Positions 1 to 64,000 of a stretch of DNA of 64,000 nucleotides are shown one piece after another (position 1 is the first letter of the stretch; every line of letters starts with the position of its first letter). This DNA is from a virus. The position numbers and the translations under genes are program-made. The stretch lies in the IMG/VR virus record IMGVR_UViG_3300034520_000378. One strand, written 5' to 3'. Below the pieces are notes generated by a model that made no database searches, was not told where the DNA came from, and saw nothing but the letters and a program-made list of their open reading frames with translations.

Positions 1-723
1 TGCATAACCCCTCACGGAGATCCTGCCCAGTGTCCTAACTTCCTGCAGGTCCCTGAGGATGGAGTAAGAAACGGTAGAGCATTCCCCTACCGTAACCGGC
101 TGTGCACCAGGCAAGAGAATGCTCACGATCATGTCGACACCCGAAAACGAGCCATAACCCGGAAGTTCTTTATGCACTGCAACTTTACTTGCAGATGAAC
201 TCGCAGATGAACTCGTAGTATCAGCATCCCGCACCCTAACCACAATCCCGCTCTGAGGCCCCACCCGCCTTGCCGTTAGTATATCGTTGACCATTGTTTT
301 GACCACGGCAAGCGGAAAGTTTCTGCCAGGACAGGCTGTAGCGGCAAGCTCCTTGTGCCCCACAATACTGGCACTAGGATACTTTTCCTTGAGGTAGCAG
401 ACGAGATCAATCAAAGCAAGCCTTTGCTTCTCACCCATCTGCTCAACCTCAAAGTTGCCTTCACAACATACGCCTACAGATACAGTGTTATAGCCCAAGC
501 AGTGGGCCCCCACCGTGTTCTCCGGGCGCAGGCTGTATACGGTGCCGTCCTTGCGAACAAGATAATGATATCCTGCACCCGCCCAGCCTTTGGCAAGGTG
601 CCAGCGGTGGATATCCTCCGGACTGCTGACCGAGGCTGCAGCGTGGTGCAGGACAATATACTGTGTCGCCGACCTTACGTCGAGCTTCTCTCTAAACTGG
701 AGATTAGCATTGATAATTTGCAT
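1..723 (-). CDS. N-acetylmuramoyl-L-alanine amidase (Amidase_2/T7-lysozyme type) fused to a tail-tube-like domain; runs off the window edge
   Basis: Not in the ORF track. Hand translation from ATG 723 is open to base 1: MQIINANLQFREKLDVRSATQYIVLHHAA..IHRWHLAKGWAGAGYHYLV..VGAHCLGYN..GHKELAATACPG (Zn-amidase motifs), a Ser-rich linker, then YGSFSGVDMIVS..VGECSTVSYSILRDLQEVRTLGRISVRGY, similar to the N-terminus of the neighbouring tube protein. Confidence 0.85.
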   Translation of the reverse strand, partial: MQIINANLQFREKLDVRSATQYIVLHHAAASVSSPEDIHRWHLAKGWAGAGYHYLVRKDGTVYSLRPENTVGAHCLGYNTVSVGVCCEGNFEVEQMGEKQRLALIDLVCYLKEKYPSASIVGHKELAATACPGRNFPLAVVKTMVNDILTARRVGPQSGIVVRVRDADTTSSSASSSASKVAVHKELPGYGSFSGVDMIVSILLPGAQPVTVGECSTVSYSILRDLQEVRTLGRISVRGYA

Positions 724-777
724 CTTTGTTTCCCCTACACTGACATGATACTTCCATGGTATGCCTCATCTTCCATC

Positions 778-1368
778 TTACTGTTTCTCGACAATCGGAT
801 AGTATGGTTCTAATGAGCCGTCTCCTTTGTACACTCCCCTGATGATTGGCGATATCCTGCGCGCGATGAATGTGAAGTGACGCTCCATGACGATAGTGTC
901 AACATTGACACCGCTGCCTTCATTGAGCAGCTCAACGTCGTATATCTTCTGGAACGCGGTCTGGCCATACTCGTTGGCAAATGTCATCATGATGTCAAAT
1001 GGTGGAATCATGTCTGCGTATATGATGTTTTCAGGCTTAATCAGGTCAAATCCTGGAGGTACATGAATTGCCTTGTACTGACGCAGGTCGGATCCAACCG
1101 TTGGCGGATTCTTCGCATACTCTGCCGCCGCCTGATTGGCTTTCTTGTTCCACTCAGATATCTCTAAAGCGCTGAACAGGTCGCTCTGCTGTTTGGTTAC
1201 CTGCGAAACGTTACCGGCAGCGGTAAACATCGCTGGTGGCGCTATGCTCTGCCATACAGCTTGGTCCTTAACAAGAGCTTCAATAAGAGCATCCCTGTCA
1301 AATACGGCAAATACCAGGGTGCCGCTTATGCCGCGCTTGCCGCGGCTGAAGGATCTTGGATCTGGGCT
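778..1368 (-). CDS. Tail tube protein, exon 2
   Basis: SPDPRSFSRGKRGISGTLVF..PPFDIMMTFANEYG..NEGSG; follows the sheath gene; joins exon 1 in frame to give ~244 aa. Confidence 0.8.
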   Translation of the reverse strand, partial: SPDPRSFSRGKRGISGTLVFAVFDRDALIEALVKDQAVWQSIAPPAMFTAAGNVSQVTKQQSDLFSALEISEWNKKANQAAAEYAKNPPTVGSDLRQYKAIHVPPGFDLIKPENIIYADMIPPFDIMMTFANEYGQTAFQKIYDVELLNEGSGVNVDTIVMERHFTFIARRISPIIRGVYKGDGSLEPYYPIVEKQ

Positions 1369-2492
1369 CACCATTCCAACGGTTTCCCATTGGGGTGGAC
1401 TATATCTTGAGGCCTTACATGAACTGACTGGGTAGCCCTGCTTCGGTCAAAGCTTTTTCCCAACTGCCAAATACTGCATTGATAGCCTTAAACGAATAAG
1501 TCCCAGGAGTGTAGTTATACAGCACAACAGGAAACTTCTCCGGCCTGCCAATTTGCTCATAGAATGATACAAGGTTCTGGATTATGAGCCGCTTATTAAT
1601 CTCCTTGTCTGCTTTCCTGTTTATCCTGAGGTGGAAGTGGGGCGGTAAACTGTGCGCTTTGTCCCAGCCCAGGGGAAGTTTGCGCTGCATGCACGGAAGA
1701 ATATACGGGCTCACTATCTTAAGGAGTTTAATGGCTTCTTCCCGCGGAAAATACACATAGTAGCACTTCCGCTTCCCCTTACCCCGCCTGGCTATGGAGA
1801 TGTTTATGTCATAAACATCCCTAAGGTAGTCCCTTATCAAATGGTGCTCCTCAAGAGTAAAGGAATATGTCGATATCTCAACAGTGTTCCGGTTTATGTG
1901 GTAGGAGCCGTCGTCCATATACCACACAGCGAGGGATAGCGGAGTCAACTTTTCCAACCAACCGGCGGTTATAGCCTTTCTGTTGTCGACGTATATCTCT
2001 TCTCTCAGCTCTCTGAAGAAGTCGTCCATTTTGCTGTAGAGGGATAAAGACTTTGACTTAATTCCGCGGCCGTCGAGGTTGGAATGCCTTTCTCTGAGCC
2101 TGGGCCCAACATTGAATATATCCTTCAACTCATCATACAGCCAGTAGACGTATTCGCTGTCCTCGACGCTATGCTCAACTTCAAACCGGTAGTATGTTGC
2201 ATAGCCATAATCCAGTTTGGCGATGTATGCATCTCCGAGCAGGGCGCCGTAGATTATCGCCAGTTGCCTGTCAGTCAGTTTCATGCAGTCGCCTCCCGAG
2301 CGTATGATACTGCCTATGACACACACCTGGGTGTGTGGAGACAGTATCTCGGGCGCTCCGCCCTCAGTCTCTACGGGGAGTTGTCCCCGGCGCATGAGCC
2401 GGATGCTCTTCCCTCGGTATTACCCGCGAAGGGCTCCACCGATATAGCTCGGTTTTTCTCAGTCAATCACTTGACTGAGGGGCAGTCTATCT
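1369..2492 (-). mobile_element. Group I intron in the tail tube gene (1124 nt)
   Basis: 5' splice site after U in P1 GGGU|AG..CUGCCC (U.G pair); R element GTAGAGACTG; S element AAGATATAGTCC; terminal G before AGC; splicing restores YTMG|SPDPRSF. Confidence 0.9.
1415..2284 (-). CDS. Intron-encoded LAGLIDADG homing endonuclease
   Basis: IIYGALLGDA and LAVWYMDDG motifs; C-terminal FGSWEKALTEAGL repeat of the homing-endonuclease-associated type; GGAGG before ATG 2284 (the track start 2395 lies in intron RNA core). Confidence 0.9.
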   Translation of the reverse strand: MKLTDRQLAIIYGALLGDAYIAKLDYGYATYYRFEVEHSVEDSEYVYWLYDELKDIFNVGPRLRERHSNLDGRGIKSKSLSLYSKMDDFFRELREEIYVDNRKAITAGWLEKLTPLSLAVWYMDDGSYHINRNTVEISTYSFTLEEHHLIRDYLRDVYDINISIARRGKGKRKCYYVYFPREEAIKLLKIVSPYILPCMQRKLPLGWDKAHSLPPHFHLRINRKADKEINKRLIIQNLVSFYEQIGRPEKFPVVLYNYTPGTYSFKAINAVFGSWEKALTEAGLPSQFM

Positions 2493-2636
2493 ACCCATGG
2501 TATAAACTGGAACTTTCTCTCTGGTAATAGCCCATGTAATCTGCTGGAGCTCTCCGATGACTGTCTTGCCAAACGAAACAATCAAGTCCGCCCCGGAAAA
2601 GCTTGTGAGAGTCCTAGTGTACTCCACTCCTGCCAA
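2493..2636 (-). CDS. Tail tube protein, exon 1
   Basis: GGAGG then TTG: MAGVEYTRTLTSFSGADLIVSFGKTVIGELQQITWAITREKVPVYTMG. Confidence 0.85.
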
Positions 2637-2689
2637 AGTAGACTACCTCCTTTGTGATATATAGGTAAAGCCTTACGCCGGAACCGGCG

Positions 2690-4531
2690 TTACAGCTCCG
2701 GCGTGAGGCTTACTACCACGGTGATCTGGCGCAATTCGAACGGTGGGACGATGGTCAGCTCTATCTTCGCACGTCCCAACACCTGGTCCATAAGCGTGGA
2801 TATTATGTTGAACCTGTAATCGCTCAAGTCCCCGGCCTCTTTCATCGCAGACAGTCTCTTGTCTATGGCTGCAGCCATCGCATTCCTGTTGGGTACATTG
2901 TTGGGTTCGCCAAGGAATGGGTCGCATGCATCTTTGACCGCATCAACCGCAGCCTTGACTACGCGAACAGTGGTGGTTCTTGCATAGTCAGAACCGGGCT
3001 GAGCACAGGTCATAGCATCCTCTACAGCAACGATAGTGCCATTGTTCTTGGTCTTATAGGTTACATACCTTGCAGCGGTCAATCTGTCTCTTTGCGCGTT
3101 GCTGTAGTTGAAGCGCAAACCGACAATACCAGGTACGCGCTTGTTGAGCGGTGAAGATCCGGGCCTCATCGTGCTCATCATAGCAGCGAAGATTACCGCA
3201 CTGTTTGCAGTGTATGTGCCCAACCTGGTGTTCCGCAATATCACGTCCGGGCCGGCTACCACGTGGATGAAGCGACCGATGTCGTACGGCTTGCCCTCGG
3301 CATCAAGCACAGGATTGCCGTACTTGTCCAGCACGAAGTAGTCGTTCTTGCGAGCGAGCAGCTTGCTCACATGCTCGTCGATGGACTTCAGATCGGTCGC
3401 ACGAGCAGGCTTAGTTGAGATTACGCCGTATGTGGTGTGCTGCCTGGTCGAGATATAAGCACAGGCCATCGCGAGCTCTTGTGCGAAGTTCTTCTTGTTG
3501 TCAGGCAGCTCGTCATCAGCATACACACCAAGCGGCACTACCCAGTCAACGGTGTAGTTCTCAAGCAGCTGATATGCACCGGGTTCGATCAGGTTACCAT
3601 CTGCATCGCGCTTACCGCTCAGCAGCTCAAACAGCCTTGACTTGGAAAGGTTGAGCTCATCATCGCCGCCGGTGAACTGGGTGGTATCCATAAGCTGCAG
3701 CAACTCAGGCGACTGCTCCGCTATCTCAGGATCGCATGTAGCAACGAATATGCTGTTTGGATCATTGTTTATAGCGTTGACTAACGCCTCAATGGTGAAG
3801 TAGTCCGCAGAGCTGTACTCCAGAGGCTGTTCGCCAGGAGCTTTCTTTAAAGCCGGCTTCTCAAGTATTATCTTCCTGCCCTGGTTGTCTACAATCGTGG
3901 TTACAGTAGCCTTGCACTCGTTGTAGAGCGAACCGGCAAACTTGGTCTCAATCTTGATGCTGCCGTTGATAGTGGTTGTTACATTGGCAAGGTACTTGGC
4001 TACAAGCTTTGTGCCAAGCGTGAGCCCCGAAGTGTCAACCATGATGTCCTGGCCATTCAATGTGACAAGTGAGCTGTCAACAGCTACGTCATCAGCATAT
4101 ACAACCAGTGACCCTTCGATAGGTACATAGTCTAAAGTAGCAGTTATCACGCTGCCGTCTGCAAGGCCAAGCTCTTCTTCAATCAACTTCTCTTCTGTAA
4201 CAGTAATTGGTGCACAGGGGATGATTACTGATGCCGGTTTACCGGATATCCTCATCAATCTTATGTCACGGCATCCAGCATTCCATGCTTCCTCAAACCC
4301 CACCACTAGCGTGGCGCCGTTGGGCCGGCCGTTGCTGTCAACCGCCTTGCCAAACACCAGTTCAACAGTGGAAGCGTCAACTGCTACCGGTACTCCAACA
4401 GGCCCATCAGTAGCAGTACCCAACAGAAGAATACTTTCGGTTTGAGGCGGGTTGGGATCTGTCCTCAGCTGCAGACCGCCATCCTTAAATTCAGTAAGTA
4501 TGCCTGGTAAGTTGGGGTACAAGTTAAACAT
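2690..4531 (-). CDS. Contractile tail sheath protein
   Basis: 613 aa; N-terminal LPG..F.DG and LLGTATDGP, FTGGDD, C-terminal FLGEPNN..IELTIVPPFELRQI; directly upstream of the tube gene. Confidence 0.85.
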   Translation of the reverse strand: MFNLYPNLPGILTEFKDGGLQLRTDPNPPQTESILLLGTATDGPVGVPVAVDASTVELVFGKAVDSNGRPNGATLVVGFEEAWNAGCRDIRLMRISGKPASVIIPCAPITVTEEKLIEEELGLADGSVITATLDYVPIEGSLVVYADDVAVDSSLVTLNGQDIMVDTSGLTLGTKLVAKYLANVTTTINGSIKIETKFAGSLYNECKATVTTIVDNQGRKIILEKPALKKAPGEQPLEYSSADYFTIEALVNAINNDPNSIFVATCDPEIAEQSPELLQLMDTTQFTGGDDELNLSKSRLFELLSGKRDADGNLIEPGAYQLLENYTVDWVVPLGVYADDELPDNKKNFAQELAMACAYISTRQHTTYGVISTKPARATDLKSIDEHVSKLLARKNDYFVLDKYGNPVLDAEGKPYDIGRFIHVVAGPDVILRNTRLGTYTANSAVIFAAMMSTMRPGSSPLNKRVPGIVGLRFNYSNAQRDRLTAARYVTYKTKNNGTIVAVEDAMTCAQPGSDYARTTTVRVVKAAVDAVKDACDPFLGEPNNVPNRNAMAAAIDKRLSAMKEAGDLSDYRFNIISTLMDQVLGRAKIELTIVPPFELRQITVVVSLTPEL

Positions 4532-4555
4532 CGCTTATAGCCTACCTCCTTAATG

Positions 4556-5149
4556 TTAGGTTGTTGTTTGCTGCTGCTTGACTTGGATGGACAAGTCTTC
4601 AAGCAGTTTCCCTCTCACTATCCTTATCTCTTCCACTCGGACAAGGTAGCGCAGCGTTCTCACGGCAAGGTTGCCGGTTTGTATGCGGGTGCGCCCAGCT
4701 TCCCCTTCGCCGAGGAATATGAGCTCGCTCATCCCATTTTCCTTGAAGTATCCCGCATACGTGTCTATGAATGCCTCAAGCTTGTTGGTCCAGTATCGCG
4801 CCTCCCTGTCCGTGCGCGCGTAGCACAAGAAGTCGACCCTGCAGTCATACCACTTGCGCCATACTTCGACGTGATGCCCTTCATACAGTGTGTCAGGCAT
4901 TGTCTCAAAGAACCTTTTCTTGAGAGGGGTGAGCTCCTTGTTAGGCTCTCTTGATACAAGATGAAATACAATATATGGCAACTGCATGTTTTCGGGGTCG
5001 TCAAAGGTTGTCTCCTCATCTGAGAAGACGCCCCAGCCGGTCCCCCATGCAGCGTCAAGCAAGCGTCTGAGCGTATCAGCAAAGCTGTTCAGCGTGTCGC
5101 ATGAATAGCGCTCATGCGTAATACCTGGTATGTCGTATACCCCTGCCAC
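4556..5149 (-). CDS. Putative tail terminator/completion protein
   Basis: 197 aa with LPYIVF motif; position between neck and sheath genes. Confidence 0.5.
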   Translation of the reverse strand: MAGVYDIPGITHERYSCDTLNSFADTLRRLLDAAWGTGWGVFSDEETTFDDPENMQLPYIVFHLVSREPNKELTPLKKRFFETMPDTLYEGHHVEVWRKWYDCRVDFLCYARTDREARYWTNKLEAFIDTYAGYFKENGMSELIFLGEGEAGRTRIQTGNLAVRTLRYLVRVEEIRIVRGKLLEDLSIQVKQQQTTT

Positions 5150-5180
5150 ACAGCAAGCCCCCTTCTGGTTGTTGGGCCCC

Positions 5181-6707
5181 TTAGACGTTAAACACCATGG
5201 TGGCCGACATATCCTCTACAGCGTATTTTGCTTTGAAGGTCACATCAATCAGGCAGCCAAACGAAAAGGCGTCATACTGATACTCCGTCATGTCAAGCGA
5301 GTACGACTTTATCACACCTTCTCGCTGTATTGCCTTCATGGTTTCGTCAGCCGCCCGCTTCACCATCTCTCTAATAGGTATAATACCGCCAGTGGTGCCT
5401 ACAAAACTGTCCAGTACATTGCGGAGTCTGGAAATTATATAGTGTCCAGTCCGAACATTGGCTATATAGCGCAGCGGTCTTTCGTACGGCGCTGCAGTCA
5501 CGCCGTTGTACACGGAAAGCCCATTCTTCACCGAGTTGTAGAACACCACCAGCCCGGCTGCGGAAGCCCACCGCAGCGCCTCATCATCAAGCTCCACCCT
5601 CTGTTCGGTTATACTCACAAGCGGCTTGTTTGTGGTGGTCTCAGTACCATAAGCAGCAAGCAGTGCGGCATACGCTGGAGCACCGGATATATACATCCCA
5701 TCAAATGCAAGGTCGCCAAACACTATCGAGATGTAGTGCCCAAAATCCGTACCGTCCCGTACAAACCCGAGACGATTGTTAAGGCACGAGAACTTGATAA
5801 AGGATGCTATGTGCTCCGCGTTAAGCACCGGTACACTGTCGGGTATCGGCCGCACGCCAAGAACGCCAACAGTTGACACACCTACCGCCGCCTGCCTCCT
5901 GCAGAAGTCTATCAGCTGGCCGTGGAACGTGGGCGGCTCGCCATTGCTAAGAGGATATGTATCGAGAAAATCGGGATCGTCAGAGTACCACATGGTATAG
6001 CTCTGATCCGTGTCCCCCTCTTCAAGAAAGAGGGTGTACGACACGTCATTAAAGCGTGCATCAAGCAAAACCACTATGTCTGTCCTTCTGCCCTCAAGCA
6101 CGCTATAAGCATCCTCGAGCATTTGATAGAGCTCGTCCTTTGACGGAGCAAGCTCGTCGTTGCCGCCGTCGAGGTATACCACACTAGTGCCAAGCTCCGC
6201 TTTTAAGGCCTCCAGTGCAGCGATAAGCGCATCAGACGCAAAGTCCGGGTCAGTTGCACTGACCGATACCGGCACGCTGTCATTGTTTATCGCCTCGACA
6301 AGCATGCCAAGTGCCGGGTAGTTACTCAATGCGTAGCTGCCCACAAGCTGGTCACCCTGGTCATCGGACAGAAAGAACAAGAGCTGGCCTGCGTCTGCGG
6401 CAACCGCTATCCGGTTGCCCACCTCTCCGGCTTCCCTGCTCTTTATCTCGAAAAAGCACTGCCTGCCGTCAGTATCGGTCAGGACTAAAAGGCGCCGGGC
6501 ATGCTTGCCGTTTATACGCATCAAACAGTAGGTAGCATTGGGATTGACAGCATAAGCCATGCGGTATGCGTTATAAAGCGTGCCGCCGTATCCAAACACC
6601 GCCGCGGCATGTGCGGGGCTGGTAACCTCAATCGGCTCGAGAACGGGCCCGCCAGCTGCTGTGCCAAGCATCACGATTACTGACCCTATCGGTGCACTGT
6701 CAACCAT
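5181..6707 (-). CDS. Second tail sheath-like protein (paralogue)
   Basis: 508 aa; LGTAAGGP, LMRING, LDGGNDEL..SK..LY and YSVLEG match the corresponding segments of 2690-4531. Confidence 0.7.
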   Translation of the reverse strand: MVDSAPIGSVIVMLGTAAGGPVLEPIEVTSPAHAAAVFGYGGTLYNAYRMAYAVNPNATYCLMRINGKHARRLLVLTDTDGRQCFFEIKSREAGEVGNRIAVAADAGQLLFFLSDDQGDQLVGSYALSNYPALGMLVEAINNDSVPVSVSATDPDFASDALIAALEALKAELGTSVVYLDGGNDELAPSKDELYQMLEDAYSVLEGRRTDIVVLLDARFNDVSYTLFLEEGDTDQSYTMWYSDDPDFLDTYPLSNGEPPTFHGQLIDFCRRQAAVGVSTVGVLGVRPIPDSVPVLNAEHIASFIKFSCLNNRLGFVRDGTDFGHYISIVFGDLAFDGMYISGAPAYAALLAAYGTETTTNKPLVSITEQRVELDDEALRWASAAGLVVFYNSVKNGLSVYNGVTAAPYERPLRYIANVRTGHYIISRLRNVLDSFVGTTGGIIPIREMVKRAADETMKAIQREGVIKSYSLDMTEYQYDAFSFGCLIDVTFKAKYAVEDMSATMVFNV

Positions 6708-7233
6708 TGCGCAAAGCCTCCTTTATGCGCGGCAGCATCCCGTTGAACCGCGGCACATCAAAAGCCCTGAACATCCCAAGCGCATATATGTACTCAACAC
6801 GCCCGCGAAAGCCAAGGATCTTGTCGCTCCGCACTACGTGGTATACACGCTCTACCCGCACCGGCACGCCTTTAGCCCAGCGCACGGCAAGTATGTAGTC
6901 GCCATCAGAGATGCTGACATCGTGCGGCAGGTAAAACCCTTCTGTGTCATGAAGCTGCGGCGTGGGGCTTTCCTTGCGCGGCGGCAGTGCAGCGCCCATA
7001 TATGTCGGTACTGCTTCGCTGGATACCGGCATCTGTACGCGCCTGGCTCTAGCCTTGAATGCGCGAACCATATAGCCCGTTCCGAGGCACACATCGCAGT
7101 CCGAGCGCGGTTCGCGCGTTGCAGAGTCCCAGCACGCAGGACACTTAAAGCGCCGGTCTGCATGCAGGATAACCACGTCACTGCCGAAATCCCTCAGAAT
7201 GTCACCAAACTCTTTCCTTAAATCAAGCAGCAC
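6700..7233 (-). CDS. Putative head closure/neck protein with Cys cluster
   Basis: CPACW..CDVCLGTGY; position in the neck region. Confidence 0.5.
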   Translation of the reverse strand: MLLDLRKEFGDILRDFGSDVVILHADRRFKCPACWDSATREPRSDCDVCLGTGYMVRAFKARARRVQMPVSSEAVPTYMGAALPPRKESPTPQLHDTEGFYLPHDVSISDGDYILAVRWAKGVPVRVERVYHVVRSDKILGFRGRVEYIYALGMFRAFDVPRFNGMLPRIKEALRNG

Positions 7234-7239
7234 TGCTTA

Positions 7240-7770
7240 TTACACTCCTCTCGGCGCAAGCGGATATGGATATGCCTCGCCGCCACGCACCGCCGAAGCA
7301 ATGGGATACCGCCCTCTGAGCCGCGCTTCCCAATACGCCACCTCGCGCTCAAGGTTTCTAACGGCAACCTGCAGCTCGTTTGCCGTAACAGCCGGCCGGC
7401 GGTCTACCGCCAAATTGTCCAGCCTTTGCGATACAGACTCGCGCCCCTTATACGTGATACTGCGCAGGCGCGATATCACCACGTCCAGTGCCGCACGGTA
7501 GCGCGTATACTCGCGCATCGCCACCGTCGGCCTGTCCGGAATCTCCTGGTTTGTACGCTCAAGTATGTCATTGCACATGAGGCTTGCACGGTACAGCACG
7601 CGCAGGGCGTCAAACTCGTTCAGCTCGTCCGGCGTAAGCCCGGTGTCAAGGAGCAGCTGTTCGTATGACGAATAAAGCGGCTGACACTTCGTGGCAAACT
7701 TGAACTGATACATACCGCCAGTGGTATTAATGCTAAGGTCGTATATCTGGTTTTCCATCAGCAGCGCCAT
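7240..7770 (-). CDS. Putative head-tail adaptor
   Basis: PLYSS..SQRLDNL pattern and position; GAGG-preceded ATG at 7770. Confidence 0.45.
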   Translation of the reverse strand: MALLMENQIYDLSINTTGGMYQFKFATKCQPLYSSYEQLLLDTGLTPDELNEFDALRVLYRASLMCNDILERTNQEIPDRPTVAMREYTRYRAALDVVISRLRSITYKGRESVSQRLDNLAVDRRPAVTANELQVAVRNLEREVAYWEARLRGRYPIASAVRGGEAYPYPLAPRGV

Positions 7771-7775
7771 GTCCG

Positions 7776-8033
7776 TTACCTCGCAACACACATAATCTCC
7801 GCTCGCTCGGGAAGCGGTTCCGACAGCCTTATCGTCTTGGTACCGACAAAGGTATAGTCAATGCCGGGATATGCCAGAAGGCCGTTAATGTATACCAGCA
7901 CATGCGTCCTGCCGGGAATATACTCAATATCCGAAAGTGCTATCTCCTGCTGTCCCGCCTCACAGATGACATACTCCGTCCGTTCAAAAGCCTTGCCTTT
8001 CCTGAAGAGCGCTACCACCCAAAACCACCTCAC
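7776..8033 (-). CDS. Small virion protein with a single beta-sandwich repeat
   Basis: VYINGLL..G.DY..IRLSEPL; the same repeat type occurs in 33705-34952 and the C-terminus of 26046-27446. Confidence 0.6.
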   Translation of the reverse strand: MRWFWVVALFRKGKAFERTEYVICEAGQQEIALSDIEYIPGRTHVLVYINGLLAYPGIDYTFVGTKTIRLSEPLPERAEIMCVAR

Positions 8034-9109
8034 GACGTTGAAATCACAAGCGAAAACCTGTGATCCGTGGACGGGAAAAACAGCATGTCCTGCGGCCGCT
8101 GCACCTTTACCCAGAACGCCGCATAACCCCCGGCTTCAACCTGTGGTATGTACACGCTCTTGTCGTAATACCCCGGAACACCGCCAACATCAGGCGCAAG
8201 CAGCACCCATTTGTCACCATGTGCCGTGTTAAAGTTGGTAGCATACACGGACACGTTTGCTACAGCCTCCGTCCCGGGATTGTATATCTCCAGCCGCTTT
8301 TCAACCGTCCCATTCATCAAGCCGCCAAGAAACACTTCATCACCCGGCAAAACCTCTACACCGTCGTTTATGAGCTTAAGGTCCAGTGTGTTGTACCAAA
8401 ATATGTCCCCACCAAATATCTCAGTGAGCCCAGTGCTGGCAACCAATACACCGCCGCTGTCGTAAACGCTTATCTGGCCCTTCACAGCAAGACCGATAAG
8501 CCCGATGTTTATCTCGACAGCACCGTTGACAGGAACACTGGATGCAACCGTGGTGCCATACTCATTAGTAACTGCGACTGTATAGCCGCTCGGCACATTG
8601 CCAACAAATATGGAAGACGCCCTGACCACAACCACCTCTTCCACGGTCACGGGAGATACGCCATCGGCATATACGCCCGGCAGCGGGTCCTTCGATATAA
8701 ACGCAGTGCCCACTACCTCCCATTCATTCCTGCTTGATGAATAGGCATATGCCTCGCACCTTTCATCCTTCACACAAAACCTAAGCCTGTCATACACCCT
8801 GTCCGTCCCAGATACAAGGGAGAGATAAATTGCCTCATCATCGCTGGACCACAGCACAAGGCCGGCGCTGTCATCCAGGGAAGACGGCAAGTACCGGAGC
8901 TTGACTTCAACGGCATACTGATAGTTCAGTCCTCTGCAGGAAAGCAAGGCCAGGACAGAACCATCCGGGCTCAATGATGGATCCATCCGGAGCCCTTCCG
9001 GTGTCATAGCGTAGTAATCGCCGCTCGGCGACAAAATCCATTCCGCCCCCACTGACTCGAACCTTGTCCTGTATATAAAGCCGCTGCTTACCAAGTCTAT
9101 CCTGGCCAT
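8030..9109 (-). CDS. Virion structural protein, beta-rich (possible lectin-like domain)
   Basis: 359-aa ORF coupled to its neighbours in the structural operon. Confidence 0.55.
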   Translation of the reverse strand: MARIDLVSSGFIYRTRFESVGAEWILSPSGDYYAMTPEGLRMDPSLSPDGSVLALLSCRGLNYQYAVEVKLRYLPSSLDDSAGLVLWSSDDEAIYLSLVSGTDRVYDRLRFCVKDERCEAYAYSSSRNEWEVVGTAFISKDPLPGVYADGVSPVTVEEVVVVRASSIFVGNVPSGYTVAVTNEYGTTVASSVPVNGAVEINIGLIGLAVKGQISVYDSGGVLVASTGLTEIFGGDIFWYNTLDLKLINDGVEVLPGDEVFLGGLMNGTVEKRLEIYNPGTEAVANVSVYATNFNTAHGDKWVLLAPDVGGVPGYYDKSVYIPQVEAGGYAAFWVKVQRPQDMLFFPSTDHRFSLVISTS

Positions 9110-9132
9110 CGCTCAACCTCCAAGCTTACAGC

Positions 9133-9348
9133 TTATCCGAGCGTGAGTACCATCCTCTTGTCTATCTTCTTGCAGACCATTATGGAATCGGAGCTCACCT
9201 TCTTAATGAGCTCTTCACAGACGCGCTTTGCGTCGTGTATAGAGCGGTATATGCCGTAGACTACCCATACGTCATACGTTGTGCTTGATACGTTGTACCC
9301 GAGCGTAGCACTCGGTTTCACAAACACTACATACTGGACGTTAGTCAT
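9133..9348 (-). CDS. Hypothetical protein
   Basis: 71-aa ORF with GGAGG RBS, in operon. Confidence 0.6.
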   Translation of the reverse strand: MTNVQYVVFVKPSATLGYNVSSTTYDVWVVYGIYRSIHDAKRVCEELIKKVSSDSIMVCKKIDKRMVLTLG

Positions 9349-9354
9349 GGATTT

Positions 9355-11916
9355 TTACCTCCCAAGTCTCGGTCTTTTACCTAAGTTGAACAACCTGGTG
9401 CCTTTTACCTTCCCCTCATGGTGCAGGTCATAGTACCTCTTAAGCATGCCGATGAGCATATCGACAGCCTCGTAGCCGTTCACGTTCTTGGGCGATTCAA
9501 TGACCTGCGCCGAGCGGAACTTAACATAGTCTACCTTCATCCCGCTCAACTCCATCCGGTCTTCTTCCGATTCTGTATGAAATTCGAACAGAATGGTGTG
9601 GTTACCTTTGGGAAGGTCGGCTTCGGCTCGGGCCAGCGACGCGAGCAGATAGCTCTTGTCCTGACCGTCTACCGTCAGCTTTGCAGCTGCAGTGCCCGAT
9701 GCGTTAGTTATCGCCACCGTGAACTCAAATGTCGTCGGCAGTAGGTTGGCTATGTTTATCTCGAGCACCGCATCCTTGGCCTGTGTAGCGTACACCAGCT
9801 TATCCCTGTCAACCGCCCACCCGTCAGCACGAACTATATACGACCTATCGTCTTTCGGGATGCCATCCTCAAGGTTGAGCGACTGTTCGTGCGAGATCCA
9901 CGGTTCGTACTCCCGAACAAGGAAGTAGTTATTGGTCGACACTATCACATACTCGCTGTACCAGCGTACCATCCTGAATGCTCTCTGGTACTCTTCCCTT
10001 TTGTAATCAAACTGCCTCAATTTGTTATATAACCTGTCTATGGCAACACGGACTGCCTCACCAGGCGGCAGCTTTTCGTAGCTAAATGTATTCTCCTTGA
10101 GGTCCCTGTAAAGAAGCAGCATGACGTCCCTTAAGACCCATAGATGGACATTGACTATCTTAAGCCCCACGTCAGCATATTTACCAACAGGGTGTGAGGC
10201 GGGGAACTCTACCATAACTTCCGGTACGTCAGCGGGACTAAGCGGTTTGTACGGCTCCCCGGTCTTGGGGTCGTAAAGAAGCGCAGTGTCATACTTAAAG
10301 TCAACGGGCGGCAGCTGCAGCCTGTCCACCCGCTCGCTGTAGTCTCGAAACAACTCCTCCCACAGTGCATCCCATGAAAGGCCGCGCGGAACACATAAAA
10401 GCTCTGCACTCGACACCTCGCGCTCTAAACCCATGCCCTCACTTACAGCAGCATCATCGGGAGCGAGCTCGACCGGCTGTGCAGCACCCGCAGTACCCAC
10501 TTCTTTGTCCTGCTTAAGAACCGCTGTGCCATCAAGGACTTCACCTGCTAGTGCTCTTGTCTGCGCATCAACTGCTCCGTCGAGTTCAGCACCGCTGTGC
10601 GTCACAGTCTCAACAGGAGCGCTGTCAAGCATACTCCCGGGCAGCGCAATCGTCCGCGCATCAACCATTCCGTCAAGCTTGGCGCCATAATTGGCTGCAG
10701 TGTTGGTTTGAAAGCCGTCCAGGATTGTTCCGTTCAGCAGCATGCCCTGCGCACCAACTGCTTTGCCAAGTTCAGTGCCACTGTGTGTCGCAGCACCTGC
10801 AGAAACAATATCAAGACTGCTGCCTGCCCCTCTGAACAGCCTGGAAAGCGCAGTCGTGGACTGAAAAACGTCCACCACCTTGTGTAGCCTGGAAAATGGG
10901 ATGGATAAATGCATGCCATCCTGAGCAGAAACCTCGGTCAGTTTTCTTGCAGCAGGCGCACTATCAGTTAGCCTAACGCCACTGCGAGATACAGCACGCT
11001 CCAGTCCCTGCGCATATTTCTGTATGAGAGCGTTAGAAACACTCTTGCTGCCGGTCAGTACAGAAAACTTACCGCCCCTGGTCCGGTCTCTTTCACCATA
11101 ACCAGGAGTCAGCTTTGCTGTGCCGCGCACTGCGCCTCTGTCAGCCGAACTATGCTGGACTGCGAACGCGCCGCCAGCACCGCCTTCCATCGCTCCGGCA
11201 ACGCACTGGCGGAAAGCCGTCCTGCTGCCCAAATACCTGTATCCAGTAAGCTGACTAATCTCGGCTTCTCTCGCATAGTAGTACTGCGTGCTGACAGGTG
11301 TATGAATTTGGGTAATACCGCGCAGGTCTGTCACGGCGCCCTGCGGCATACAGCTGTGAGCCGCAGTGAACACATCTCTACTAGCCGACTGATGTGCATG
11401 GACATCGGCTTCTCTTGTGCTTGTCCTCTCCGTTTCTCCCTGGACTATAACCTCTGTGCCATTACGATTTTCGGTATGCGCTAGCTTATCACGGAACAGC
11501 TCAGCCTGCTCACCAATGGCCACGGTCCCGTGCGGCAGCTCATGCTTGTCTGCTGCTCTGGTTTCACCCCGCACCACAGCAGCCGCATCCAGCTCTCTCA
11601 CCTCTGTATGAACAGCCGGTTCCATCAGTACCTCGGATAAGGCACTAATACTTCCGGCGCTTTGTGGAGGCGCAGCCGTGTCCTCTCTATCATCCAAAAC
11701 ACGGGCCGGCTTTCCATTGGCATGCATGCTGAACGCTCGAAGCAAAACCGAGTCGGCGTCCTTTATAACAGCCGGAACCGGCGCGGGATGTTTACCGGAA
11801 TCAAATATGCTGTAGGGCAGATACCTTACAGGATACGCTCCAGATGTGTAAATAGGAGACACGGCGGTATAGGCCGCCATGTCTCCCTCAGTGCTGAAAC
11901 GCACGGTACAGTACAT
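9355..11916 (-). CDS. Large structural protein with low-complexity/31-aa repeat middle
   Basis: 853 aa; three imperfect repeats (THSGTELGKAV/NYGAKLDGMV/THSGAELDGAV) at ~10530-10800; C-terminal beta domain LPKGNHTI.FEF. Confidence 0.6.
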   Translation of the reverse strand: MYCTVRFSTEGDMAAYTAVSPIYTSGAYPVRYLPYSIFDSGKHPAPVPAVIKDADSVLLRAFSMHANGKPARVLDDREDTAAPPQSAGSISALSEVLMEPAVHTEVRELDAAAVVRGETRAADKHELPHGTVAIGEQAELFRDKLAHTENRNGTEVIVQGETERTSTREADVHAHQSASRDVFTAAHSCMPQGAVTDLRGITQIHTPVSTQYYYAREAEISQLTGYRYLGSRTAFRQCVAGAMEGGAGGAFAVQHSSADRGAVRGTAKLTPGYGERDRTRGGKFSVLTGSKSVSNALIQKYAQGLERAVSRSGVRLTDSAPAARKLTEVSAQDGMHLSIPFSRLHKVVDVFQSTTALSRLFRGAGSSLDIVSAGAATHSGTELGKAVGAQGMLLNGTILDGFQTNTAANYGAKLDGMVDARTIALPGSMLDSAPVETVTHSGAELDGAVDAQTRALAGEVLDGTAVLKQDKEVGTAGAAQPVELAPDDAAVSEGMGLEREVSSAELLCVPRGLSWDALWEELFRDYSERVDRLQLPPVDFKYDTALLYDPKTGEPYKPLSPADVPEVMVEFPASHPVGKYADVGLKIVNVHLWVLRDVMLLLYRDLKENTFSYEKLPPGEAVRVAIDRLYNKLRQFDYKREEYQRAFRMVRWYSEYVIVSTNNYFLVREYEPWISHEQSLNLEDGIPKDDRSYIVRADGWAVDRDKLVYATQAKDAVLEINIANLLPTTFEFTVAITNASGTAAAKLTVDGQDKSYLLASLARAEADLPKGNHTILFEFHTESEEDRMELSGMKVDYVKFRSAQVIESPKNVNGYEAVDMLIGMLKRYYDLHHEGKVKGTRLFNLGKRPRLGR

Positions 11917-11922
11917 ATCGCA

Positions 11923-14900
11923 TCACTGCTTCTTTATAGCAATGCCGTAGAAGCTGTTAGCGCTTGAGGATATGAAGCTGTACGGCGCGTTAATCGCGAA
12001 GAACTTATAAACCTCCTCATCAGGCTGACCTTTGTTTACAACCAGTTCGTCAATTGGCGCAAGGCTGGCGCCGTCAACCGCAACGACACCGTCCAATGTG
12101 CCGCGGTAACCATCGAACGGATGCACAACGCTTATGCAGCTGACGTACACCTTGCCTGTGAAGCTGGATGGATTGAAGCCAATCTTGGTCATAAACTCCT
12201 CGGGCGTATGGAAGGCTGCCCTGTGCTGCTGGTAATAAGCCCCGCCGCGGGTGCGGTACATGCTGATATCGGTCACGCCGGTGGCAGTAGCTGGACCAAA
12301 GCTGCTCGGATAGTTTATCTTTGTCACTACTCCGGTCTGTGGATCTCTTACTATCTGGTTGATAACATATCCGGTTGGCGACGGCGATTCGTTCTTGAGA
12401 TTAGTAATGCTGCCGTCATCGATAAATTCCGTGACAGCCACATCTTGCACATAAGCAAGGAGCTTGTACTTGGTGGTATCTTTTGCTGCAGAAGACAAAG
12501 CGCGTTTATCCCATCCTAAAAAGGCGCCCCAGTAATTTGTCTTTCTAGTTGCACTAACCTCGGTATAGCGGTATATCTTCCAGCCAACAATGTCGTCCCG
12601 CTGCGGCAGTGTAACGGAAATCTTAACGCTGTAGTTAGTTCTTTTCTCTGGCGTGACAGTTGATTCAAACGTGTCTACATACACCATTTCGCTCGGGGGC
12701 GATTCGCCACTGTCAGTTACGAAGGTGATCATGTAGCAGTAATAAGTTGGATTACTGGAAGAGAAATTACCACTGCCAGGCATAAGCTGTGCGGAGACGA
12801 TTGTTTTTTCTGTCGGGGGATTTATCCTGTTTGCCGGCACAGTCGCAGAGGTTGTGGTAAGAGCAAAATTACCAAACGTATCATTGATCCCGCCTTCATA
12901 CGGCTTAATCCTTCCAATATAGGCAAAGCCAATAATGTAGTTCATGTAATCTACTCCCGGCTCACCCATGAGAACCATTACCAGCCTGTCATTGGTCACA
13001 CTCATCCAGTAACGTATAGCCACTTCCGTCATAGAAGACGGCAAGTTGACAGGCTTTAAATAACCACCCCTGCTGATCTGAATCGTGTTTCCACTAGTGC
13101 CACCGGAAATGTCATAAACAACAGGCACTTCTTCCCAGTCGCGCAGCCAGGACAGTTTGCTCCACGGCGACACGTGGGCGCCTTCGCTTACCAACATACC
13201 AGACGAATCATACACATTAGCAGCCGGTTTTTCAGCTACCGCATCCCATTTGTCAAACATCCTTACCTCGATGTAATGGTGGTTGGCGCCTGTTGGTTGG
13301 AACACGCCGTTCGCATCTCTGTAATATGTGGTACAGGTCTCCGGATTGATAATCTTGCTGGAGCGGTAGAACTCAACATACATCGTGAGCGATGTCATGT
13401 TGAGCCTTTCGTCGCTGTAGAGGTTCTGCAGCTTCTGCTCGTCTGTCAGCTCTACTGGCGTTGTGGTCGTTTTGAGCACAAGCCTGTCTTTTATCGCAGC
13501 AATAGCCTCTTCAATACCGTTTGTGTAGTAGCTGTAGTCTATTGTCGCCTGGTCCAAAACGTCCACCGGCTGGTTAAACACAACTGTACCGTCCTCATAG
13601 ATTACCTTATACTCACTTGTATCGACGGCTTGACCGTTGATGTAAACAGTCAGCGTATGCTCCGCGGATATTGGCTTGTTTGCAGTCTTGAACAGCTGGT
13701 TGTTAACCGGCACCAGCTCTTCATTCAGGATATCCTCAACAGATGCATAGTACGTGTAGTCTGCGGTTATATAATCCATCCGCGGGCAGAAGACAAACGA
13801 TGCTGTAATCACGGCAGACGTATCCTGGATGGTATTGAATACTATATTACCGTTTGTGGTATCAAGCGTGTATTCGCCCTGCGACACCGTCTGCCCGTTC
13901 CTCTTAACAACAAGGTTCTGCGACAGAACGTTTTTAACACCGGTCGAATAGACGATGTAGTTGGTGGTGGTCAGCCGGACATCCTGCAATGACACAACCG
14001 CTTCATAGTAGTAGTAATCAACGGTTATGGCATATGGCGTGCCGTAGTAGGAGTAGTCAACGGTTATGACAGCAGATGGGTCCTGAGCAGTGTTAAACAC
14101 TATGCGGTTGTTGTTTGTGTCAACGGTGTATTCCGATGCATCTACAGGCTGTGAATTGCGGTACACCACTACAGTGCCGGGTACTATCGGACTCCCAGCA
14201 ACGGTGTATATCTTGTTGTCCTGTGTCGAAGTAACCTCCTGTGTAACGCTTATAACCCTGCGCTGAATGTTGTTAAATGTGATCGTGCCGTTTATCCTGT
14301 CAACTGTGTACTCGGTTGGCGCCACAACATTACCATCCCTGTACACAACAATCGCATCTTCGAACGTGATAGGCTTGTGGGATACCGAATACACTCTGTA
14401 GTCAGTGGTACCGGGCGCTTCGCCCAATACGAAGGATACATTGCTCTGCACGGTGTCAAACGTAATTGTGCCGTTTGCAAGGCCTACGGCATACTCTGAT
14501 GGTGAAACATAAGTGCCGTTCCTGTACACTTTCAAAAGGTCAGCCGAGACAAGGGCGCCGTTCTGTGTACTGAAGTTGACACCGTCCGTCGACTTCAAAA
14601 CCTCGCCCGTTACCGCTGTGGCATTTGAGTAGCATGTATAGTCCGCAGTTATCACGTAGGGCTCGGACAGGTACTCGTAGCTTGCGGTTATGGCCGCATT
14701 CTCGTCCTGATAGAGACGGAACGTTACCTTGCCGTTCTTGGTCTCAAGCACGTACTCCACCGGGTCAACTTCCGCACCGTTCCTGAACACTTTAAGCGTG
14801 CTCGCCACGATCTCCGTATGACCGAGGTCGTACGTCCTATAATCGGTCGTCTGAAGGGAGACGTTCTCTACCGCCGCCCTCATCCTCTGCGGCTCTTTAA

Positions 14901-15213
14901 AGAGTATCGTGCCGTTTTGGTAGTCAACAGTGTATTCCGTCGAGCTGACAAGGCTGCCGTTGCGGAATACACGCACCACTCTGTTAGGCACGATGGGCTT
15001 TCTTGAAGTGTTGTAAAGCAGGTAGTTCTTGGATTCGAGCACTTCCTGCAGCACACGCCTTATTGACCTGTACTTCTGCGGAGATGGATATATCAGTTCC
15101 CAGTTCTTGCCCGGTATAAGCTCGCCTGCCGCATCTTTGAAGACCGTACAGGCGTTTCTTGCAATAGTCTTCAGTATCTCGTTGGACGATGTAAAACCCT
15201 CAATCCATGCCAT
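11923..15213 (-). CDS. Large virion protein with about 7 tandem beta-sandwich repeats (fibre/decoration)
   Basis: 1096 aa; repeated VYRNG..V...EY.VD..NG.I.F...Q..ITADY.Y; FN3-like GESPPS motif near the C-terminus. Confidence 0.7.
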   Translation of the reverse strand: MAWIEGFTSSNEILKTIARNACTVFKDAAGELIPGKNWELIYPSPQKYRSIRRVLQEVLESKNYLLYNTSRKPIVPNRVVRVFRNGSLVSSTEYTVDYQNGTILFKEPQRMRAAVENVSLQTTDYRTYDLGHTEIVASTLKVFRNGAEVDPVEYVLETKNGKVTFRLYQDENAAITASYEYLSEPYVITADYTCYSNATAVTGEVLKSTDGVNFSTQNGALVSADLLKVYRNGTYVSPSEYAVGLANGTITFDTVQSNVSFVLGEAPGTTDYRVYSVSHKPITFEDAIVVYRDGNVVAPTEYTVDRINGTITFNNIQRRVISVTQEVTSTQDNKIYTVAGSPIVPGTVVVYRNSQPVDASEYTVDTNNNRIVFNTAQDPSAVITVDYSYYGTPYAITVDYYYYEAVVSLQDVRLTTTNYIVYSTGVKNVLSQNLVVKRNGQTVSQGEYTLDTTNGNIVFNTIQDTSAVITASFVFCPRMDYITADYTYYASVEDILNEELVPVNNQLFKTANKPISAEHTLTVYINGQAVDTSEYKVIYEDGTVVFNQPVDVLDQATIDYSYYTNGIEEAIAAIKDRLVLKTTTTPVELTDEQKLQNLYSDERLNMTSLTMYVEFYRSSKIINPETCTTYYRDANGVFQPTGANHHYIEVRMFDKWDAVAEKPAANVYDSSGMLVSEGAHVSPWSKLSWLRDWEEVPVVYDISGGTSGNTIQISRGGYLKPVNLPSSMTEVAIRYWMSVTNDRLVMVLMGEPGVDYMNYIIGFAYIGRIKPYEGGINDTFGNFALTTTSATVPANRINPPTEKTIVSAQLMPGSGNFSSSNPTYYCYMITFVTDSGESPPSEMVYVDTFESTVTPEKRTNYSVKISVTLPQRDDIVGWKIYRYTEVSATRKTNYWGAFLGWDKRALSSAAKDTTKYKLLAYVQDVAVTEFIDDGSITNLKNESPSPTGYVINQIVRDPQTGVVTKINYPSSFGPATATGVTDISMYRTRGGAYYQQHRAAFHTPEEFMTKIGFNPSSFTGKVYVSCISVVHPFDGYRGTLDGVVAVDGASLAPIDELVVNKGQPDEEVYKFFAINAPYSFISSSANSFYGIAIKKQ

Positions 15214-15267
15214 ATCAAAACTGCGGCCTGGGGACCCGCCGCCTTTAGGGGGCGGGAGGAAAGACCG

Positions 15268-16296
15268 CTAAACTACCTCCTTTCCAGAAATATACTGAGA
15301 CCGCCAGGAAACAGAGGTTAATACCCGGCAATCCTCGGGTTTCACAGTTCGTGTGACCCTCTTCCCTGTTTTGATGTCGTGCAGGCTCAGTCGACCGTTT
15401 AAGTGGCCGCCAACGTAGCAGAGGCCCCACCGCAGGTGCTTCACCAGTGTGCCGCGCTTGAGCCCCAGGCTACGAGTACCGCCGTAAGGCCTCCTGATTC
15501 CACCCTCCTCCGGCTCCAGGCGGTGCAGCTGGCGGCGGTGGAACCGCAATGGAACCAGGTAGTAGAGCCCGATGTGGTCGGGGTGTTCGGCGCCCGACAC
15601 GGAGGCCGCCAACACCCAGGCGTCCACGCAGTGGGAGAAGAAACTCTTCTTTCTTTTGTCGCCGTTCTTCTTGAGGCCGAACGCTTCCCGGAGCTGTTTC
15701 GTCTCGTGACCCTGCCTCAGAACGGGCTCGAACCCCAGCTCTCCCAGCTTCCGGTAGAAGCATTCCTTCCCCACCTGGACAGGGGAAAAGCTCCTGTTCC
15801 AGCGGCGGCTCCCCTTCTTCATCTCTGCCTTGACGTCCTCCACCACAATGTGGGAGATGGGAAGTATCCTGAGTAAGTCCCGGATTATCCTCAGCTTCGC
15901 CTCCCACCTCGCCCGGGTTGACGGGGGAAGGGTGTTACGCCCACGCAACCTCTCGGGCTTCGTAACCCGGCGACGGGTCTTGCGGTAACGCCTGGCGCGG
16001 CGCATCCGCCTCCTCTGCTCCACGGCCTTTTTCACGTGGGTTACGGCTTCCGACATGATGTTCAGAACGGTATGCTTTGTGCCCACTACGGAAGTACCCT
16101 CGAACTTGCTGCCCGGGTCCTGGCCAAGTGCAAGGATTTGATTTGCAGGCTCCACTTCGTAGGTGAGTTGGATGTAGAATATGCCCAGCTTGCTCCGCTT
16201 TGGAAGCGCTTTACCCCGCTTCAGGAACAACCTCGCCTTGGCCGGATGGCAGGGCATGAGGGGCCTTCCACCGGCGTCGACGACGGGAATGCGCAT
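15268..16296 (-). CDS. isrB: IsrB RNA-guided nickase
   Basis: 342 aa; PLMP motif, RuvC-I GQDPG, Arg-rich bridge helix RRMRRARR, RuvC-II VVEDV, RuvC-III SHCVDA; no HNH or CxxC. Confidence 0.85.
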   Translation of the reverse strand: MRIPVVDAGGRPLMPCHPAKARLFLKRGKALPKRSKLGIFYIQLTYEVEPANQILALGQDPGSKFEGTSVVGTKHTVLNIMSEAVTHVKKAVEQRRRMRRARRYRKTRRRVTKPERLRGRNTLPPSTRARWEAKLRIIRDLLRILPISHIVVEDVKAEMKKGSRRWNRSFSPVQVGKECFYRKLGELGFEPVLRQGHETKQLREAFGLKKNGDKRKKSFFSHCVDAWVLAASVSGAEHPDHIGLYYLVPLRFHRRQLHRLEPEEGGIRRPYGGTRSLGLKRGTLVKHLRWGLCYVGGHLNGRLSLHDIKTGKRVTRTVKPEDCRVLTSVSWRSQYISGKEVV

Positions 16297-16299
16297 CTC

Positions 16300-16602
16300 A
16301 ATTTCCTCCTTTTCCCGCTTGTACGGGAGAGCTATTCGCTCGGCTCCGGGTCAAAGCCCGGGTGAAATTCCCCTTCGGCAATGCCCGACAGGCATAGCGC
16401 GGTTTTAAACCACGCGCGGCATTCAGCGGTTCTGCCGGAAGGGACCGGACTAGGGGGGCATCCGGGCTTCCTTCGTAGCCCACCGGGCGTAGGGCTAACT
16501 GAGGAAGGAAGTCCTTCCGTCTTGTTGCCCTGAGCCTAGTGCACGGGTTACCCTCGGGCCCGCCAACCCAAGCCCTACGCCTGAAGGCGTAGGGTCCGTG
16601 AC
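16300..16602 (-). ncRNA. omegaRNA scaffold
   Basis: ~300-nt structured non-coding region starting GTCA immediately 5' of isrB; contains CCGGATGCCCCCTAGTCCGG and CATTGCCGAAGGG segments typical of omegaRNAs. Confidence 0.75.
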
Positions 16603-17045
16603 TAAGTAGTCCCTCCTGCAATGGCGAAATTCATGTCTATCCACGCCACCTTGGATGTGCCGCTGGCGTTGTTGAACACAAACCTGAGCACATCGCCAGC
16701 CTTAAGCTTGACAGCACCAAAGCTCTTAACCTGTGCCACCTCTTTGCAGTATATCGTCTCACAGACAACTTCACCGTTGATGTAGAACGACCAGTAATCA
16801 ACGTCCATGTATCCCGTACAGCCTACTTCTATGGACAGCAGCTCGGCATCCTGCGGCAGCGTGTATTCAATGGGGTACTCTCCAGGTGCAGCAGGCATTT
16901 CTACTCTAAACCCTTTAATGAAAGGCTTTTGGTATGTTGCAAACAGATGTGGAGGCAGGACAACCTGAACAGGGGCCCCTATGCCGTCTATCTTTCTTAC
17001 CCTGTCTATAAGCCCACCAACAGAGTAGTTTACATTAAAGCTCAA
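16602..17045 (-). CDS. Hypothetical structural protein
   Basis: 147-aa beta-rich ORF in operon; its stop codon is completed by the element's first base. Confidence 0.6.
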   Translation of the reverse strand: MSFNVNYSVGGLIDRVRKIDGIGAPVQVVLPPHLFATYQKPFIKGFRVEMPAAPGEYPIEYTLPQDAELLSIEVGCTGYMDVDYWSFYINGEVVCETIYCKEVAQVKSFGAVKLKAGDVLRFVFNNASGTSKVAWIDMNFAIAGGTT

Positions 17046-17968
17046 CTGCCTCCCTCCTCTTTAGCGCGGATACGGACAATGCATCCGCCGTCCGTCTGCT
17101 CAATGACATAATCCACTTTGACAATGCCGTGGTCATCTCCGGGCATCCCGGTAACGCTCTTGCCTATTAGCCGTATGCCGAGTATGTCGCTCTCGGTTAG
17201 ATATAGCGGCAAGAACACGGCTATCTCGTTCGCTGTAGGATCAACAGCAGTAAGTTCAGATTCAAACAGAAGATGGGGTTCGTTGTTGGGTGGGGATGAT
17301 GTCTCCTCTTCTTCTGTCACGTACTGCTGCCCCACTGAAAATACGTAGACCGCCGACCATAAGCCAGTATTCCCGCTGGCATCAAGCGCTCGCACACGCC
17401 AGAAATAGTTGCCGTCATCCAAAGTAACGGCCGGCACCACACTTGTCTCCACCGTTGTGGTGCTCCACAGCAGCGGGTCCATCTCCGGTACAGCAGCCAG
17501 CTGTACCTCGTACAGCGCCGCACCACTGACGGATGCCCAGCTGAACTGGACAGTACCTGTAACAGCGGTCATGTTGACGGGAGACAGCAGCCTGGGCGCC
17601 TCAAGCAGAGCTGCAGCAGTGGTGGTAAAAGAAAACACGTGCATGCCTGCCATTGGGTAGCCCAGAATGGACTTGACACCATCCTGTCTGCCGTCATCAA
17701 GATCGGCATCGCCAACAACTATAACATTGTATGTAGTAGCGCCCTCTAACGGGGCGTTAGGTTTAAATACAGCTTTGCGGTCTGCATATGTTATAGCCCC
17801 GACAACCTTCTCCCCACCTGAAGCCTTTTGGACAATGATGTTGCCCACCAGGCTCTGGGGATCCATATCAGTGCTGAAAACAATAGTTATGTCCGTGGAG
17901 ACAGGGACGTCCACGGACATATTCGCTGGATTCGTACTGACAACGAAAGGCATGAAGACGTAACTCAT
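17042..17968 (-). CDS. Ig-like (Big_5-type) + FN3 domain virion protein
   Basis: STNP...DVPVSTDITIVFS.DMD..L..P..PL....Y.V; FSW..V.GA..YEVQ..YFWRVRA. Confidence 0.75.
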   Translation of the reverse strand: MSYVFMPFVVSTNPANMSVDVPVSTDITIVFSTDMDPQSLVGNIIVQKASGGEKVVGAITYADRKAVFKPNAPLEGATTYNVIVVGDADLDDGRQDGVKSILGYPMAGMHVFSFTTTAAALLEAPRLLSPVNMTAVTGTVQFSWASVSGAALYEVQLAAVPEMDPLLWSTTTVETSVVPAVTLDDGNYFWRVRALDASGNTGLWSAVYVFSVGQQYVTEEEETSSPPNNEPHLLFESELTAVDPTANEIAVFLPLYLTESDILGIRLIGKSVTGMPGDDHGIVKVDYVIEQTDGGCIVRIRAKEEGGS

Positions 17969-17974
17969 GGAAGA

Positions 17975-18367
17975 TTACCGCCTCTTTTTACGAACAGGCT
18001 TCTTATCCTCCCCAGTCTCAACAGGCTCTACTACCTCTTCCTCTGCAGCAGACTCCTGCACATCCACCACGTCCTGCTCGGCCGCTGGGGTCTCCTCTTT
18101 CTGTTTGATTTCTTCAGCAGGAGTGGCCGCCTGCTCAACGACAGCTTCTTTTCCCTGGGGTTGCGCCTGTCCATTTTCATCAGCAAAAACAGTACCGTTT
18201 ACGTCAATCAATTCTCCGTACCGCACCGCCCGCTTGATATTGGTCAGGTCTGCGCCAAACGGCAGCTCACCAACCACCTTCTGCGGATATGTTAGGAATA
18301 ACCCCGAGACGGGGTCGCGGAAGTACACCCGCCTCGGGGCTAGCTTCAAAATATGCTTATCAGCCAT
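17975..18367 (-). CDS. Hypothetical protein with acidic tail
   Basis: 130 aa immediately after the capsid gene. Confidence 0.6.
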   Translation of the reverse strand: MADKHILKLAPRRVYFRDPVSGLFLTYPQKVVGELPFGADLTNIKRAVRYGELIDVNGTVFADENGQAQPQGKEAVVEQAATPAEEIKQKEETPAAEQDVVDVQESAAEEEVVEPVETGEDKKPVRKKRR

Positions 18368-18384
18368 TCTGGCTCACCCTAACC

Positions 18385-19488
18385 TTATACTGTCTTAATA
18401 CGGGGCGGTTCGGGCCAGCTGGCATCAAGCGTAATGTTCTTAGCAACGGCTATAGCACGTCCCTTGTGCAGTATTCCAATACCATACCTCTCAGTGAGCT
18501 TGATGTCCCTTATGTCGCGGGCAGGATTGTCAAACTCCTGAGTCCTTATATCCTCTCTTACGAGCAGAATACCGACGTTGTCCCTGTCTACACAGTACAT
18601 GTCAAACTTCTTGGCTTCTTTGTCGAATGGCACGAATGGCGACAGCAGCACTTCAAGCCCGAATGGTATCCTACCCTGTATGCTCTCGGGCCCTATCTCA
18701 AACTTCTGCGGCATCTCAGGGCTGCCGAAATACCATTTAGCACCGAAGGTCAAGAGCCCAGCAATCTCAGACTTGGCAAACGCAGACCATGTGAGCGGAT
18801 GCATTATAATGGTCGTCGGAGTAAACTCGTTTGCCATAACAGCGAGTATCAGATCCAGGAAGTCCTCCAGGGACATCGTTCCGTTCGGATTGCCGTCCTT
18901 GCCGAGGCCGGTGGTGTGTGCTTCGGGATACTGCTCTGCGGGGAGGCTGTTGTCGAAGACAGTCCAGCCATGCTTGCTGAATTCCCTGAATATCTTCTGC
19001 TCCTTGTGCCGTGCGAGAGCTCTTCCAGCCTCTTCAAGCATCATAGCCACGATATCCCACATGCTGTCCTCGATGAGCTCTCTGGTTACCTGCACCCTTA
19101 CGCCGGCCTTCCCGATGCGGACCTCGAGAGTGCCTTCGTAGGTCTGCACATCTACAGACTCGGCAGGGATTTCTTGCCCTTCGGCCACATCATACGCTCT
19201 GATAGGCCCAATTGCAGGGAATACATATACCTGACCGGAATTCTTGGTCCTCACGGTTTTGAGAAGCTTCTTGCCCAGGTATATAGGCTCGGCCGCCCTG
19301 CGTACAGCTCCAATTATGACCTTGGGGAGCAGAATTTGCGCAGAGGGCAATGCGGTAAACTCCTGGATAGTGGGCACGTCGCTTACCGCTTCGCCCCTCA
19401 TCGCAGCATTAACTCTCTCTATCAAATCAACCTCTTCCTGAGTGAGTGTGTAATTCTCAATGTCTTCCATGAATCTCCTGTTCATCAC
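18385..19488 (-). CDS. Major capsid protein (HK97 fold)
   Basis: 367 aa; VAEGQEIP, KAGVRVQVTRELIEDS.WD, GRALAR, IIMHP..W, ERYG; follows protease and decoration genes. Confidence 0.85.
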   Translation of the reverse strand: MMNRRFMEDIENYTLTQEEVDLIERVNAAMRGEAVSDVPTIQEFTALPSAQILLPKVIIGAVRRAAEPIYLGKKLLKTVRTKNSGQVYVFPAIGPIRAYDVAEGQEIPAESVDVQTYEGTLEVRIGKAGVRVQVTRELIEDSMWDIVAMMLEEAGRALARHKEQKIFREFSKHGWTVFDNSLPAEQYPEAHTTGLGKDGNPNGTMSLEDFLDLILAVMANEFTPTTIIMHPLTWSAFAKSEIAGLLTFGAKWYFGSPEMPQKFEIGPESIQGRIPFGLEVLLSPFVPFDKEAKKFDMYCVDRDNVGILLVREDIRTQEFDNPARDIRDIKLTERYGIGILHKGRAIAVAKNITLDASWPEPPRIKTV

Positions 19489-19558
19489 TGCCCGGCATTT
19501 GCTGTATCAAAACAGCTATGCCACTTCCTCCTTTCCTCGTTCTGGTCTCATGCTTGGT

Positions 19559-20605
19559 TTAGAATATCAGTATTCTTGCAACACCAGCAGCACCGACATA
19601 GTCCCAACCGGGAGGTGTGCCAAGATAGTCAGTGCTGGTCTGAGCTATGACATATCCGTTGAGGTCCTGTCCAGCAGGCCATGGCAATGTAATAGTCACA
19701 GTCGCTTTTTCGTAATCAACGCTGAACTGGCTGGATGGCAGTTCCATACCAGCTACATACACTTTCACAAGGCCGTTGAACACAATGCTTCCAAGATTGA
19801 CAGTATAAGTCGTCTGGCCCATTGGAATAGTGAACGGCACCCTTGTGGAGCCTCTGTAGGCGCCATCAGTCAGACCGGGCATCCCCACAGGTGTATACTT
19901 GCTCGCCTCTACGCCGTCTCTGTAGCGCGGATCATATGGATACCCGTTTTCACCGGGTACAGCGTTTTGTGCAAAGTCAGGTTCAGGATAGAGCTCTTTC
20001 TTGGTCGCATCATCGAACATTACCCACTTGAACAAGCCCCATGGCTCTTTCTCGTCCTCAATTGCGATTACCTGGCCAACAACTGTCAGTGGATTGGTAC
20101 CATCATACTTGGTGAGGTGCCCTTTGTTGGCAGGATCCTTGGATACCATTACGTAGTCGCCAACGTTGAGACGGTTGTTTTCATCAATGTCATGTATTGC
20201 GCCGTACTTCACCAAAGCACAGTCGTCAGCCTTGGGGATATAGGGCAGCTCGATGTATGCCTGACGTATGAAGCTGGGCTCGTTGCCCACCATCTGATCA
20301 GGATACTTCTTGCAGATATTGTAGGGAGCAATTCCCACGTATGGCTTGTTGCCGTCAGCAATCGTAAGAACGGTCTTCTTAATGCCTGTCTCAGGATCGA
20401 CCGTTCTACCGTTTATAGCGACGGCTGTACCTTTGGGAATCACTACTTCCCTGTAACCAGGGAATCCGAATGGGTTTTCAAACAGAACAGGTAAGCTGGG
20501 GTCGGCTATGAAGCTTTCAGCGGGACTCTCGATCCCTGATACAACAAGCCTCGCGTTAGCCGTCCTGTCTTTAAGCCGATAGTCCATTTTGGGCATCAGT
20601 GCCAT
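19559..20605 (-). CDS. Putative capsid decoration/cement protein
   Basis: VVIPKGTAV..VVGQVI motifs; lies between scaffold and MCP. Confidence 0.55.
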   Translation of the reverse strand: MALMPKMDYRLKDRTANARLVVSGIESPAESFIADPSLPVLFENPFGFPGYREVVIPKGTAVAINGRTVDPETGIKKTVLTIADGNKPYVGIAPYNICKKYPDQMVGNEPSFIRQAYIELPYIPKADDCALVKYGAIHDIDENNRLNVGDYVMVSKDPANKGHLTKYDGTNPLTVVGQVIAIEDEKEPWGLFKWVMFDDATKKELYPEPDFAQNAVPGENGYPYDPRYRDGVEASKYTPVGMPGLTDGAYRGSTRVPFTIPMGQTTYTVNLGSIVFNGLVKVYVAGMELPSSQFSVDYEKATVTITLPWPAGQDLNGYVIAQTSTDYLGTPPGWDYVGAAGVARILIF

Positions 20606-20643
20606 TTCCGTTACTCCTCCTTATCTTGAGTGTTCATAGATGT

Positions 20644-21741
20644 TTATCTGCTGCTAAGCAGCTTTAAGAGTGCAGCTTCTAGGTCCTTAATGGTATACTT
20701 GTTTTCGTCTTGGGCTGCAGCCTTTTCCTCGACTACACCCTCGCCACCCGGGCACTGTACAGACTCGGTCTGCCGCGGTTCCGTGTGAAGCTTGGCTGAA
20801 AGCTTCAGTATCTCACCGCGCAGCTCTTTGGCGCTCATTTCAGCAGCCTTTTGCTCAGCCTCATCAGCTGTGCCGCAAAGCCCGGATGCAACAGCAAGGT
20901 CTGCATAGTGGTGCACAAGCTCTTCACGCAGGATCCTGGCAAGCTCAACGCTCTGCTCAACAACGGCAGTCAGTTTGCCCTGTGATTCCTCAACTGCCGC
21001 TTTCACTGCTTCAAGCTGCTGCTTCAGCTCTTCAATCTGACCCTTGAGCTCACCTACAGCGTCCTGCGTCTCCTCATTAGCCTGTACAACCTCCGTGCTC
21101 TCCTCCTTGTTCTCCACTGGTTCCTCAAAGGCCTCAACAATCTCTTCAATGAGTTCCATCTTTTCCATTGCAACCTCCCCATTTCTCCTATTACATATAC
21201 TACCGGCATCGCTGAGTTTTACAGCATCCATACTTTCCTGCGTTTTCTCCTCCGCAGTTTTAATGTCTATGATCTGCGCGTATGGATCTGCCGGGTAGTT
21301 GACGAACGACACTTCAACATGCTCGCCAATCTTTGCTATCCAGTAACAGAGCTTGCCGTCATATACACGGCCTTTCCTGTGCTCGCACGGTGTGCCCTGC
21401 GCCCAGTCATTCTTACAGATAGAGCACACGGCACTGGTTATCGTGGTGCCAATACTCAGGGTGTGGTACCGCCCGTCCTCTATCTTCTTTTGCGCATCAG
21501 GGTCGGTTATATTCAGCGTTAGCTCGGCGCAGTAGCTGTTCATCTTGAGGGAGCTCTTTCTAAAGCGCGCTCCAACAACCCTTCCCACGGGCTCGCTGTC
21601 AAGGTTGTGATGCGTCAGCACGGGCTTATTGTACGGCTCAGTCCAGGTGCTAAGTGCACGCTCAAGCTCTGCACGTGGATAGAAGTTGAAGTTTCCCGTC
21701 ATGCCGGAATGAATGGCCTCAGCAACCACAATCAGCGCCAT
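20644..21741 (-). CDS. Prohead protease-scaffold fusion
   Basis: PVLTHHN..PVGRV..GRYHTLSIG..CSIC..CEH..EVSFVNYPAD followed by an acidic coiled coil; RBS favours ATG 21741. Confidence 0.75.
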   Translation of the reverse strand: MALIVVAEAIHSGMTGNFNFYPRAELERALSTWTEPYNKPVLTHHNLDSEPVGRVVGARFRKSSLKMNSYCAELTLNITDPDAQKKIEDGRYHTLSIGTTITSAVCSICKNDWAQGTPCEHRKGRVYDGKLCYWIAKIGEHVEVSFVNYPADPYAQIIDIKTAEEKTQESMDAVKLSDAGSICNRRNGEVAMEKMELIEEIVEAFEEPVENKEESTEVVQANEETQDAVGELKGQIEELKQQLEAVKAAVEESQGKLTAVVEQSVELARILREELVHHYADLAVASGLCGTADEAEQKAAEMSAKELRGEILKLSAKLHTEPRQTESVQCPGGEGVVEEKAAAQDENKYTIKDLEAALLKLLSSR

Positions 21742-23356
21742 GCGGAATCCCTCTCCTTTCTCCGGCAACCTTTTTATACGCCGCCTCAACTGCGGTATCG
21801 ATATCCATACCTTCTCCTTTGACAAGGGACTCTATCAGTACAAGGGCTGCTTCTTTAGCAACCTCAGGCGCATCGTCACCGTAAACGCTCGCCCGCTCGC
21901 ACACGTCAATCATCAGCTCTGCAGGCGATACGGCTTCTTCCGCCTTGCCCTTTCTGCCCGGCTTGCCAGGAGCGCTGGGCGTGGTCTGCGGCTGCGTCCG
22001 TGTAACCACATCGCTGGGCGATACAGCCACCTTCTTGCCCGTAGACTGGGCGACGGGTATCGTCACCAGGTTGTAGAACAGCTTTGCACGGTCAGTTATC
22101 GGATCCCGGCCCAGCTCTGCGCGCATCTCGTCTTCGGTGATACAGTTGGTAATGTACTGGTATATGATGTGGTTCTCGTACTTGATCTTCATGTCAAGGT
22201 CTATCTCGCGGAACCTGAAATAGACAGCGTCCTTGGGATTGAGCAGCGGGTCATATCCGCCCTCCATAAGCAGTTCCTTGATGATAAACTCGTTGATGAA
22301 CGATTCCATAACCCTCTGCATTGCTTTGACGGTCTCGCGCAGGTCAAAATACTGCGACTCGGCCGTTGCACGGCTGGCGGAACCGCTGCGTCCCATAACC
22401 GTCTCGGAAACACCCAGCCCGGTAAATACCCTCTGTTCGAAATACCTCAGGTAATTGTTAGCGTCTATCACGTTGTCAAGAGCTATGGGTACTATCTTGT
22501 GCCTTTCCGTAGTGACCAGGCCCGCTTCAAGGTCCATGTTCTCTATCATCTGCTTGGCTGCCTGTACCTCTTCATCCGTACCGCCATACCCCTCACGGTC
22601 AAGCCCTATAATGTGATGCAGGAACGGGTAGAGGTTGCGGTATATCAGCTTGAGGACATTCTCTTCAACCTGCCTTAAGGCGTTGATGTCCTCAATAACG
22701 GATACAAGGTACGGCATTGCAAAGACCTGGTTTTTGTCACGCTTGTAGTAAAAGTGGACAACGTCTTCAGGTTTCAGCTCAAGCGGTTTGGTATTACCCG
22801 GGAAATTGACCACCCATTTGTACACGTTTCCCGCGCTATCACGCTCAATCTGGACATAGTTCAGATTAACAGGGAAGTAGCCAACAACCGGCTGCTTGCC
22901 ATTGATGCCGCGAACCACAAGCCCTTTAGGCCAGGTAATGTTCTTCCTGACCTTTATCACAACGGCGTTTGAATACTTGACAAGATCCTCGGCTATCTCA
23001 ACAAACAGCTGGTTGGTAGGGATCCTGGTCATTTCAGCTATCAGCTTGAGCCGCTTGTTGATATAATCCACTATCCGTGGATTGTCGCCTATGAAATCCC
23101 AGCCGGCCTTGAACATCAGCTCTATGTGCTTGTCAACCGCCCGACGCACAAACGCCTCGTTCTTGTACAAAGCGTCAATCCTGGCTATATCAAAGTCTAC
23201 CGGGGTGAGCTCGCGGTCAAAGTCCTGCTTGCGCCCCGGAATCAGCTCGATCCGCGCTATCGGGTCACGCTGCGTTTTCTTCGGCTCAGGAGCCGGCTGT
23301 TCGTGTACTCTAACATCCCTATTCAAGAACGCTTTAATCGCATTAGCTATCCTCAA
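21719..23356 (-). CDS. Portal protein
   Basis: 545 aa; VRRAVDK, DVVHFYY, GLGVS..MG, ITEDEMRAELGRDP; upstream of the protease gene. Confidence 0.8.
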   Translation of the reverse strand: MRIANAIKAFLNRDVRVHEQPAPEPKKTQRDPIARIELIPGRKQDFDRELTPVDFDIARIDALYKNEAFVRRAVDKHIELMFKAGWDFIGDNPRIVDYINKRLKLIAEMTRIPTNQLFVEIAEDLVKYSNAVVIKVRKNITWPKGLVVRGINGKQPVVGYFPVNLNYVQIERDSAGNVYKWVVNFPGNTKPLELKPEDVVHFYYKRDKNQVFAMPYLVSVIEDINALRQVEENVLKLIYRNLYPFLHHIIGLDREGYGGTDEEVQAAKQMIENMDLEAGLVTTERHKIVPIALDNVIDANNYLRYFEQRVFTGLGVSETVMGRSGSASRATAESQYFDLRETVKAMQRVMESFINEFIIKELLMEGGYDPLLNPKDAVYFRFREIDLDMKIKYENHIIYQYITNCITEDEMRAELGRDPITDRAKLFYNLVTIPVAQSTGKKVAVSPSDVVTRTQPQTTPSAPGKPGRKGKAEEAVSPAELMIDVCERASVYGDDAPEVAKEAALVLIESLVKGEGMDIDTAVEAAYKKVAGERRGIPHGADCGC

Positions 23357-23436
23357 CGCAATCGCCGCCCTTCTTGTCCGGCTATTCCCTCCTCCCCAGC
23401 CCCTGCCGTACTGCCCTCAGTCGGAGAAGGTACGCT

Positions 23437-23754
23437 CTACTGTTTGTTCTCGATCTTCTGACGCAGGAGCTTGTAGAAGTCGTGCACAAAGTTGGAACCA
23501 CGGCTCACCACAAGCACGGCAACCAAATTCATAAGCAGGTTGTATCTATCATTGTCAAAGGGCCTAAGCGGTGATACAACAACGAACAAGAGCACGCTTA
23601 CTACAAGCGCAATGAGCCTTTTGGCATCCGCATTGAGCTGGGCACGCACTTTCTCCGGTAAGTTTTCCTTGATTATCTCGGTGACTATCTCAACGATGAA
23701 CGCTGCAAGAACAAGGTACGAAGAGTAGTCTAACAGAACGGAAAAGTCAAACAT
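23437..23754 (-). CDS. Putative holin
   Basis: 105 aa, three hydrophobic segments, SRGSNFVHD motif, basic C-terminus. Confidence 0.65.
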   Translation of the reverse strand: MFDFSVLLDYSSYLVLAAFIVEIVTEIIKENLPEKVRAQLNADAKRLIALVVSVLLFVVVSPLRPFDNDRYNLLMNLVAVLVVSRGSNFVHDFYKLLRQKIENKQ

Positions 23755-23768
23755 CTATGTGCGCCTCC

Positions 23769-24086
23769 TTATTCCCTCTCTGACATAATAGGCTCTTCAG
23801 TCGGAATACTATCAACAGATGTTCTCTTGCGTCCGCCCGCCCACGGCAGCGGTAGATGCCCAATCGCCTTACCGCCAACCGCGATCAACAGCGGATAGCT
23901 CAGTACCGTGAAAAAGTCAACCTGCACCGGACTTAGACTTTCCGACAGCGCCAGCCTAATAGCTACATACATCCAAACAGGGAGGATGAGTATAACAACA
24001 ACGTCGGCTAGGCTGAGACCGTCGTCGTCCGCCCAAAAACCCTTCTCAATAACCGACATTGCCTTGTGTGTAAACATCTTAAGCAT
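23769..24086 (-). CDS. Small membrane protein (holin-like)
   Basis: Two hydrophobic helices; adjacent to the putative holin. Confidence 0.5.
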   Translation of the reverse strand: MLKMFTHKAMSVIEKGFWADDDGLSLADVVVILILPVWMYVAIRLALSESLSPVQVDFFTVLSYPLLIAVGGKAIGHLPLPWAGGRKRTSVDSIPTEEPIMSERE

Positions 24087-24456
24087 TAGAGCAGCACCCC
24101 AAGGAAACAGGTATAGGTCTTTTGATGTGCACCATGTTCGCTATGCAGTCATCACCCAACTTTGAAATGATATAGCTACATGCGGCAACTGGATCGCAGT
24201 GCCTGCCGCATGTAAAACAGTCTACAGCTGCATAGCCGTACTCGGGATATGTATGGATCGAGATATGGCTTTCGGACAAAAGCAGTACGACTGAAACGCC
24301 TTGCGGCTCAAACTTCTCGTAGGCCTCACCCCGAATGGTGGCCCCGGCAGCCTGAGCCGCACACCGTAATATGTCCCTTATCATGTCTAGATTGTCCAGT
24401 ATCGCAGGATCCGCATTGTATATCTCACAGATGGAGTGTTTGCCGTGAACCTCCAT
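24079..24456 (-). CDS. speD: S-adenosylmethionine decarboxylase proenzyme
   Basis: G.H...E, F.PQGVS, LLSESHISIHTYPEYGYAAVDCFTCG (ES autocleavage site). Confidence 0.95.
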   Translation of the reverse strand: MEVHGKHSICEIYNADPAILDNLDMIRDILRCAAQAAGATIRGEAYEKFEPQGVSVVLLLSESHISIHTYPEYGYAAVDCFTCGRHCDPVAACSYIISKLGDDCIANMVHIKRPIPVSLGCCSNA

Positions 24457-24589
24457 TCGGAGCTACACCTCCCCATGCTACGTTTCCATCAATTGTATTC
24501 AAAGGCCCACCGCCTTGCGGTTCGGGTAAAGGCCGAACAGCAAAGGACAGGTGAGCGCGATCCACTCTGTATGTACATGCGCTAGTTAA

Positions 24590-24793
24590 CTAGCAGCACA
24601 CGTTTGCTACGTACTCTACACCGTCCTCGTCCTGGTCTATGCTAAAGATGATCCAATCCTTGTCAGCTAATACAGTGTGCACATCATATCGTACTTCGGG
24701 GTTAGCAAGGCAAACGAATTCGCTGCCTTGCAGTTCAAACACCAGCACAGCGTCACGCCTAACGTCTCCAACATAGATTGCTCTGGTTCGCAC
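24590..24793 (-). CDS. Hypothetical protein
   Basis: 67-aa ORF with AGGGTG RBS. Confidence 0.45.
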   Translation of the reverse strand: MRTRAIYVGDVRRDAVLVFELQGSEFVCLANPEVRYDVHTVLADKDWIIFSIDQDEDGVEYVANVCC

Positions 24794-24813
24794 GATAGAT
24801 CACCCTGGTATGA

Positions 24814-24942
24814 CGAGGCAGGCTGGGATTTGCACCCAGCATGGTGGCCTTTCCGCTGCCACCTCGGGGCTTATACCAAGCAGTGGGCAGGAGCCTTGCG
24901 GTCCTCCACATCCCTAGCGTTTACCTATTCCGCCACTGCCTC
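24814..24942 (-). ncRNA. tRNA-like RNA with the anticodon arm replaced by a branched domain
   Basis: Acceptor GAGGCAG/CTGCCTC, Leu-type D arm GCG-GAATAGGTAAA-CGC, T arm GCTGG-GTGCAAATC-CCAGC, long variable arm GGTGGC/GCCACC; no 7-nt anticodon loop. Confidence 0.75.
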
Positions 24943-25020
24943 GAAAGTTTGCTTTAAGAAGCATTAAAGCCGGCCCCGGAATACCGTGACCGTGAACTCC
25001 TTCTACACATGGTAGATGAG

Positions 25021-25953
25021 CTATTTCCCGCATAAAGCCGCGGACGGATATGCGGTTACAAATCCATATCCAGTGTATCTATCAAGCCCTGTTTTCCCTA
25101 TGTCAACGGTCATAAGCCTTGTAATAGTCTTAAGCTCGCCGGCTGTAGGCTTGCGTCCTGTGCGCTTCACGAACTTCTCTATTACGCACGCTGCAAAGGC
25201 CGCCACATGCGGACAGGCCATAGATGTGCCGCTCATGTTTGCATAACTGGAGTTGATATAGGTTGATACAATGTCTTCACCCGGTGCGGCTACCTCTACG
25301 TGGTCGTTTGTGTTTGTGAAATAGCACGCTGCAAAGTTGTGCTTTATCGCACCAACGGAAAGCGTCTCGGGATACGCCGCCGGATAGTCAAGCTCAATAG
25401 TGCTGTCATTGCCATCACCGGAATTTCCTGCTGCACACACAACAAGCATGCCGCTTGCAAAGGCCTTTCTCACAGCAGCGGCAAGCAAAGGATGATGATC
25501 AGGCCCGCCAAGGCTCATGTTTATAACATCCACCTTTTCGCCGTTAGGCCCGCGCCAGTTGACAGCATAGTCAAGCGCACGAATCACCCTGTCGGTACTG
25601 CACTGGCCACTGGCGTCAAACACCTTGATTATGAGCAGCTTGGCGTCCGGCGCGCCACCTCTGATCCGTCCGTTTGCGGCTATTATCCCCGCAACGTGCG
25701 TTCCGTGTCCGTTCTCGTCCCTGATATCCGATATGCTCTGTCCATCCACCAGGTTCATACCACCAATGATATTGGCCTTTAGATCGGGATGGTTCACATC
25801 ACAGCCGGAGTCTATAACCGCTACTACTACGCCTTTGCCGCTGCACTCCTTCCACAGGTGCTGGAACCCCATGAGCTTTATGTTGTCGAAGGTGCTGTTC
25901 ACTGCCTCGAAAACGGTAAGCTCATGCGCTTGTACGTCAAAAAGCTGCATCAC
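25021..25953 (-). CDS. Subtilisin-family (S8) serine protease, intracellular type
   Basis: VAVIDSG, HGTHVAG, AAGN, GTSMACPHVA triad; no signal peptide. Confidence 0.95.
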   Translation of the reverse strand: MMQLFDVQAHELTVFEAVNSTFDNIKLMGFQHLWKECSGKGVVVAVIDSGCDVNHPDLKANIIGGMNLVDGQSISDIRDENGHGTHVAGIIAANGRIRGGAPDAKLLIIKVFDASGQCSTDRVIRALDYAVNWRGPNGEKVDVINMSLGGPDHHPLLAAAVRKAFASGMLVVCAAGNSGDGNDSTIELDYPAAYPETLSVGAIKHNFAACYFTNTNDHVEVAAPGEDIVSTYINSSYANMSGTSMACPHVAAFAACVIEKFVKRTGRKPTAGELKTITRLMTVDIGKTGLDRYTGYGFVTAYPSAALCGK

Positions 25954-25998
25954 TATGTACCCTCCAAACCCCAGCCTGCTAGTGAGAAGAAGTTAACA

Positions 25999-26028
25999 AC
26001 CAGCCATGCAGCATTAGCTGCATGGCTG
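25999..26028 (-). terminator. Perfect 13-bp hairpin, probable terminator or processing signal
   Basis: CCAGCCATGCAGC-ATTA-GCTGCATGGCTGG followed by a T-rich run on the minus strand. Confidence 0.6.
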
Positions 26029-26045
26029 GCCGCTGTAAGCTATTA

Positions 26046-27446
26046 TCAGGCGTTAATGTAGTACCAGAATGTCACTTTGTCGCCGGGCTGCAGAACTTCA
26101 GGAGTGAAGTCTACACCGCGACCGTCAGGCAGCTCAGCGTAGTTGACGCCTTCCTCCTGCAGTACACCGTTGAGGAACACACAGAGGCTTCCGTTGCCAG
26201 GAGTAAATGCAGGTTTTTCTGCCGGTATGTTGACAACAGAGGATTCTGCATCGATAGGGACGGTAAACTTGTAGAAAGACCACTTGTGGGCATTGTAGTC
26301 GGCAGTTAAAGCATTGATCTGGTTCTGGAGGTTCTGGTCAGCAGCCTGGCGAGCAGAAGCTTCGCTGTCAATAGCAGCCTGCAGGTCAGCTTCAGCTTGC
26401 TGTGCACGGGATGTTTCCGCAGCTATAGCAGCATCTATTGCATCAAGCCTTGCATCGAGGTTTGCATATTCGCCGCGTGCAGTCGCTATTTCAGCTTCAA
26501 CAGCATCCAGTCTCGCATCTAACGATGCAAGGCTGAGCCCGCTGTCGCCACCCCCGACAAGGTTGGCTATGTCATTCTTCAATTCGAGCAGTGCGGCTTC
26601 AACAGTGGTTGCCTGGAACTTACCTTCTACGTCAGCTATACCAATGAGCGATGCGCCTTTTCCTGCCTCATTGGATGCAAGATCCGCATACAGGTTGGTT
26701 ATGGCTTGCTGACGAGCATTAGCCTCAGCGTCTATTCTGTCGCCTAATGCCTCTTCAGCAGCAGTGGCCCTTGTTATCTCCTCAGCCAACTGCTCGACCA
26801 GGGATTTGCTCAGGTTGGCGTTTCCGTCGCGATCAAGGCTGTACCCTGGACCGTAGAGGTCTTTGGCGAGCTGGACAATGTTCAGGTGAGCGGTAATATC
26901 AGCCGCGCCTTCGACGAACTTCTCGTTTGCTGCAAAAAGCTCGTCGACATCAGCCAAGTTAAACCTTCTTGCGTACTGGAAATCAATCTGTACGTCGGCA
27001 GCTGGTGCAAATGCTACCTCGGCCTGACTGTCAAAGTAGAAAAGCTGCAACTTGAACGCATTAGCGCTTTCGTCGAATATTACGCGCCCATATACCTCTT
27101 CACCGTTTGGGCCGTAAAGCGGCTCCCCCGTCTCAGCATTCCTTACCGCTGCCTTGTTCTTTGGGGCGTCGATTATGACACCTTCGACGTTGATGTCATT
27201 AGACCCGGTCTTGGGATCGGATGCAGGAATTATCCCTACAGCAGTGAGGTTTACTTCGCTTGCCCCTGCAGCAACGGTTACACCGCTTACCTGCACGAAG
27301 TCAATGAGCTTCCTGGTCTTCAGCGCTTCGTTGTAGTGTGCCGCCCAGTTGATGTCCAGGTTGTTTTCAACGATCTTTTCACCGATGTGCCTGTTGAGTA
27401 TCACACCGTCTTTGAGTTGTTCACCACGAAGTTTCATCAATGGCAT
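26046..27446 (-). CDS. Coiled-coil fibre-like virion protein
   Basis: 466 aa; repeated E..RA..AE..L...ID.EA.AR heptads, ARG.Y..L..RLD motif, C-terminal beta-sandwich repeat. Confidence 0.65.
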   Translation of the reverse strand: MPLMKLRGEQLKDGVILNRHIGEKIVENNLDINWAAHYNEALKTRKLIDFVQVSGVTVAAGASEVNLTAVGIIPASDPKTGSNDINVEGVIIDAPKNKAAVRNAETGEPLYGPNGEEVYGRVIFDESANAFKLQLFYFDSQAEVAFAPAADVQIDFQYARRFNLADVDELFAANEKFVEGAADITAHLNIVQLAKDLYGPGYSLDRDGNANLSKSLVEQLAEEITRATAAEEALGDRIDAEANARQQAITNLYADLASNEAGKGASLIGIADVEGKFQATTVEAALLELKNDIANLVGGGDSGLSLASLDARLDAVEAEIATARGEYANLDARLDAIDAAIAAETSRAQQAEADLQAAIDSEASARQAADQNLQNQINALTADYNAHKWSFYKFTVPIDAESSVVNIPAEKPAFTPGNGSLCVFLNGVLQEEGVNYAELPDGRGVDFTPEVLQPGDKVTFWYYINA

Positions 27447-27498
27447 ACTTCAATCATCCTCCCTGTTCTCGATAGTATCTACTCTTGACAAACCCGGC

Positions 27499-28299
27499 TT
27501 AGAACTTCACATCTACCACCTTTACCTGGCTGTACAGGTCTATCTTCACAAGACCCGTACGAACAGGAGGCATAGCCATCATGTCGGCGTATGACTCGGG
27601 CCAGTCAAGTAGGCTTCCTGTAATGATATAATACCTGCATGCCGTCTTTACGCTATCATCGGTGTCGTCTATCGTATAGACAGCTTCCTTGTGTACTTGA
27701 CGGTCGTGCAGGTGCCCCATCATGTAAATGTCCGCTTGAACAATGTCCCTTAGGTTGCGCAGTGCATTGAGCCTGCCGGATGGACTCCGCGCCGCGGAAC
27801 GTCCATGCACCGTCAAAACCTTGTAGGTGACATCGCCCACCACCCACTTGTGGAAGGCAGTATAGCCCAGGTACGGCACGCAAAGCGATTTGGCAAGCAT
27901 GTAAACAGGGTCCATGCCCGTGGCAAGCGTTGCACGCATCTCATGGTTTCCGGTGTGCAGGCCGAGCAGTTTGCCCGCCTGCGCAAGCGGGCGCAGCATC
28001 TCCTCAAGCCTCTCATACTGCTGCGGGAAATGGATGTCTTCCTCGTACATGCCAAGCCCAACAGAAGTGCGTGTAGCGTTCTCCATATAGTCGCCAAGAC
28101 CGATTGCATAGCAGTCTGGTGTGTTCATGATGTACGAGAGATACTGCCTTAAGAGAGGTGCGTTATGCTTGCGCGCACCGTAATGCAAATCCGTGATAGG
28201 CACTATGGATATCTTGTCGCTGTTGGTTTTGAATACCCGCACATTAAGCTGGGGCGCCTGAGTATGGGAGCCTAAAAACAGCTCAAGCTCTGTCTGCAT
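27499..28299 (-). CDS. Calcineurin-like metallophosphoesterase
   Basis: DLHYG, LGDYMEN, GNHE, HG, GHLH; AGGAG before ATG 28299. Confidence 0.9.
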   Translation of the reverse strand: MQTELELFLGSHTQAPQLNVRVFKTNSDKISIVPITDLHYGARKHNAPLLRQYLSYIMNTPDCYAIGLGDYMENATRTSVGLGMYEEDIHFPQQYERLEEMLRPLAQAGKLLGLHTGNHEMRATLATGMDPVYMLAKSLCVPYLGYTAFHKWVVGDVTYKVLTVHGRSAARSPSGRLNALRNLRDIVQADIYMMGHLHDRQVHKEAVYTIDDTDDSVKTACRYYIITGSLLDWPESYADMMAMPPVRTGLVKIDLYSQVKVVDVKF

Positions 28300-29495
28300 C
28301 AGCACACGTCTCCTTTCTTGCTTCCCATTATTGCGCCCACCATCCTGCACTGAGCTTTTCTCTGTTCCTCCGTCCCCGAAAAGTCCACCGCCGCAGCTAC
28401 GGCCTTGGCAAGCGTGACAAACTGCCTGATTCGCTTGCGCTGTAGTATGTTATCAAGCCGCTCCTGCAGCAGCAGTTCCTCCATCTTCTGCATCTTGTAA
28501 AGGTCAAGTATGGTCGTATCAAGCCCGACACTGATGCTCTCCAGCCCGTCAAGAAGGCACTCTGCTATAAACCTACCGGGCGACTCTAGATCGTTCGCGT
28601 CAATGGCATTGAGAAAACCGGCTGCTGAGGACACAGCCTTGCTTCGCAGTTCAAACAGCGCCATGGCTGACTGCTGCAGGCGCTTACAGGACTCCACACT
28701 GTCTATCCTCGCCTCACGCGCCATAATAGCCAGCCCTTTATCCGCCAGCTCGCCAAACGCGACACCAAGCGTGGTGATAATGTGCTGCACGGCATCAGCG
28801 CCACCGGACGCAAAACCCGCAGCCACGTGTCCCGCATCGCCGCCACATGAATCATCGATGGTAAGCCTAAAGACCTCCATGCCCTGCTCAACCGCATCCG
28901 CAAAAGCAAGCATGCGCTTGGTAATCTGAAACTTAAGCTGCGCTTCGTATGCCAGCGACAGCCTGTCTATCGAGCCGGGGTTTGTATACTCCATGTATGC
29001 CAGATTGGAGTAGTGCTCCTCTTCTTTCTCAGCAAGCCTTTGGGTATTGCCGCTGGTATCAAAAGCGGGGGCTATATTCTTCTGCACAAACTCCCTGAGC
29101 CACTCGGTCCGTCTCTTGATATCCTTAAGCAGGGCATATATTTCGGCGCCGCTCGAGCCTGATAGGTCGGCGCAGTTAAACTCCTCAAAGCGGTACACCG
29201 TCTCGTAATCCCCGCTTTCAACCGCCCTGTCATAGTCCTCAACAGACAATCCGTCAAACATCTTTCCCTTCAAACAGGAACGGATCTCTGCTGTGCCTTC
29301 GTCAATGAGGTCACAAAGCCAGTCCGCCATCGCAAGCAAATCGCTTGCGAGCACTGCGGACGCGTCAACCAGCTCTGACGGTAGCTCCACCTGGTCTACA
29401 GCCCTGCCTTTTTCTACCTGAACGCGGTACTCAAGCGCACGCTTGATGTCAAACCGCGGTGAGTATCGTATGTAATCATTTTCGTCGAACAACAA
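28299..29495 (-). CDS. Hypothetical alpha-helical protein
   Basis: 398-aa ORF directly downstream of terL. Confidence 0.6.
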   Translation of the reverse strand: MLFDENDYIRYSPRFDIKRALEYRVQVEKGRAVDQVELPSELVDASAVLASDLLAMADWLCDLIDEGTAEIRSCLKGKMFDGLSVEDYDRAVESGDYETVYRFEEFNCADLSGSSGAEIYALLKDIKRRTEWLREFVQKNIAPAFDTSGNTQRLAEKEEEHYSNLAYMEYTNPGSIDRLSLAYEAQLKFQITKRMLAFADAVEQGMEVFRLTIDDSCGGDAGHVAAGFASGGADAVQHIITTLGVAFGELADKGLAIMAREARIDSVESCKRLQQSAMALFELRSKAVSSAAGFLNAIDANDLESPGRFIAECLLDGLESISVGLDTTILDLYKMQKMEELLLQERLDNILQRKRIRQFVTLAKAVAAAVDFSGTEEQRKAQCRMVGAIMGSKKGDVC

Positions 29496-29508
29496 GCATC
29501 AACTCCTC

Positions 29509-30207
29509 TTAGAACCGTCTGCGCGGTGACGGCCCGCCTATATAGCGCCCAAATGTAGAAGGACCGCCTACCCCGCCCATCTTCGGTCTGCGCTTGGGAA
29601 CAAAGCTCTTTGTCGGCTCAGCCAATACGTTCTTCACTACCGCTATCTTCCGCCCAACGTTGACCTTGCATATGTCCGAGAAGTGCATCAAAAGACCGTG
29701 CACAGCAAGGCCTACGGCGTCAATGATGTGCTCGTCCTCATCGCTGTACACAGGCTCGCCACTTGCCGCATAGCTTACAACACGGTAGTTGAAGAACTGC
29801 CTGATCATGGCTCTGTCATCAGGCGGCAGGGCTATCTGCCCTCTTTCAAACAGGATCTGGAGGTTGTTCACTATCCAGTGCTTGAGGCGCTTCTTGGAGG
29901 GCTCCTTGGTGAACGGGTCCAGTATCTTCACACCATCGGAAAACGTGACGCCTTTGACTTTGTCAGCAAGACCGGTTTCGGGATGCTCAAGCCCGTACTT
30001 GTGCAGCGTCTCCACTTGATACTCACCTGCACCGCGGTCGACGTATATGTAGTCAAGGTCATAGGTCTCGTTGAGGGATATGATCTTGTTGACGGCGTTA
30101 TCAAAAGTGAATTTGGAGCGCGGGATCTCGACACGCAAAATAGGCTTGTAAATGCCTTTCTCGACGTCGAATTCCACAATCACCATGTTTGTGGCCGCAC
30201 CGTATTT
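29509..30207 (-). CDS. terL: Terminase large subunit, exon 2 (nuclease domain)
   Basis: IYVDRGAG, DEHIIDA; continues GVDWD|KYGA in frame. Confidence 0.9.
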   Translation of the reverse strand, partial: KYGAATNMVIVEFDVEKGIYKPILRVEIPRSKFTFDNAVNKIISLNETYDLDYIYVDRGAGEYQVETLHKYGLEHPETGLADKVKGVTFSDGVKILDPFTKEPSKKRLKHWIVNNLQILFERGQIALPPDDRAMIRQFFNYRVVSYAASGEPVYSDEDEHIIDAVGLAVHGLLMHFSDICKVNVGRKIAVVKNVLAEPTKSFVPKRRPKMGGVGGPSTFGRYIGGPSPRRRF

Positions 30208-30545
30208 CACGTTGTTACTCCATGCTTATATACATGGGGCCAGGTCATTTCTGCCTGGCTCTCACGGCTTTCCCGTGAGGTCGGACCATATCTTGCGCCA
30301 GAGTTCCTGGCGACGGCACGCCACCTTTAACCGTTGCCGGCCAAAGGCCCTACTTACATCCCGGAGGGATGCGTTCGGTGGTCTCTGAACCTTCCTCTGC
30401 CTTGCGACAGAGGCTTGGCTGCTGATTGCCCATTGTTGCATCGGCTTGATTTTCAAGCCATCGCGCCCGCGGTCGCCCGCCACGCTGTGGCTCAAGCCGC
30501 TTTAGGGGTTCCCAGCAGTTCGTGCCGTAGGGACAAATACCGCTT
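30208..30545 (-). mobile_element. Group I intron in terL (338 nt, no ORF)
   Basis: P1 GGGAU|AAG..UUUGUCCC with U.G; P AACTGCTGGGAA, Q AATCAGCAG, R TTCAGAGACCA, S AAGATATGGTCC; terminal G. Confidence 0.93.
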
Positions 30546-31436
30546 ATCCCAGTCCACACCAAACACACGCGGCCCTGCTTTCTCATTGCTGCCGGTCTCG
30601 TACTTCAAGCCTATATCCCTGCCGAGCTGGATCGCATGCTCTACATGCTGCCGTATAAACACGCTCGATGACTCACTGGTGAACTCGGCAGCAACCTCAA
30701 GCGCATAAGCATCGCCCGGGAATTCTTCCCTAAGCTGCGCCTCCATCTCGGCATTCCAGTTGGGATTGACCCACGTGGGATAGTGAAACTCCTGCCAGCC
30801 CAGCTCCTTGTTCACGCACCATCTCCTGAAATGGTTGTCGCCGCCTATCGGAGTGGACGCGGCAACCACCCTTATCCTGTTCGGGTCCTCGAGCTGTAAG
30901 GCAAGGAGCGTATTGACGTCCTGCGAAGTAAGATACGCCGCCTCGTCAAGTATCAGCAGATCCGCCCACTGGCCACGAATATTGGCCGCACCCTTGCCCG
31001 TACGGGAGCCGGCACTCATACCCTTGATAACAGACCCGTTGGCAAATTCTATCTCGTGCGGATTCCTCACGTCCCTCACAACAGAGGCGGATACATTCTC
31101 GCTGTTCGATATAAGCTCGCGGACACGCGTGAAGAACTCGTTGACCTGCGACTCATACGGGGCTACATAGAGGACCCTGTACGACGGCTTCTGTCCCTTG
31201 TTGGGCTGCAGGTAGGCGTGATAGATTGCCATGACGCACGTTACATCGGTTTTACCTGTTCTACGCCCCGCCCTTATCACTATCTTCCTCGCTTTGCTCC
31301 TCAATATCTCCGCCTGGTACCAGCGCGCATCCCACTTAAGCTCAAGCTTGGCCCACAGGGCAGGGTCGGATAAGATCCTGAGGAGCCCGAGCTCCTCAGG
31401 ACTGAGCTGGACATTAGAAGGAGTCGAAGTAGCCAC
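30546..31436 (-). CDS. terL: Terminase large subunit, exon 1 (ATPase)
   Basis: YQ..AGRRTGKT Walker A, LILDEAAY Walker B, ASTP coupling motif, FGVDWD; spliced product ~529 aa. Confidence 0.92.
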
Positions 31437-31905
31437 GGCTTATCCTCCTAGCCTCGCTGCCAAGCGCAAAGTTAACGGCCATCTTCGATTCCTGCATCGC
31501 AGCAACCGCCCTGCGCCTTGCAGTAGCCTTTGCAGCATTGTCAAAGAACCCGCGGCCTATTGAGTTGCCATTTCTGACACCGGGCGTTGGTCTGTACGTA
31601 AACGCTCTTTGCCCCAGTATACCGCCCAGGGTGTAAGCAAGCTGACCGAATGATAACCCCCACATCACCGGACTGGCAACCTTCCACAGTAGCAAATCGA
31701 AGGCGGCGCGGCCAGCTGCGCCCACCAGCCCTTCCTTGGGATTTTCCTTCATGCGATTTGCTACGTCCCAGGCCGTCAGTCCCACGGTGAGCACGGTGCC
31801 GAAGCCTATACCGTGCGGAATAACCGCCTGCTTCAGAAGGTACCCGCCAGCTCTGACATTGTTGACAGCATTGTTGATAAAGGTAGATGCCTTAAAACCA
31901 GGCAA
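31414..31905 (-). CDS. Gly/Ala-rich basic protein (possible internal virion protein)
   Basis: 163-aa ORF in operon with hydrophobic stretches. Confidence 0.5.
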   Translation of the reverse strand: MPGFKASTFINNAVNNVRAGGYLLKQAVIPHGIGFGTVLTVGLTAWDVANRMKENPKEGLVGAAGRAAFDLLLWKVASPVMWGLSFGQLAYTLGGILGQRAFTYRPTPGVRNGNSIGRGFFDNAAKATARRRAVAAMQESKMAVNFALGSEARRISRGYFDSF

Positions 31906-31921
31906 CGACGATCACTCCCCT

Positions 31922-32338
31922 TTAGCCGTTGCGCAACGCATGCAGCGCAAGCGCCAGCTCGCCATCAGCCCCCAGATGGTCAAGGAACCCACCTGTTTGT
32001 ATCTGCTTTTTCTGCAGGTTGGGCGTCCTGGTCTCTCCGGTGAGCGATTCTACATCACCAACGTTGACGAGCCCCACACTGGCGCGAACCGGACCAGTAG
32101 CCAGGCCAACAGCGAACGCGCCGCCCAATACCGTTGGCGTTACCCATCTCCTGTATGCAAAGCCCAAAGCGTTGTCAGCAGGCTTGATGAACAACGGCTT
32201 AACACGCGTCGCGACATTCAATACGTCGTCTGCTACACTGGTCGTATCTTTGAATACGTCACCAAGAAAACGCCGCGCACCGGATGCGGTATCAAAGATC
32301 TTGTCCAGCGTCCGCCCAATCGCAGCACCAGCACCCAT
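31922..32338 (-). CDS. Gly/Ala-rich protein
   Basis: 138 aa, AGGAG RBS, C-terminal GADGELALALH. Confidence 0.5.
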   Translation of the reverse strand: MGAGAAIGRTLDKIFDTASGARRFLGDVFKDTTSVADDVLNVATRVKPLFIKPADNALGFAYRRWVTPTVLGGAFAVGLATGPVRASVGLVNVGDVESLTGETRTPNLQKKQIQTGGFLDHLGADGELALALHALRNG

Positions 32339-32362
32339 TTAAACCACTCCTTCAGTCAACAA

Positions 32363-33007
32363 TTACACAAACGGTATACCAGCTATATCAAATTCACCTT
32401 CTCTGTTGTGGAACATACCGCCACCACCGGTTATCGCCCTGCCAAGAGTGCCTAACCCCATAAGACCTCCAGCAGTTATACCCATTCTGATACCCCAAGC
32501 ACCCCAGTCACGATGACGCGTAACAGGATCCACCATCTTGGGCGAAAACCATGCTTTGGCACCTGCGCCTAAACTGCTGCGTATCGCCTTTACCCGCTGT
32601 GCAGCAGCGGCATTAGCAGCAGCAGTTGCTTGAGAAATGTTATCCTTCAACACGTCGGCAAAATACTCAAGAGTGTCAATGTCGCCAGGGCCATAAGTCC
32701 TGCCCAGCAACTCAATGGCGTCTGTGCCACCCTTTTTGAAGTAATCAATAGCGTTTTGAAAGTACTTGAGCAGCCCTTTATCTTCGCCCAGCTTTTCTAT
32801 GCTCTTCTTTAGCTGCTCTCCCGCTATCTTTCCGCCCTGCTTCTGCCACGCCTGTGCTACGTTGTCGGCTACGTCACCAAACACTCTGCGAAACTTGTCA
32901 TTGCTGGCAATCTCATGAGGCAACCCTTTAAGATCGTCAGCAACCGCCCTCGCCATACGTTGAGCCCTTGCAAAGCTGTTAGCAGCTATTGTTCCTATTC
33001 GCGCCAT
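32363..33007 (-). CDS. Gly/Ala-rich protein
   Basis: GGAGG before ATG 33007; C-terminal G-rich segment ending FDIAGIPFV. Confidence 0.5.
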   Translation of the reverse strand: MARIGTIAANSFARAQRMARAVADDLKGLPHEIASNDKFRRVFGDVADNVAQAWQKQGGKIAGEQLKKSIEKLGEDKGLLKYFQNAIDYFKKGGTDAIELLGRTYGPGDIDTLEYFADVLKDNISQATAAANAAAAQRVKAIRSSLGAGAKAWFSPKMVDPVTRHRDWGAWGIRMGITAGGLMGLGTLGRAITGGGGMFHNREGEFDIAGIPFV

Positions 33008-33029
33008 ATCGTCCCCTCCACACGCATAG

Positions 33030-33701
33030 TTAGTTTGACTGCACGTCAATGATGTTAAAAAGCCCAAGCTCCTTAGCCTTGGCTATAACATCCGCAGCAA
33101 CGGAGCTGGGGTCTTTGCCCCTGAATGATGCGTTCTTGTCCTTCCTGGTTGAGTTCAAAAGCTGCAGTATCCTGTGCCGCTCCTTCCTGAGCTTTTCCTT
33201 GTACTCTACAGCACGGGCTATCTCCGGTTTCGTAAACTCCATGCCGTCCTCGGTAACAAATACCGGAACCTCTTCAACAAACTCCGGCCGCGCAGCCATG
33301 TAGTGATCGGCCCGCATAAGCTGTATGTCAAGGTCGATAAGCTCCTTGATAAGCGTGAGATCCACTATATCTTCTTCGGTTATCTCAAGGTGCTTGCAGT
33401 ATTTGTCAAACAGAACGATGATTGTGGCTATTTCTATTGGACAGCGGCCGCGCTGCTGCGGCCTGTCATCCGGTGCAATATAGCACGTCTCCACATATGG
33501 ACATTTCTCACCGCGGCATATCATAGGCACCTGCGCCAGTATGCCATGCTTCACGCGGGTTATGGCACCCGCTTTGTTTATGCCGCGCTTTGATGCCTCG
33601 TCTATCCCCCACACCTCTGCTATAAGAGCGGCATTGGGACTGCTCAGCGCTTTCATCGTTTCGTCACTGAGAGGTACCAAGTCTTCAGCCAAATCTGTCA
33701 C
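33030..33701 (-). CDS. Candidate terminase small subunit with Cys4 motif
   Basis: C-x4-C-x5-C..C-P-I-E then helical region and L.STRKDK; size and position upstream of terL. Confidence 0.5.
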   Translation of the reverse strand: MTDLAEDLVPLSDETMKALSSPNAALIAEVWGIDEASKRGINKAGAITRVKHGILAQVPMICRGEKCPYVETCYIAPDDRPQQRGRCPIEIATIIVLFDKYCKHLEITEEDIVDLTLIKELIDLDIQLMRADHYMAARPEFVEEVPVFVTEDGMEFTKPEIARAVEYKEKLRKERHRILQLLNSTRKDKNASFRGKDPSSVAADVIAKAKELGLFNIIDVQSN

Positions 33702-33704
33702 CCC

Positions 33705-34952
33705 TTACAACCGCACTTCCTTGCGTATAGACATCCTGCTTATGCGGTTCCGATCGTCATACTCATATGTAGTCGTTATAACAAGGTTGCCCTCCGTCTC
33801 AATCTCGGCCACCCTGTTCCCTTTTTCGTCATACAGGAACTCGATTGTCTTGTTTATCTGACCAGACCACGTCTCACGTATCACGCGGTCGTTTTCGTCA
33901 TACTCAATCATGATGTCCACATTACAGTCAGCAAGCCGAGAGTTGAGCCTGTGTGAAAGAGAGGTGTAACCACCAGCACAAGCAGCGCTCTCGATGTCCA
34001 CGCCATCCACAATAAAGTGGATCCGCTCTCCACCAAGGAACGGATCGTTAAACTGTACGGTGTACTCGTCCACCTCTACGTAGTCGTTGTCGCTGCCCGG
34101 TGTGTAAAGCACGCCGTTAACAAAAACCCTGAGCCTGCCGGTACCATACGGATACGGATAAGCAAGATGGAATACCGTCTGCTCAGGTTCGGCTGTGTGT
34201 ACCTCGGTAAAACCCATGCCAGGAACGGCATTCTCTACCAGAAACCGGACCACAGCACCCTGGGGAAGCGGATAGTTAAAACGGACCGTGTGCGCGTCCA
34301 CTTCCACATAGTCATCCTGCTCGCCGCATCCCATGAGAAGACCGTCAACAAAGACGCGCAGCTTGCCAGCGCCAACCGGATACTTGTGCTGCAGGACAAA
34401 TTCCTGCTGGCCTTCCTGCGCTACGTATACCTCGCTAAACGTGTATCCGATCGCTCCTGCTTCGATGGCATCCAGCCTTTGCCCTAGAGAGTCATACGCT
34501 CCCCGCGCCTCGTATATCTCCTTGGTCACGCCACCCTTCTGAAGAAAAGGGCGCATGTCCTCAATACTTACAGAACCAGCTGAACACGATACCCTGCCAA
34601 GAAGCAGCTTGTCCGCAGCATCAAGAGGAGCATCGCTGTAAGAAACTACACCATCTTCACCAAGGTATATGTAATACCATTGCCCGTCAGCCGCGCCGTC
34701 TATCCTGAGAACAACATCGCTCCTCGTCAGGACAGGCGTCTCGTTGATAAAAGCCAGCCCCGGCGCAATGGTTACAACTATGCCGCCATTATCAAGCACT
34801 GCTTCCGTTATCTTGTAGTCAGCAAGCAGATTGCTCCCTATATCGTCAAGGCGCGCCTTGAGCGTGCTGTACTGCCCGCGCGCCTCCACTACCTCGTTAT
34901 AAACACTATCCAGTTTGGGGCTGTTGAGCTGAAACTCTCCTATCCTGCGCAT
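33705..34952 (-). CDS. Virion protein with two beta-sandwich repeats and a YD-like C-terminus
   Basis: Two LRVFV.G...DYVEVD..TV.FN.P repeats, two EARG.Y..L..RLD motifs, three YD..(G/D)NR/RV turns; first gene of the late block. Confidence 0.6.
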   Translation of the reverse strand: MRRIGEFQLNSPKLDSVYNEVVEARGQYSTLKARLDDIGSNLLADYKITEAVLDNGGIVVTIAPGLAFINETPVLTRSDVVLRIDGAADGQWYYIYLGEDGVVSYSDAPLDAADKLLLGRVSCSAGSVSIEDMRPFLQKGGVTKEIYEARGAYDSLGQRLDAIEAGAIGYTFSEVYVAQEGQQEFVLQHKYPVGAGKLRVFVDGLLMGCGEQDDYVEVDAHTVRFNYPLPQGAVVRFLVENAVPGMGFTEVHTAEPEQTVFHLAYPYPYGTGRLRVFVNGVLYTPGSDNDYVEVDEYTVQFNDPFLGGERIHFIVDGVDIESAACAGGYTSLSHRLNSRLADCNVDIMIEYDENDRVIRETWSGQINKTIEFLYDEKGNRVAEIETEGNLVITTTYEYDDRNRISRMSIRKEVRL

Positions 34953-35017
34953 TACGGCACCCCTGCTTTGCAATAGCCTCTCTTATACGTATATACCTGC
35001 TCATGCACAGGCGAATG

Positions 35018-35047
35018 TTGCCGTGACGGCTTATTTGATGGTATAAT
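35018..35047 (+). promoter_or_regulatory. sigmaA-like promoter
   Basis: TTGCCG-N18-TATAAT with TG extension. Confidence 0.55.
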
Positions 35048-35078
35048 ATGACTGTGAAACACATAGAATCAGGGAGTG

Positions 35079-35255
35079 ATGCGAAGAGATTGCATTCTGC
35101 CCCGATAGCGACCTGCCCACCGCCCAATAGACGACCTGCTCGACGCCGTCTACTCGCTCACCGGCCGGCGCTACACATGGTACTACGACCCGCCAACTAA
35201 TACGCTGTACATCAACTCCACAGCCGGCGGCCTGCCGCTCTTCCAGGGCAGGTGA
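35079..35255 (+). pseudogene. 58-codon frame interrupted by one amber codon
   Basis: Promoter, AGGGAG RBS, ATG, TAG at 35106, open to TGA 35255, then terminator. Confidence 0.4.
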
Positions 35256-35264
35256 AAGACACAC

Positions 35265-35303
35265 AAAAAGCCCCCGGGAGAAACTCCTCCCGGGGGCTTT
35301 TTT
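35265..35303. terminator. Bidirectional intrinsic terminator
   Basis: AAAAAGCCCCCGGGAG-AAACTC-CTCCCGGGGGCTTTTTT. Confidence 0.85.
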
Positions 35304-35323
35304 GTGCGCGCCCGGCATGGGCG
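35304..35323 (+). mobile_element. 5' stub of a group IIC intron
   Basis: GTGCGCGCCCGGCATGGGCG directly after a terminator T-run. Confidence 0.65.
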
Positions 35324-35349
35324 ATGAGGAAGGACTGAACGTCAGGAGA

Positions 35350-35566
35350 CTACGGTACGTACGGTATACAGCAGTTCGTTAGGATTGATGTACTACTTGA
35401 TATCTCGCACATCATTTCTTCCATCTCCTGACGCCGTTGATACACTATGCGCTTCCACTGTTTCTTGTGATTTCATCTCTTCCTTCAGCGGTTCAACTAG
35501 TGGTTCCAACTAGCAAGCCTACAGCGGACTTTCACCGCCTAGTTATCACTCATGCCGGACGCACAC
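35350..35566 (-). mobile_element. Internally deleted group IIC intron remnant
   Basis: GTGCGTCCGGCATGAGTG..GGCGGTGAAAGTCCGC (domain I start) right after the flagellin terminator; degenerate domain V GAACTGCTGTATACCGTACGTAC at 35350-35378; no RT ORF. Confidence 0.75.
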
Positions 35567-35571
35567 GAAAT

Positions 35572-35597
35572 AGGCCAGAGGGTTTTCCTCTGGCCCT
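35572..35597 (-). terminator. Flagellin terminator
   Basis: GGCCAGAGG-AAAAC-CCTCTGGCC followed by TATTT. Confidence 0.75.
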
Positions 35598-35610
35598 TTC
35601 TCTTTTATGC

Positions 35611-36849
35611 TTACCTGAGTAACTGCAGTACCGCCTGAGGTAGCTGATTGGCCTGGGCAAGCATGGCCGTTGCAGCTTGCTGCAGGATACTCTGCTTGGT
35701 GAATTCCATCATTTCCTTTGCCATGTCTACGTCGCGGATGCGGGACTCGGCTGCGGTCAGGTTTTCGGCTGCTACGGATAGGTTGTTGATGGTATGTTCG
35801 AGGCGGTTCTGGTATGCACCAAGTTTGGAACGTTCTGCAGATACCGTATCAATTGCAGCTTGAATTTTAGTAACCGCATTAGCGGCGTTGGTGGCATTGC
35901 TTACATCTAAAGCGTACTCTACAGCTGTATTATTTGTTCCGTTAGTTACAGTCATGCTTGAAGTAAACCCACTACTACCCGTGTTGCTACTAATGCCCAA
36001 GGCAGACGCCCGCATGTCAGATAGATCCAGAGTCATAGTCTGGTTTTCATTAGCACCGATTTGCATTATAAAAGAAGAAGATTTAGCAGGAGTCGGGTTA
36101 TAAATACCTGGTGTTAAACCTATTGCTGATAGACTACCTGAGGTAGGAGTTTTAATTTCAATGCTGTCGGTAGTATTGCTTGCGGTAATCACTAACGCAT
36201 TGCCGCTCTTAGTAACAGTTGCGGCACCCGATAAGGCTGTATTTAGATCGGTGACCAAGGTATCAATGGTATTAGTTGACCCATCATAATTCTTGTTCAA
36301 GGCAACGGTCTTTGTTGTACCGCCTATAACAACATCAAAAACCAAGTTTGTAGTAGAAAAATCTGTACTTGTGCCCAAAGTGATGGTAGTACCAGTTACA
36401 GTAGCCGCTGTTCCCGCTGTTACCGTACCTGCCGTAGCATTAAGAAGTTTCTGGGTGTTAAATTCTGTAGTATTGGCTATGCGGTTGATTTCAGATGTAA
36501 GTTGGTTAATTTCCTTCTGGATTTCTGCACGGTCTTTATCGGTATTGGTATCATTACCAGCCTGGATAGCCAATTCCCTCATACGTTGGAGAATGCTGTG
36601 GACTTCGTTCAGCGCACCTTCGGCAGTCTGTATCATAGAAATAGCATCTTGGGCATTTCGTACCGATTGATTTAAACCTCTAATCTGAGCGCGCATCTTC
36701 TCGCTTATCGCCAGACCTGCCGCATCATCGCCGGCACGATTAATCCTGAGGCCCGATGAGAGTTTCTCCAGCGACTTCTGAAGTGAAGAGTTGTTGATGG
36801 AAAGCTGCCTGTACGCATTAAGCGCACTTATGTTTTGGTTAATCCTCAT
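35611..36849 (-). CDS. fliC: Flagellin
   Basis: MRINQNISAL..LEKLSSGLRINRAGDDAAGLAISEKMR; C-terminal RSKLGAYQNRLE..SRIRDVDMA..QAVLQLLR; Thr/Ser-rich variable middle. Confidence 0.98.
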   Translation of the reverse strand: MRINQNISALNAYRQLSINNSSLQKSLEKLSSGLRINRAGDDAAGLAISEKMRAQIRGLNQSVRNAQDAISMIQTAEGALNEVHSILQRMRELAIQAGNDTNTDKDRAEIQKEINQLTSEINRIANTTEFNTQKLLNATAGTVTAGTAATVTGTTITLGTSTDFSTTNLVFDVVIGGTTKTVALNKNYDGSTNTIDTLVTDLNTALSGAATVTKSGNALVITASNTTDSIEIKTPTSGSLSAIGLTPGIYNPTPAKSSSFIMQIGANENQTMTLDLSDMRASALGISSNTGSSGFTSSMTVTNGTNNTAVEYALDVSNATNAANAVTKIQAAIDTVSAERSKLGAYQNRLEHTINNLSVAAENLTAAESRIRDVDMAKEMMEFTKQSILQQAATAMLAQANQLPQAVLQLLR

Positions 36850-36875
36850 GAATCATACCTCCTTGTATTATTGTT

Positions 36876-36895
36876 CTCCCCGGTCCTTCGGGGAG
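36876..36895 (-). promoter_or_regulatory. CsrA-binding hairpin in the flagellin leader
   Basis: CTCCCCG-AAGGAC-CGGGGAG (ANGGAN hexaloop); second AAGGA site overlaps the SD. Confidence 0.8.
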
Positions 36896-36944
36896 TAGTT
36901 TTGTTTGACAATCAGACCGGTCTGAATTGTCTTTTCACCATAAT

Positions 36945-36971
36945 ATATCGGCATACAGAGAGATAACTTTA
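36945..36971 (-). promoter_or_regulatory. sigma28 (SigD/FliA) promoter
   Basis: TAAA-N15-GCCGATAT, exact consensus. Confidence 0.92.
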
Positions 36972-37073
36972 GGGCCACTCGATCAAATTGACCACCGTTT
37001 TTGACGCTGACAGCCGAATATCCCCACAAATGTGCTGCTTTTCGTCGACTTTCAGCTTTTTTCGCGCAAATAC

Positions 37074-37235
37074 TTACTCCTCTTCGTATTCGTCCAGTTC
37101 AAGCCGGAGGACCTTTACATTGGGCGGTGCTTCAATACCGATCTTGACCTTGCTGCCGTCGATTTCGACTATTCGCACGATAACGTCTTTACCAATGCGG
37201 ACGCCTTCGTCCACCCTCCTCGTGACCACAAGCAT
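37074..37235 (-). CDS. csrA: Carbon storage regulator CsrA, short form (53 aa)
   Basis: Below the ORF-track cutoff; MLVVTRRVDEGVRIGKDVIVRIVEIDGSKVKIGIEAPPNVKVLRLELDEYEEE with GGAGG RBS. Confidence 0.92.
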   Translation of the reverse strand: MLVVTRRVDEGVRIGKDVIVRIVEIDGSKVKIGIEAPPNVKVLRLELDEYEEE

Positions 37236-37269
37236 GTGTATACCCCTCCCTGGTTAGATTGCTATATTA

Positions 37270-37294
37270 CTTCTACATTCGTCGACAAATTCCT
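37270..37294 (-). promoter_or_regulatory. sigmaH-like promoter upstream of csrA
   Basis: AGGA-ATTT..(N17)-GAAG. Confidence 0.5.
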
Positions 37295-37549
37295 CCCTGA
37301 TACGTAAACAAAGTCACGCCACATGCATAATCTTCAAGCGACGTGCTTCTTCAAACAAGCGCTGTTCAATAGCGCGCCTGTATTCCTCAGGCATGGGCGG
37401 CAGGTCTTTCCTCCTACTCGATTTTTGGCCCACCTCAGCAAGCACTAAGCTCAACAGCGCCGCTCTTTAGCCATTCCAAAACTCTGTGCGCCGCCTCATC
37501 AGTTAAGCCATAGTGGCCTGATATGCTTATCATCCTGCCTATGTAAGTA

Positions 37550-37574
37550 ATTCGACGTCCACGCTAATTTTCCT
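37550..37574 (-). promoter_or_regulatory. sigmaH-like promoter
   Basis: AGGA-AAAT..GTC(N17)-GAAT. Confidence 0.65.
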
Positions 37575-37590
37575 CCTTCAACTAGGAGCT

Positions 37591-40500
37591 TTAAGCGATA
37601 TCTAATGGTGGCAATCCTTCTATAATCTTCATTGTTTCAACACTTACTCGTACAAGCCGCTTGATAAGATCGATTATATAGCGCGGGTTGTCTTGCTCCT
37701 CAAGCCATTTATTTGGGTCGTTGATAATGCCGCTTTTTCTATCCCTAGAAACCTGGTAGCGTTCCATAACCCACTCGATTGCCGGTTTTCCGTTGACTAC
37801 ATATTCGTAGGCTTCAAGCGGAATCCCGCTAAGGGTAATGTTTTCATTGTAGATGATTGTTGTCTTGTCATCCTGGCGATCTCGTGTTTTTCTGAAGCGC
37901 ATCTTAGAAACCTTGTATGTAACCAAGTCATTAGGATCGCCCTTGATTTCTTCCTTCAGCGGCCACGGCTCAACTGTTTCGTAGTTAAGATGGAGTTCTG
38001 CAAGTCTGCGTCCAGCATTACTGAATGCCCAGAAGTCCCCTGCCGAAGATACGAACGGAATCCGGGGAAGCACCTTCTTTAGATCATTTCTGTAGCGTTC
38101 ACGGTACTCGGAGGAGTGCAGGAGACCGTAGATGTAGTAGAAGATATCCTCTTTTGTTACATCTCCGCCGTAGCGCTTACGGTATTCCTCCAGCGCCCAA
38201 TCAGTGATGTTCTCATTGCGGATGTAGCGATTCCCGGAAGGTGTAGTTATAACTTCGCTATCTGGATGGTTGTCAAAAATGCTAATGTTTTGGTTGGTGG
38301 ATTCAGTGACTCTTTCGTATATATAGAGTGGGAATACTTGAATATCACCAATAAGATGTAAATCAGGAATGTGGTTGACAATTAATGTAGAAAACTCTTT
38401 TGAACTTCCTGGTGCTCTTACAGTAATCGCGATGTTTTCGATGCCAGGTTCTGGGAAAATCTTATGTTGCGAAGACGTTCGATCATTAAATATACGACTA
38501 AAGTAAATGTTTATTTTAACAAATGGCCGATATACAGCGTTTCTAATTTCACCAGCCTCTTGAAAAGTATACTTCTTTCGTCTAAAAATTGCTGATTTTA
38601 AACTGCTTGACCAAGCAATTCTTCTATGATCATTGTTAATCATTGATTCTAAATTTTCACGTGTAATTAATCCGGAAATAACAAGATCAACATGCCGGTT
38701 AAATTCTTCGATTGTTCGCATCATGTTTTCTTTAAGAACTTCTTGCGAAAAATTATATGCCCACGTATCTCTGCTTGTACTTACTCCAGTGGAATACTCT
38801 ATGAAAATAACGTTTTTTGCTCTTGGAGATGAATCCTTACTTCTAATCTCTGGGAATGTCTCAAAGTCTTCACTCCGCTGATTGATCCAGTCATGTACCG
38901 AATTTGGCACAATGCGTTTCCATGCCACTCCGCGGATGTCCCCGTATGCCTGCAGGCGCGCCAGTTTTTCCTCCCGGCTCAGGTAGTCACCGATGTCGTG
39001 GTAATAAATCTCCGCTTGACCCGTTTTGGACTTATCTTTAACAAGAATGAGCAATGCCACACCCGCACGGCTGCCTTGACCAAAAATTTTACCGCCTTCT
39101 CTACGCCAGGCTTCACCAGAAAGACGTGCGTTCCCGCGAAGATTAAGGACATAAATCTTCGCAAACTCATCAGCCAGGCACTTGCGGAGACCGTTGGCAG
39201 CAGCGCCGTCGAGAAAACCGCTGTTGGTTACAAAAGCGATAATACCCTTATCTTCAATGCGGTCGGTAGCCATTCGAATAGCGCGGATGTAAGAATCATA
39301 TAGAGCAATCTTAAGACGAGCTGCCGAATGTGCAGCATAGGTTTGACGTATTTTTCTATCCAATCTAGGATATTTAACTGCTTTATTCCCGAGGTTTTCA
39401 TCCTCTTGCCATGCAAACCATGGCGGATTTGAGATAATCACGTTTATCCGCGCTTTTTTCTGCTTCTCCATTAGTTCTGTATACTGCTCTGGGAAAATCG
39501 ATATTTGCACAGCACTTCTAGACTCCATAAGCTGGAAAGAGTCAACTAAAAGTAAATTGCGGAACGGCACGTGCTCTCCCGTCAATTCATAATACGTGCT
39601 TTCAATATTGGCAAGGGCAATATAATAAGGCAAAAGCAGAATCTCGTTTCCCCAGATTTCACCAGCACAGTATTTCCTAACAAGAGCTTCAGGCGCGATC
39701 TGGTACAGCTGATACATAAGCCGCACAAGGAAAGTCCCTGTTCCAGCAAATGGTTCAAGTATAACTACATTTTCGTCTGAAAGACTTGTGCCAAATTCAG
39801 CCTGTAAAACTGCTTCGGTACTTTTCACAAGGAAGTCTACAACCTCTACAGGAGTATAAACAATTCCTAAACGGTCGGCTGTCTTCGGGAAAGCGATTTT
39901 GAAGAAAGTGTCGTAGAGCTGACGCAGAAAGTCCTGCCGCTCGGCTTCTTTATCCAGTCCTCTAGCCCGCACCTTTATAAGCCGGTAAAATTCCTTCAAG
40001 GCTTGAGTCTCTCTATCGACGAATACTTCAAAAATACTGGCTAAGCTATCAAAACTGCGGGCAATGGGATTTTCTTTTAGGAATTCGTATTCATCAAAGA
40101 TCGCGTCAAAGATTGGTTTTGTGACTATGTGCTGCACCAGCATACCGCGAGCTTCTTCTTCGGTAATGGAAGGATTGATAATGCTGCGGAGCGCAGCCAA
40201 AAAGCCGGCAAACGCCTCACGGGTCTTTCTGCCGTATTCGCCGTCATGCTGCAATGCATCTGCGATATGTCGTTCAAGGCGAGCTGTTGCTGAAGCAACG
40301 TCCTTGGCCCACGTCTCTAGATAAGCACGTTCACCCACACGCTCAACCATCCTGCCGAGAATAGCATCGTAAAGCTCATCCTCAAAGTCAAAAGATAACT
40401 GCTCACCCCCGCTGGCTATAACAATGACATCATCGTCTGTGTATATCGTCTGGTCTCTTCCTCCTTTATTATGCGTCCGCCGGATATGCAGTTCTCTAAC

Positions 40501-42357
40501 CATGGCATCAAAGCGGTCATCAATGGAACGCAGAGCACCCAAAACCTCCCATACAGTGCGGAATTCCTCGTTTTTATCGAGCTGTTCTGCCGCATCGCGC
40601 TTAGGGTCTACTATAATGGGAAGTATAACATAACCGTAACGTTTCCCGGGAGCTTTCCGCATAACACGACCAACAGCCTGTACGACGTCAACCACACTTC
40701 TGCGAGGCTTGAGGAAAACTACAGCATCAAGAGCAGGCACATCAATTCCCTCTGTAAGCACTTTTGCATTAGAAAGCACACGCGTCTCGCCAGGTCCAGG
40801 CTCGTCCCTTAGCCAGTCCAGATACGCCTTACGCTGCGTCGCACTCATGGAACCGTCAATATGGCGCACTTCAAACCTGCGAAATTCGCCTTCACTACCA
40901 GTGGCCTCATAGTAGGCCTCAGTAGTCTTTACGAAGTATTCGGAGAACTTTTTTGAGTCAGCAATGCGCCCTGCAAAAACCACCGCTCTTTTCAGTGGAG
41001 GAATGGATTCATTCTTAATGCGCCCGCTTAGAGCGTTCCATACACCGACTATCTTAGCTGCCCATTCGAGTTGCGGCGCATCTTCGTAGTTAAGGAAATC
41101 AAAAAGCCTCCGCTGTACCGCGGCTTCATTGATTGTAAAGACTACGACCTTGTAATCACTAAGTACATTGTCATCTACAGCCTGCCCAAAGCCGTAACGG
41201 AAAAACTCCTCCCCGTATGTCCTTTCATCATCCATTGTGAAGTATTTATAACCTAGTTCTTCCAATCTCTCCCTAATCCGAGGCACAAATACCCGTGGAG
41301 TAGCCGTCATATAAAGCCTTTTTGCTCCCCGTATTATTTCATTATCATGCACTTTGTGGTAGTATGATGCTTCCTCGTCCTGCATTACACCGGTGGTGCG
41401 GTGAGCCTCATCAGCAATGATAAGGTTAAATTCAGGCAGCCCCAGTTTCTGCGCCTCCGCAACCACGTCAATGGAGTGATACGTGGAAACAATTACTGTC
41501 ATCTTGCCCTGGCTGGGTTTCCCGGCATCAGCAGCAAGTATAGCAGGATCGGTCGTCGGAGGAATTGAAAGCACCGTCGTTTGGTCGATAGAATCTTCAT
41601 CGCGGCCTACCGTATAATCGGAGGTAACAGCGTAAACACGTAACGGCAATTCTGTATCCATAAGCCATGCTCTAAGCGTTTGTTCTACTAAGGCAATGGA
41701 TGGAGCAAGAAACAGCACATACCCACCTGACCCAACAAGTCTTTCTGCTATCTTTAAGGCTACGAAAGTCTTGCCAGAACCGGGAGGCATAATAAGCTTG
41801 CCGCGGTCACTACGGCTGAACCCTTTTATTACCGCTTCAACGGCGTTCTGTTGATAAGGACGTAACTCTTTCTTCGGCAAGAGAGGAAGCTCTTCGGGGT
41901 TATTCCAGTCAAATTTGTCCCAGTCAATAGAACTCTCTAGCATAGTTGATAAAGATACAATAACTACAGGCTTTTCCTGATGCTCTAATGCCTGCTCTGC
42001 AGTACTGCTTAGAGGAGCTGTGGTAACAATCATACGATAACTGAACTCTCTACGTCCCGAAAGAGCAAGAAACGTAGATATGTCTTGAAAGCTAATTTGC
42101 TTGCTATGAAACTTCGCTTGAATGGCCCATAAAGCGCCGCTCTCACGTTCTTCTGCTACAAGGTCAATGCCGGAATCAATCTCACTACCACGTCCAGGCC
42201 ATTCAGACCAGCGCCATACATTTGAGAACAACTGGCCGTAGTAGCTGTCACGACGAAGATACGCCGCAACAAAACGCTCAAAAAGCTCGCCTTGTTCACG
42301 TTTAGTCTTTGCAACTGTCCGTAGACGGGAAAGAATCTTCTCGATACTACCACTCAT
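37591..42357 (-). CDS. Type ISP restriction-modification enzyme (LlaGI/LlaBIII-like)
   Basis: 1588 aa: Mrr-like nuclease (GIDLVA..AIQAK), SF2 ATPase (PPGSGKT, DEAH, QAVGRVMR), N6-MTase (EPFAGTGTF, NPPW), C-terminal TRD with YRPF and RIP motifs. Confidence 0.93.
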   Translation of the reverse strand: MSGSIEKILSRLRTVAKTKREQGELFERFVAAYLRRDSYYGQLFSNVWRWSEWPGRGSEIDSGIDLVAEERESGALWAIQAKFHSKQISFQDISTFLALSGRREFSYRMIVTTAPLSSTAEQALEHQEKPVVIVSLSTMLESSIDWDKFDWNNPEELPLLPKKELRPYQQNAVEAVIKGFSRSDRGKLIMPPGSGKTFVALKIAERLVGSGGYVLFLAPSIALVEQTLRAWLMDTELPLRVYAVTSDYTVGRDEDSIDQTTVLSIPPTTDPAILAADAGKPSQGKMTVIVSTYHSIDVVAEAQKLGLPEFNLIIADEAHRTTGVMQDEEASYYHKVHDNEIIRGAKRLYMTATPRVFVPRIRERLEELGYKYFTMDDERTYGEEFFRYGFGQAVDDNVLSDYKVVVFTINEAAVQRRLFDFLNYEDAPQLEWAAKIVGVWNALSGRIKNESIPPLKRAVVFAGRIADSKKFSEYFVKTTEAYYEATGSEGEFRRFEVRHIDGSMSATQRKAYLDWLRDEPGPGETRVLSNAKVLTEGIDVPALDAVVFLKPRRSVVDVVQAVGRVMRKAPGKRYGYVILPIIVDPKRDAAEQLDKNEEFRTVWEVLGALRSIDDRFDAMVRELHIRRTHNKGGRDQTIYTDDDVIVIASGGEQLSFDFEDELYDAILGRMVERVGERAYLETWAKDVASATARLERHIADALQHDGEYGRKTREAFAGFLAALRSIINPSITEEEARGMLVQHIVTKPIFDAIFDEYEFLKENPIARSFDSLASIFEVFVDRETQALKEFYRLIKVRARGLDKEAERQDFLRQLYDTFFKIAFPKTADRLGIVYTPVEVVDFLVKSTEAVLQAEFGTSLSDENVVILEPFAGTGTFLVRLMYQLYQIAPEALVRKYCAGEIWGNEILLLPYYIALANIESTYYELTGEHVPFRNLLLVDSFQLMESRSAVQISIFPEQYTELMEKQKKARINVIISNPPWFAWQEDENLGNKAVKYPRLDRKIRQTYAAHSAARLKIALYDSYIRAIRMATDRIEDKGIIAFVTNSGFLDGAAANGLRKCLADEFAKIYVLNLRGNARLSGEAWRREGGKIFGQGSRAGVALLILVKDKSKTGQAEIYYHDIGDYLSREEKLARLQAYGDIRGVAWKRIVPNSVHDWINQRSEDFETFPEIRSKDSSPRAKNVIFIEYSTGVSTSRDTWAYNFSQEVLKENMMRTIEEFNRHVDLVISGLITRENLESMINNDHRRIAWSSSLKSAIFRRKKYTFQEAGEIRNAVYRPFVKINIYFSRIFNDRTSSQHKIFPEPGIENIAITVRAPGSSKEFSTLIVNHIPDLHLIGDIQVFPLYIYERVTESTNQNISIFDNHPDSEVITTPSGNRYIRNENITDWALEEYRKRYGGDVTKEDIFYYIYGLLHSSEYRERYRNDLKKVLPRIPFVSSAGDFWAFSNAGRRLAELHLNYETVEPWPLKEEIKGDPNDLVTYKVSKMRFRKTRDRQDDKTTIIYNENITLSGIPLEAYEYVVNGKPAIEWVMERYQVSRDRKSGIINDPNKWLEEQDNPRYIIDLIKRLVRVSVETMKIIEGLPPLDIA

Positions 42358-42375
42358 AAAAATACCTCCTGCTTC

Positions 42376-42777
42376 TTAAAACATCAGGGTGCTTTTATAA
42401 ACTCTATCTTGCCTATAGTCATCGTCCCATTGAACTTCTATTTCAAATGGCGGACTACAATCATGTGAGATTCCCAAAGGGAAACTCACTTGCGAAGTAG
42501 GTCCAATATACGAAGGGATGGTCATCCCCTTCAAAAACGCACAATGATCTTCGATTGGCACCCCGTTTAGTTTAATTCGAATATTACGCGCTTCCGCTTT
42601 ACCGGAATTAACTAAGAGCAGTCGATCGCTTTTGCCCACTTTTATCAGTATCGCATATAAATTTGCTTGAAGCAATTCAATTCTCCTATCGCGTTCTCGC
42701 TTCCAGAATGCAATAATGGAAACAACTAAGGTACAAAATGAAATCAGCAAACTGCCCCACGAAACAAAGTCACTCAT
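42376..42777 (-). CDS. Hypothetical protein with N-terminal membrane anchor
   Basis: 133 aa, GGAGG RBS. Confidence 0.6.
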   Translation of the reverse strand: MSDFVSWGSLLISFCTLVVSIIAFWKRERDRRIELLQANLYAILIKVGKSDRLLLVNSGKAEARNIRIKLNGVPIEDHCAFLKGMTIPSYIGPTSQVSFPLGISHDCSPPFEIEVQWDDDYRQDRVYKSTLMF

Positions 42778-42818
42778 TAGTTTGCCTCCTCTACAATCTT
42801 CTAGGCTTTTTCAGGTCA

Positions 42819-43739
42819 TTACGGCTTACACACCTTACATGGCTCATATCCCGCCTTTATTGCTTCCTCACGTGACTTAAAGTATACTCTATTCCCTGGC
42901 GCTATCTTTTTGGCCCACTGACAGTCCGGGAAATGAAACTTCTTGCTGTTTTTATTCCCTATATAAGAGGCCGATGCTTTGTTGGAAGACTCAGACTCTT
43001 CTTTTATCTCCAACCCCCAGAGCCCCGCATTTTTCTCCCTAGCTTCTTGCTGATATGTCCTGAAATACTCAGCATACTTCACATTCGGCGGCACCGTCAT
43101 GACCTGTGCATAACCTTCCAGCAGAAGCATCGCATTAAACATCTTTGTCCTTACTTCTTCGTCGCTTTCCTTTATTGGCGGCGAAAGCCATATGTACGCT
43201 AAAAGCCTGCCATACTTGTCTCTCTCCTGCACGTCAAGTTCGAGCCACACATCCTTGTTAAGGAGTTTTGATTTCGTATAAGCAGCTGCTTCCTTGCCGT
43301 AGGGCTCTACCTGTGTGGTACTTTCCGGTGTGTCTACACCGATGAACCGTACCTTTTCTTCTTTGCCATTCTCTAGCTTGATGTATACAGTGTCACCATC
43401 TACTACTTTCATTACTCTAGCCTTGATAAGATTAACTCCTGTATTCTTAGTATTTCCTGCTGTTGAAGAAGGCACGGTTTTACTTTCTTCCTTTGAGTTT
43501 GCTCCATCCTTTGCTGTAGGCTGCTGGATAGGCGCCGAAAATGAAACCGCATCATTCTGATGGTTGGATTCGGAGATTACTGCAGTACTACTCCGCTGAA
43601 CGGATTCCTCCAGCTCCGCCGCTTTGTCATTTGCGGAAGCAGAGGGCGGCACTGTTCCGCTACTGCTACATCCTGCAAGCGCCAGGATTATTATTAGAAC
43701 CAACAGAACGGTTATATTACCAGTATTCGCCTTATTCAC
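42819..43739 (-). CDS. Lipoprotein thermonuclease (SNase) with C-terminal Ada-type metal-binding domain
   Basis: Lipobox LAGC; VVDGDT, VRFIGVDTPE, DKYGRLLAY, GLW; YIGNKNSKKFH..C..GYEPCKVC; probable start GTG 43739. Confidence 0.9.
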   Translation of the reverse strand: MNKANTGNITVLLVLIIILALAGCSSSGTVPPSASANDKAAELEESVQRSSTAVISESNHQNDAVSFSAPIQQPTAKDGANSKEESKTVPSSTAGNTKNTGVNLIKARVMKVVDGDTVYIKLENGKEEKVRFIGVDTPESTTQVEPYGKEAAAYTKSKLLNKDVWLELDVQERDKYGRLLAYIWLSPPIKESDEEVRTKMFNAMLLLEGYAQVMTVPPNVKYAEYFRTYQQEAREKNAGLWGLEIKEESESSNKASASYIGNKNSKKFHFPDCQWAKKIAPGNRVYFKSREEAIKAGYEPCKVCKP

Positions 43740-44008
43740 CCTCAAGGCCTTCCTCCCCCCTCCTTCTAGAGCACTAAAGAACTTCTCACCGTACACTACG
43801 CAACTTGCCTCTTCGTGTTCAGAAATCTTTCCCACACTCTTCATACACTTCATCGCCCCATATGCCCCGCCATTTATCTAAATACTCCTTTATCCAACCT
43901 TGCAAACCAACTGATCTCGTCATCCCAGCGGTATGGTCAAAAATACTTATTCCTCATAATCCATTCTCCTTTCTACGGGCCTTAAGTATCATTAAACAGT
44001 CGCCTCTT

Positions 44009-45571
44009 TTAACCTGCGCCCGGGGTTCTGCTTTTATCGAAAGAAAACCGTCTCGGGCCCGGTAGTTGAGGCGTTACCTCTTTTACTTCTATCGCAGGTT
44101 GTGCGCCTCTACCGCTAAAAATCCTCTCGATAAAGCTAGAAACTTTAACTACCGCGTTAACTGCAGCGTTTAAAATAGCCTTGCCAAGTGTATTCTCCTT
44201 CATATCTAACCCAAGCTTATAGGCTTCTGCCTTAAGCTTTTCGGCACATTCGTTCGCCCTTTTCATAGCTGCTATCAGCGGCGGATAATTGAATGGGTTT
44301 TTACTCAACCACATGCAATACTCCATTCCAGGCTTGTAAAACCCGTTTTCCCATCCTTCCCTTCTGTAATACTTCTCCATTACCTGTTTGGCCCGTTCAA
44401 TCTCGCTCAGTAAGTTCTTACGCATCTCCTCTGCACGCCTGCGTATTTCCTCGTATAAAAGTCTCCGCCTGGTCGGCCATAACCAGTTCCAGAAACTGAT
44501 CTTCAACTTCCGCCTTGCCCGTTCTGCCTTTCTGTCAATCGCTTTTATCCTCTCATTAATGGCATCCGGCACAACGCTTACTACCTTGAACACTGCTTCA
44601 TTGAACTCTCTTTTTGCCTCTTCAAATGCTGCCATACGCATACGTCTTGCCAACCCTCTCCCCGCCTTGGCACCAAAGAAAGCTCCTAAAACAGCTCCTA
44701 CAGCCGCACCAAATGGACCAAGAACTGCCCCTCCCAAGGCTACACCAATCTTACTTCCTATATATCCGCCTCCTCCAACGGCTATTGTGTCACGCATCAC
44801 ATTGACAGCTGCCTCGCCTACGCTAATGCGCCCGTTTAACAACAGATTGCCTTCCCGGATAGCTGCTAAAGCAAGGGTTACCAGAGGGATGTGAATACCG
44901 CCATCACCGAGTCTGTCTACCCCATGAATAGTATCCTTTACATGCCTTGCTACTTCATCATGGTGCAGATCGTGATCCACTATGACATTATCATTGCCAT
45001 CAAAATAGTGTGCCATTTCCGCATTTACAATTACAGGTATGTCATGAAACTTGTCCAAATGTTCCCGAATAAGATCAGGATCCATAACACATTTTACCTG
45101 GACCGGATGTCCGTCAACCAATATATCCCATCCTTCTTGATTGGGAATATCAGCAAACTCTACTATATGCCCCTGAGCAGCAAGATGGGCCGCTACAATC
45201 CTTTCCGCCGTATATCCCTCTAATCGTTCCATGGCGCCAGCAATAGACGCCTCTGCCCCTGATAGAAAATGGTCATGCACGTATCTGCTTATTTCGTTAA
45301 AAGTATCCAAATCAAGCTTGCTGGAAAAGTCCATTGCCTCCAGCACACTATCATCTATCATAGCCAGAGCGTGAAACATGTCATAGGCCGTAACCACTCC
45401 GGCAGCAACAGCATCAACATCGCCAACCTGCTTGATAAGAGAGTTAAAGCTCTTGCTTACCTCATCCCCCACTTTAATCTCTGTTCTCAACTCCCTATCA
45501 AGCACCCGCCAGCGCCATCGCCTTATTACTGCAAACACTACAATAGACCCTGCAAGTAGCAAAAGAACCAC
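44009..45571 (-). CDS. Membrane protein with glycine zipper and possible PD-(D/E)xK-like motif
   Basis: 520 aa; N-terminal TM, GxxxG repeats, NQEGWD.LVDG..VQVK, coiled coil. Confidence 0.55.
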   Translation of the reverse strand: MVLLLLAGSIVVFAVIRRWRWRVLDRELRTEIKVGDEVSKSFNSLIKQVGDVDAVAAGVVTAYDMFHALAMIDDSVLEAMDFSSKLDLDTFNEISRYVHDHFLSGAEASIAGAMERLEGYTAERIVAAHLAAQGHIVEFADIPNQEGWDILVDGHPVQVKCVMDPDLIREHLDKFHDIPVIVNAEMAHYFDGNDNVIVDHDLHHDEVARHVKDTIHGVDRLGDGGIHIPLVTLALAAIREGNLLLNGRISVGEAAVNVMRDTIAVGGGGYIGSKIGVALGGAVLGPFGAAVGAVLGAFFGAKAGRGLARRMRMAAFEEAKREFNEAVFKVVSVVPDAINERIKAIDRKAERARRKLKISFWNWLWPTRRRLLYEEIRRRAEEMRKNLLSEIERAKQVMEKYYRREGWENGFYKPGMEYCMWLSKNPFNYPPLIAAMKRANECAEKLKAEAYKLGLDMKENTLGKAILNAAVNAVVKVSSFIERIFSGRGAQPAIEVKEVTPQLPGPRRFSFDKSRTPGAG

Positions 45572-45612
45572 ACATATACCCCCTCCCGGATCCTAATGTG
45601 GTACATTACATT

Positions 45613-45637
45613 ATTCTACACTGATAGTCATTTTCCT
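45613..45637 (-). promoter_or_regulatory. sigmaH-like promoter
   Basis: AGGA-AAAT..GTA(N17)-GAAT about 40 nt upstream of the 45571 start. Confidence 0.65.
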
Positions 45638-46067
45638 CCTGTTCAGAACAGAATTCGGAATGAACACAAGACAGCGTAAAAGTGAACTTGTATGAGCGAA
45701 ATCATGAAGAACCGGAAAGCTAGAGGTGGCAGGACTTAAAGTGCGTATAAACCCTGCAGAACATGGAAGTCACGCCTAAAGGATAATTTGTGCGGGAGAA
45801 ATCCCGAAGGGCAGGATGCTGAAGACAGCAGCGCGCTAAAGGGGATTTTGCACGGACGAAATCCTGAGGGGGCCACCTCTCTCATCACATCGTTTCTCGC
45901 CCGTTTTGGCCCCCTCCCCCTTTGTTACCCCTCCCTCCCTGCTTCCACCTTCCTCCTCCTCGCACCACCGCTCCGCTCCCTCTAGTTGTGTGGGTGCAAT
46001 AAATCATCCCCCGTTGACAGTCCGTTGAGCCGTGCGGCGGGCCGAGGGGGCAGAGGAGGTGGTTAGC

Positions 46068-46572
46068 ATGGCAGTCAGGTTTTCAGCTGTTGTTAGTGAG
46101 TTGAGGGAGGCAGGGTACATACCCGAGGGCATCGAGGTGTTTGTGGGGTCTCCGTGGGGCCCATCGGCGGTGCTGCCCCTGGAGTGCACCCGGGAGGAAA
46201 GAGAGTTTATGGAGCTCCAGGTGGGGATTCACCTGCCGGATGAGCTGGACCCCGAGGGCTGGGGGGGAAGACGCGCAGTTGGAGCTGCAGCTCCTCCGCG
46301 ACAAGCTTACCCAAGCCGGTCTACCCGATGACGACCTAGCGTTAGCCAGGTTCTTCGTGCTCCACGAGGTTGGCCACTGGGTCCACTTCATACAGGAAGG
46401 CGAGCTTCCCTTTGCAGAGGACCTTATCCTCCGCCTTGGGCTCCTCGTCGATGCAGAGGAGCAGGGCTGGAGCGATGAAGAGGCGGCCCGTCAGTATAGG
46501 CAGCTGCCAGTGGAGGTGCGGGCAGGCGCCTATACCTTGGAACAACTGAAACAGCTGTACGGGCGGAGCTGA
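46068..46572 (+). pseudogene. Zn metallopeptidase-like gene (HExxH) frameshifted in a G7 tract
   Basis: The RBS/ATG frame joins the HEVGH..E..A frame if G7 at 46261-46267 is G6. Confidence 0.7.
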
Positions 46573-46676
46573 AACAAGGCTCCGCCTTTTCTTGTTTTGC
46601 TGGTGAAATAAAACAACCCCGATGAAAGCTCACTCTAGCATGCGGTGAGCTGAGGGGATGTAAGGAGGTGATTAGC

Positions 46677-47045
46677 ATGCTGAAGATGATTCCTGATGTC
46701 GATACAAAAGCGCTGGAGGCGGTTATTGTCCGTCTCGCAGCTAGGATCAAACAGAAAGGAGATTGGCCGGTAGAGCCGACTATTGCCGAGTGGAAAGGCT
46801 TCCGGCTCTGGGCGGGAGTCACGCCGAGGCAGGGGTTCCGGCGGGTCGTTATTACCCCGTCCGGCAAGGCGTCCTGGGCGGTCACGTTAATCGACGCCAA
46901 CCCCGCCAAAGTAAGGCAAGCCGAACACAAGGTCATGGTGTACCTCACCATTGGCCTGAGGCAGGTCGTCGGCCAGGTCGACTTCAGCGGCCGGCGCCCC
47001 CTGCTCAGATGGTTCGGAGATCGAAAGGAGGTGAAAGCATGCTGA
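46677..47045 (+). CDS. Hypothetical protein
   Basis: AAGGAGGTG RBS before ATG 46677. Confidence 0.7.
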   Translation: MLKMIPDVDTKALEAVIVRLAARIKQKGDWPVEPTIAEWKGFRLWAGVTPRQGFRRVVITPSGKASWAVTLIDANPAKVRQAEHKVMVYLTIGLRQVVGQVDFSGRRPLLRWFGDRKEVKAC

Positions 47046-47197
47046 AGAAGTACACGATCAGAAAGGGCAGCCTGGCCTGGTGGATCTCCAAGCTGCTGCC
47101 CTGGCTCGGATTGGCGCTCTTCCTCGTGGTCCTGGGGCTTATCGGCCACGAGGAGCTGAGCATTTATTGTCAGCGGCATTACCTGCCACTGCCGTAA
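47039..47197 (+). CDS. Small membrane protein (52 aa)
   Basis: AAGGAGGTG RBS; MLKKYTIRKGSLAWWISKLLPWLGLALFLVVLGLIG. Confidence 0.65.
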   Translation: MLKKYTIRKGSLAWWISKLLPWLGLALFLVVLGLIGHEELSIYCQRHYLPLP

Positions 47198-47355
47198 GGG
47201 AGGGGACGCACTGTCTCCTCCCTTTTCTTGTTTGTCACACAGAAGAGCTGAATGGGACCGGCCGCTGCTCCGCATCCCCCTAGCTCTCCGGGTGAATAAA
47301 CTGCCCCGTCCCGCTTCCCCATGCGGCGGCACGGGGAATGAAGGAGGTGACAAGC

Positions 47356-47847
47356 ATGGGTTGCTTTGAAGCGCGCATGTGGCTTCAGCAGTTCTGGGAC
47401 CGGCATGGCCGGCTCCCACAGACTCAAGAGGTACCCATCGAGCACAGCCGGTACCTCCGCGGTTTCAAGGTCGTCCCGGTCGGCTGGGAGTTCGAGCTCC
47501 GGCTTGCCAGTGCCCTTGCCGACCTAGGGCTGTATGTCTACCCCTACAGCCCCGAACAGGACAGACAGGGGGTAGATATCTCGTTCGAGCTGGGCGACTA
47601 CATCGTCGACCTCCAGCTCAAAGCATGCAGGCCGTACCTCAATGTCGAGCTCCTTGGCTGGCACTGGCGCTCCCCATATGTGTTGGTCGAGGCACCCTAC
47701 CGCGGTGGCGAGCTCCTCACCGCAGAGGTGGAAGCAATCGTAGGCCGCCTACTACGACTGCTCGACCTCGACTACACAGTCGTGCCAGCCTGGGCTCCCA
47801 AAACCGTCCTCTGCCGCTCGTGCCGTTCCTACCGCCGTTCTCGTTAG
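47356..47847 (+). CDS. Putative PD-(D/E)xK-fold nuclease
   Basis: E..L...L..LG..DRQGVD.SF......DLQLK motif. Confidence 0.5.
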   Translation: MGCFEARMWLQQFWDRHGRLPQTQEVPIEHSRYLRGFKVVPVGWEFELRLASALADLGLYVYPYSPEQDRQGVDISFELGDYIVDLQLKACRPYLNVELLGWHWRSPYVLVEAPYRGGELLTAEVEAIVGRLLRLLDLDYTVVPAWAPKTVLCRSCRSYRRSR

Positions 47848-47849
47848 TT

Positions 47850-47878
47850 ATTGTACCACAGGGGAGACAGGAAGTCAA
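47850..47878 (-). promoter_or_regulatory. Antisense sigmaA-like promoter embedded in a terminator arm
   Basis: TTGACT-N17-TACAAT with TG extension on the minus strand. Confidence 0.65.
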
Positions 47879-48154
47879 GCCCCCCTCCTGTCTCCCCTGT
47901 TCTTTTTGCCTCCACTGCTCCGCACTGATTTGTTGTTTGGGTGAATTTAGTCTCCGAGCCGCGCCGGTTGGTTGGATGAGCTGGCACCGGGAATACATAA
48001 GCCGGGCCGTAAGTCATGACGTCGCCAGCCGGTCACCTCCTCTTGCGCCGGGAGAGGAGGGAGCGACTCCCTGTAACCCCTTTTGCCAGAAGGGACGCAG
48101 GGAGGGTAATAGCCACGACGGAGAATCAAACAGGCATGAAAGGAGGAGATAACG

Positions 48155-48490
48155 ATGCTGAAGAAAGTGTGGGGCCTGCTCAAGCAAGGTGCCCTCGCCG
48201 TGGCTAAGGCAGTCATGAAAGTTGCTGCTTTCCTGTACAGCCTTGCAACCGCCTTGAAAGCCCGGCTGGCTACCGTCCACCCGCTGCTGCCGGTAGCCAC
48301 AGCACCCGGTGTGGCTTACGCAGCCTATAAGGGCGCCCAGCTGTTTATGGCCTTCTGGGCTATCCTGCTTGCGCTGCCGTTCGGCCTCCTGGGTGCCCAG
48401 GGGCTCGTGAACGCTGTGGTCTTTGTGACCATGCTGCTTGTTCCGTTCACAGTAGCCGGCCTCTTCTTCACCCTGGTGGAGCAGAAGTGA
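48155..48490 (+). CDS. Hydrophobic membrane protein
   Basis: 111 aa, AAGGAGG RBS. Confidence 0.65.
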   Translation: MLKKVWGLLKQGALAVAKAVMKVAAFLYSLATALKARLATVHPLLPVATAPGVAYAAYKGAQLFMAFWAILLALPFGLLGAQGLVNAVVFVTMLLVPFTVAGLFFTLVEQK

Positions 48491-48506
48491 TCCACTAGGG
48501 TGAAGG

Positions 48507-48691
48507 TGGAACGAACCATACTATGGCTAGATATAGCAGTATGGTATGGTACATCCACATACGTGGAACGAACCAATACTATACTGCTATATCTAGATCC
48601 CTGTTCTGTTAGAAGGGTATATAGAGTACCGTAAGCTAAGAAGCTCATATGAGCTATATAGCTTACGGTATGTTTAGTATGGTTCGTTCCA
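48507..48691. repeat. Nested inverted-repeat (four-way junction) element
   Basis: 17-bp perfect outer IR enclosing 16-bp and 12-bp perfect IR hairpins and a small hairpin. Confidence 0.85.
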
Positions 48692-48809
48692 GGCCAGCTT
48701 TATTCTATACCCTCGCTCCGCTCGGTTTAGCTGTTTAGGTGACTCTGCCGGACCCGGTGAGGCCGTGTGCGGCCGGTGGAGGCGTCCGGCACAGAAAGGA
48801 GGTGTTAGT

Positions 48810-49346
48810 GTGAATCGGATTGCTATTATTGGCACCCGGCATCCCGCGCCGGAGGCAGCGGAGCTTATCGTCCGGATCGCCCGCGCCTTCCGTGACCTGG
48901 GCTGGACCTTGGTCACAGGCAATGCGGACGGCGTGGACAGCCTGGCGCGGGATGCGTGGAACGAGACAGCGCCGGAGCGCGTGCTGCTGTTCCTGCCGTG
49001 GCGCGGGTACAATGCAGCATACATCCACCCCCGGAACCGCGTGATCGTGTTTGACCCGCAGGTGCACCGGGTGTGGCACGACTCAGTGGCTGTTTACCAT
49101 CCCGCTGCTGAGCGCCTCTCCCCTGGCGCGGTCAAGCTCCACGCCCGCAACTATGGGATCGTGGAGGCGGCCGACGTTGTCATCGCCCTGCCCAACGACA
49201 GTATCGAGGGCGGTGGGACTGGCCAGGGGATCCGGGTGGCTCGGGCGATGGGCAAACCGCTGTTTGTCCTGCCCGGCGACCTGGAGGCGCTCAGACAGTT
49301 TTACCGCCGGGCTCGGGGACTAGCTTTCGTGCCGCACCGGGGCTAG
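48810..49346 (+). CDS. SLOG-superfamily (DprA/Smf-like) protein
   Basis: IAIIGTR, VTGNADGVD, LPW.GYN, HARN, GGTGQ..R.A. Confidence 0.8.
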   Translation: MNRIAIIGTRHPAPEAAELIVRIARAFRDLGWTLVTGNADGVDSLARDAWNETAPERVLLFLPWRGYNAAYIHPRNRVIVFDPQVHRVWHDSVAVYHPAAERLSPGAVKLHARNYGIVEAADVVIALPNDSIEGGGTGQGIRVARAMGKPLFVLPGDLEALRQFYRRARGLAFVPHRG

Positions 49347-49444
49347 TCTCCTCTCGTAAAGCCCAGTGCCCCCACGGGTGTCTCTACTGCTATTGGAAGG
49401 CGTAGAGGCCCCGTCGGGGCTTTTTTGTTGTACTCCCCTCTCCC

Positions 49445-49693
49445 TTATACCCTCTCCTCTTTCTCCTCCCCTCCTTTCTCCCTGCAGCAGTGATGATCCG
49501 CCCGCCGCAGTCGCCGCGCCCGCCTCAGCTCCTCATACATCTCCTCCCTACCCCTCTCATATCCCTGTTCGTACACATACCTCACCAGAGCTTCTACCGT
49601 CAGCGCCTCAAGCCGTCCATCACGCAGCATGTTGTATACCGTAGCCCTGCTCACGCCGAGCAGCTTTGCAGCCATCGTCGCACTTACCTCCAT
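49445..49693 (-). CDS. Small helix-turn-helix protein (excisionase/HTH_17-like)
   Basis: SATMAAKLLGVSRATVYNMLRDGRL; AAGGGG RBS before ATG 49693. Confidence 0.8.
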   Translation of the reverse strand: MEVSATMAAKLLGVSRATVYNMLRDGRLEALTVEALVRYVYEQGYERGREEMYEELRRARRLRRADHHCCREKGGEEKEERV

Positions 49694-49707
49694 CGTGATA
49701 CCCCTTC

Positions 49708-49894
49708 TGTCTAAAAGTGTCACATTAGTCCACTGGATTAACATCACTTCTTTAGACACCTCTATTCCGTATATTACCCCCGATCTCAAAATGCCGCATC
49801 CCATCGCCGTTTTCGCTCCCGCTCTATACCGCATACCTCTCTCTGTCTAAAAGTGTCGCCTTAATCCACTGGATTAACACCGCTTCTTTAGACA
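49708..49894. repeat. Two 51-bp palindromic direct repeats
   Basis: 49708-49758 and 49844-49894, 46/51 identical; TGTCTAAA..TTA(G/A)TCCA-C-TGGATTAA..TTTAGACA. Confidence 0.9.
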
Positions 49895-50182
49895 CACAGC
49901 TCCCCTCCGCTGGCTGTAGTGTGATTTAACCAGCCTCCGGCTTACTTTAGTCCCCTTGAGTGAAGCTGCGGAGCCGGTAAACTACTCCTCCCCGGGTGGG
50001 GTGCTATGGTGGTTGCAAAAACGCCCGCGGGACGGTAGGTCGCGACACGGGCGGCACGACCCCTCTTCGCTTCCCGTTGCCGCCAGCGCTCCGCGCTCCG
50101 TAGTCTGAACAGCAAAATTACGCAGCGGCAATCGGGATATATACCCGCACACCGGTTGTCGTTGCTGTAGGAGGTGAGAGAT

Positions 50183-51058
50183 ATGTGCGGGAGAGCTCCA
50201 AGAGATAACCATCTGATGGGGGTTGAGCCCCCGGTGACGGCGATGGTGGTGGTCGCCGCAGACTTGCGGCTGCCGGGTGCACCGGTGCGTACTTGGCAGT
50301 TGGCGAAGGGAGGTGAGTTGGTAATTGGCGTGGCACTGGTGGAATTCAGGAATAGGACAACCGTTGGGTATATCACCACGGTTGATCATATAGGGGAAAT
50401 TCGATGGCGAATCGAGGCCGGCCCGATGGGGGTATATGCCACCCAGAGTGTTATGCCCGGCCAAGAGTGGAGTCACTTCCTGGACCCGCTTGGGAGAGAT
50501 GTTAGTCCGTATGTGCACGCTGCCGTGGCCCGGGCGGCGGCGGAGCTGCTGCGGCTGGATCCGGGTAAGCCCCTTGGGGACAGTAGGTTTAGTGGCGTAA
50601 GTCAGTGCGTGGCGTGTCATGCGTTTAGGATCTTGCCGCAGGGCGATCAGGTTTTAGGAGACGCCGAGGGATGGGTGCGCACGCCCAGTACTGGTGATCT
50701 CCGCGACAGGGGGTTATGGCAGGCTGAAAGGTACTATTGCGTTGTCCGCCATGAGACGCCCGAGGATATAGAGCGTCTTGTGGCGAAGGCCAATGCGGAA
50801 TACACGAGGGGATGGAGCGCCCCCATCCTTCCCCTCCATTATGCGGGAGAGGAGTGTCCGTACTTCCTCCCGAAGGGAGCCGGGCGCCGCGGTGGTTTCC
50901 CGGCTTGGGAAGTCCCCGGTGGCCAGATCTCGAGCGATAATGTCGACATCGTTGACCGGGATGGCGTCAGGACTCTGCGTGTGCGAGCAGGGTTCTGGCA
51001 GGTTGAGGTGCCAGTGAAAAAGAATACCCCGTGCGCACACACGGGGCAAAAACAGTAA
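50183..51058 (+). CDS. Hypothetical protein with scattered Cys motifs
   Basis: AGGAGGTG RBS; CVAC..C..CPYF. Confidence 0.6.
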   Translation: MCGRAPRDNHLMGVEPPVTAMVVVAADLRLPGAPVRTWQLAKGGELVIGVALVEFRNRTTVGYITTVDHIGEIRWRIEAGPMGVYATQSVMPGQEWSHFLDPLGRDVSPYVHAAVARAAAELLRLDPGKPLGDSRFSGVSQCVACHAFRILPQGDQVLGDAEGWVRTPSTGDLRDRGLWQAERYYCVVRHETPEDIERLVAKANAEYTRGWSAPILPLHYAGEECPYFLPKGAGRRGGFPAWEVPGGQISSDNVDIVDRDGVRTLRVRAGFWQVEVPVKKNTPCAHTGQKQ

Positions 51059-51074
51059 AAGGAGGTCGATAGTT

Positions 51075-52181
51075 ATGCTGAAAGCATTCATTCTCACAGA
51101 TGATTATACTGCGATCCTGTTTGACGATCAAGGGGAGGAGACCATCATCGGACGGCTCCTACCCGGCCTCCAGGAGGTTATTGCAGAGGAGTTTGGCCAG
51201 GCGGTTCCCGAAGTTGACGAGGTGGTTGACGAGGTTGCTGATGAACCTATCGAGGCCTGTCTGATAGACGAGGATATTGAGTTCGAGGGTGTCGCCGACC
51301 TCGAGCTCCTCGGGGACGACGGAGACCCCGGGGATCGTATACTCCCGGAGGAGTTTATCCGGTCCGGCGACCCGGTGGAGGACGAAGGCCTCACTCCACT
51401 GGACGCCGAGGAACTCATTCCAACCGGCGTGCTTTCCCAGGTAGCGGCTCCGCAGGATCTCTATGTTGCATATTTTGTCAATATCCAGCGGAGCGCGGAG
51501 AATCCGTGGGGTTCCCGCGACTCCTTCGCTGGGATCGACGCTATCGCTGCTGCCGGAAGCTCCCTCCGCAGCTTACCGTACTTCTTCCAGGTTGTTGCTG
51601 TACTCCCCCGACAGCCGCGGGGAGAGTTCAGGAATTTTATAGGCCGCGACGGCCGTGTCCACACAGTCCAGATGAAGGACCGGCCGTACGTGGTGGTTCG
51701 AGCTGGCGACATCGACGAAAACGGGAACTTCGTCCCCGGGATCGTCGATGAGGAGACTAGTGAGAGGAGGGAGCGGTACTTTGTTATCGCAGCCTGGAGC
51801 CTGTATAACATTCGAACAGGCGAGCGGTTCCAGTACACGGAGCCGACAGCTCCAGTGCGGCTTAACGAGGAATTCCGGCGGCGTGTGTTCCAAGTTTGCT
51901 GCGAGCGGTATCCCCACCTCTTCCAGAAGGTGCTTCACCCGAGGAAACACCTCGGTGTGAAGTACTGGCGGGTTGAGGTGCCGACCGAGGGAGACGGTGA
52001 GGCCTACGTCTCCTTCAGGTTCTGGGATGGCCGCTATACCAGAGAGGTTGTGCAAGTCTCCGGTTCTCAGCCCGTGCTTCCCGCTGCTCCAATTTCCCAG
52101 CTCCGGCTCTTTGCTCTACAGGCCGTCGCGTGGCGGCTTGTAGAGCAGGAGCTGGCTGGCGGAAAGGAGGTGAGTGAGTGA
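51075..52181 (+). CDS. Hypothetical protein with very acidic N-terminal third
   Basis: 368 aa, AAGGAGG RBS. Confidence 0.7.
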   Translation: MLKAFILTDDYTAILFDDQGEETIIGRLLPGLQEVIAEEFGQAVPEVDEVVDEVADEPIEACLIDEDIEFEGVADLELLGDDGDPGDRILPEEFIRSGDPVEDEGLTPLDAEELIPTGVLSQVAAPQDLYVAYFVNIQRSAENPWGSRDSFAGIDAIAAAGSSLRSLPYFFQVVAVLPRQPRGEFRNFIGRDGRVHTVQMKDRPYVVVRAGDIDENGNFVPGIVDEETSERRERYFVIAAWSLYNIRTGERFQYTEPTAPVRLNEEFRRRVFQVCCERYPHLFQKVLHPRKHLGVKYWRVEVPTEGDGEAYVSFRFWDGRYTREVVQVSGSQPVLPAAPISQLRLFALQAVAWRLVEQELAGGKEVSE

Positions 52182-52405
52182 TGGCTCACCTCTCCCGCCA
52201 AGCGATGGAGCAGCAGCTTCTCCAGTGGAATCCACACTGGAAGCGAACTACCGTAGAGAGTTGGCATGATCGCCAGCTCTATGCGGTCTACATGCGCTGC
52301 TTGGAGCAGCAGCGTCAGCGCCAGTGGGTGCAGCAGCGACGGACAGTACAATACTCCACACAGAGAGCCGTCCAGCTCTCTCTGTTTGACATCATCCAGG
52401 GGTGA
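52178..52405 (+). CDS. Hypothetical protein ending in a beta-clamp-binding-like motif
   Basis: 75 aa; QLSLF near the C-terminus. Confidence 0.6.
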   Translation: MMAHLSRQAMEQQLLQWNPHWKRTTVESWHDRQLYAVYMRCLEQQRQRQWVQQRRTVQYSTQRAVQLSLFDIIQG

Positions 52406-52588
52406 GCCCGGACCTTACCGGGTTCACCCCTTTTTTGCTTGCAATACACCGCTTCCTTGGATACAGCTTCTGGCTTGTCTTTACTTCTTACGGTGAATTA
52501 CCTCTCTTAAAGGTGATTCAACTAATAGCCTGAACTTGGGACAAAAGCGCTCCGTCCAGGGTTCAGTGCCTTGCAAGGAGGTGAAAGC

Positions 52589-52792
52589 GTGTTCAAGCAA
52601 ATTCTTCTTGACCTCCTCCAGCTTGGTATTACCGATACCGAGCTGGAGGACGGCACGGAGGTACGCAACCTCCGTGTCGAGCCCGGCAGGTATCCCTGCG
52701 CCTGCCGTGGTTATGTGGTGGCCGAGGTTAATGGCCGCTAGGTGCGCTACCGCTATGCACTCCCCTGCCAGGAGTGCGGCGGTTGCCACTAA
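52589..52792 (+). pseudogene. Small Cys-rich ORF interrupted by one amber codon
   Basis: AAGGAGGTG RBS, GTG; ..YPCACRGYVVAEVNGR*VRYRYALPCQECGGCH*; TAG at 52739. Confidence 0.5.
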
Positions 52793-52881
52793 CAGCAGGG
52801 AAATCACCTTACCAGGCACCCGGGTAAGGTGATTCAAACAACAGGGTGCAAATAATAACATCTTAAGGAGGTTGATAGTTT

Positions 52882-53406
52882 ATGATCATTTCGTTAGTAG
52901 GTAACGTGGGCAATGTAAGGGTGTTTACAGGGGAGGACGGCAAGAAGGCTGTCTTGTTCTCCGTCGCGGTTGACCAGAAGGCCGCGAACGGGGAAAAAGC
53001 AGCTCCAATATGGTACAGTTTCAGAGCGGTAAACGGCTTAGCTGAGACGCTAAGCCAGTACTTGACAAAGGGGCGGCTTGTGTATGTCGCGGGGACCTCC
53101 CCACGGATACGCCAGTACGAGGTTGAGCGCACGCTCAACGTCGCTGGCGTGGGGACGGTGAAATTCAAGGACATTCGCCAGGAGGTTGAATACCTTCTGA
53201 CGGACTTCAGATTCCTTGATGCGCCTGCTACTCAGGCTGCCCCGCAGGTTATCGAAGCTCAGGTTGTTGCTCCTGCTGCTCAGGCTGCTACCGCACAGGC
53301 TGCTCCTCAAGCTACTCCGCAGACGGTCGCCCAGGCCTCCCTGAAGGCTTCGGCTGTTCAGGTCGCTCAGGCTGCTCAGGCCATTCCTGAAGACTTGCCG
53401 TTCTGA
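52882..53406 (+). CDS. ssb: Single-stranded DNA-binding protein
   Basis: LVGNVG, FSVAV, YLTKGRLVYV.G; Ala/Gln linker; C-terminal EDLPF. Confidence 0.9.
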   Translation: MIISLVGNVGNVRVFTGEDGKKAVLFSVAVDQKAANGEKAAPIWYSFRAVNGLAETLSQYLTKGRLVYVAGTSPRIRQYEVERTLNVAGVGTVKFKDIRQEVEYLLTDFRFLDAPATQAAPQVIEAQVVAPAAQAATAQAAPQATPQTVAQASLKASAVQVAQAAQAIPEDLPF

Positions 53407-53570
53407 AAGCAAGGCAGCGCTGGACCTCCCGGTGCTGCCTTTTCTTGTTCAGCTTTGCCTGGTGCTTGGCCGGCACAGACCAGCGGTAGGCGGCTGAATG
53501 ATTTCGCTTAAAGGTGCAAGTAGAGTGCCTCTCTAGGCAGCAACACAAACCTGTTGCTGCCTTTTCTTGT

Positions 53571-53599
53571 TTGACTTTGTGTCTCGCATATGGTACAAT
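53571..53599 (+). promoter_or_regulatory. sigmaA promoter
   Basis: TTGACT-N17-TACAAT with TG extension. Confidence 0.7.
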
Positions 53600-53613
53600 G
53601 TGTCTGAAAGGAG

Positions 53614-56346
53614 GTGCCTAGTGTCATGGTGAAGTACGAGGTTCGCGGTAATGTTGCTGTTGTCACGTTCAACTATGACCCGGACTATGTTACTAGGATA
53701 AAGCAGGTGCCGGGTGCTAGATGGAATCCCGAGGAGAAGGCCTGGCAGATACCGGCACAGCACATAGAGACGTTCCGGCGGCTGTTCGATGGCGAGATAA
53801 TTGAAGACCGGCTGCCGGATTTTCATGCAGACATTGTCAAACAGGAAGTCGGCACAGCCGTGCCACTCTATGAGTTCCAGAAGTTCGGGGCGTCGTTCCT
53901 AGCTCAGAGGGCGGCACAGAACGGCTTTGCGTTCTTGTGTGACGCAACAGGCATTGGGAAGGGTCATCCTGTAGACACTAATATTCTTACCCCCGCTGGA
54001 TGGCGTCGGATAGGAGATCTGCGAGTAGGTGACAAAGTCATAGGATCAAATGGGCAGGCGGTAACGGTAACAGGTGTATTTAGGCGTGGTATATTGCCAG
54101 TGTATCGTGTTACCTTTAACGACGGTTGCTCTATTCTTGTCGATGCTGACCATGTCTGGGCTGTTCGCACGGGTAGTGATCAGCACCGTGGGCGCAACTT
54201 CTACCTGAAGACAACTCGTGAACTTATGAACGACCTTACTTATAGCAATGGTTACTGTAAGTGGCGTATTCCACTGGTAGCACCGGTTCAGTTCCAAGAT
54301 AGCGGTGAGAGGCCTATAGATCCATATGTCCTTGGTGTTCTATTGGCAGACGGATGTTTTAGTGGGCATACTGTACGATTTACACCTGGTGACAAACATG
54401 TTGCAGAAGAGGTGGCCTCATTACTACCTCCAGGACTTAGCTTGACAAAAGAGCGAGGTAGTCGATCTAGCTCTACCACATATTGTATATCTTCTGGTAA
54501 ACCTGGAGCATCCAACCCCGTACTTGATGCACTAAGGCAACTAGGGCTTATGGGGTTGCGCTCTCACGAACGCTTCGTGCCTCGGTCTTATCTTTTTGCA
54601 CCTGTTGAGGATCGGATAGCATTGCTCCAAGGTTTATTAGATTCAGACGGCGAATTTTATGTGGGCACTAACCATGTTGGGTTCTGTACTACCTCTCTCC
54701 ACCTGGCGGAGGCTGTTACATTTTTGGTCCAAAGTTTCGGCGGTGTAGTGTGGCAAACGATAAAACGATCCCCAAAGTATAGACATAACGGAGAGCTTCG
54801 TGTTGGGAAACAAGCTTACTTGCTCTCTATTCGCCTGCCCGACTCTATTACACCCTTCCGTATAAGGAAACTGCCACCTCTTAAGAGGCCCAGAAAGTAC
54901 TTGCCTAACCGAATCATACGCTCCATTGAACCGGCTGGTCAAGCTGAAGTGATATGTATTGCTGTCGATGCTCCTGATCAGCTCTACGTTACCGAACACT
55001 TCATAGTTACTCATAATACACCGCAGTCCCTCGGTGCCTGGCTGCTCCTTAAGGACATGCTCGGCACCGAGTCCCTACCTACTCTTGTTGTCACGCCTGC
55101 CGCCGTGCGGCACCAGTGGGTGGTTGACGCCATCCCCAAGTTCCTGGGGAGCGACACCGACGTGGTTGAGGTGGTCGGTACGCAGCAGCAGCGGCTTGCG
55201 CTTTACGGCACGGCGGAGATAACCGTGGTTAACTACGAGGCGCTCATGCGCGATGCCGAGCTCATCCCCAAGGATACTAAGTTTGCCTTGTTCGTCTTCG
55301 ATGAGTGCCAGAGACTCAAGAATAAGAGCGGCGTTACATATAGGGCTGTCAAGAAGTTGCTTAAGCGGATGCCGGGTGCGTTTAAGTTCTTCCTGACGGC
55401 CACACCGCTCATGAACAACCTGGACGAGCTTTATGCCCTGTTCGAATTGGCTCAGCCTGGCTTCTTCGGCAAGTACAGTCAGTTCAAACAGGAGCATATG
55501 AAGTTCGTCTGGACTGGCAAGTACCCCAAGCTTGTCGGCTATAAGAAGCTTGGTATGATTGCCCAGAAGATTGCCCCACATATCCTCCGCCGTACAGCAG
55601 AGCATCCGGAAGTTGCCACTGCGCTGCCGGAGTTTGTTGAGCAGGTGCTGTACGTGGAGCCGTCCCCCCTACAGCGGCAGCTGCATGACCTCATATACGA
55701 CGACTGGCTCAAAACGCAGCAGGAGCTTGCCAAGCTTGAAGGTCCGGCACGTGAGCAGGCCGAGGTGCGCTGCCGCGGCCAGATTGTGCTTATGCAGGGT
55801 GCGGCGGATGACCCGCGGCTCTTCACTATGAGCAGCTCAAGGCAGACGGAGTACTACCTGGAGCACGTGGGAAACATTCCTGATTCTCCTTCCCCGAAGC
55901 TCCAGGCATTGTGCGAGCTTGTTAACGACCTTGTACCCGATGGCAAGGTCGTCATATTCACCTGCTTTGAACGCATGGCGCGTCTTATCCACGGCGCACT
56001 GCAGCAATACAATCCGGCCTTGTTCACGGGTAAGAACAAGGACGAGCGCGAGGTCGAGCTTAAGCGCTTCTGGCAGGATCCGTCCTGTAAGGTTATTGTC
56101 ATGACTGACGCTGGAGGAGTGGGGTTGAACGTCCAAATCGCCAGGTTCCTCATTAACTTCGACCTCCCATGGAGCCCCGGCCAACTGGAACAGCGGTACG
56201 GCCGCATCAAACGCTTCGGCTCACAGTACCGCTCTGTTGTCGTTTTCAACATGCTTACGCTGGGCACCATCGACCAGCGCGTTATGCAGGCACTCCAGCG
56301 CAAGCAGGAGGTGTTTACAGCGCTCATCTATGCATACCCCGTGTGA
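53614..56346 (+). CDS. SNF2-family helicase with N-terminal HARP-like domain, intein-containing
   Basis: F.YD.....IK.VPG..WN....W; GIGK|T Walker A; DECQ, LTATP..N, ILRR, GLN.Q, QRYGR..R; the start may be ATG 53626. Confidence 0.9.
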   Translation: MPSVMVKYEVRGNVAVVTFNYDPDYVTRIKQVPGARWNPEEKAWQIPAQHIETFRRLFDGEIIEDRLPDFHADIVKQEVGTAVPLYEFQKFGASFLAQRAAQNGFAFLCDATGIGKGHPVDTNILTPAGWRRIGDLRVGDKVIGSNGQAVTVTGVFRRGILPVYRVTFNDGCSILVDADHVWAVRTGSDQHRGRNFYLKTTRELMNDLTYSNGYCKWRIPLVAPVQFQDSGERPIDPYVLGVLLADGCFSGHTVRFTPGDKHVAEEVASLLPPGLSLTKERGSRSSSTTYCISSGKPGASNPVLDALRQLGLMGLRSHERFVPRSYLFAPVEDRIALLQGLLDSDGEFYVGTNHVGFCTTSLHLAEAVTFLVQSFGGVVWQTIKRSPKYRHNGELRVGKQAYLLSIRLPDSITPFRIRKLPPLKRPRKYLPNRIIRSIEPAGQAEVICIAVDAPDQLYVTEHFIVTHNTPQSLGAWLLLKDMLGTESLPTLVVTPAAVRHQWVVDAIPKFLGSDTDVVEVVGTQQQRLALYGTAEITVVNYEALMRDAELIPKDTKFALFVFDECQRLKNKSGVTYRAVKKLLKRMPGAFKFFLTATPLMNNLDELYALFELAQPGFFGKYSQFKQEHMKFVWTGKYPKLVGYKKLGMIAQKIAPHILRRTAEHPEVATALPEFVEQVLYVEPSPLQRQLHDLIYDDWLKTQQELAKLEGPAREQAEVRCRGQIVLMQGAADDPRLFTMSSSRQTEYYLEHVGNIPDSPSPKLQALCELVNDLVPDGKVVIFTCFERMARLIHGALQQYNPALFTGKNKDEREVELKRFWQDPSCKVIVMTDAGGVGLNVQIARFLINFDLPWSPGQLEQRYGRIKRFGSQYRSVVVFNMLTLGTIDQRVMQALQRKQEVFTALIYAYPV
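53962..55017 (+). mobile_element. Class 3 intein (352 aa) with LAGLIDADG endonuclease
   Basis: Starts GHPVDT; block B DHVW, block F VICIAV, block G VTHN|T (WCT triplet); LGVLLADG and LQGLLDSDG. Confidence 0.9.
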
Positions 56347-56407
56347 TTTAGCTTAGGTGTGAGCCGGAGAGAAAAAAGCTCCGGTTTGCAAACAAGCACA
56401 CGGGAGG

Positions 56408-56614
56408 TTGAAAGCTATGCAGTCTTCTTCTGTTTACTTCGATGAGGTTAAGGAACGTACACTGCTTGCGCGTACGTCAAGGAAACACAGGATTAAGCGC
56501 GTTAGCTGGTGCACGTCGCCTATGGATGTCATCGATAGGCGGCGCCATCCGGAGTACCGCGCCAGCCGCGTGAAAGTGTATCACATTGACGCGCTTAAAC
56601 TTCAACACGCCTAA
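56408..56614 (+). CDS. Hypothetical basic protein
   Basis: 68-aa ORF with GGGAGG nearby. Confidence 0.45.
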   Translation: MKAMQSSSVYFDEVKERTLLARTSRKHRIKRVSWCTSPMDVIDRRRHPEYRASRVKVYHIDALKLQHA

Positions 56615-56709
56615 TCCTCTCTGTTGGAACAATTACCGCCAGCCCGAGGTCGCGGGGCGACTAACAAATACCGCGGCACCCCACCGGGGGAGGGTTAAAG
56701 GAGGTTAAC

Positions 56710-57285
56710 ATGTCGTTTAAGGTTGATTCGATTCGTGTCCAGTACAAGGAAGTCGATGGTACCCGCTTCTACTATGCTGACGTAGGCTCTGAAGTCCATG
56801 GACGCTATAGTTTTAGGCTTTGGATCTCCGGTCGTCTTGTTAAGCAGGTTGTAGACAAGGATGGCAATGTTACTTACCTGGTCACGTTCCCGGTGAAGGA
56901 TGCAGCAATCGTGCGGACGGAAAAAGGCACTCTTGTCCTGCGTCCAGTGCCCGGCAAGGTCACTCACAACATTCTGGTGCCATGTGGCTATCGCGGCACA
57001 TCGTCTATACAGGTCGATGACATGGCAGGCGTAGAGGTGTATACTTATTACGTGTACGAGTCTCCACGCGGGAACCTTGGTATCAGCACTGGCGCACTCA
57101 TCGTTGCTAATGACGTACCGGTGTTTGTCAACTGGTCGCGCTCCGGCAGGCTGTACGGTGTCCCGGACAAGGGTGTGCTTATCCTCTATCCGGACGGGGA
57201 CACATACGAGCGCGAGGCGTGCGAGTGCCTCGATGGACTGCCGGACCGTGAGGAGCTCGAGGAGCTTAAGGAACTTCTCTCCTAG
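56710..57285 (+). CDS. Hypothetical beta-rich protein
   Basis: 191 aa, AAGGAGGT RBS. Confidence 0.7.
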   Translation: MSFKVDSIRVQYKEVDGTRFYYADVGSEVHGRYSFRLWISGRLVKQVVDKDGNVTYLVTFPVKDAAIVRTEKGTLVLRPVPGKVTHNILVPCGYRGTSSIQVDDMAGVEVYTYYVYESPRGNLGISTGALIVANDVPVFVNWSRSGRLYGVPDKGVLILYPDGDTYEREACECLDGLPDREELEELKELLS

Positions 57286-57288
57286 GGG

Positions 57289-57642
57289 GTGATAAGAGTG
57301 TCGGCACAGCTGGAGCGCATTGTAGACCACCGTATCCTCAAGCATCCCCAGACGGGTCACATTGTCTATGTTAAGACAGGCTTTAACTGGTATGCTTTTC
57401 TGTTCGGCCCGTTCTGGTATATCTTCAATGATCTAGTCTTCCAAGGTCTGGCTTGGTTTGCTGTTAGTGCCGCTGCTACATCTCTCTTTAACATCGTCGG
57501 CTTAGTCCTTGTTTGGACTATTGCCGGCTTCACTGCTTATGATGCCAAGTACAAGCAGCTTTTGAAGAAGGGCTATGTCGACATTACTGCCGAGCTGCTT
57601 GAGCGCTGGCATACGGAGTCTGATCAGAGCCAAGCTAACTAA
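57289..57642 (+). CDS. DUF2628-like membrane protein
   Basis: GFNWYAFLFGPFWY..Y..L.KKGY. Confidence 0.65.
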   Translation: MIRVSAQLERIVDHRILKHPQTGHIVYVKTGFNWYAFLFGPFWYIFNDLVFQGLAWFAVSAAATSLFNIVGLVLVWTIAGFTAYDAKYKQLLKKGYVDITAELLERWHTESDQSQAN

Positions 57643-57721
57643 ATGCTACTACAGGCAGGAGGAGGCTGAATGTGATTCGGTTAAATCCTGCCTAAATCAT
57701 ATCACAGGAGAGGATAGCATT

Positions 57722-58102
57722 ATGGCTTTGTGTGCACGTAAATTTCTCCCACACGAGGATGGGGTTATCATCAACTGCATTATAGGCGCGCCTTCTTTGC
57801 ATGATGGTCTACAAAAGGCTGCTACTCAGCTAGGTAGATCGTTCCGTAGTGTTGAGAGCCGTTATAGGAGACTCAAGAGCAAAGGTCTTGTATCCGCTTC
57901 GGCGCAGAGCACAGCGCCGTCTTGTAAGGTGCATCAAACTTTTGCATCTGCACAGTCGGCAGCGAATTCTAACATGAACCGTGTCATCCAGCGCCTGCTG
58001 GACAATGCCGATGCGGTTGTCATCTATACAGGGGACTATGAGTGTCGAATTGTGCGTACCAAGCGCGTTCAGCTTGCGGCTGTCAAGCAGAGCACCGGCT
58101 GA
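57722..58102 (+). CDS. Putative Myb/RsfA-like HTH regulator
   Basis: F..HED.VI..AATQLGRS..SVESRY. Confidence 0.5.
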   Translation: MALCARKFLPHEDGVIINCIIGAPSLHDGLQKAATQLGRSFRSVESRYRRLKSKGLVSASAQSTAPSCKVHQTFASAQSAANSNMNRVIQRLLDNADAVVIYTGDYECRIVRTKRVQLAAVKQSTG

Positions 58103-58135
58103 CAGCCGGTATATGGCAGCCAGGACAAGTCCTAG

Positions 58136-58164
58136 TTGTATTCACCTTCCGCCGGTGTTATAAT
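58136..58164 (+). promoter_or_regulatory. sigmaA promoter
   Basis: TTGTAT-N17-TATAAT with TG extension. Confidence 0.65.
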
Positions 58165-58200
58165 GTGTGCAGGAGTTCCTGTGCAGGGAGGTGAGAGCTG

Positions 58201-58731
58201 GTGTCACAAACTACTCAACAGTCATCATCACCAGGGTCACACAGGGCGCGTGCATTCATAGCATTTATCATCGCTGGCATCATGTTACTAGAGTTTATCT
58301 ATCTTTACATCCCCCTGTTCCCCAGCTCCAGGAATACTTACCATTTCTACCTATACACCCTGTTTAGCGTGCTAAGTCCTATGAAAGCCCAGTTGGAGAC
58401 GCTGATACAGACTGATCCTAGCTTTCCATCTGAGTACCGCACTGACGAGTACATTCGGCTTCTGGACGGCCTTATCCGCCGATCCTACTTTGTGCTCATC
58501 GCTCTCCACTTGCGTTGTCCACCACTGGGCTACTGGAAGATGCATCGCTCCTACATAGAGGTCGCCAAGTTCTACATACGTTACTTCAAGACGGCTAAGC
58601 ACTATGTTCAGGATCCGCTTGACCCCAATGTAGAGGCTGAGTGTATGTTTCTACTGTACGAAATAGACCGTCTTAACAACGAACTATACCTAGAGGACCC
58701 GCTCACTGGTATAGTACCACTGCCCTACTAG
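58201..58731 (+). CDS. Hypothetical membrane-anchored protein
   Basis: Own promoter, GGAGGTG RBS, TM segment, downstream hairpin terminator. Confidence 0.65.
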   Translation: MSQTTQQSSSPGSHRARAFIAFIIAGIMLLEFIYLYIPLFPSSRNTYHFYLYTLFSVLSPMKAQLETLIQTDPSFPSEYRTDEYIRLLDGLIRRSYFVLIALHLRCPPLGYWKMHRSYIEVAKFYIRYFKTAKHYVQDPLDPNVEAECMFLLYEIDRLNNELYLEDPLTGIVPLPY

Positions 58732-58834
58732 AGGGACGAGTATTTGTGCTCGTCCCTTTTTCTTACTTGTTGTGTCTCGTAATATTGACGCCGTGATGCT
58801 TATATGTTATCCTAGTATCGGAGGTGATACGAGT

Positions 58835-59704
58835 ATGCCGTACTTTTCACACTGCGTTCCGTGTCTTCTAGCAGTTTGTACGGAGAAGTTCGACATGCCG
58901 GCGGATCTTGCCAACATGCTTGCGGCACAGGACGAGCGCGGACTGACGCTTTTGGAGCGTGTTATCCACTCTGACCACTTACTGCACAGCGCTCTTATGT
59001 CCTGTTCTGCGCGCACTCCTTGCGTTCCGGATACTCCTCAGTTCCTGTTTTCCCACGTTATGTCAGCCGTTGTATCATGTCCTGTAGTTGAGCCCGCCGT
59101 GGCAGACCGAGTCCTGGAGTATGCCAGTCAAATTGAGCATGAGATCCGGCACTGGACATTTACGCGGTTTATCAGGGCACGCTCGCCAGCACAGACTGAG
59201 CGCTATCTCTCTCCTATGTACATTGAACAGTACTACGGCCTGCACACTCTGCGTGGACCGGACCGTGCATACGTTCTCTGCCTGATTGGTAATCTACTGG
59301 TTACTGCACTTGGCGTTCCGGGGTTTCAGCCAAGCACGACGGCCACGCTTGTCGACTACTTTGTCATGTTGTGCCACGAGTGTCCGGCTATCCTTGATTT
59401 TGCTTCCCTTTCCTCTTTGTTGTCCAAACGAAATGGCAATCTCACGCAGGAACAAAGGGAACGCATATTCCAGCTTTTGCTTGATTATCCGTACTCAAGC
59501 GCTACCTACAGCGTGATTTCAACTATCGACTGCCCTAGTTGTTTTGTTAGAGCCTTAGCAGACATCCTGCTGAGTGACCGGGACGCTCCCGAGATGTTGC
59601 GTCTGCAGCGTGCCACGGCTCTGCTGGACCGCCAGGCTTGGCACCTTGATGAGCATATTGCGGTTGCTCTTGGGCTGCTCTGCAGCAGCTGTCCCACTAA
59701 TTAG
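58835..59704 (+). CDS. Hypothetical alpha-helical protein
   Basis: GGAGGTG RBS; TTGACG-N17-TATCCT at 58785-58813. Confidence 0.6.
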   Translation: MPYFSHCVPCLLAVCTEKFDMPADLANMLAAQDERGLTLLERVIHSDHLLHSALMSCSARTPCVPDTPQFLFSHVMSAVVSCPVVEPAVADRVLEYASQIEHEIRHWTFTRFIRARSPAQTERYLSPMYIEQYYGLHTLRGPDRAYVLCLIGNLLVTALGVPGFQPSTTATLVDYFVMLCHECPAILDFASLSSLLSKRNGNLTQEQRERIFQLLLDYPYSSATYSVISTIDCPSCFVRALADILLSDRDAPEMLRLQRATALLDRQAWHLDEHIAVALGLLCSSCPTN

Positions 59705-59720
59705 ACAGGAGGTGGTCAGT

Positions 59721-60083
59721 GTGGGCTACTATTCTGAAGTGATCATCGTAATTGCGAAGGATGCGCATGAGGCCTTCCTCAATGCGCTTGCAGCTCGAGC
59801 GTTTGAGCTGCAGTGTATCGGTGAATGCAGCCCGGCAGAACTGCTTGCGGCTGCAGAAAAGGAGGAACATCCTGATGCGGTTGTCTACCACTGGCCGTTC
59901 GTCAAGTGGTACGATAACTATGACCCTGACGTGATGGCCATAAGGGATGCACTCAAAGAGCTTGACTCTGACTGCTACAAGTTCTACCGCCTTGGTGAGG
60001 AGTACGGCGACTTTGAGGAAGATGGTAACTATCTTGGCGATCCACAGTTCTATATGGTGCACAGGCTTGAGATGCTGTCGTAA
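59721..60083 (+). CDS. Hypothetical phage protein
   Basis: AGGAGGTG RBS; MGYYSEV..W..VKWY..F.RLGE...D.E. Confidence 0.65.
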   Translation: MGYYSEVIIVIAKDAHEAFLNALAARAFELQCIGECSPAELLAAAEKEEHPDAVVYHWPFVKWYDNYDPDVMAIRDALKELDSDCYKFYRLGEEYGDFEEDGNYLGDPQFYMVHRLEMLS

Positions 60084-60164
60084 AGGAGTTGGCCGTGTTT
60101 TGCTTCATTACCGCCAGCCGGGCGGCGGACAGTAAATAGCCCGGCTATCTGAAAGGAGGTAATT

Positions 60165-60521
60165 ATGGAACTGGCAAACAGACTTATGGCACTGCTGAGC
60201 GTGCTACCTCAGAGGATCGAAGAAGCGGAAAAGGAGGTTGTCAGCGCAACCAATGCCCTCAAGGAAGCTGAAGATGCCCTGGCGATGAAGGAAGCCACAC
60301 TCATAATGGAAGGCAGGATCAACGGCAGGAATGAGACTGAGCGGAAAGCGCAGTTGCTCGCCCTCACTACCGATGAGCGCCGTGCTGTAACCGAGGCTCA
60401 GGAGCGGTTGTCGCTTGCCAAGCTCAGCTACAACAGGTTAGTCAACGAATTCAAAGCAGCCCGCTCCATTGCTCTTGTCATAGCTCAGCTGTCGGAATTC
60501 CAGGAAGCCCAGGAGGTATAG
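60165..60521 (+). CDS. Coiled-coil phage protein
   Basis: AAGGAGGT RBS; GRNETERKAQL. Confidence 0.7.
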   Translation: MELANRLMALLSVLPQRIEEAEKEVVSATNALKEAEDALAMKEATLIMEGRINGRNETERKAQLLALTTDERRAVTEAQERLSLAKLSYNRLVNEFKAARSIALVIAQLSEFQEAQEV

Positions 60522-60526
60522 GGGGT

Positions 60527-60709
60527 GTGTCTATGGATCCTTTGAAGGAACTGCTTTTGTTTGTCCAGGAACAGGAGGAGTTCTATTATCACCTGATGTG
60601 GGATGAGATGGCAAAGGGCAATATGGTTGGTATGGTTGCTATGCAGTGCCAGGCTGCAGCATTCCATAAGGTCCGCTGCAAGATCGAAGCTATGCTTGAA
60701 GAAGAGTAG
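60527..60709 (+). CDS. Hypothetical protein
   Basis: 60-aa ORF in operon. Confidence 0.5.
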   Translation: MSMDPLKELLLFVQEQEEFYYHLMWDEMAKGNMVGMVAMQCQAAAFHKVRCKIEAMLEEE

Positions 60710-60715
60710 AGGGAG

Positions 60716-61807
60716 GTGAATGTTTTGACTGCTGCTATTGATGCCAGTACTATGACTTTAGATCAGATTATGGCCGTTCTCCAGCTTTCAACTAATCTAC
60801 CGCGCTTTAAGTGCCGCCACTGCGGGAGGCATCATAGCTATGGCTGGCGACGCTGCTATGAACAGATAGGGGCACCGTTTGCGGATTTATCTCTTGCGTG
60901 CAATAGAGCATTTATCCACGCTGCCACTTTGTATGCGGAGGAGCTAGATGGTGGTACTCTTCTTCACCTGCCGGCCGTTCGTGTCTCAATCCCGCGTGTC
61001 ATTCCGTACAAGGTCGTGTTCTACAAACAGGAGGAAGCTTTATCGCTGCTTGAGCAGTACGTTGAAATACGCAATGCCATCCCGGAGCCACCACCCATTA
61101 CTCTGTTTGAAAAGCGTGTTCCGCTCTCCCTTATGCTCACACCACAGCAATACCGGGAACTGGTTTGTCGGCTGATGGACTCCCCTGCGTACAATGAGTA
61201 CACGGAGTGGCTTAAGAGCTTTGTACAGCAGGTTGTGAACTTTGTCACTGCACACCCTGTACTGTTTGTACCATCTGTACCGGTACAGACCAAGCTCTGG
61301 TTTGGTAGACAGTGTTCGGGGATACCAGGTCCATTCATGCCCGATGTCTACGTGCTTCCATCTGGGCATGACCAACCTCTCAGTCTCAACTCTATATTCT
61401 CACGCTTGGACGTGCTTAGTGCCCACCTTGTGCGGGCGGTATACAGCTTTCATGACTTCGGTTTTCTGGACCCACCACGTGCTGCCGTGCTTAATGGTAT
61501 GCTGTTGCTCTCTCCTGCTGGTACACACGAGTATACCGATGCGCAGTACTTATGCAAGACTACTCTCCTTCCCCTGGTCAATGGTTTCCAGTTCTCATTC
61601 CGCGTCAATACATTATCCAAGAATGGGCCACTAAACCATATTGACTGCAGTGATGGGATCACCGCCCGTCTTTCTGCATTATGCCACGAGCTTGACGCCA
61701 TCACCCGCCCTGCCTTTAAGGCCATGTTCAGGACGTATCTTGCTGACATGGGGCGCGCTATTTGCGCCAAGGAGGTGCAGTCATGCAACCCACCGCTGCC
61801 ACTCTGA
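60716..61807 (+). CDS. Hypothetical protein with N-terminal CxxC-H-C motif
   Basis: CRHCGRHH..RC. Confidence 0.55.
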   Translation: MNVLTAAIDASTMTLDQIMAVLQLSTNLPRFKCRHCGRHHSYGWRRCYEQIGAPFADLSLACNRAFIHAATLYAEELDGGTLLHLPAVRVSIPRVIPYKVVFYKQEEALSLLEQYVEIRNAIPEPPPITLFEKRVPLSLMLTPQQYRELVCRLMDSPAYNEYTEWLKSFVQQVVNFVTAHPVLFVPSVPVQTKLWFGRQCSGIPGPFMPDVYVLPSGHDQPLSLNSIFSRLDVLSAHLVRAVYSFHDFGFLDPPRAAVLNGMLLLSPAGTHEYTDAQYLCKTTLLPLVNGFQFSFRVNTLSKNGPLNHIDCSDGITARLSALCHELDAITRPAFKAMFRTYLADMGRAICAKEVQSCNPPLPL

Positions 61808-62613
61808 TTGAGGTTGTGGAGTGGGAGCCGGCCCTGCTTCAGACTATTGCAAATAAACTGGTGGCGGAGCTGTCGTTTGACATGTTCCATACCGTGTTTG
61901 AACGTCTTACTTCCCAGCCCTACTCTGTACAAGGGCGCCGCAAAAAGCTCAGGCCGTCGTTCTTGGCTGCAGCCCAGGAGCTTCCGTCTCTGTTCGATAA
62001 TATCAGAGTTCTATGTCGCCTTGGCATGGGTGATTCCCTGGTTGCCCGCCTGTTTCACGACTACTCCACGCTTTACGTGGACCGCGTTATACCGCCGCTT
62101 CGACAGCATGGTACTAAGCGCAATCTTGCCCATACAGCTATGTCCATGTTTAACAGCCTTTCAGGGCCGGTTGCTATGCTGAGTCTTGATTCTGATTCTG
62201 ATGTGCTTCCTTGTCTTGAGCCGATATCACGCATGGTTATCGCAATGACTGACTGCCTGTTGGAGCGACAGGTCAAGTCTACTACCGCTGCACGCACTGC
62301 GCGGATGCTTCTTGGGCGCTATCTCCACTTTGTCACACTCGTCAGCGACAGTCAGTCTATTATCGATCAGGTCATCCACTTACTCGCAAAGTACGCACTC
62401 CGGATGGGCAGCATATCTGTTGTTGAGTCGTTCTCGACGCTCACTACCTTGCCTGCCGATGTGATAGAGAAGCGCGTACTTGACTGCCTCGAGGAACCCC
62501 CGTGCCGAATACGTGATCCTCTGTATGCCGTTCTGCTACGCACGCTTGCGCGACTGCCTAACGCACCGGACCACGTCAAGGCTGCTGTCGAGCTTGCGCT
62601 GGTTAATCTCTAG
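61783..62613 (+). CDS. Hypothetical alpha-helical protein
   Basis: AAGGAGGTG RBS before ATG 61783. Confidence 0.6.
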   Translation: MQPTAATLIEVVEWEPALLQTIANKLVAELSFDMFHTVFERLTSQPYSVQGRRKKLRPSFLAAAQELPSLFDNIRVLCRLGMGDSLVARLFHDYSTLYVDRVIPPLRQHGTKRNLAHTAMSMFNSLSGPVAMLSLDSDSDVLPCLEPISRMVIAMTDCLLERQVKSTTAARTARMLLGRYLHFVTLVSDSQSIIDQVIHLLAKYALRMGSISVVESFSTLTTLPADVIEKRVLDCLEEPPCRIRDPLYAVLLRTLARLPNAPDHVKAAVELALVNL

Positions 62614-62628
62614 GAAAGGAGGGTTGCA

Positions 62629-62943
62629 ATGCCTAGAGTGTGTGTTGTAGGCGACAGTATAATTGGTATCTGTGACCACGGTCAGGAGTGCTGCCCGCAT
62701 AATGTTACCGGCTACTTCACCGAGGGCAGCCCAACCGTGTCCTTTAACAACAAACCGGTTGTCCGCGACGGTGACAGGTGCCGGACCACCTGTCCGCACT
62801 GCCATACAGGCTATGCAGTAGGCAGAGCGTCGCGTATTACAGTCGATGGCAAGCCGGTCCACCGCTTAGGCGATCCGGTTGTTCTCGGTGGCGGTACCGG
62901 GATATCGGTGACTGCATCAACCACAATGGAAGACAACTCGTAG
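62629..62943 (+). CDS. PAAR-domain spike-tip protein
   Basis: PRVCVVGD, GSPTV..NNKPVVRDGD, VDGKPVHRLGD; Cys/His metal ligands. Confidence 0.85.
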   Translation: MPRVCVVGDSIIGICDHGQECCPHNVTGYFTEGSPTVSFNNKPVVRDGDRCRTTCPHCHTGYAVGRASRITVDGKPVHRLGDPVVLGGGTGISVTASTTMEDNS

Positions 62944-62958
62944 GGAGGGTTGTGTTAT

Positions 62959-63498
62959 ATGCGGATACTGCTGATTGGTAAGGCTGGTTCAGGCAAAGAT
63001 ACTGTAGCAGACTATCTTGGCCAGCGGTATGGTTTTAAGCGGTATGCCTTTGCTGATAAGCTCAAACAGATAGCGCTTGAGCTGTTTCCTGATATGTTTA
63101 AGCAGGGCAAGCCGCGCTCCCTGCTCCAGAACATTGGTACCTACTTCCGCACGATTGATGAAGATGTGTGGGTCAACTATGTGCTCAAGCGTATCCAGGC
63201 TGAAGCCCCGGAGCATGCTGTTATATCCGACTGTCGCTATGCTAACGAGCTGCACAGGTGCCTCGAGGAGGGTTTTGTGCCGGTGCTGGTCGAGTGTCCG
63301 CTGGAGATACGAAACGCACACCTGATTGCGCGCGGCGACCAGCCTCTGACTCCCGCGCAGCAGAGCCATCCATCAGAAAACGATGTATTCAATGCGCTTG
63401 ATACAAGATACATCTACAAGCTCGATAACTCCGGTACACTGGATGAGCTTTATAGGCAGGTAGACGAGCTGATAGCGTACTGGACATCCTGCATATGA
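62959..63498 (+). CDS. Deoxynucleoside monophosphate kinase
   Basis: GKAGSGKDT, FADKLK, RSLLQ.IGT, D.WV, ISDCRY.NE, H.SE. Confidence 0.88.
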   Translation: MRILLIGKAGSGKDTVADYLGQRYGFKRYAFADKLKQIALELFPDMFKQGKPRSLLQNIGTYFRTIDEDVWVNYVLKRIQAEAPEHAVISDCRYANELHRCLEEGFVPVLVECPLEIRNAHLIARGDQPLTPAQQSHPSENDVFNALDTRYIYKLDNSGTLDELYRQVDELIAYWTSCI

Positions 63499-63565
63499 TG
63501 CACTACGGGGATGCCTCGTGGTGATTCCGCCTAGAGGTTGAGTTTTGAAGAGAGGAGGGGGCTCA

Positions 63566-63922
63566 ATGCGCCTATTCCGTACCGTCATCTCTATATATGT
63601 CTACTTCCTTTGCCGCCTCTGTATATCGGACTTTGAGTTTGGCTACGAGGCGGTTGACAGGTATGATACGCCCGAGGCTGTCACTTGCTCAGAGCTCATT
63701 GTCTTGATCGAGCGCCTTCCTCAGGCCACGCCGCAAGAGCTTGATCTGTTCTTTCAGGAGCTGGTCAGAGAACTTACAGAAGGTCCCTACCTGCTTCCTG
63801 CTAACCGCGAGCGTTTCGTCAGCCGGCTTCATGCTTTCCTTGATCTTGCCGGTGCTGAGCCTGAGGTGCGTGATATGTTTATCCAGGCAATTGAGACTGC
63901 TGAAGGGAGGAAGCAAATATGA
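63566..63922 (+). CDS. Hypothetical protein
   Basis: GGAGG RBS before ATG 63566. Confidence 0.5.
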   Translation: MRLFRTVISIYVYFLCRLCISDFEFGYEAVDRYDTPEAVTCSELIVLIERLPQATPQELDLFFQELVRELTEGPYLLPANRERFVSRLHAFLDLAGAEPEVRDMFIQAIETAEGRKQI

Positions 63923-64000
63923 AAGGAGGAAGCTCTATGGCAACTATTGAGTTCAAGTACCTATCCGTCCAGGTTCCGGACGATAAGGTACAGGAGTTCC

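What the first reader, a model, noticed from the sequence alone, without database searches (positions are those of the whole stretch)
35611..37294. Phage-borne flagellin-CsrA cassette with a complete host-type control circuit
Seen: an intact flagellin with an exact sigma28 promoter, a CsrA hexaloop site plus an SD-overlapping site, and a terminator, with csrA directly upstream. Phage genes lie on both sides and there is no fliW or other flagellar gene. Known: in Bacillus/Clostridia fliW-csrA-hag form a partner switch, and prophage flagellins paired with TnpB-derived TldR repressors remodel host filaments. No tldR is present here. Inference: a TldR-independent way to alter the filament, for example to exclude flagellotropic phages, with the phage CsrA damping host flagellin translation.
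Basis: partly seen in the sequence, partly recalled or inferred. Interest (0 to 1): 0.8.

Follow-up and report, generated by a model that had tools for sequence, protein, structure and literature searches.

The report
Phage flagellin with FliW-blind CsrA
A large temperate phage carries a 2.2-kb cargo module: an intact flagellin gene with host-style control signals, plus a shortened CsrA repressor that lacks the part the host protein FliW needs to switch CsrA off. The same two-gene module recurs in other, unrelated phages, so it is probably a portable way of altering the host's flagella.

Summary
Observation confirmed. Window 35611-36849(-) is an intact 412-aa flagellin. It has the only exact sigma-D/sigma-28 consensus in 64 kb, a 7-bp hairpin showing AAGGAC in its loop, a GGA-containing Shine-Dalgarno sequence and a terminator. 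A 53-aa CsrA gene lies 224 nt upstream.

The 172.7-kb record is an IMG/VR provirus that starts at a tyrosine integrase. It has no FliW, no other flagellar gene and no credible TldR.

New here:
- **FliW docking is missing.** The CsrA ends before N55, the residue FliW needs. N55 (or N54) is present in 56/56 FliW-linked CsrAs and in 0/14 fliW-less ones. A 74%-identical relative is also short; 69%-identical relatives are full length.
- **The doublet recurs.** A short csrA directly upstream of flagellin, never with fliW, occurs in 9 of 20 flagellin-bearing viral records from different phages. It also occurs as a secondary locus in some Bacillota chromosomes.
- **Independent assemblies agree.** Compost and soil metagenomes from three other studies hold sister phages with the cassette, and variants that replace or lack it or lack the neighbouring restriction island.
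- **The flagellin is mosaic.** Its ends and its middle have different closest relatives.

Most likely this is a TldR-independent variant of phage flagellar remodelling. Which mRNA the CsrA represses is not shown. The scan had flagged this same stretch before.

The parts
35611..36849 (-). Flagellin gene, 412 aa, intact D0/D1 ends plus a central outer domain of about 185 aa
   Evidence: Pfam Flagellin_N 1-137/139 and Flagellin_C 2-86/86. Closest solved chains are B. subtilis-type filament flagellins, matching at both ends. 88% identical to a Clostridiales MAG protein and 81-83% to Neomoorella/Desulfotomaculum flagellins. Mosaic: the ends are 91-97% identical to P0008/P0009 whose middle is only 46-48% identical, while the middle is 91% identical to P0002.
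36945..36971 (-). Sigma-D (sigma-28) type promoter, TAAA-N15-GCCGATAT
   Evidence: Single exact match in the window, 0.03 expected from shuffles. It lies 96-122 nt upstream of the flagellin ATG.
36876..36895 (-). Leader hairpin with a 7-bp stem and hexaloop AAGGAC: candidate CsrA binding site 1
   Evidence: Present in both the MFE and centroid folds of the leader. Also picked up as an inverted repeat by the scan.
36858..36864 (-). Shine-Dalgarno AAGGAGG containing GGA: candidate CsrA binding site 2, 24 nt from the GGA of site 1
   Evidence: Read directly from the sequence. The same ACGGAGG/AAGGAGG arrangement is seen in the other phage doublets.
35572..35596 (-). Terminator-like hairpin just after the flagellin stop (10 bp, weak U-tract)
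35303..35571 (.). Highly structured region of about 270 nt between the two terminators, inside the cassette; function unknown
   Evidence: 50-nt imperfect inverted arms at 35294-35343 and 35527-35576. Fold z = -5.8 on the minus strand and -5.3 on the plus strand. No Rfam family. No copy in any other locus fetched.
35265..35302 (.). Strong bidirectional terminator hairpin (16-17 bp); the left border of the cassette (35282) lies in its loop
   Evidence: Joint and loose ends at 35282 in runs X5 and X10.
37074..37235 (-). csrA, 53 aa, RNA-binding core intact, C-terminal FliW-docking part absent
   Evidence: PF02599 at 63 bits. Aligns without gaps to residues 1-47 of B. subtilis CsrA (1t3o) and to 5dmb. 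R44 is kept, but the protein stops at residue 53, so there is no N55. Relatives: 98% (53 aa), 74% (56 aa), 69% (73 aa, with the ENK tail). The three differences in sister strain X5 are all synonymous.
37314..37454 (-). Small ORF (46 aa, TTG start) upstream of csrA, no family; the right border of the cassette (37453) lies at its start
37550..37574 (-). Sigma-H-like consensus (AGGAWWW-N11/12-RNNGAAT) upstream of the small ORFs and csrA. A second copy lies at 45613-45637(-) in front of the membrane-protein gene
Evidence: 2 matches in the window against 0.18 expected. This is a consensus match only.
35283..37452 (-). The cassette as bounded by variant joints in sister phages: structured element, flagellin, leader, csrA and the small ORF
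   Evidence: Joint 35282->37453 in X10 (depth 87; only 30 letters on the shorter side, at 85% likeness). Contigs in X5 carry other sequence inside these two points.
37591..42357 (-). Neighbouring cargo: Type ISP restriction-modification enzyme, 1588 aa
   Evidence: Pfam Type_ISP_C 4e-107, Mrr_cat_2, ISP_coupler, ResIII, N6_Mtase. Together with 42376-45571 it is skipped (37540->45859) in an abundant X5 strain that keeps csrA.
42819..45571 (-). Further low-GC cargo: SNase-type nuclease with an Ada zinc domain (42819-43853) and a glycine-zipper membrane protein (44009-45571)
   Evidence: GC is 42-49% across about 35500-45700 against about 53% in the rest of the record.

Best explanation
This is a portable two-gene accessory-flagellin module, carried as lysogenic-conversion cargo by a temperate jumbo phage of a flagellated Bacillota host.

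Inferred steps:
1. The flagellin is transcribed by the host's sigma-D RNA polymerase from its own promoter.
2. It is exported by the host flagellar apparatus and built into the filament. Its central, surface-exposed domain is exchangeable.
3. The co-resident CsrA keeps the RNA-binding core but has lost the C-terminal region with N55 that FliW must contact. It therefore acts as a translational repressor of GGA-bearing flagellin leaders that the host's FliW sensor cannot switch off.
4. Because host csrA is normally kept 1:1 with fliW, an extra FliW-blind CsrA should lower translation of the resident flagellin. That would shift filament composition toward, or limit it to, what the phage dictates.

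Shown here: the gene content, the control signals, the loss of the FliW interface, the recurrence of the module in other phages and its mobility.

Inferred only: expression, incorporation into the filament, and which mRNA(s) the phage CsrA represses.
For: - Intact flagellin, unique sigma-D promoter and a dual GGA site.
- The CsrA core aligns 1:1 with B. subtilis CsrA and keeps R44 but ends at residue 53.
- N55 or N54 is present in 56/56 FliW-linked CsrAs (median 77 aa), in 0/6 viral CsrAs and in 0/8 genomic fliW-less CsrAs.
- N55 is required for FliW binding, and FliW does not antagonise CsrA N55D (10.1101/2020.07.02.184341; PMC6529632).
- CsrA produced without matching FliW blocks motility (PMC6529632, PMC13443453).
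- The short form is conserved in a 74%-identical relative, while 69%-identical relatives are full length with the ENK tail.
- The three csrA differences in a sister strain are all synonymous.
- The doublet is found in 9 of 20 flagellin-bearing viral records, never with FliW, in phages of 23-195 kb. Terminase, portal, polymerase or endolysin genes lie nearby in four of the five records scanned.
- Host loci instead carry fliW-csrA in 56 of 62 csrA-bearing loci.
- The window CsrA is only 21-41% identical to the other short CsrAs, so truncation probably arose more than once.
- The same doublet occurs in a 195-kb phage and an Oceanobacillus chromosome.
- Sister phages in three other studies carry the cassette.
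- The flagellin is mosaic.
- An integrase lies at the provirus edge.
- Published precedent: in csrA-tldR-fliC loci, the linked CsrA binds the 5' UTR of the rival fliC (PMC13418256).
Against: - The phage flagellin's own leader has a strong pair of CsrA sites, so the phage CsrA should repress it as well. Nothing here shows selectivity for the host gene.
- The host genome, and so its hag leader and FliW, could not be recovered.
- The flagellin is 80-91% identical in its central domain to Neomoorella-type and MAG flagellins. If the host is of that kind, the filament surface would change little.
- No expression data are available.
- In this phage csrA lies outside the sigma-D promoter, unlike several other doublets. 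When it is made is unknown.
- Loss of N55 predicts loss of FliW binding from B. subtilis genetics only. It was not measured for this protein.
Confidence: 0.45

Rival explanations
1. Self-contained dosage control. The short CsrA exists mainly to restrain its own linked flagellin. It would be a portable, FliW-free homeostat that lets an extra flagellin gene land in any host without toxic over-production. Any effect on the resident flagellin would be little or incidental.
For: - Every doublet keeps GGA sites between csrA and flagellin.
- In L007, L078, L035, L066, L030 and L055 a sigma-D-like promoter lies upstream of csrA, so repressor and target appear to share one mRNA.
- Doublets also occur as secondary flagellin loci in chromosomes that already hold a fliW-csrA-hag set (L066).
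- Unrestricted cytoplasmic flagellin is harmful in B. subtilis (PMC6529632).
Against: - A diffusible RNA-binding protein that recognises generic GGA hairpins is unlikely to ignore the host flagellin leader, which has the same architecture (N. carbonis leader).
- Published RIP-seq for a linked CsrA shows binding to the rival fliC UTR (PMC13418256).
- In this window csrA is not on the sigma-D transcript.
Confidence: 0.2
2. Flagellar shut-off. Both genes push the host Hag-FliW-CsrA switch to OFF. The FliW-blind CsrA represses all flagellin translation, and surplus phage flagellin soaks up FliW and frees host CsrA. The result would be fewer flagella. That would save resources and remove a phage receptor, giving superinfection exclusion.
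For: - In the B. subtilis model, cytoplasmic flagellin sequesters FliW, and CsrA without FliW abolishes motility (PMC6529632, PMC13443453).
- The phage CsrA lacks N55.
- Eleven other viral contigs encode short CsrAs with no flagellin, so CsrA alone appears useful to phages.
Against: - The flagellin has complete export and assembly ends and a motility-phase promoter. It should be secreted and assembled rather than accumulate.
- Exchange of the central domain suggests selection on an exposed surface, which makes no sense for a cytoplasmic decoy.
Confidence: 0.15
3. Passenger DNA. A piece of a host csrA-hag region was picked up by illegitimate recombination and has no function for the phage.
For: - csrA sits directly upstream of the flagellin gene in most Bacillota host loci.
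- The cassette lies in a low-GC cargo island.
- Some sister genomes lack or replace it.
Against: - Both ORFs and all signals are intact.
- The short CsrA form persists at 74% identity, and the changes seen in a sister strain are synonymous.
- The fliW-less doublet recurs in nine viral records from different phages, although fliW abuts csrA in hosts.
- Two unrelated CsrA lineages are both truncated.
Confidence: 0.1
4. Artefact or misplacement: a chimeric assembly, or the host flagellar locus abutting the prophage.
For: - IMG/VR labels the record a provirus at 80% completeness.
- The cassette's GC differs from the rest of the phage.
Against: - The cassette lies about 100 kb from one end of the record and 72 kb from the other, with phage genes on both sides.
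- A 26.7-kb contig from an independent assembly of the source run spans 28500-43101 without a single difference.
- Contigs from three other studies bridge the phage gene/flagellin and csrA/restriction-enzyme junctions.
- The record holds no other flagellar gene.
Confidence: 0.03
5. It is the known TldR system after all, with the RNA-guided repressor encoded elsewhere in the phage.
For: A 459-aa ORF at record positions 129663-131042, outside the window, has weak sub-threshold hits to the TnpB TNB and HTH domains.
Against: - It is 30 kb from the flagellin, whereas known loci are adjacent.
- It keeps RuvC-like GIDL and IEDL motifs, whereas TldRs are defined by RuvC inactivation.
- No match of 12 nt or more links its surroundings to the phage or N. 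carbonis flagellin loci. Matches of 11 nt are at chance level.
- PF01385 is absent from this record and from four other doublet phages, and PF07282 from five.
Confidence: 0.03

Closest known systems
Hag-FliW-CsrA partner switch of Bacillus subtilis and other Bacillota (Mukherjee/Oshiro/Kearns; PMC6529632, 10.1101/2020.07.02.184341)
   Same: A sigma-D-driven flagellin whose leader has a GGA hairpin plus a GGA-containing Shine-Dalgarno sequence. A CsrA gene lies directly upstream in the same orientation. The CsrA RNA-binding core is conserved.
   Different: There is no fliW. The CsrA is 53 aa against a median of 77 aa and lacks N55. csrA is not translationally coupled to fliW. The module sits in a phage, not in the flagellar regulon.
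Prophage fliC(P)-tldR flagellin-remodelling module of Enterobacter FR-phi phages (10.1101/2023.11.30.569447; PMC13418256)
   Same: A temperate phage carries its own flagellin as cargo, together with a dedicated repressor expected to act on flagellin expression.
   Different: The repressor here is a post-transcriptional RNA-binding protein (CsrA), not an RNA-guided TnpB-derived transcription factor. There is no guide RNA. The host is Gram-positive. The cargo flagellin keeps host-type sigma-D and CsrA control.
Chromosomal csrA-tldR-fliC loci of Oscillibacter/Flavonifractor (PMC13418256)
   Same: A csrA paralogue is genetically tied to an accessory flagellin. In the published model, that CsrA binds a flagellin 5' UTR.
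   Different: There is no tldR between csrA and the flagellin (224-nt spacer) and no hin-type invertase in the record (no Resolvase family). The locus is phage-borne, whereas the 2023 paper states no phage association was detected for csrA-associated TldRs.
CsrA/Rsm paralogues on phages and other mobile elements in Gram-negative bacteria (Pseudomonas survey PMC7366521)
   Same: A small CsrA-family gene carried by a mobile element. I found 11 further viral contigs with short CsrAs and no flagellin.
   Different: Here the CsrA is tied to a flagellin gene and derives from a FliW-regulated lineage that has lost the FliW interface.

Membership tests
Flagellin (Pfam PF00669 + PF00700) | Full-length N-terminal and C-terminal helical domains (D0/D1) | tested here: met
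   175 bits and 104 bits, covering 1-137/139 and 2-86/86 of the profiles. Best PDB matches are filament flagellins.
CsrA/RsmA family (PF02599) | Five-strand core with conserved RNA-binding residues (positions 2-7 and R44) | tested here: met
   63 bits against a cut-off of 27. Gap-free alignment to solved CsrAs over residues 1-47. R44 is invariant in all 70 aligned CsrAs.
Hag-FliW-CsrA partner switch | A fliW gene is present, normally directly upstream of csrA | tested here: not met
   No FliW in the 172.7-kb record by Pfam or by my own HMM at E<=1. None in the five other doublet phages or the 19 viral flagellin loci.
Hag-FliW-CsrA partner switch | CsrA carries the C-terminal extension with N55 that FliW contacts | tested here: not met
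   The protein ends at residue 53. N55/N54 is present in 56/56 FliW-linked CsrAs and 0/14 fliW-less ones.
Hag-FliW-CsrA partner switch | Flagellin leader with two CsrA sites, one overlapping the Shine-Dalgarno sequence, behind a sigma-D promoter | tested here: met
   Binding itself was not tested.
fliC(P)-tldR prophage module | A TnpB-derived, RuvC-inactive TldR gene adjacent to the phage flagellin | tested here: not met
   The neighbours are csrA and a Type ISP enzyme on one side and a 422-aa repeat protein on the other. PF01385 is absent from the record. The only TNB-like ORF is 30 kb away and keeps D/E motifs.
fliC(P)-tldR prophage module | A guide RNA complementary to the host flagellin promoter or gene | tested here: inconclusive
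   No match of 12 nt or more to the phage or N. carbonis flagellin loci.
csrA-tldR-fliC loci of Clostridia | tldR between or beside csrA and fliC, often with a hin invertase upstream | tested here: not met
   The spacer is 224 nt with no ORF. There is no Resolvase-family gene in the record.
Temperate phage / prophage cargo (moron) | An integrase, an own promoter and terminator, deviant composition, and presence/absence among sister phages | tested here: met
   PF00589 integrase at record positions 1-960. Promoter and terminators. Low-GC island. Variant joints in sister phages. Integration into a host was not seen directly, because the host flank is trimmed from the record.

The most novel reading that the evidence does not exclude
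Phages of Gram-positive bacteria repeatedly evolved FliW-blind CsrA proteins by cutting off the FliW-docking tail, and paired them with exchangeable flagellins. The result would be a self-regulating, horizontally mobile 'filament swap' unit that overrides the host's flagellin homeostasis checkpoint. This doublet would be the simple ancestor into which TnpB later inserted to give the csrA-tldR-fliC loci.
Probability: 0.3. Interest if true: 0.8.

Novelty: new variant of a known kind. Interest (0 to 1): 0.62.

Why it matters
Phage-driven remodelling of flagella has so far been tied to RNA-guided TldR repressors, in Enterobacteriaceae prophages and in Clostridia chromosomes.

This cassette suggests a second, simpler route in Gram-positive hosts. 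The phage brings a flagellin together with a CsrA that has lost the one interface through which the cell senses flagellar assembly. If that holds, three things follow:
- It gives a natural 'N55-less' allele series for studying the FliW-CsrA checkpoint.
- It explains why some flagellin genes in phages, and some secondary flagellin genes in chromosomes, come with their own small csrA.
- It points to the flagellar filament surface as a contested interface in soil and compost communities, for phage receptors or other recognition.

The prediction can be tested directly with existing B. subtilis swarm and reporter assays.

Tried and rejected
The 213,643-bp parent contig and the contexts of P0002-P0009 could not be fetched, and the host flank was not seen.
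- **Sister phages by neighbouring proteins.** The 422-aa neighbour found nothing in viral contigs. Terminase searches in viral and metagenome contigs gave only relatives of 68% identity or less, with no useful context.
- **Host search.** The terminase query found nothing close in 28 Moorellia genomes or in a 401-genome phylum sample.
- **CsrA alignment A2** was too diverse for a pattern scan.
- **D41K charge reversal as a second anti-FliW feature.** Dropped, because K41 occurs in 10/56 FliW-linked CsrAs.
- **CsrA-sponge idea for the structured 3' region.** Rejected. I counted 6-7 GGA motifs by eye in 328 nt, which is about the chance expectation.
- **Rfam and tRNA scans of 34900-37700.** Only sub-threshold terminator-driven hits.
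- **Target-site duplications or att-like repeats at the cassette borders.** None found.
- **Fossil of the lost tail.** A colinear VSICAKKA against VSVENKKA lies in the -1 frame after the csrA stop, but it is not significant (E 3.4).
- **RNA runs X15-X20.** There is no expression evidence and no habitat claim from them.
- **Central-domain swap seen** (35841->36673 replaced by 870 letters). It rests on short contigs with 85-87% identical ends, which may come from a host or another organism. I rely for mosaicism instead.
Full report
**What is there.** The window is positions 64238-128237 of a 172,670-bp IMG/VR record classed as a provirus, with a CheckV completeness of 80%.

On the minus strand, 35611-36849 encodes a 412-aa flagellin with complete Flagellin_N and Flagellin_C domains. 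Its best solved relatives are B. subtilis-type filament flagellins, matched at both ends around an extra central domain.

- The motif TAAA-N15-GCCGATAT lies 96-122 nt upstream of the ATG, at 36945-36971. From established knowledge this is the sigma-D/sigma-28 consensus of Bacillota. It is the only exact match on either strand of the window, against 0.03 expected.
- The leader of about 96 nt folds (z = -2.7) into two hairpins. The second is a 7-bp stem at 36876-36895 with the hexaloop AAGGAC.
- AAGGAGG at 36858-36864 is the Shine-Dalgarno sequence. Its GGA is 24 nt from the GGA in the loop.
- A 10-bp hairpin follows the stop codon at 35572-35596. A much stronger terminator lies at 35265-35302.
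- A 53-aa CsrA is encoded 224 nt upstream of the flagellin, at 37074-37235 (PF02599, 63 bits).

**Is it really in a phage?** Several lines say yes.

- On one side lie a terminase large subunit (29509-31436, split by a group I intron-like element scoring 39 bits), head and virion proteins, and further structural genes.
- On the other side, beyond a block of cargo genes, lies a DNA helicase.
- A tyrosine integrase starts at the very first base of the record. That fits a prophage trimmed at its edge.
- The whole record has one flagellin, one CsrA, no FliW and no FlgK/L/M/N.
- The cassette lies in a stretch of about 10 kb with 42-49% GC against about 53% elsewhere. That stretch also holds a Type ISP restriction-modification enzyme, a secreted SNase-type nuclease and a glycine-zipper membrane protein.

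I laid public assemblies on 28500-48000.

- A 26.7-kb contig of the source run spans 28500-43101 with no differences.
- Runs from three other studies (two compost, one soil) hold sister phages about 97-99% identical in the flanks.
- Their contigs bridge the phage-gene/flagellin junction (34252-35808) and the csrA-side/restriction-enzyme junction (37477-38019).
- One abundant compost strain keeps csrA and the flagellin 5' end but skips 37540->45859, so it lacks the restriction island.
- Another contig joins 35282 to 37453, and further contigs carry different sequence inside those two points. The joint has only 30 letters on its shorter side and was seen at 85% likeness, so it is a weak single observation.

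The cassette 35283-37452 therefore looks like a discrete, replaceable unit. Misassembly or an abutting host flagellar locus is very unlikely.

**The CsrA has lost its FliW interface.** The protein aligns without gaps to residues 1-47 of B. subtilis CsrA and to the CsrA of the FliW complex 5DMB. Residue numbers therefore transfer directly, and the phage protein stops at residue 53.

In B. subtilis, N55 is required for FliW binding and is reported to be invariant where both proteins occur (10.1101/2020.07.02.184341). FliW does not antagonise CsrA N55D. csrA is translationally coupled to fliW to hold a 1:1 ratio, and CsrA made without matching FliW blocks motility (PMC6529632; also PMC13443453).

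I tested the rule on 80 genome loci and 6 viral loci fetched with the flagellin.

| Set | n | N at position 55 (or 54) | Length |
|---|---|---|---|
| FliW-linked CsrAs (fliW directly upstream in 56 of 62 csrA-bearing genome loci) | 56 | 56 (52 at position 55, 4 shifted to 54) | median 77 aa |
| Viral CsrAs | 6 | 0 | 52-67 aa from the aligned start |
| Genomic fliW-less CsrAs | 8 | 0 | mostly short |

R44 is invariant in all of them.

The nearest database relatives of the phage CsrA are a 98% variant of 53 aa, a 74% relative of 56 aa with a different acidic tail, and two 69% relatives of 73 aa that carry the ENK motif and a full tail. The short form is thus an old, maintained state derived from a FliW-regulated lineage. 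The three differences seen in a sister strain are all synonymous.

The window's CsrA is only 21-41% identical to the other short CsrAs. Most of those share a distinct GRKxGE signature. Truncation therefore probably arose more than once.

**The doublet recurs.** All five viral records first found with the flagellin have a csrA directly upstream (spacers 6-139 nt) and no FliW. In four of the five, PHROGs matches show terminase, portal, DNA polymerase or endolysin genes within a few kb. In one 52.6-kb provirus the doublet sits immediately upstream of the small terminase subunit.

- A wider scan found 19 viral flagellin loci. Eight have the upstream csrA and none has FliW. With the window, that makes 9 of 20, in records of 23-195 kb.
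- Most leaders keep a GGA hairpin and/or an ACGGAGG-type Shine-Dalgarno sequence between the two genes.
- In several doublets a sigma-D-like promoter lies upstream of csrA, so the two genes look like one operon. In the window it lies between them.
- The same kind of doublet occurs in a few bacterial chromosomes. In Alteribacillus it is a secondary flagellin locus next to a normal fliW-csrA-hag set. In others it is an isolated insert.
- By eye, the Oceanobacillus copy closely resembles that of a 195-kb phage in both proteins. No identity was computed.
- Short CsrAs without a flagellin are present in 11 further viral contigs.

**The flagellin.** The closest proteins are from a Clostridiales MAG (88%) and from Neomoorella thermoacetica, N. 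carbonis and Desulfotomaculum nigrificans (81-83% over 92% of the length).

- In N. carbonis that gene is the only flagellin. It lies 3.7 kb from flgL-fliW-csrA behind a similar sigma-D-like promoter and GGA leader.
- It is interrupted near its 3' end by a group I intron (72 bits). The phage copy is uninterrupted.
- Domain by domain, the phage protein is mosaic. Its ends are 91-97% identical to a set of metagenome flagellins (P0008, P0009) whose central domain is only 46-48% identical. Its central domain is 91% identical to the MAG protein, whose ends are 90% identical.
- That pattern suggests recombinational exchange of the surface-exposed domain.

**TldR.** No tldR is adjacent. The record lacks the TnpB core family PF01385. 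The one weak TNB-domain hit is a 459-aa ORF 30 kb away, outside the window. It keeps RuvC-like D and E motifs, and there is no guide-like match to flagellin loci. The other doublet phages also lack both TnpB families: PF07282 in five and PF01385 in four.

The published work describes fliC(P)-tldR in Enterobacteriaceae prophages. It describes csrA-tldR-fliC loci as chromosomal, and states that no phage association was detected for the csrA-associated group (10.1101/2023.11.30.569447; PMC13418256). My four full-text searches found no description of a phage-borne csrA-flagellin doublet or of FliW-blind phage CsrAs. Subscription-only papers are not covered.

**How it most likely works.**
- Shown: the gene content, the signals, the loss of the FliW interface, the recurrence and the mobility.
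- Inferred: host sigma-D RNA polymerase transcribes the flagellin, which the host apparatus exports and assembles. The phage CsrA binds GGA sites in flagellin leaders and cannot be released by FliW, so it uncouples flagellin translation from the host's assembly sensor.
- By analogy with the published CsrA of csrA-tldR-fliC loci, the resident flagellin mRNA is a likely target.
- The main weakness is that the phage's own leader has an equally good pair of sites. The module could instead, or also, limit its own flagellin, or it could simply lower flagellation.
- Two sigma-H-like consensus sites, at 37550-37574 and 45613-45637 (2 found against 0.18 expected), hint that csrA and the other cargo may be transcribed under a different regime from the flagellin. 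These are consensus matches only.

**Verdict.** This is a real, intact, mobile phage cargo module. It works like the known phage flagellin-remodelling systems but is not a member of them, because it has no TldR. It is built from parts of the Hag-FliW-CsrA switch but fails that system's defining tests, because it has no FliW and no FliW interface. I class it as a new variant of a known kind, of moderate to high interest, with a sharply testable prediction.

The scan had already flagged this same stretch in another reading.

Noticed in passing
window 30261-30616 (-): The terminase large-subunit gene is split into 30492-31436 and 29509-30210 by a group I intron-like element (RF00028, 39.3 bits, below the gathering score of 50, E 5e-8).
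   Followed up: partly
L013 11135-11510 (Neomoorella carbonis chromosome): The host-type flagellin gene most like the phage's carries a group I intron (RF00028, 71.9 bits) in its conserved 3' region. That explains the 379-aa 'truncated' flagellins annotated in Neomoorella and Desulfotomaculum. The phage copy has no intron.
   Followed up: partly
window 35303-35571: A region of about 270 nt between two terminators, inside the cassette, folds far better than shuffles (z -5.8 and -5.3 on the two strands) and is closed by 50-nt imperfect inverted arms. It matches no Rfam family and has no copy elsewhere in the record. In the source run, the depth bin 35010-35660 spikes to about 3500 against 89, so part of it may be a repeat that is abundant in that community.
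   Followed up: partly
window 37541-45858: The 8.3-kb block holding the Type ISP restriction enzyme, a 133-aa ORF, an SNase nuclease and a membrane protein is missing from an abundant sister-phage strain in a compost run (joint depth about 609). That strain keeps csrA and the flagellin 5' end.
   Followed up: partly
record positions 129663-131042 (+), L002 541-1920, outside the window: A 459-aa TnpB-like ORF has only sub-threshold TNB and HTH hits. RuvC-like motifs are kept but the zinc ribbon appears to be lost. It is probably a selfish element unrelated to the flagellin.
   Followed up: partly
window 37550-37574 (-) and 45613-45637 (-): Two exact matches to a sigma-H-type consensus lie at the heads of cargo gene blocks (0.18 expected). 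A near-match lies directly upstream of csrA at about 37268-37296.
   Followed up: partly
record positions 1-960 (L139): A tyrosine integrase gene begins at the first base of the record. This fits a provirus trimmed at its attachment-site edge.
   Followed up: no
L055 9537-9884 (Neobacillus mesonae): A 115-aa ORF holds two tandem CsrA-like domains upstream of a flagellin, with no fliW next to it and a tyrosine recombinase-like gene downstream.
   Followed up: no
L131 2454-3086 and 3245-6028 (23-kb viral contig): A CsrA with a long, unrelated C-terminal extension lies upstream of a 927-aa flagellin. This is a different flavour of the doublet.
   Followed up: no
L143-L150, L152, L154, L155 (viral contigs): Eleven viral contigs encode short CsrAs (roughly 55-66 aa for the CsrA part; several called ORFs are longer) with no flagellin within 3 kb. 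Phage CsrAs are therefore a wider phenomenon than the flagellin doublet.
   Followed up: no

Follow-up and report, generated by a model that had tools for sequence, protein, structure and literature searches.

A repeated phage mRNA leader, probably a new brake on translation, whose hairpin loop pairs with the start of its own gene

The window analyzed here, a 64,000-nt stretch of viral DNA (IMG/VR record IMGVR_UViG_3300034520_000378), contains three consecutive transcription units headed by the same promoter-like box and by one leader in triplicate (U1, U2, and U3), each copy consisting of a hairpin followed by a strong ribosome-binding site and the ATG. The three form a common cassette of ~110 nt with a mean identity of 70%, in the order GCTCCGC, ~20 nt, GGTG plus an AT-rich box, hairpin, AGGAGGTG, 6 nt, and ATG. 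A further leader lies downstream. The features are as follows (SD, Shine-Dalgarno sequence):

45970..46003, + strand, promoter-like box of unit 1 (GCTCCGC 45970-76, GGTG 45993-96, AT-rich hexamer 45998-46003)
46008-46072, + strand, leader copy U1 (covariance model score 75.5 bits)
46008-12 with 46046-50, + strand, outer C-stem of U1
46013-15, + strand, bulge of U1, followed by GA 46016-17 opposite GA 46044-45
46020-26 with 46036-42, + strand, inner stem of U1, with loop 46027-35
46029-35 with 46066-72, + strand, putative pseudoknot strands of U1
46054-61, + strand, SD of U1, with ATG 46068-70
46068..46572, + strand, gene 1, an ORFan, frameshifted in the window at a G-run (~46257-64)
46561-87 and 47196-224, terminators upstream of units 2 and 3
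46579-46612 and 47267-47300, + strand, same promoter-like box in units 2 and 3
46617-46682, + strand, leader copy U2 (73.6 bits)
46617-20 with 46654-57, + strand, outer C-stem of U2
46621-23, + strand, bulge of U2, followed by GA 46624-25 opposite GA 46652-53
46635-43, + strand, loop of U2, with SD 46663-70 and ATG 46677-79
46636-43 with 46675-82, + strand, putative pseudoknot strands of U2
46677..47197, + strand, gene 2 (122 aa; span includes the overlapping gene 2b)
47041-47197, + strand, gene 2b, small and membrane-like (52 aa), overlapping gene 2
47304-47360, + strand, leader copy U3 (50.4 bits)
47304-36, + strand, hairpin of U3, continuous with a single C.C mismatch and lacking the kink-turn
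47316-24, + strand, loop of U3, with SD 47342-49 and ATG 47356-58
47318-24 with 47354-60, + strand, putative pseudoknot strands of U3
47356..47847, + strand, gene 3, an ORFan (163 aa), followed by a terminator hairpin (~47857-47902)
47917-43 and 48715-41, promoter-like box before leader-less genes
50122..50191, + strand, fourth leader, with a long stem (50122-65) and a loop segment (50144-51) complementary to 50184-91

The genes under the U1-U3 leaders, put forward as possibly toxic early genes, are ORFans that matched nothing in Pfam or PHROG. Gene 1 is intact in a relative (L019, 168 aa), and the contigs from three runs lack one base at 46261. Gene 3 has homologues (P0002, 61% identity, and P0131); a homologue search with the 52-aa protein of gene 2b came back empty, and the homologue of gene 2b in record L015 has its own copy of the leader. 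Two units that have no leader carry the promoter-like box as well, so that promoter and leader are separate modules; this leader-less use had been missed in the preliminary description. The 48155 and 48810 genes carry the same box, and no notable loop-to-start pairing was found in their leaders. A sigma-70 assignment was rejected, as a scan found no such promoter on the + strand here and GCTCCGC is not like a -35 element. Only 1-3 nt separate the end of the AT-rich, -10-like box from the C-strand in several copies, and the outer stem and internal loop might therefore be incompletely transcribed.

We found nine additional distinct copies of the leader on metagenome contigs of related phages, bringing the total to 12, spread over six phage records (the window, L015, L019, L056, L059, and L060). 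The fold that had been described for three consecutive units was thus borne out and extended, and the coordinates and strings given for the leaders proved correct apart from the ATG of the fourth gene, treated below. Across the family, the leader is ~65 nt long, with a short C/G outer stem, an inner stem mostly closed by U.G, and a loop of ~9 nt, 7-9 bases of which are complementary to positions -2..+5/+7 of the downstream gene (7-8 bases and -2..+5/+6 in U1, U2, and U3). The SD lies unpaired in the strand linking the two pseudoknot halves, 4 nt upstream of the paired -2 position, while the sequence of the unpaired linker, like that of the loop's 5' part, differs freely among copies. The leaders stand before unrelated genes. 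A covariance-model search, as the preliminary description had proposed, was run on the relatives' contigs with model R1 and recovered one copy on which the model had not been trained (L060:6460-6532, 51 bits); its loop is complementary to its own start, an ATG that had been mis-called by the gene finder. Contigs from four runs carry 30-letter ends of more leader variants, which lack the start and were left out of the 12.

The family is narrow and belongs to one lineage of large phages. No relative was matched among GenBank phages by blastn, and protein-guided scans of IMG/VR (genes 2 and 3, the 50183 gene, and alignments A2 and A6) gave none, nor did a protein-guided scan of JGI metagenomes and GTDB genomes with alignment A2. 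Scanning viral, metagenome, and genome contigs for DNA patterns returned chance matches alone, none of them with the hairpin. The relatives of the window phage were sampled from compost, soil, subsurface, and an oil field, and the hosts of the leader-bearing phages are probably thermophilic Bacillota. The nearest named homologue of a neighboring gene is from Moorella thermoacetica.

To assess the pairing quantitatively, we used two alignments, one of 11 copies made with MAFFT (A4) and one of 12 copies made with a covariance model fitted on the nested structure only (A5). In A4, 90.9% of the cells of the pseudoknot helix were paired, the seven core pairs were present in 11/11 copies, and the covariation score was 0.402 vs. 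0.184 for shuffled alignments, with 0/500 shuffles as high; slid pairing registers left 24-42% of cells paired. In A5, the corresponding values were 91.7%, 12/12 copies, and 0.404 vs. 0.185, again with 0/500 as high, and slid registers left just 25-44% of cells paired. Three of the seven core pairs are altered on both sides; two-sided changes occur at -1, +4, +5, and +7, and the core is unbroken in the 12 copies. In A5, the pair types were GC7/CG4/GU1 at -1, CG9/AU2/GC1 at +4, and GC9/AU1/CG1/GU1 at +5. Loops made a mean of 8.25 contiguous pairs with their own start vs. 5.53 with the starts of other copies, and the observed pairing total was matched by 0/100,000 whole-row permutations. The inner stem shows both-sided changes at 6/8 pairs, and the outer stem one C-G to G-C swap, at the outermost pair in L056 and L059. 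Together, these comparisons bear out the claim that each loop is complementary, with covariation, to the start of its own gene, and at the level of sequence the pairing is confirmed across the family.

The support is comparative rather than energetic, since the hairpins are of ordinary stability: taken singly, they are not stabler than shuffled sequence (z +1.3 to -0.8). The loop-to-start duplexes are computed to be strong throughout, with energies between -11.6 and -14.1 kcal/mol at 37 C and between -7.1 and -9.6 kcal/mol at 60 C. Complementarity by itself is weak evidence, since among the 115 SD-preceded starts of the 172.7-kb record 21% have an upstream helix (-85..-17) that equals that of the weakest of the four leaders. 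A hairpin-loop helix over the start codon with a score of at least 7 was rarer, occurring at 7.2% of 209 starts vs. 1.3% with swapped starts, and the top scorers were mostly this leader family or the 50183 leader. The independent double changes number ~6, fewer than a formal R-scape-type test needs, and the copies are partly related by duplication.

The fourth leader had been described as behaving in the same way. Its own-start complementarity holds (50144-51 with 50184-91), with a hairpin-loop/start score of 8.0 that swapped starts reached in 0.16% of cases; the ATG of the gene is 50183-50185, and the paired strand covers +2..+9. It is not, however, of the same family, as its hairpin is unrelated. 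The leader is identical in a near relative (L017), and upstream of the gene's distant homologues in L056, L058, and L060 the sequence is different and shows no such pairing, so that chance is a possible source of the complementarity in this case.

Kink-turn (k-turn) motifs put a bend in a helix, which lets the loop of that helix dock at another site. In 10/12 copies, the signature of such a motif lies between the outer and inner stems: a C-stem, a G-N-U bulge, and GA, with a second GA across from it, immediately 5' of the G-strand. The C helix is a 4-5-bp CCCC/GGGG stem in 10/12 copies, with a C-G pair beside the bulge. By sequence, this C helix, the 3-nt bulge, and the tandem G.A/A.G pairs are those of a standard simple k-turn, as defined in work that also notes how commonly k-turns let a terminal loop dock remotely, as in the SAM-I riboswitch (PMC5061560). 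In the reading given by A4 and A5, however, one extra base on the bulged strand adjoins the GA pairs, so that the motif departs from the textbook simple k-turn. At positions 3b,3n the copies differ (C.C, C.U, A.U, G.U, and C.G), and under the folding rules several copies would need protein or tertiary contacts to kink. We infer the kinked shape of the leader hairpin from this signature. The k-turn is not required for loop-start pairing, since U3 and L019n pair and lack the signature. The preliminary description had missed this conserved internal loop. We rejected a mini-ORF reading of its conserved N-T-G-A: the start would be TTG/GTG in some copies, with no SD, and the stop, where there is one, comes at 4 to 21 codons.

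None of 4227 Rfam models matched the leader, with E cutoffs of 1 for the window region and 0.1 for four relatives, which supports the suggestion that it belongs to no known riboswitch class. The sole Rfam rows came from microRNA models, which matched a palindrome and a terminator. Having no curated aptamer match and no conserved unpaired pocket, the leader does not qualify as a riboswitch of any Rfam class.

The explanation we favor, and consider reasonably likely, is that these ~65-nt elements are cis-acting mRNA leaders whose pseudoknot leaves the SD free, hides the AUG, and lowers or gates initiation; the family is thus probably a new brake on translation. The hairpin would form near the presumed 5' end of the transcript, and its loop would pair with the start of its own gene into an H-type pseudoknot, the connecting strand of which would expose a very strong SD. 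The 30S subunit could dock on the SD, while the AUG would be kept from the P site until the pseudoknot melts. A single handle, either a k-turn-binding protein or another factor that stabilizes the fold, might then allow coordinate control of unrelated small genes; that translation is repressed, and that a regulator exists, is what we infer.

The closest parallel is Escherichia coli rpsO, in which a pseudoknot sequesters the coding start, the SD binds 30S, and S15 traps the complex (PMC3858243). As in rpsO, the leader pseudoknot joins a hairpin loop to the coding start, as attested by covariation, with the SD unpaired and so available to 30S, and the fold would have to melt before codon-anticodon pairing (PMC3858243). 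In contrast to rpsO, the leader has a very strong SD, pairs through the AUG itself, and mostly contains a k-turn-like loop; it has no sequence or Rfam relationship to S15 leaders. It also stands before a series of unrelated genes, its loop fitted to the start in each case, which makes autogenous control by the gene product unlikely. The P2 k-turn of SAM-I resembles the leader in having a k-turn signature in a helix whose terminal loop pairs long-range (PMC5061560), whereas the receptor of the leader loop is the gene's own start region rather than an aptamer junction, a conserved ligand pocket is missing, and the NC helix has an extra base. The T4 gene 32 leader is likewise a small pseudoknot in a phage mRNA leader; however, its knot is sequence-conserved, lies upstream of the start codon, and has no sequence similarity to ours, in which one strand is the start codon plus codons 2-3 and differs from gene to gene. 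Cluster K mycobacteriophages carry SAS/ESAS, a 13-bp box with 17-bp inverted repeats, of unknown function (PMC3203893). Those too are repeated elements at the starts of a subset of genes, some with upstream inverted repeats, but they are sequence-conserved, start-codon pairing is not reported for them (PMC3203893), and phage lineage and host phylum differ.

A more specific version, which we put forward tentatively and think rather unlikely, makes the k-turn the control point: a bound protein would kink the hairpin, lock the loop on the AUG, and shut off the gene set. The binder could be a host L7Ae-family protein (YbxF/YlxQ) or an unrecognized phage factor, and no L7Ae-family gene (PF01248) was found in the phage record. 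Unrelated early genes would thereby be shut off together, after ribosome docking. Engineered L7Ae/k-turn translational switches exist, and the leader, if this version is true, would be their natural counterpart, a portable cassette whose loop is rewritten for each gene.

Pairing over the AUG could also act on mRNA stability instead of translation. 5' stem-loops and 5'-proximal SD elements stabilize mRNA in Bacillus, and in a Bacillota host the leader might be a 5'-terminal stabilizer against 5'-dependent decay, the pairing merely compacting untranslated mRNA. The hairpin begins a few nt past the promoter-like box, a perfect SD lies near the 5' end, and each unit is a short, terminator-bounded message, in keeping with this. 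However, a stabilizer has no need for a loop that tracks codons 2-3, the most strongly covarying feature, and two units with the same promoter box do without the leader; we therefore regard this explanation as unlikely.

Quite improbable, in our judgment, is a strict sensor, either a small-ligand riboswitch or an RNA thermometer melting at host growth temperature. The combination of k-turn and pseudoknot is reminiscent of riboswitch aptamers such as SAM-I (PMC5061560), the AUG would be occluded by a duplex computed to weaken from ~-13 to ~-8 kcal/mol between 37 and 60 C, and the compost, subsurface, and oil field origins of the relatives and the Moorella homologue would suit such a sensor. Yet conserved unpaired bases are almost lacking outside the k-turn, SD, and pairing strands, and the linker varies freely, so that no ligand pocket is apparent; neither an alternative terminator/anti-terminator nor an Rfam match is present, and temperature sensing on these genes would be of no clear use to the phage. 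Least probable is a functionless pairing, arising from an ancestral cassette plus chance or from a DNA-level feature (an operator-like inverted repeat near the promoter), for although the five central pairs are common by descent, 7-nt upstream helices are frequent, and independent copies are few, the core is never broken despite its both-sided changes, non-cognate loop/start combinations pair much worse, and the stems and pairing strands vary with complementarity kept, G.U pairs included, which points to RNA, where a DNA operator would conserve sequence.

The wider biological reach of this probable AUG-masking leader will stay limited unless further members or a regulator come to light. To our knowledge, very few entrapment-type operators are known, and this leader, if the reading is true, would add a phage example and tie k-turns to the control of translation initiation in bacteria. 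If the fold works as proposed, it would be a compact, modular way of hiding a start codon while the ribosome-binding site stays open, with one scaffold reused on unrelated genes and the loop alone rewritten to match their first codons, and it would offer a natural template for programmable translational gates, possibly usable at high temperature.

The leaders at 46008-46072, 46617-46682 and 47304-47360 (window positions; the window is bases 64238-128237 of the 172,670-base IMG/VR virus record) lie where small plus-strand genes begin, at about 46000, and from this position we infer that these are early genes. The strings and coordinates of the preliminary description were all present in the window, and the leader that it saw in three consecutive units was recovered as part of an ~110-nt cassette common to units 1-3 (mean identity 70%). 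The cassette runs GCTCCGC, ~20 nt on GGTG plus an AT-rich hexamer, the hairpin, AGGAGGTG, 6 nt and ATG, and units 2 and 3 each have a terminator upstream.

Features of the leader locus (window positions)
44009-45571, minus strand: last structural gene, weak tape-measure-like matches
45970-76, 46579-85, 47267-73, 47917-23 and 48715-21: five copies of the GCTCCGC heptamer
46068; 46677 (with 47041); 47356; 48155, plus strand: ORFan genes in the region of the leaders
48507-23 and 48675-91: palindrome arms, 100% complementary
48527-47 and 48576-96: palindrome arms, 95% complementary
48627-70: perfect-centre palindrome
48810-49346: DprA-like gene
49445-49714, minus strand: HTH gene (HTH_17)
50183 (start): 291-aa gene

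Gene 1 (ATG 46068) is out of frame in the window at a G run, 46257-46264 (ORFs 46032-46331 and 46141-46572), is intact at 168 aa in the relative L019, and has one base fewer at 46261 in contigs from three runs; the cause is an error in sequencing, a genuine frameshift or a slippery homopolymer. Long C/T-only tracts (45880-45965 and 49425-49480) lie on either side of the small-gene block. The palindromes are nested in an AT-rich, gene-free stretch (48504-48695), a candidate origin or protein-binding site, where the only Rfam rows were spurious microRNA models. Two 54-nt direct repeats (49706-49759 and 49842-49895, 91% identical), directly upstream of the minus-strand HTH_17 gene and facing the gene at 50183, resemble operators in a divergent control region.

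The phage lineage is rare. No match was found among GenBank phages, protein-guided scans for relatives found nothing, and two pattern scans gave chance matches only; metagenome contigs of relatives were obtained through exact-protein look-ups. Subsurface, soil, compost and oil-field metagenomes contain the DNA. L016-L020 are near relatives, while L015 was reached via a gene-3 homologue (61% identity), L056 and L059 via DprA-like homologues (65-67%), and L060, a 140-kb contig, via a remote gene-3 homologue. Two further records have the DprA-like gene at 66% identity, one from Moorella thermoacetica and one a phage-sized NCBI record of 176.6 kb, with no leader near it in either. Leaders head genes at 56 and 908 in L015, at 333, 939, 1246 and 1934 in L019, at 1832 in L056, at 1877 in L059 and at 7219 and 7804 in L060. 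A covariance model of the kind the preliminary description proposed, built on 11 copies, picked out the three copies and nothing else when run on the whole record; outside its training set, it also found L060:6460-6532 (51 bits), whose true ATG at 6520 had been mis-called. Since the genes downstream of the copies are unrelated to one another, and since in L015 a different leader precedes the gene-3 homologue and a copy of this one precedes the homologue of the small 47041 gene, the leader moves independently of genes. Another promoter-proximal hairpin leader, with a weak model score (18-20 bits) and no loop-to-start complementarity, precedes a conserved 47-aa gene at L056:763-820 and L059:761-821.

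Loop-to-start complementarity by itself is no more than chance: a helix matching the weakest of the four leaders was found somewhere upstream of 21% of the 115 SD-preceded starts in the record. MFE folding reproduced the hairpins, whose stability was not above that of shuffled sequence. When the helix was required to lie in a hairpin loop and to cover the start codon, 7.2% of 209 starts scored at least 7, compared to 1.3% with start regions swapped between genes, and the top scorers were mostly this leader family or the 50183 leader.

The pseudoknot is better judged by its covariation, with the register fixed by the loop CAU opposite AUG. All copies pair from -2 to +5, and about half continue to +7. 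In a MAFFT alignment the helix was 90.9% paired, versus 24-42% in slid registers, and its covariation score of 0.402 (0.184 when shuffled) was reached by 0/500 shuffles, a control that kin sequences can beat without structure. In an alignment of 12 distinct copies that the covariance model fitted to the nested structure only, 91.7% was paired and the seven core pairs formed in 12/12; the loop-start covariation described earlier was borne out, with variable pairs changing on both sides at -1 (GC7/CG4/GU1), +4 (CG9/AU2/GC1) and +5 (GC9/AU1/CG1/GU1). Loops ending CAUGC precede starts with GC before them, and those ending CAUCC precede starts with GG, both types co-occurring in single genomes (L015, L019, L060). 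Loops formed a mean of 8.25 contiguous pairs with their own start versus 5.53 with foreign starts, and 0/100,000 whole-row permutations attained the total seen for own starts. With about six independent double changes, covariation gives the pairing good support, short of a formal test. Because G.U pairs are tolerated and the variable positions are unconserved in sequence, the pattern points to an element acting as RNA, not as a DNA site. The loop-start duplexes are all computed to be similarly strong, between -11.6 and -14.1 kcal/mol at 37 C.

The fourth leader (50122-50191), said to do the same, has a 14-bp stem and a 16-nt loop, 8 bases of which are indeed complementary to +2..+9 of its own gene, a score reached by 0.16% of swapped controls. 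It is identical in the near relative L017. Upstream of the homologous genes in L056, L058 and L060 the sequence is different and this leader is absent. The complementarity may have arisen separately as the same device, or by chance. An ~40-nt element (CTAAAGG...GAAATCC...) stands in two tandem copies at 45736-45880, in the gap that separates the late genes from the early ones, with similar ones at the same position upstream of the early regions of the distant relatives L056, L059 and L060. Its core (45786-45804) agrees at 16/19 positions with the start of the 50183 gene (50181-50199), and the fourth leader's loop is thus complementary to both places.

Between outer and inner stems, 10/12 copies of the family share an invariant arrangement, C-stem, G-N-U bulge and GA, with GA directly 5' of the G-run on the opposite strand. 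This matches how a standard k-turn is defined by sequence (PMC5061560). K-turns, such as that of SAM-I, typically allow a short stem-loop to place its loop against a distant site (PMC5061560); here, a kink would swing the loop back to the strand leaving the C-stem, i.e., that carrying the SD and AUG. The k-turn-like loop has one extra base beside the GA pairs, and its 3b,3n positions are mixed among copies, so that by published folding rules some would kink only with the help of a protein or of tertiary contacts. The phage encodes no L7Ae-family protein. The third leader and one L019 copy have no k-turn motif and keep the pairing.

GCTCCGC and GGTG are set at a near-constant spacing of about 16-17 nt, and only 3/5 GCTCCGC units have the pseudoknot leader. 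Since genes with other leaders also have the box upstream, at 47917-43 and 48715-41, box and leader are separable. The box looks like a phage-specific promoter, not sigma-70, and a sigma-70 scan scored no plus-strand promoter here. The AT-rich box ends 1-6 nt upstream of the C-strand; transcription starting inside the hairpin would leave the outer stem and k-turn unable to form, and the outer stem's single compensatory swap is mild evidence for its transcription.

[quoted passage not shown] The start codon can enter the P site only once this fold has melted, and S15 stabilizes the trapped complex (PMC3858243). In the phage model the SD is unpaired and ends 4 nt upstream of the paired -2 position. 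By rpsO logic, the leader would be a built-in brake on initiation, which a fold-stabilizing factor could convert into a shut-off; the pseudoknot structure is supported by comparison of the copies, while that it affects translation and that a regulator exists is what we infer from this analogy. Rival readings make the leader a 5' stabilizer or a ligand or temperature sensor or, least probably, give the pairing no function. The preliminary description did not recognize it as a known riboswitch class, and no Rfam family matched, either in the window or among four relatives. The start-linked SAS/ESAS repeats of Cluster K mycobacteriophages are conserved as sequence (PMC3203893), whereas the loop of the phage leader is fitted to the start of each gene. 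We rate the start-sequestering leader as belonging to a known kind, the translational-operator pseudoknot, within which its k-turn signature and its loop tailored per gene start set it apart.

Follow-up and report, generated by a model that had tools for sequence, protein, structure and literature searches.

A clustered two-box motif as a candidate lineage-specific promoter class in a jumbo phage related to 0305phi8-36

Five copies of a bipartite motif, GCTCCGC-N16/17-GGTG, were counted in the window analysed here, a 64,000-nt stretch of a 172.7-kb virus record that is cut at both ends and has a CheckV completeness of 80%. All of them lie on the plus strand, between genes and within a span of <2.8 kb. 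The likeliest reading of the five sites is that they are promoters, and their sequence setting makes this probable, since terminators stand upstream, a leader hairpin and a ribosome site stand downstream, the genes that follow are unrelated to each other, and a sigmaA-type promoter is absent. That they form a lineage-specific promoter class of the 'middle' type directed by a phage-encoded sigma factor is a longer chain of reasoning, which we regard as plausible rather than probable.

An earlier note on this DNA had placed GCTCCGC at positions 45970, 46579, 47267, 47917 and 48715, followed by GGTG after 16, 16, 17, 16 and 16 nt, and all positions and spacers were recovered exactly on the plus strand, with C, A, A, A and A as the next base. 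The AATAAA reported after GGTG(C/A) was present in copies 1–3, the T(A/T)G(C/T)T of the spacer was found in 5/5 copies, 10 nt upstream of GGTG, and the intergenic, single-strand placement also held for 5/5. Copy 1 (45970..45996; GCTCCGC-N16-GGTG(C)AATAAAT), with an ATG at 46068, 71 nt downstream, is the first promoter-like site on the rightward arm. Copy 2 (46579..46605; GCTCCGC-N16-GGTG(A)AATAAA) is followed by an ATG at 46677, also 71 nt downstream, copy 3 (47267..47294; GCTCCGC-N17-GGTGAATAAA) by an ATG at 47356, 61 nt downstream, and copy 4 (47917..47943; GCTCCGC-N16-GGTGAATTTA) by an ATG at 48155, 211 nt downstream, which leaves a long leader. Copy 5 (48715..48741; GCTCCGC-N16-GGTGACTCT) precedes the GTG of a DprA/SLOG-like gene at 48810, 68 nt downstream. 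Copy 1 is overlapped solely by a weak 65-codon TTG frame, which we do not take for a gene. In copy 2, GCTCCGC doubles as the 3' arm of an upstream terminator hairpin (46561-46587), a feature absent from the earlier note. A possible but uncertain sixth copy of degenerate form was found on the plus strand at 50088..50117 (GCTCCGC-N6-TAGTCTGAAC-AGCA-AAATTA), upstream of a gene at 50183-51058; it carries the first box and a TAG at the matching offset, without GGTG.

With the spacer relaxed to 14–19 nt (GCTCCGC-N14-19-GGTG), five copies were observed, whereas 100 dinucleotide-preserving shuffles averaged 0.41 and never exceeded 3. Alignment of the five copies showed 16 positions of the promoter part to be invariant, namely a C at -4, GCTCCGC, the T-G-T-T of the spacer and GGTG, and AAT stands at a constant 27–28 nt from the GCTCCGC box in every copy. 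Mean column identity of the whole alignment was 41%, with invariant boxes and diverged spacers and flanks. On the same strand downstream lie gene 1 (46068..46572; two frames, split at a G7 run at 46262-46268), genes 2 (122 aa) and 2b (52 aa, hydrophobic) at 46677..47197, gene 3 (163 aa; 47356..47847) and gene 4 (111 aa, hydrophobic; 48155..48490), all of no known family, and gene 5 (178 aa; 48810..49346), a DprA-like/SLOG Rossmann protein. Gene 2 has a homologue in the relative G001:C2 at 41% identity, and the closest homologues of gene 5 are found at 99% identity on a 213.6-kb contig and at 66–76% on others. Comparison of the six downstream proteins detected no mutual similarity (best cross-hit E=0.64). 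Because the boxes are invariant, the flanks diverged and the proteins unrelated, the conservation of the motif does not derive from gene duplication.

Upstream of every copy is either an intrinsic terminator or a block of non-coding DNA, and downstream are a leader hairpin and a strong ribosome site. T-tract terminators lie directly 5' of copies 2, 3 and 4 on the plus strand, after gene 1 (46561..46597, 10-bp stem), after genes 2/2b (47196..47234, 13-bp stem) and after gene 3 (47858..47908, 15-bp stem and 13-nt loop), respectively. The structured leaders described earlier were present as hairpins that start 2–20 nt downstream of the GGTG box, but their gain in stability over shuffles was only 0.75–2.1 sd, which is statistically not strong; Rfam searches returned sub-threshold miRNA-like hairpin matches only. 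From 45572 to 50182, no match to a sigma-70-type (sigmaA) promoter was detected on the plus strand. Canonical TTGACA-17-TGnTAcAAT promoters precede other genes on the same arm, indicating that the sigmaA of the host is an ordinary one and that the motif class is different. A further canonical sigmaA promoter lies on the opposite strand of the terminator at 47858..47908 and runs antisense through genes 3-1, which fits a motif class active at a different time from the sigmaA promoters. Two invariant words, GCTCCGC and GGTG, at a fixed 16/17 spacer, in a gap ahead of a same-strand gene that lacks an alternative promoter, are what is generally expected of a two-box promoter of the sigma-70 family.

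A scan of the whole record, in line with the advice of the earlier note, showed that the motif is confined to the cluster in the 172,670-bp record, with just two stray exact matches beyond the five, both probably due to chance. One is on the plus strand at G000 136433, where GCTCCGC lies downstream of GCGGAGC, with which it probably forms a terminator hairpin, and GGTG serves the following gene as its ribosome site, and the other is within a gene on the minus strand at 15530. An equal occurrence within genes and on both strands, named beforehand as evidence against a promoter, was not seen in the record, and a weight-matrix scan of the whole record added no further copies. In four candidate host-like Bacillota genomes, the motif occurred 4–7 times per genome vs. 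3–14 times for a reversed control. Being cluster-confined in the record and at control frequency in these four genomes, the motif is supported as phage-specific. Across IMG/VR, GCTCCGC-N16/17-GGTGAAT gave at least 120 matches, single and scattered as expected by chance, and a same-strand cluster was not found among the matches listed; IMG/VR also yielded no relative for genes 6 and 7 or the phage sigma. The sole match in a structural-protein search for relatives was a 17.9-kb fragment. The DprA-like gene was located at 106 loci in three collections, with the exact motif at 5/106, never in multiple copies and never upstream of the DprA-like gene, indicating that this gene travels without the motif cassette.

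The factor reading the motif had been proposed to be a phage sigma factor, RNA polymerase or activator encoded outside the window. A search for sigma genes there found one, the only one in the record (G000:C1:3602-4447, minus strand, 281–283 aa), 60 kb left of the window. No phage RNA polymerase gene was found with T7-type, YonO/RdRP-type and 0305phi8-36 ORF099 queries. Its product matched Sigma70_r4 at 36.6–39.3 bits and PHROG 351/1740 'sigma factor'. The region 4 helix-turn-helix scored above the curated cut-offs (PF04545, 36.6 bits vs. 24.1; PF08281, 27.2 vs. 25.7) and was nearest to FliA (42.6 bits by profile), followed by sigmaF and sigmaB. Region 2 scored 13.8 bits with PF04542, under its cut-off, and the NCBIfam sigma70 superfamily model covered residues 97–266 at 44.5 bits (cut-off 42.9). 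In a structure model, residues 14–157 formed a confident helical domain, and the top fold matches were all sigma factors, at E>=0.005. A homologue of 78% identity is carried on a 2.2-kb contig, and the protein is 27% identical to ORF193 of 0305phi8-36. A second Sigma70_r4_2 match, at G000 150452-151282, was identified as a LAGLIDADG/HTH homing endonuclease and not a sigma factor. The promoter of the sigma operon is canonical sigmaA, TTGACA-N17-TGATACAAT.

In the preferred reading, GCTCCGC would serve as the -35-like and GGTG(A/C)AAT as the -10-like element of a lineage-specific promoter class, and transcription would start ~5–10 nt past AAT, at the foot of the 5' hairpin. Each site would produce a short, mostly monocistronic transcript ending at its own terminator, and the block, which opens the rightward (replication) arm of this 0305phi8-36-related jumbo phage, would have a host-takeover layout. 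The likeliest reader would be host core RNA polymerase bound to the two-domain phage sigma of G000:C1:3602-4447. As this sigma is made from a canonical sigmaA promoter, the motif class may be 'middle', switched on after early transcription. A fuller version, in which a sigma common to 0305phi8-36-type jumbo phages drives a private GCTCCGC-N16/17-GGTGAAT promoter and a five-gene takeover block in a thermophile-associated member, is held more doubtful still; it comprises a two-domain sigma with a long acidic linker and a FliA-like region 4, hairpin leaders, and a takeover block that opposes an early antisense sigmaA promoter.

Several observations weigh against pairing the motif with the phage sigma. 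The distant relatives G001:C2 and G005, which have the sigma and the DprA-like gene, carry different upstream elements, and the gene 5 orthologue of G001:C2 sits downstream of a sigmaA-like TGTTACAAT, a hint that genes of this kind can simply be early ones. The phage sigma might just as well act at the -10-only GGTARTATA sites of late type, of which 8 are on the late strand vs. 1 on the other and three are in intergenic gaps; these sites are not enriched in G005 and G001:C2, so that conservation favours neither class as the target of the shared sigma. Furthermore, a regulon of five targets would be small for a sigma factor.

A competing reading, which we judge somewhat unlikely, is that the promoters are read by a host sigmaH-type factor, with a phage or host activator at GCTCCGC replacing the AGGAWWW contact, or by another host minor sigma. 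Of the earlier statement that the motif matches no sigmaA, sigmaH or sigmaD consensus, the sigmaH part was right for the -35 element, which is absent, but the sigmaH -10 RNNGAATWW is exact in 2/5 copies, as GGTGAATAA in copy 3 and GGTGAATTT in copy 4, with 1, 1 and 2 mismatches in copies 1, 2 and 5. It is because GGTGAAT(W)(W) fits RNNGAATWW that an activator-assisted host factor resembling sigmaH has to be weighed. Host alternative sigmas also appear to be in use by this phage. Two canonical sigmaH-type promoters (AGGAAAAT-N12-GTAGAAT and AGGAAAAT-N12-GTCGAAT) serve cargo genes, and one of the two, at 45637 on the minus strand, shares the divergent gap that holds copy 1, and a sigmaD-type promoter precedes the phage flagellin gene; genes at the head of such a block are, moreover, often expressed ahead of any phage protein. 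However, AGGAWWW at 11–12 bp upstream was present at the two canonical sigmaH-type sites and in 0/5 motif copies, the conserved box being C-rich and ~4 nt further out. The full motif was also not enriched in the four candidate host-like genomes, possibly not the true host, and the sigmaH reading calls for a still hypothetical activator.

We consider it unlikely that the sites are no promoters at all, but operators bound by a regulatory protein, or a cassette for RNA processing or stability within a longer read-through transcript. The invariant T-G-T-T of the spacer would be unusual for a plain sigma promoter, and an HTH_17 regulator, with operator repeats of its own (49708-49896), is encoded 700 nt downstream. 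The relative G005 has 10 inter-gene cassettes that are nearly identical, contain a covarying hairpin and leave hardly any space for promoters, which demonstrates that repeated RNA-level cassettes exist in the lineage. Against these points, strong T-tract terminators precede copies 2–4, with nothing else there to restart transcription, the boxes are non-palindromic and dissimilar to the operator repeats at 49708-49896, and a consistent pairing partner for GCTCCGC was not seen in the leaders.

It is improbable, in our estimate, that the promoters are read by a phage factor outside the record, whether an additional sigma, a single-chain RNA polymerase of the YonO-like kind, such as ORF099 of 0305phi8-36, or an enzyme delivered with the virion. 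Another factor may be missing, since both ends of the record are truncated and only ~80% of the genome is covered, and a contig of 213.6 kb encodes the protein 99% identical to gene 5. In 0305phi8-36, the polymerase gene adjoins the block of small monocistronic genes, but tblastn with its ORF099 gave no counterpart in the ~80%-complete record. The YonO/RdRP-type domain PF05183 had no match in the record or in the complete genome of G005, with a control matched only below the cut-off, and the T7-type polymerase PF00940 had none in the record, in a search that was also silent in every control genome. Two boxes at 16/17 spacing are, further, a layout read by a sigma, whereas the 0305phi8-36 motif is a hairpin.

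The remaining promoter types were dismissed, as an extended -10 (TGn + AATAAA) would require a final T that is missing and does not hold for copies 3–5, none of sigmaB (GTTTAA/GGGTAT), sigmaF/G, sigma-54 and ECF (AAC/CGT) fits both halves of the motif, a hairpin promoter would need consistent pairing around the boxes, which is absent, and for sigmaA neither TTGACA-16/18-TATAAT (A2, T6 of the second hexamer) nor any consistent hexamer pair is present.

That a phage sigma has a promoter of its own is a textbook principle, so the gain is incremental; the sequence described here is new. If the phage-sigma reading is true, a transcription map of three or four classes would be obtained for the record, comprising sigmaA promoters with a TGTGTCTC box, the motif class, the -10-only late sites, and host sigmaH/sigmaD promoters on cargo. 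It would cover a giant-phage lineage for which the literature examined contained no transcription experiment, and would assign a job to a sigma undetected by the founding paper of the lineage. The promoter/sigma pair, which is short, portable and derived from phages that infect thermophilic anaerobes, could then be used as an orthogonal expression switch.

Compared with known systems, the motif partly resembles the sigmaH promoters of Firmicutes (RNAGGAWWW-N11/12-RNNGAATWW) in the -10 half, with an exact fit in 2/5 copies, while their -35 half is absent from it. Promoters of sigma-28/FliA (TAAA-N15-GCCGATAA) have a similar layout, with a short -35 word, a spacer of 15–16 nt and a long -10 word, and their -10 word, like that of the motif, starts with G and contains GA followed by A/T. 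Neither word matches the motif, however, and the true sigmaD form is seen at the phage flagellin promoter. In the Bacillus phage SPO1, the takeover genes have strong sigmaA promoters, and the gp28 promoters read AGGAGA-N17/18-TTTNTTT. Here, in contrast, a candidate non-sigmaA class sits on the small-gene block, and the phage sigma has no detectable relationship to gp28. The likeness to SPO1 lies in an arm-head block of small genes, each with its own promoter and terminator, and, as proposed here, in an early-made phage sigma that would redirect the core polymerase of the host to a two-box promoter private to the phage. In SPO1, the cascade proceeds from sigmaA (early) through gp28 (middle) to gp33/34 (late) (PMC13401047), and its host-takeover layout has been cited as a precedent (PMC2147016). 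For the Bacillus phage 0305phi8-36, 21-bp 'phage-specific promoter candidates' were described and proposed as a middle class in a paper that recognised no sigma factor in this phage (Hardies et al., 2007; PMC2147016), although its ORF193 matches the sigma found here. The 0305phi8-36 motif, in 12 copies, is built from an invariant CGTTCGCACG enclosed by a covarying stem of 4–5 bp, with TTTTGTA after it, and has no sequence or architecture in common with GCTCCGC-N16-GGTG, where the CGTTCGCACG stem and the T-rich tail are absent. Nevertheless, the two phages belong to the same lineage, as indicated by the related sigma and by RecJ, common to both, and each has a repeated, phage-only motif in the gaps before small, apparently monocistronic genes.

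The five copies of GCTCCGC-N16/17-GGTG, at 45970, 46579, 47267, 47917 and 48715 on the plus strand, were rechecked, and the positions, spacers and following bases reported for them in the earlier note were all as stated. A looser form of the pattern was found 5 times, vs. 0.41 in shuffled sequence. The box-anchored alignment contains 16 invariant positions, namely a C at -4, GCTCCGC, T-G-T-T in the spacer and GGTG, and the remaining positions have diverged. The AAT after GGTG is a constant 27–28 nt from the first box, because copy 3, whose spacer is one base longer, has one base less between GGTG and AAT. A rescan of the whole record added only two matches, both chance-like by their setting: one has a first box resembling a terminator arm and a second box resembling the ribosome site of the next gene, and the other is inside a gene on the opposite strand. 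Weight-matrix and one-mismatch searches returned no further copies; at 50088 there is possibly a sixth, degenerate copy, in which GCTCCGC and the TAG offset are retained and AGCA stands in place of GGTG.

The window corresponds to bases 64238–128237 of a 172,670-bp IMG/VR record that is cut at both ends and about 80% complete. By a simple gene call, a leftward arm extends up to 45571 and holds structural genes and a low-GC cargo block that includes genes for flagellin, a nuclease and a Type ISP restriction enzyme; a sigma factor, RecJ and a primase-like gene are encoded at its far end. The rightward arm runs from near 46000, with small genes first, and then SSB, an SNF2 helicase and replication genes. 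Gene 1 is split into two overlapping frames (46068–46331 and 46240–46572) at a G7 run (46262–46268); possible causes are a sequencing slip, slippage and true breakage of the gene. Through its sigma factor and RecJ, the phage is linked to 0305phi8-36, a jumbo phage of Bacillus, and to the relatives of that phage, and the homologues of the DprA-like gene 5 in Moorella and Desulfofundulus point to a host among the thermophilic Firmicutes that form spores.

Judged from their sequence setting, copies 1–5 quite likely function as promoters. Strong terminator hairpins with a T tract end genes 1, 2/2b and 3 (46561–46587, 47196–47224 and 47858–47908), the next ribosome site (AGGAGGTG) follows 90–250 nt past each terminator, and the motif is the sole conserved element in between. 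A consensus scan of the plus strand from 45572 to 50182 found no sigma-70-type site. Good TTGACA-17-TGnTAcAAT promoters head at least eight further units of transcription in the rightward arm; therefore, the phage uses ordinary sigmaA promoters elsewhere and something else at the motif. The six proteins downstream of the copies have no mutual relationship, which argues that the module they share upstream has been maintained by selection as a regulatory cassette and is not a relic of gene duplication. Leader hairpins start 2–20 nt past the second box, and since folding gives them modest z-scores (-0.75 to -2.1), the promoter argument leans on hairpin position and not on energy. Transcription starting 5–10 nt past the AAT would place a stem-loop at the extreme 5′ end of every mRNA, and 5′-terminal stem-loops are mRNA stabilisers in Firmicutes.

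As for the factor that reads the motif, the earlier note had proposed one encoded outside the window. One sigma factor gene was indeed found in the record (G000:C1:3602-4447, minus strand), but no polymerase gene. A polymerase of YonO/RdRP type, or like ORF099 of 0305phi8-36, was not detectable in the record at its about 80% completeness; T7-type polymerase (PF00940) had no match either, an uninformative result, as the search gave no match in any of its 14 control genomes. Region 4 of the sigma exceeds Pfam cut-offs, its PHROGs assignment is sigma factor, and its match to the NCBIfam sigma70 superfamily narrowly clears the cut-off. The predicted structure comprises a confident helical domain (14–157) and a helix-turn-helix (225–267), with a long acidic linker of low confidence between them; its top fold matches are sigma factors throughout, weakly, and by profile region 4 is closest to FliA, then sigmaF and sigmaB. 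The family is rare, with 8 clusters in a large protein collection, and ORF193 of 0305phi8-36, annotated as hypothetical, also matches it.

The sigma gene shares a minus-strand operon outside the window (G000:C1:9768-1478) with RecJ and the primase-like gene, a frame of 369 codons (8769–9768) that heads the operon and was missed by the gene call. The operon promoter, TTGACA-N17-TGATACAAT, is of textbook sigmaA type, carries GTGTCTC in its spacer and is preceded by a terminator, so the sigma is expected early, from the host sigmaA polymerase; the GCTCCGC class would follow second in the cascade. That the phage sigma reads the motif is our favoured single guess, and a tentative one for the whole chain, each step of which we infer. 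Alternatively, the sigma could serve late, -10-only GGTARTATA sites, which have a strand bias of 8 to 1, with three in gaps.

A real rival to the phage sigma is a host sigmaH-like factor that reads the sites with an activator on GCTCCGC. The earlier statement that the motif matches no sigmaH consensus holds for the -35 word, which the copies lack, but not for the -10, as the form RNNGAATWW is exact in copies 3 and 4 and near in copies 1, 2 and 5. However, besides the missing -35 word, the exact motif was not commoner than its reversed control across the four candidate host-like genomes, which speaks against a common host promoter and is compatible with a regulon of few genes or with another host. 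Canonical sigmaH-type promoters are present on the minus strand, AGGAAAAT-N12-GTAGAAT at 45637 before the gene of a 520-aa membrane protein and AGGAAAAT-N12-GTCGAAT at 37574 in the gap that precedes the Type ISP restriction gene, and both belong to the cargo block.

A canonical sigmaA promoter, TTGACT-N17-TGGTACAAT, lies on the minus strand at 47878–47850, inside the terminator hairpin after gene 3, and is directed antisense into genes 3–1 and onward to the leftward cargo block, which argues that the sigmaA and GCTCCGC classes are not meant to be co-active. Its -10 recurs in three plus-strand promoters (53591, 70227 and 79261). The word (A/T)TGTGTC(T/C)C was observed on the plus strand at 53577, 58770, 67479, 70192, 79247 and 103744, where the rightward arm has six promoters of sigmaA type with the word in the spacer or just 5′ of the -35; together with the GTGTCTC form, it is probably the operator of one regulator.

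A gene for an HTH_17 regulator of 82 aa (49445–49693, minus strand) lies between the block of small genes and gene 6. It adjoins two direct repeats of about 55 bp (49708–49760 and 49842–49896), each a nested inverted repeat (GTCTAAAAGTG ... TTAATCCACTGGATTAA ... CTTCTTTAGAC), and the arrangement resembles that of a repressor and its operators. Upstream of copy 5, an AT-rich non-coding block (48490–48700) carries GGAACGAACCATACTA three times, two direct and one inverted, and the word TATGGTTCGTTCC is found again in a gap 32 kb off (~80780); this element could be an iteron, an origin or a nuclease site.

The sigma and the DprA-like gene are both present in two distant relatives, G005, whose 261-kb record is complete and has terminal repeats, and the 173-kb G001:C2. 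In G005, ten near-identical inter-gene cassettes of ~100 nt precede small genes on one strand within 8.3 kb (L021, G005:C1:74249-82507), each with three hairpins, one of which has a GAGTAGCYGR loop on a covarying 5-bp stem; two additional copies retain the first (GAGTAGCYGR) hairpin, with the remainder swapped. G001:C2 has terminator-plus-hairpin leaders, one clearly homologous to that of the phage record (CCCATGCGCCGCC...GGAGGTGACAGGCATG), but its upstream words are unlike those of the phage record, and its gene 5 orthologue is preceded by TGTTACAAT. The 211-nt leader of copy 4 (47944–48154) and that of the first rightward gene of G001:C2 (L235:12250-12620) have the blocks GAGCCGCGCCGG, GGAATACATAAGC and GAATAGCCRCGAC in common; we read it as a long 5′ UTR that has been conserved, Rfam gave no match to it, and the proteins downstream in the two phages have no detectable relationship. 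The published 'phage-specific promoter' of 0305phi8-36 was recovered in the right arm (L006 and L236) as a 21-bp motif, a covarying stem around an invariant CGTTCGCACG and then a T-rich tail, which could equally be a terminator or hairpin-type signal. Thus, each lineage has its own repeated signal before small genes; the idea is common to the lineages, the sequence not, and the motif would add a new consensus to a well-known type of phage regulation.
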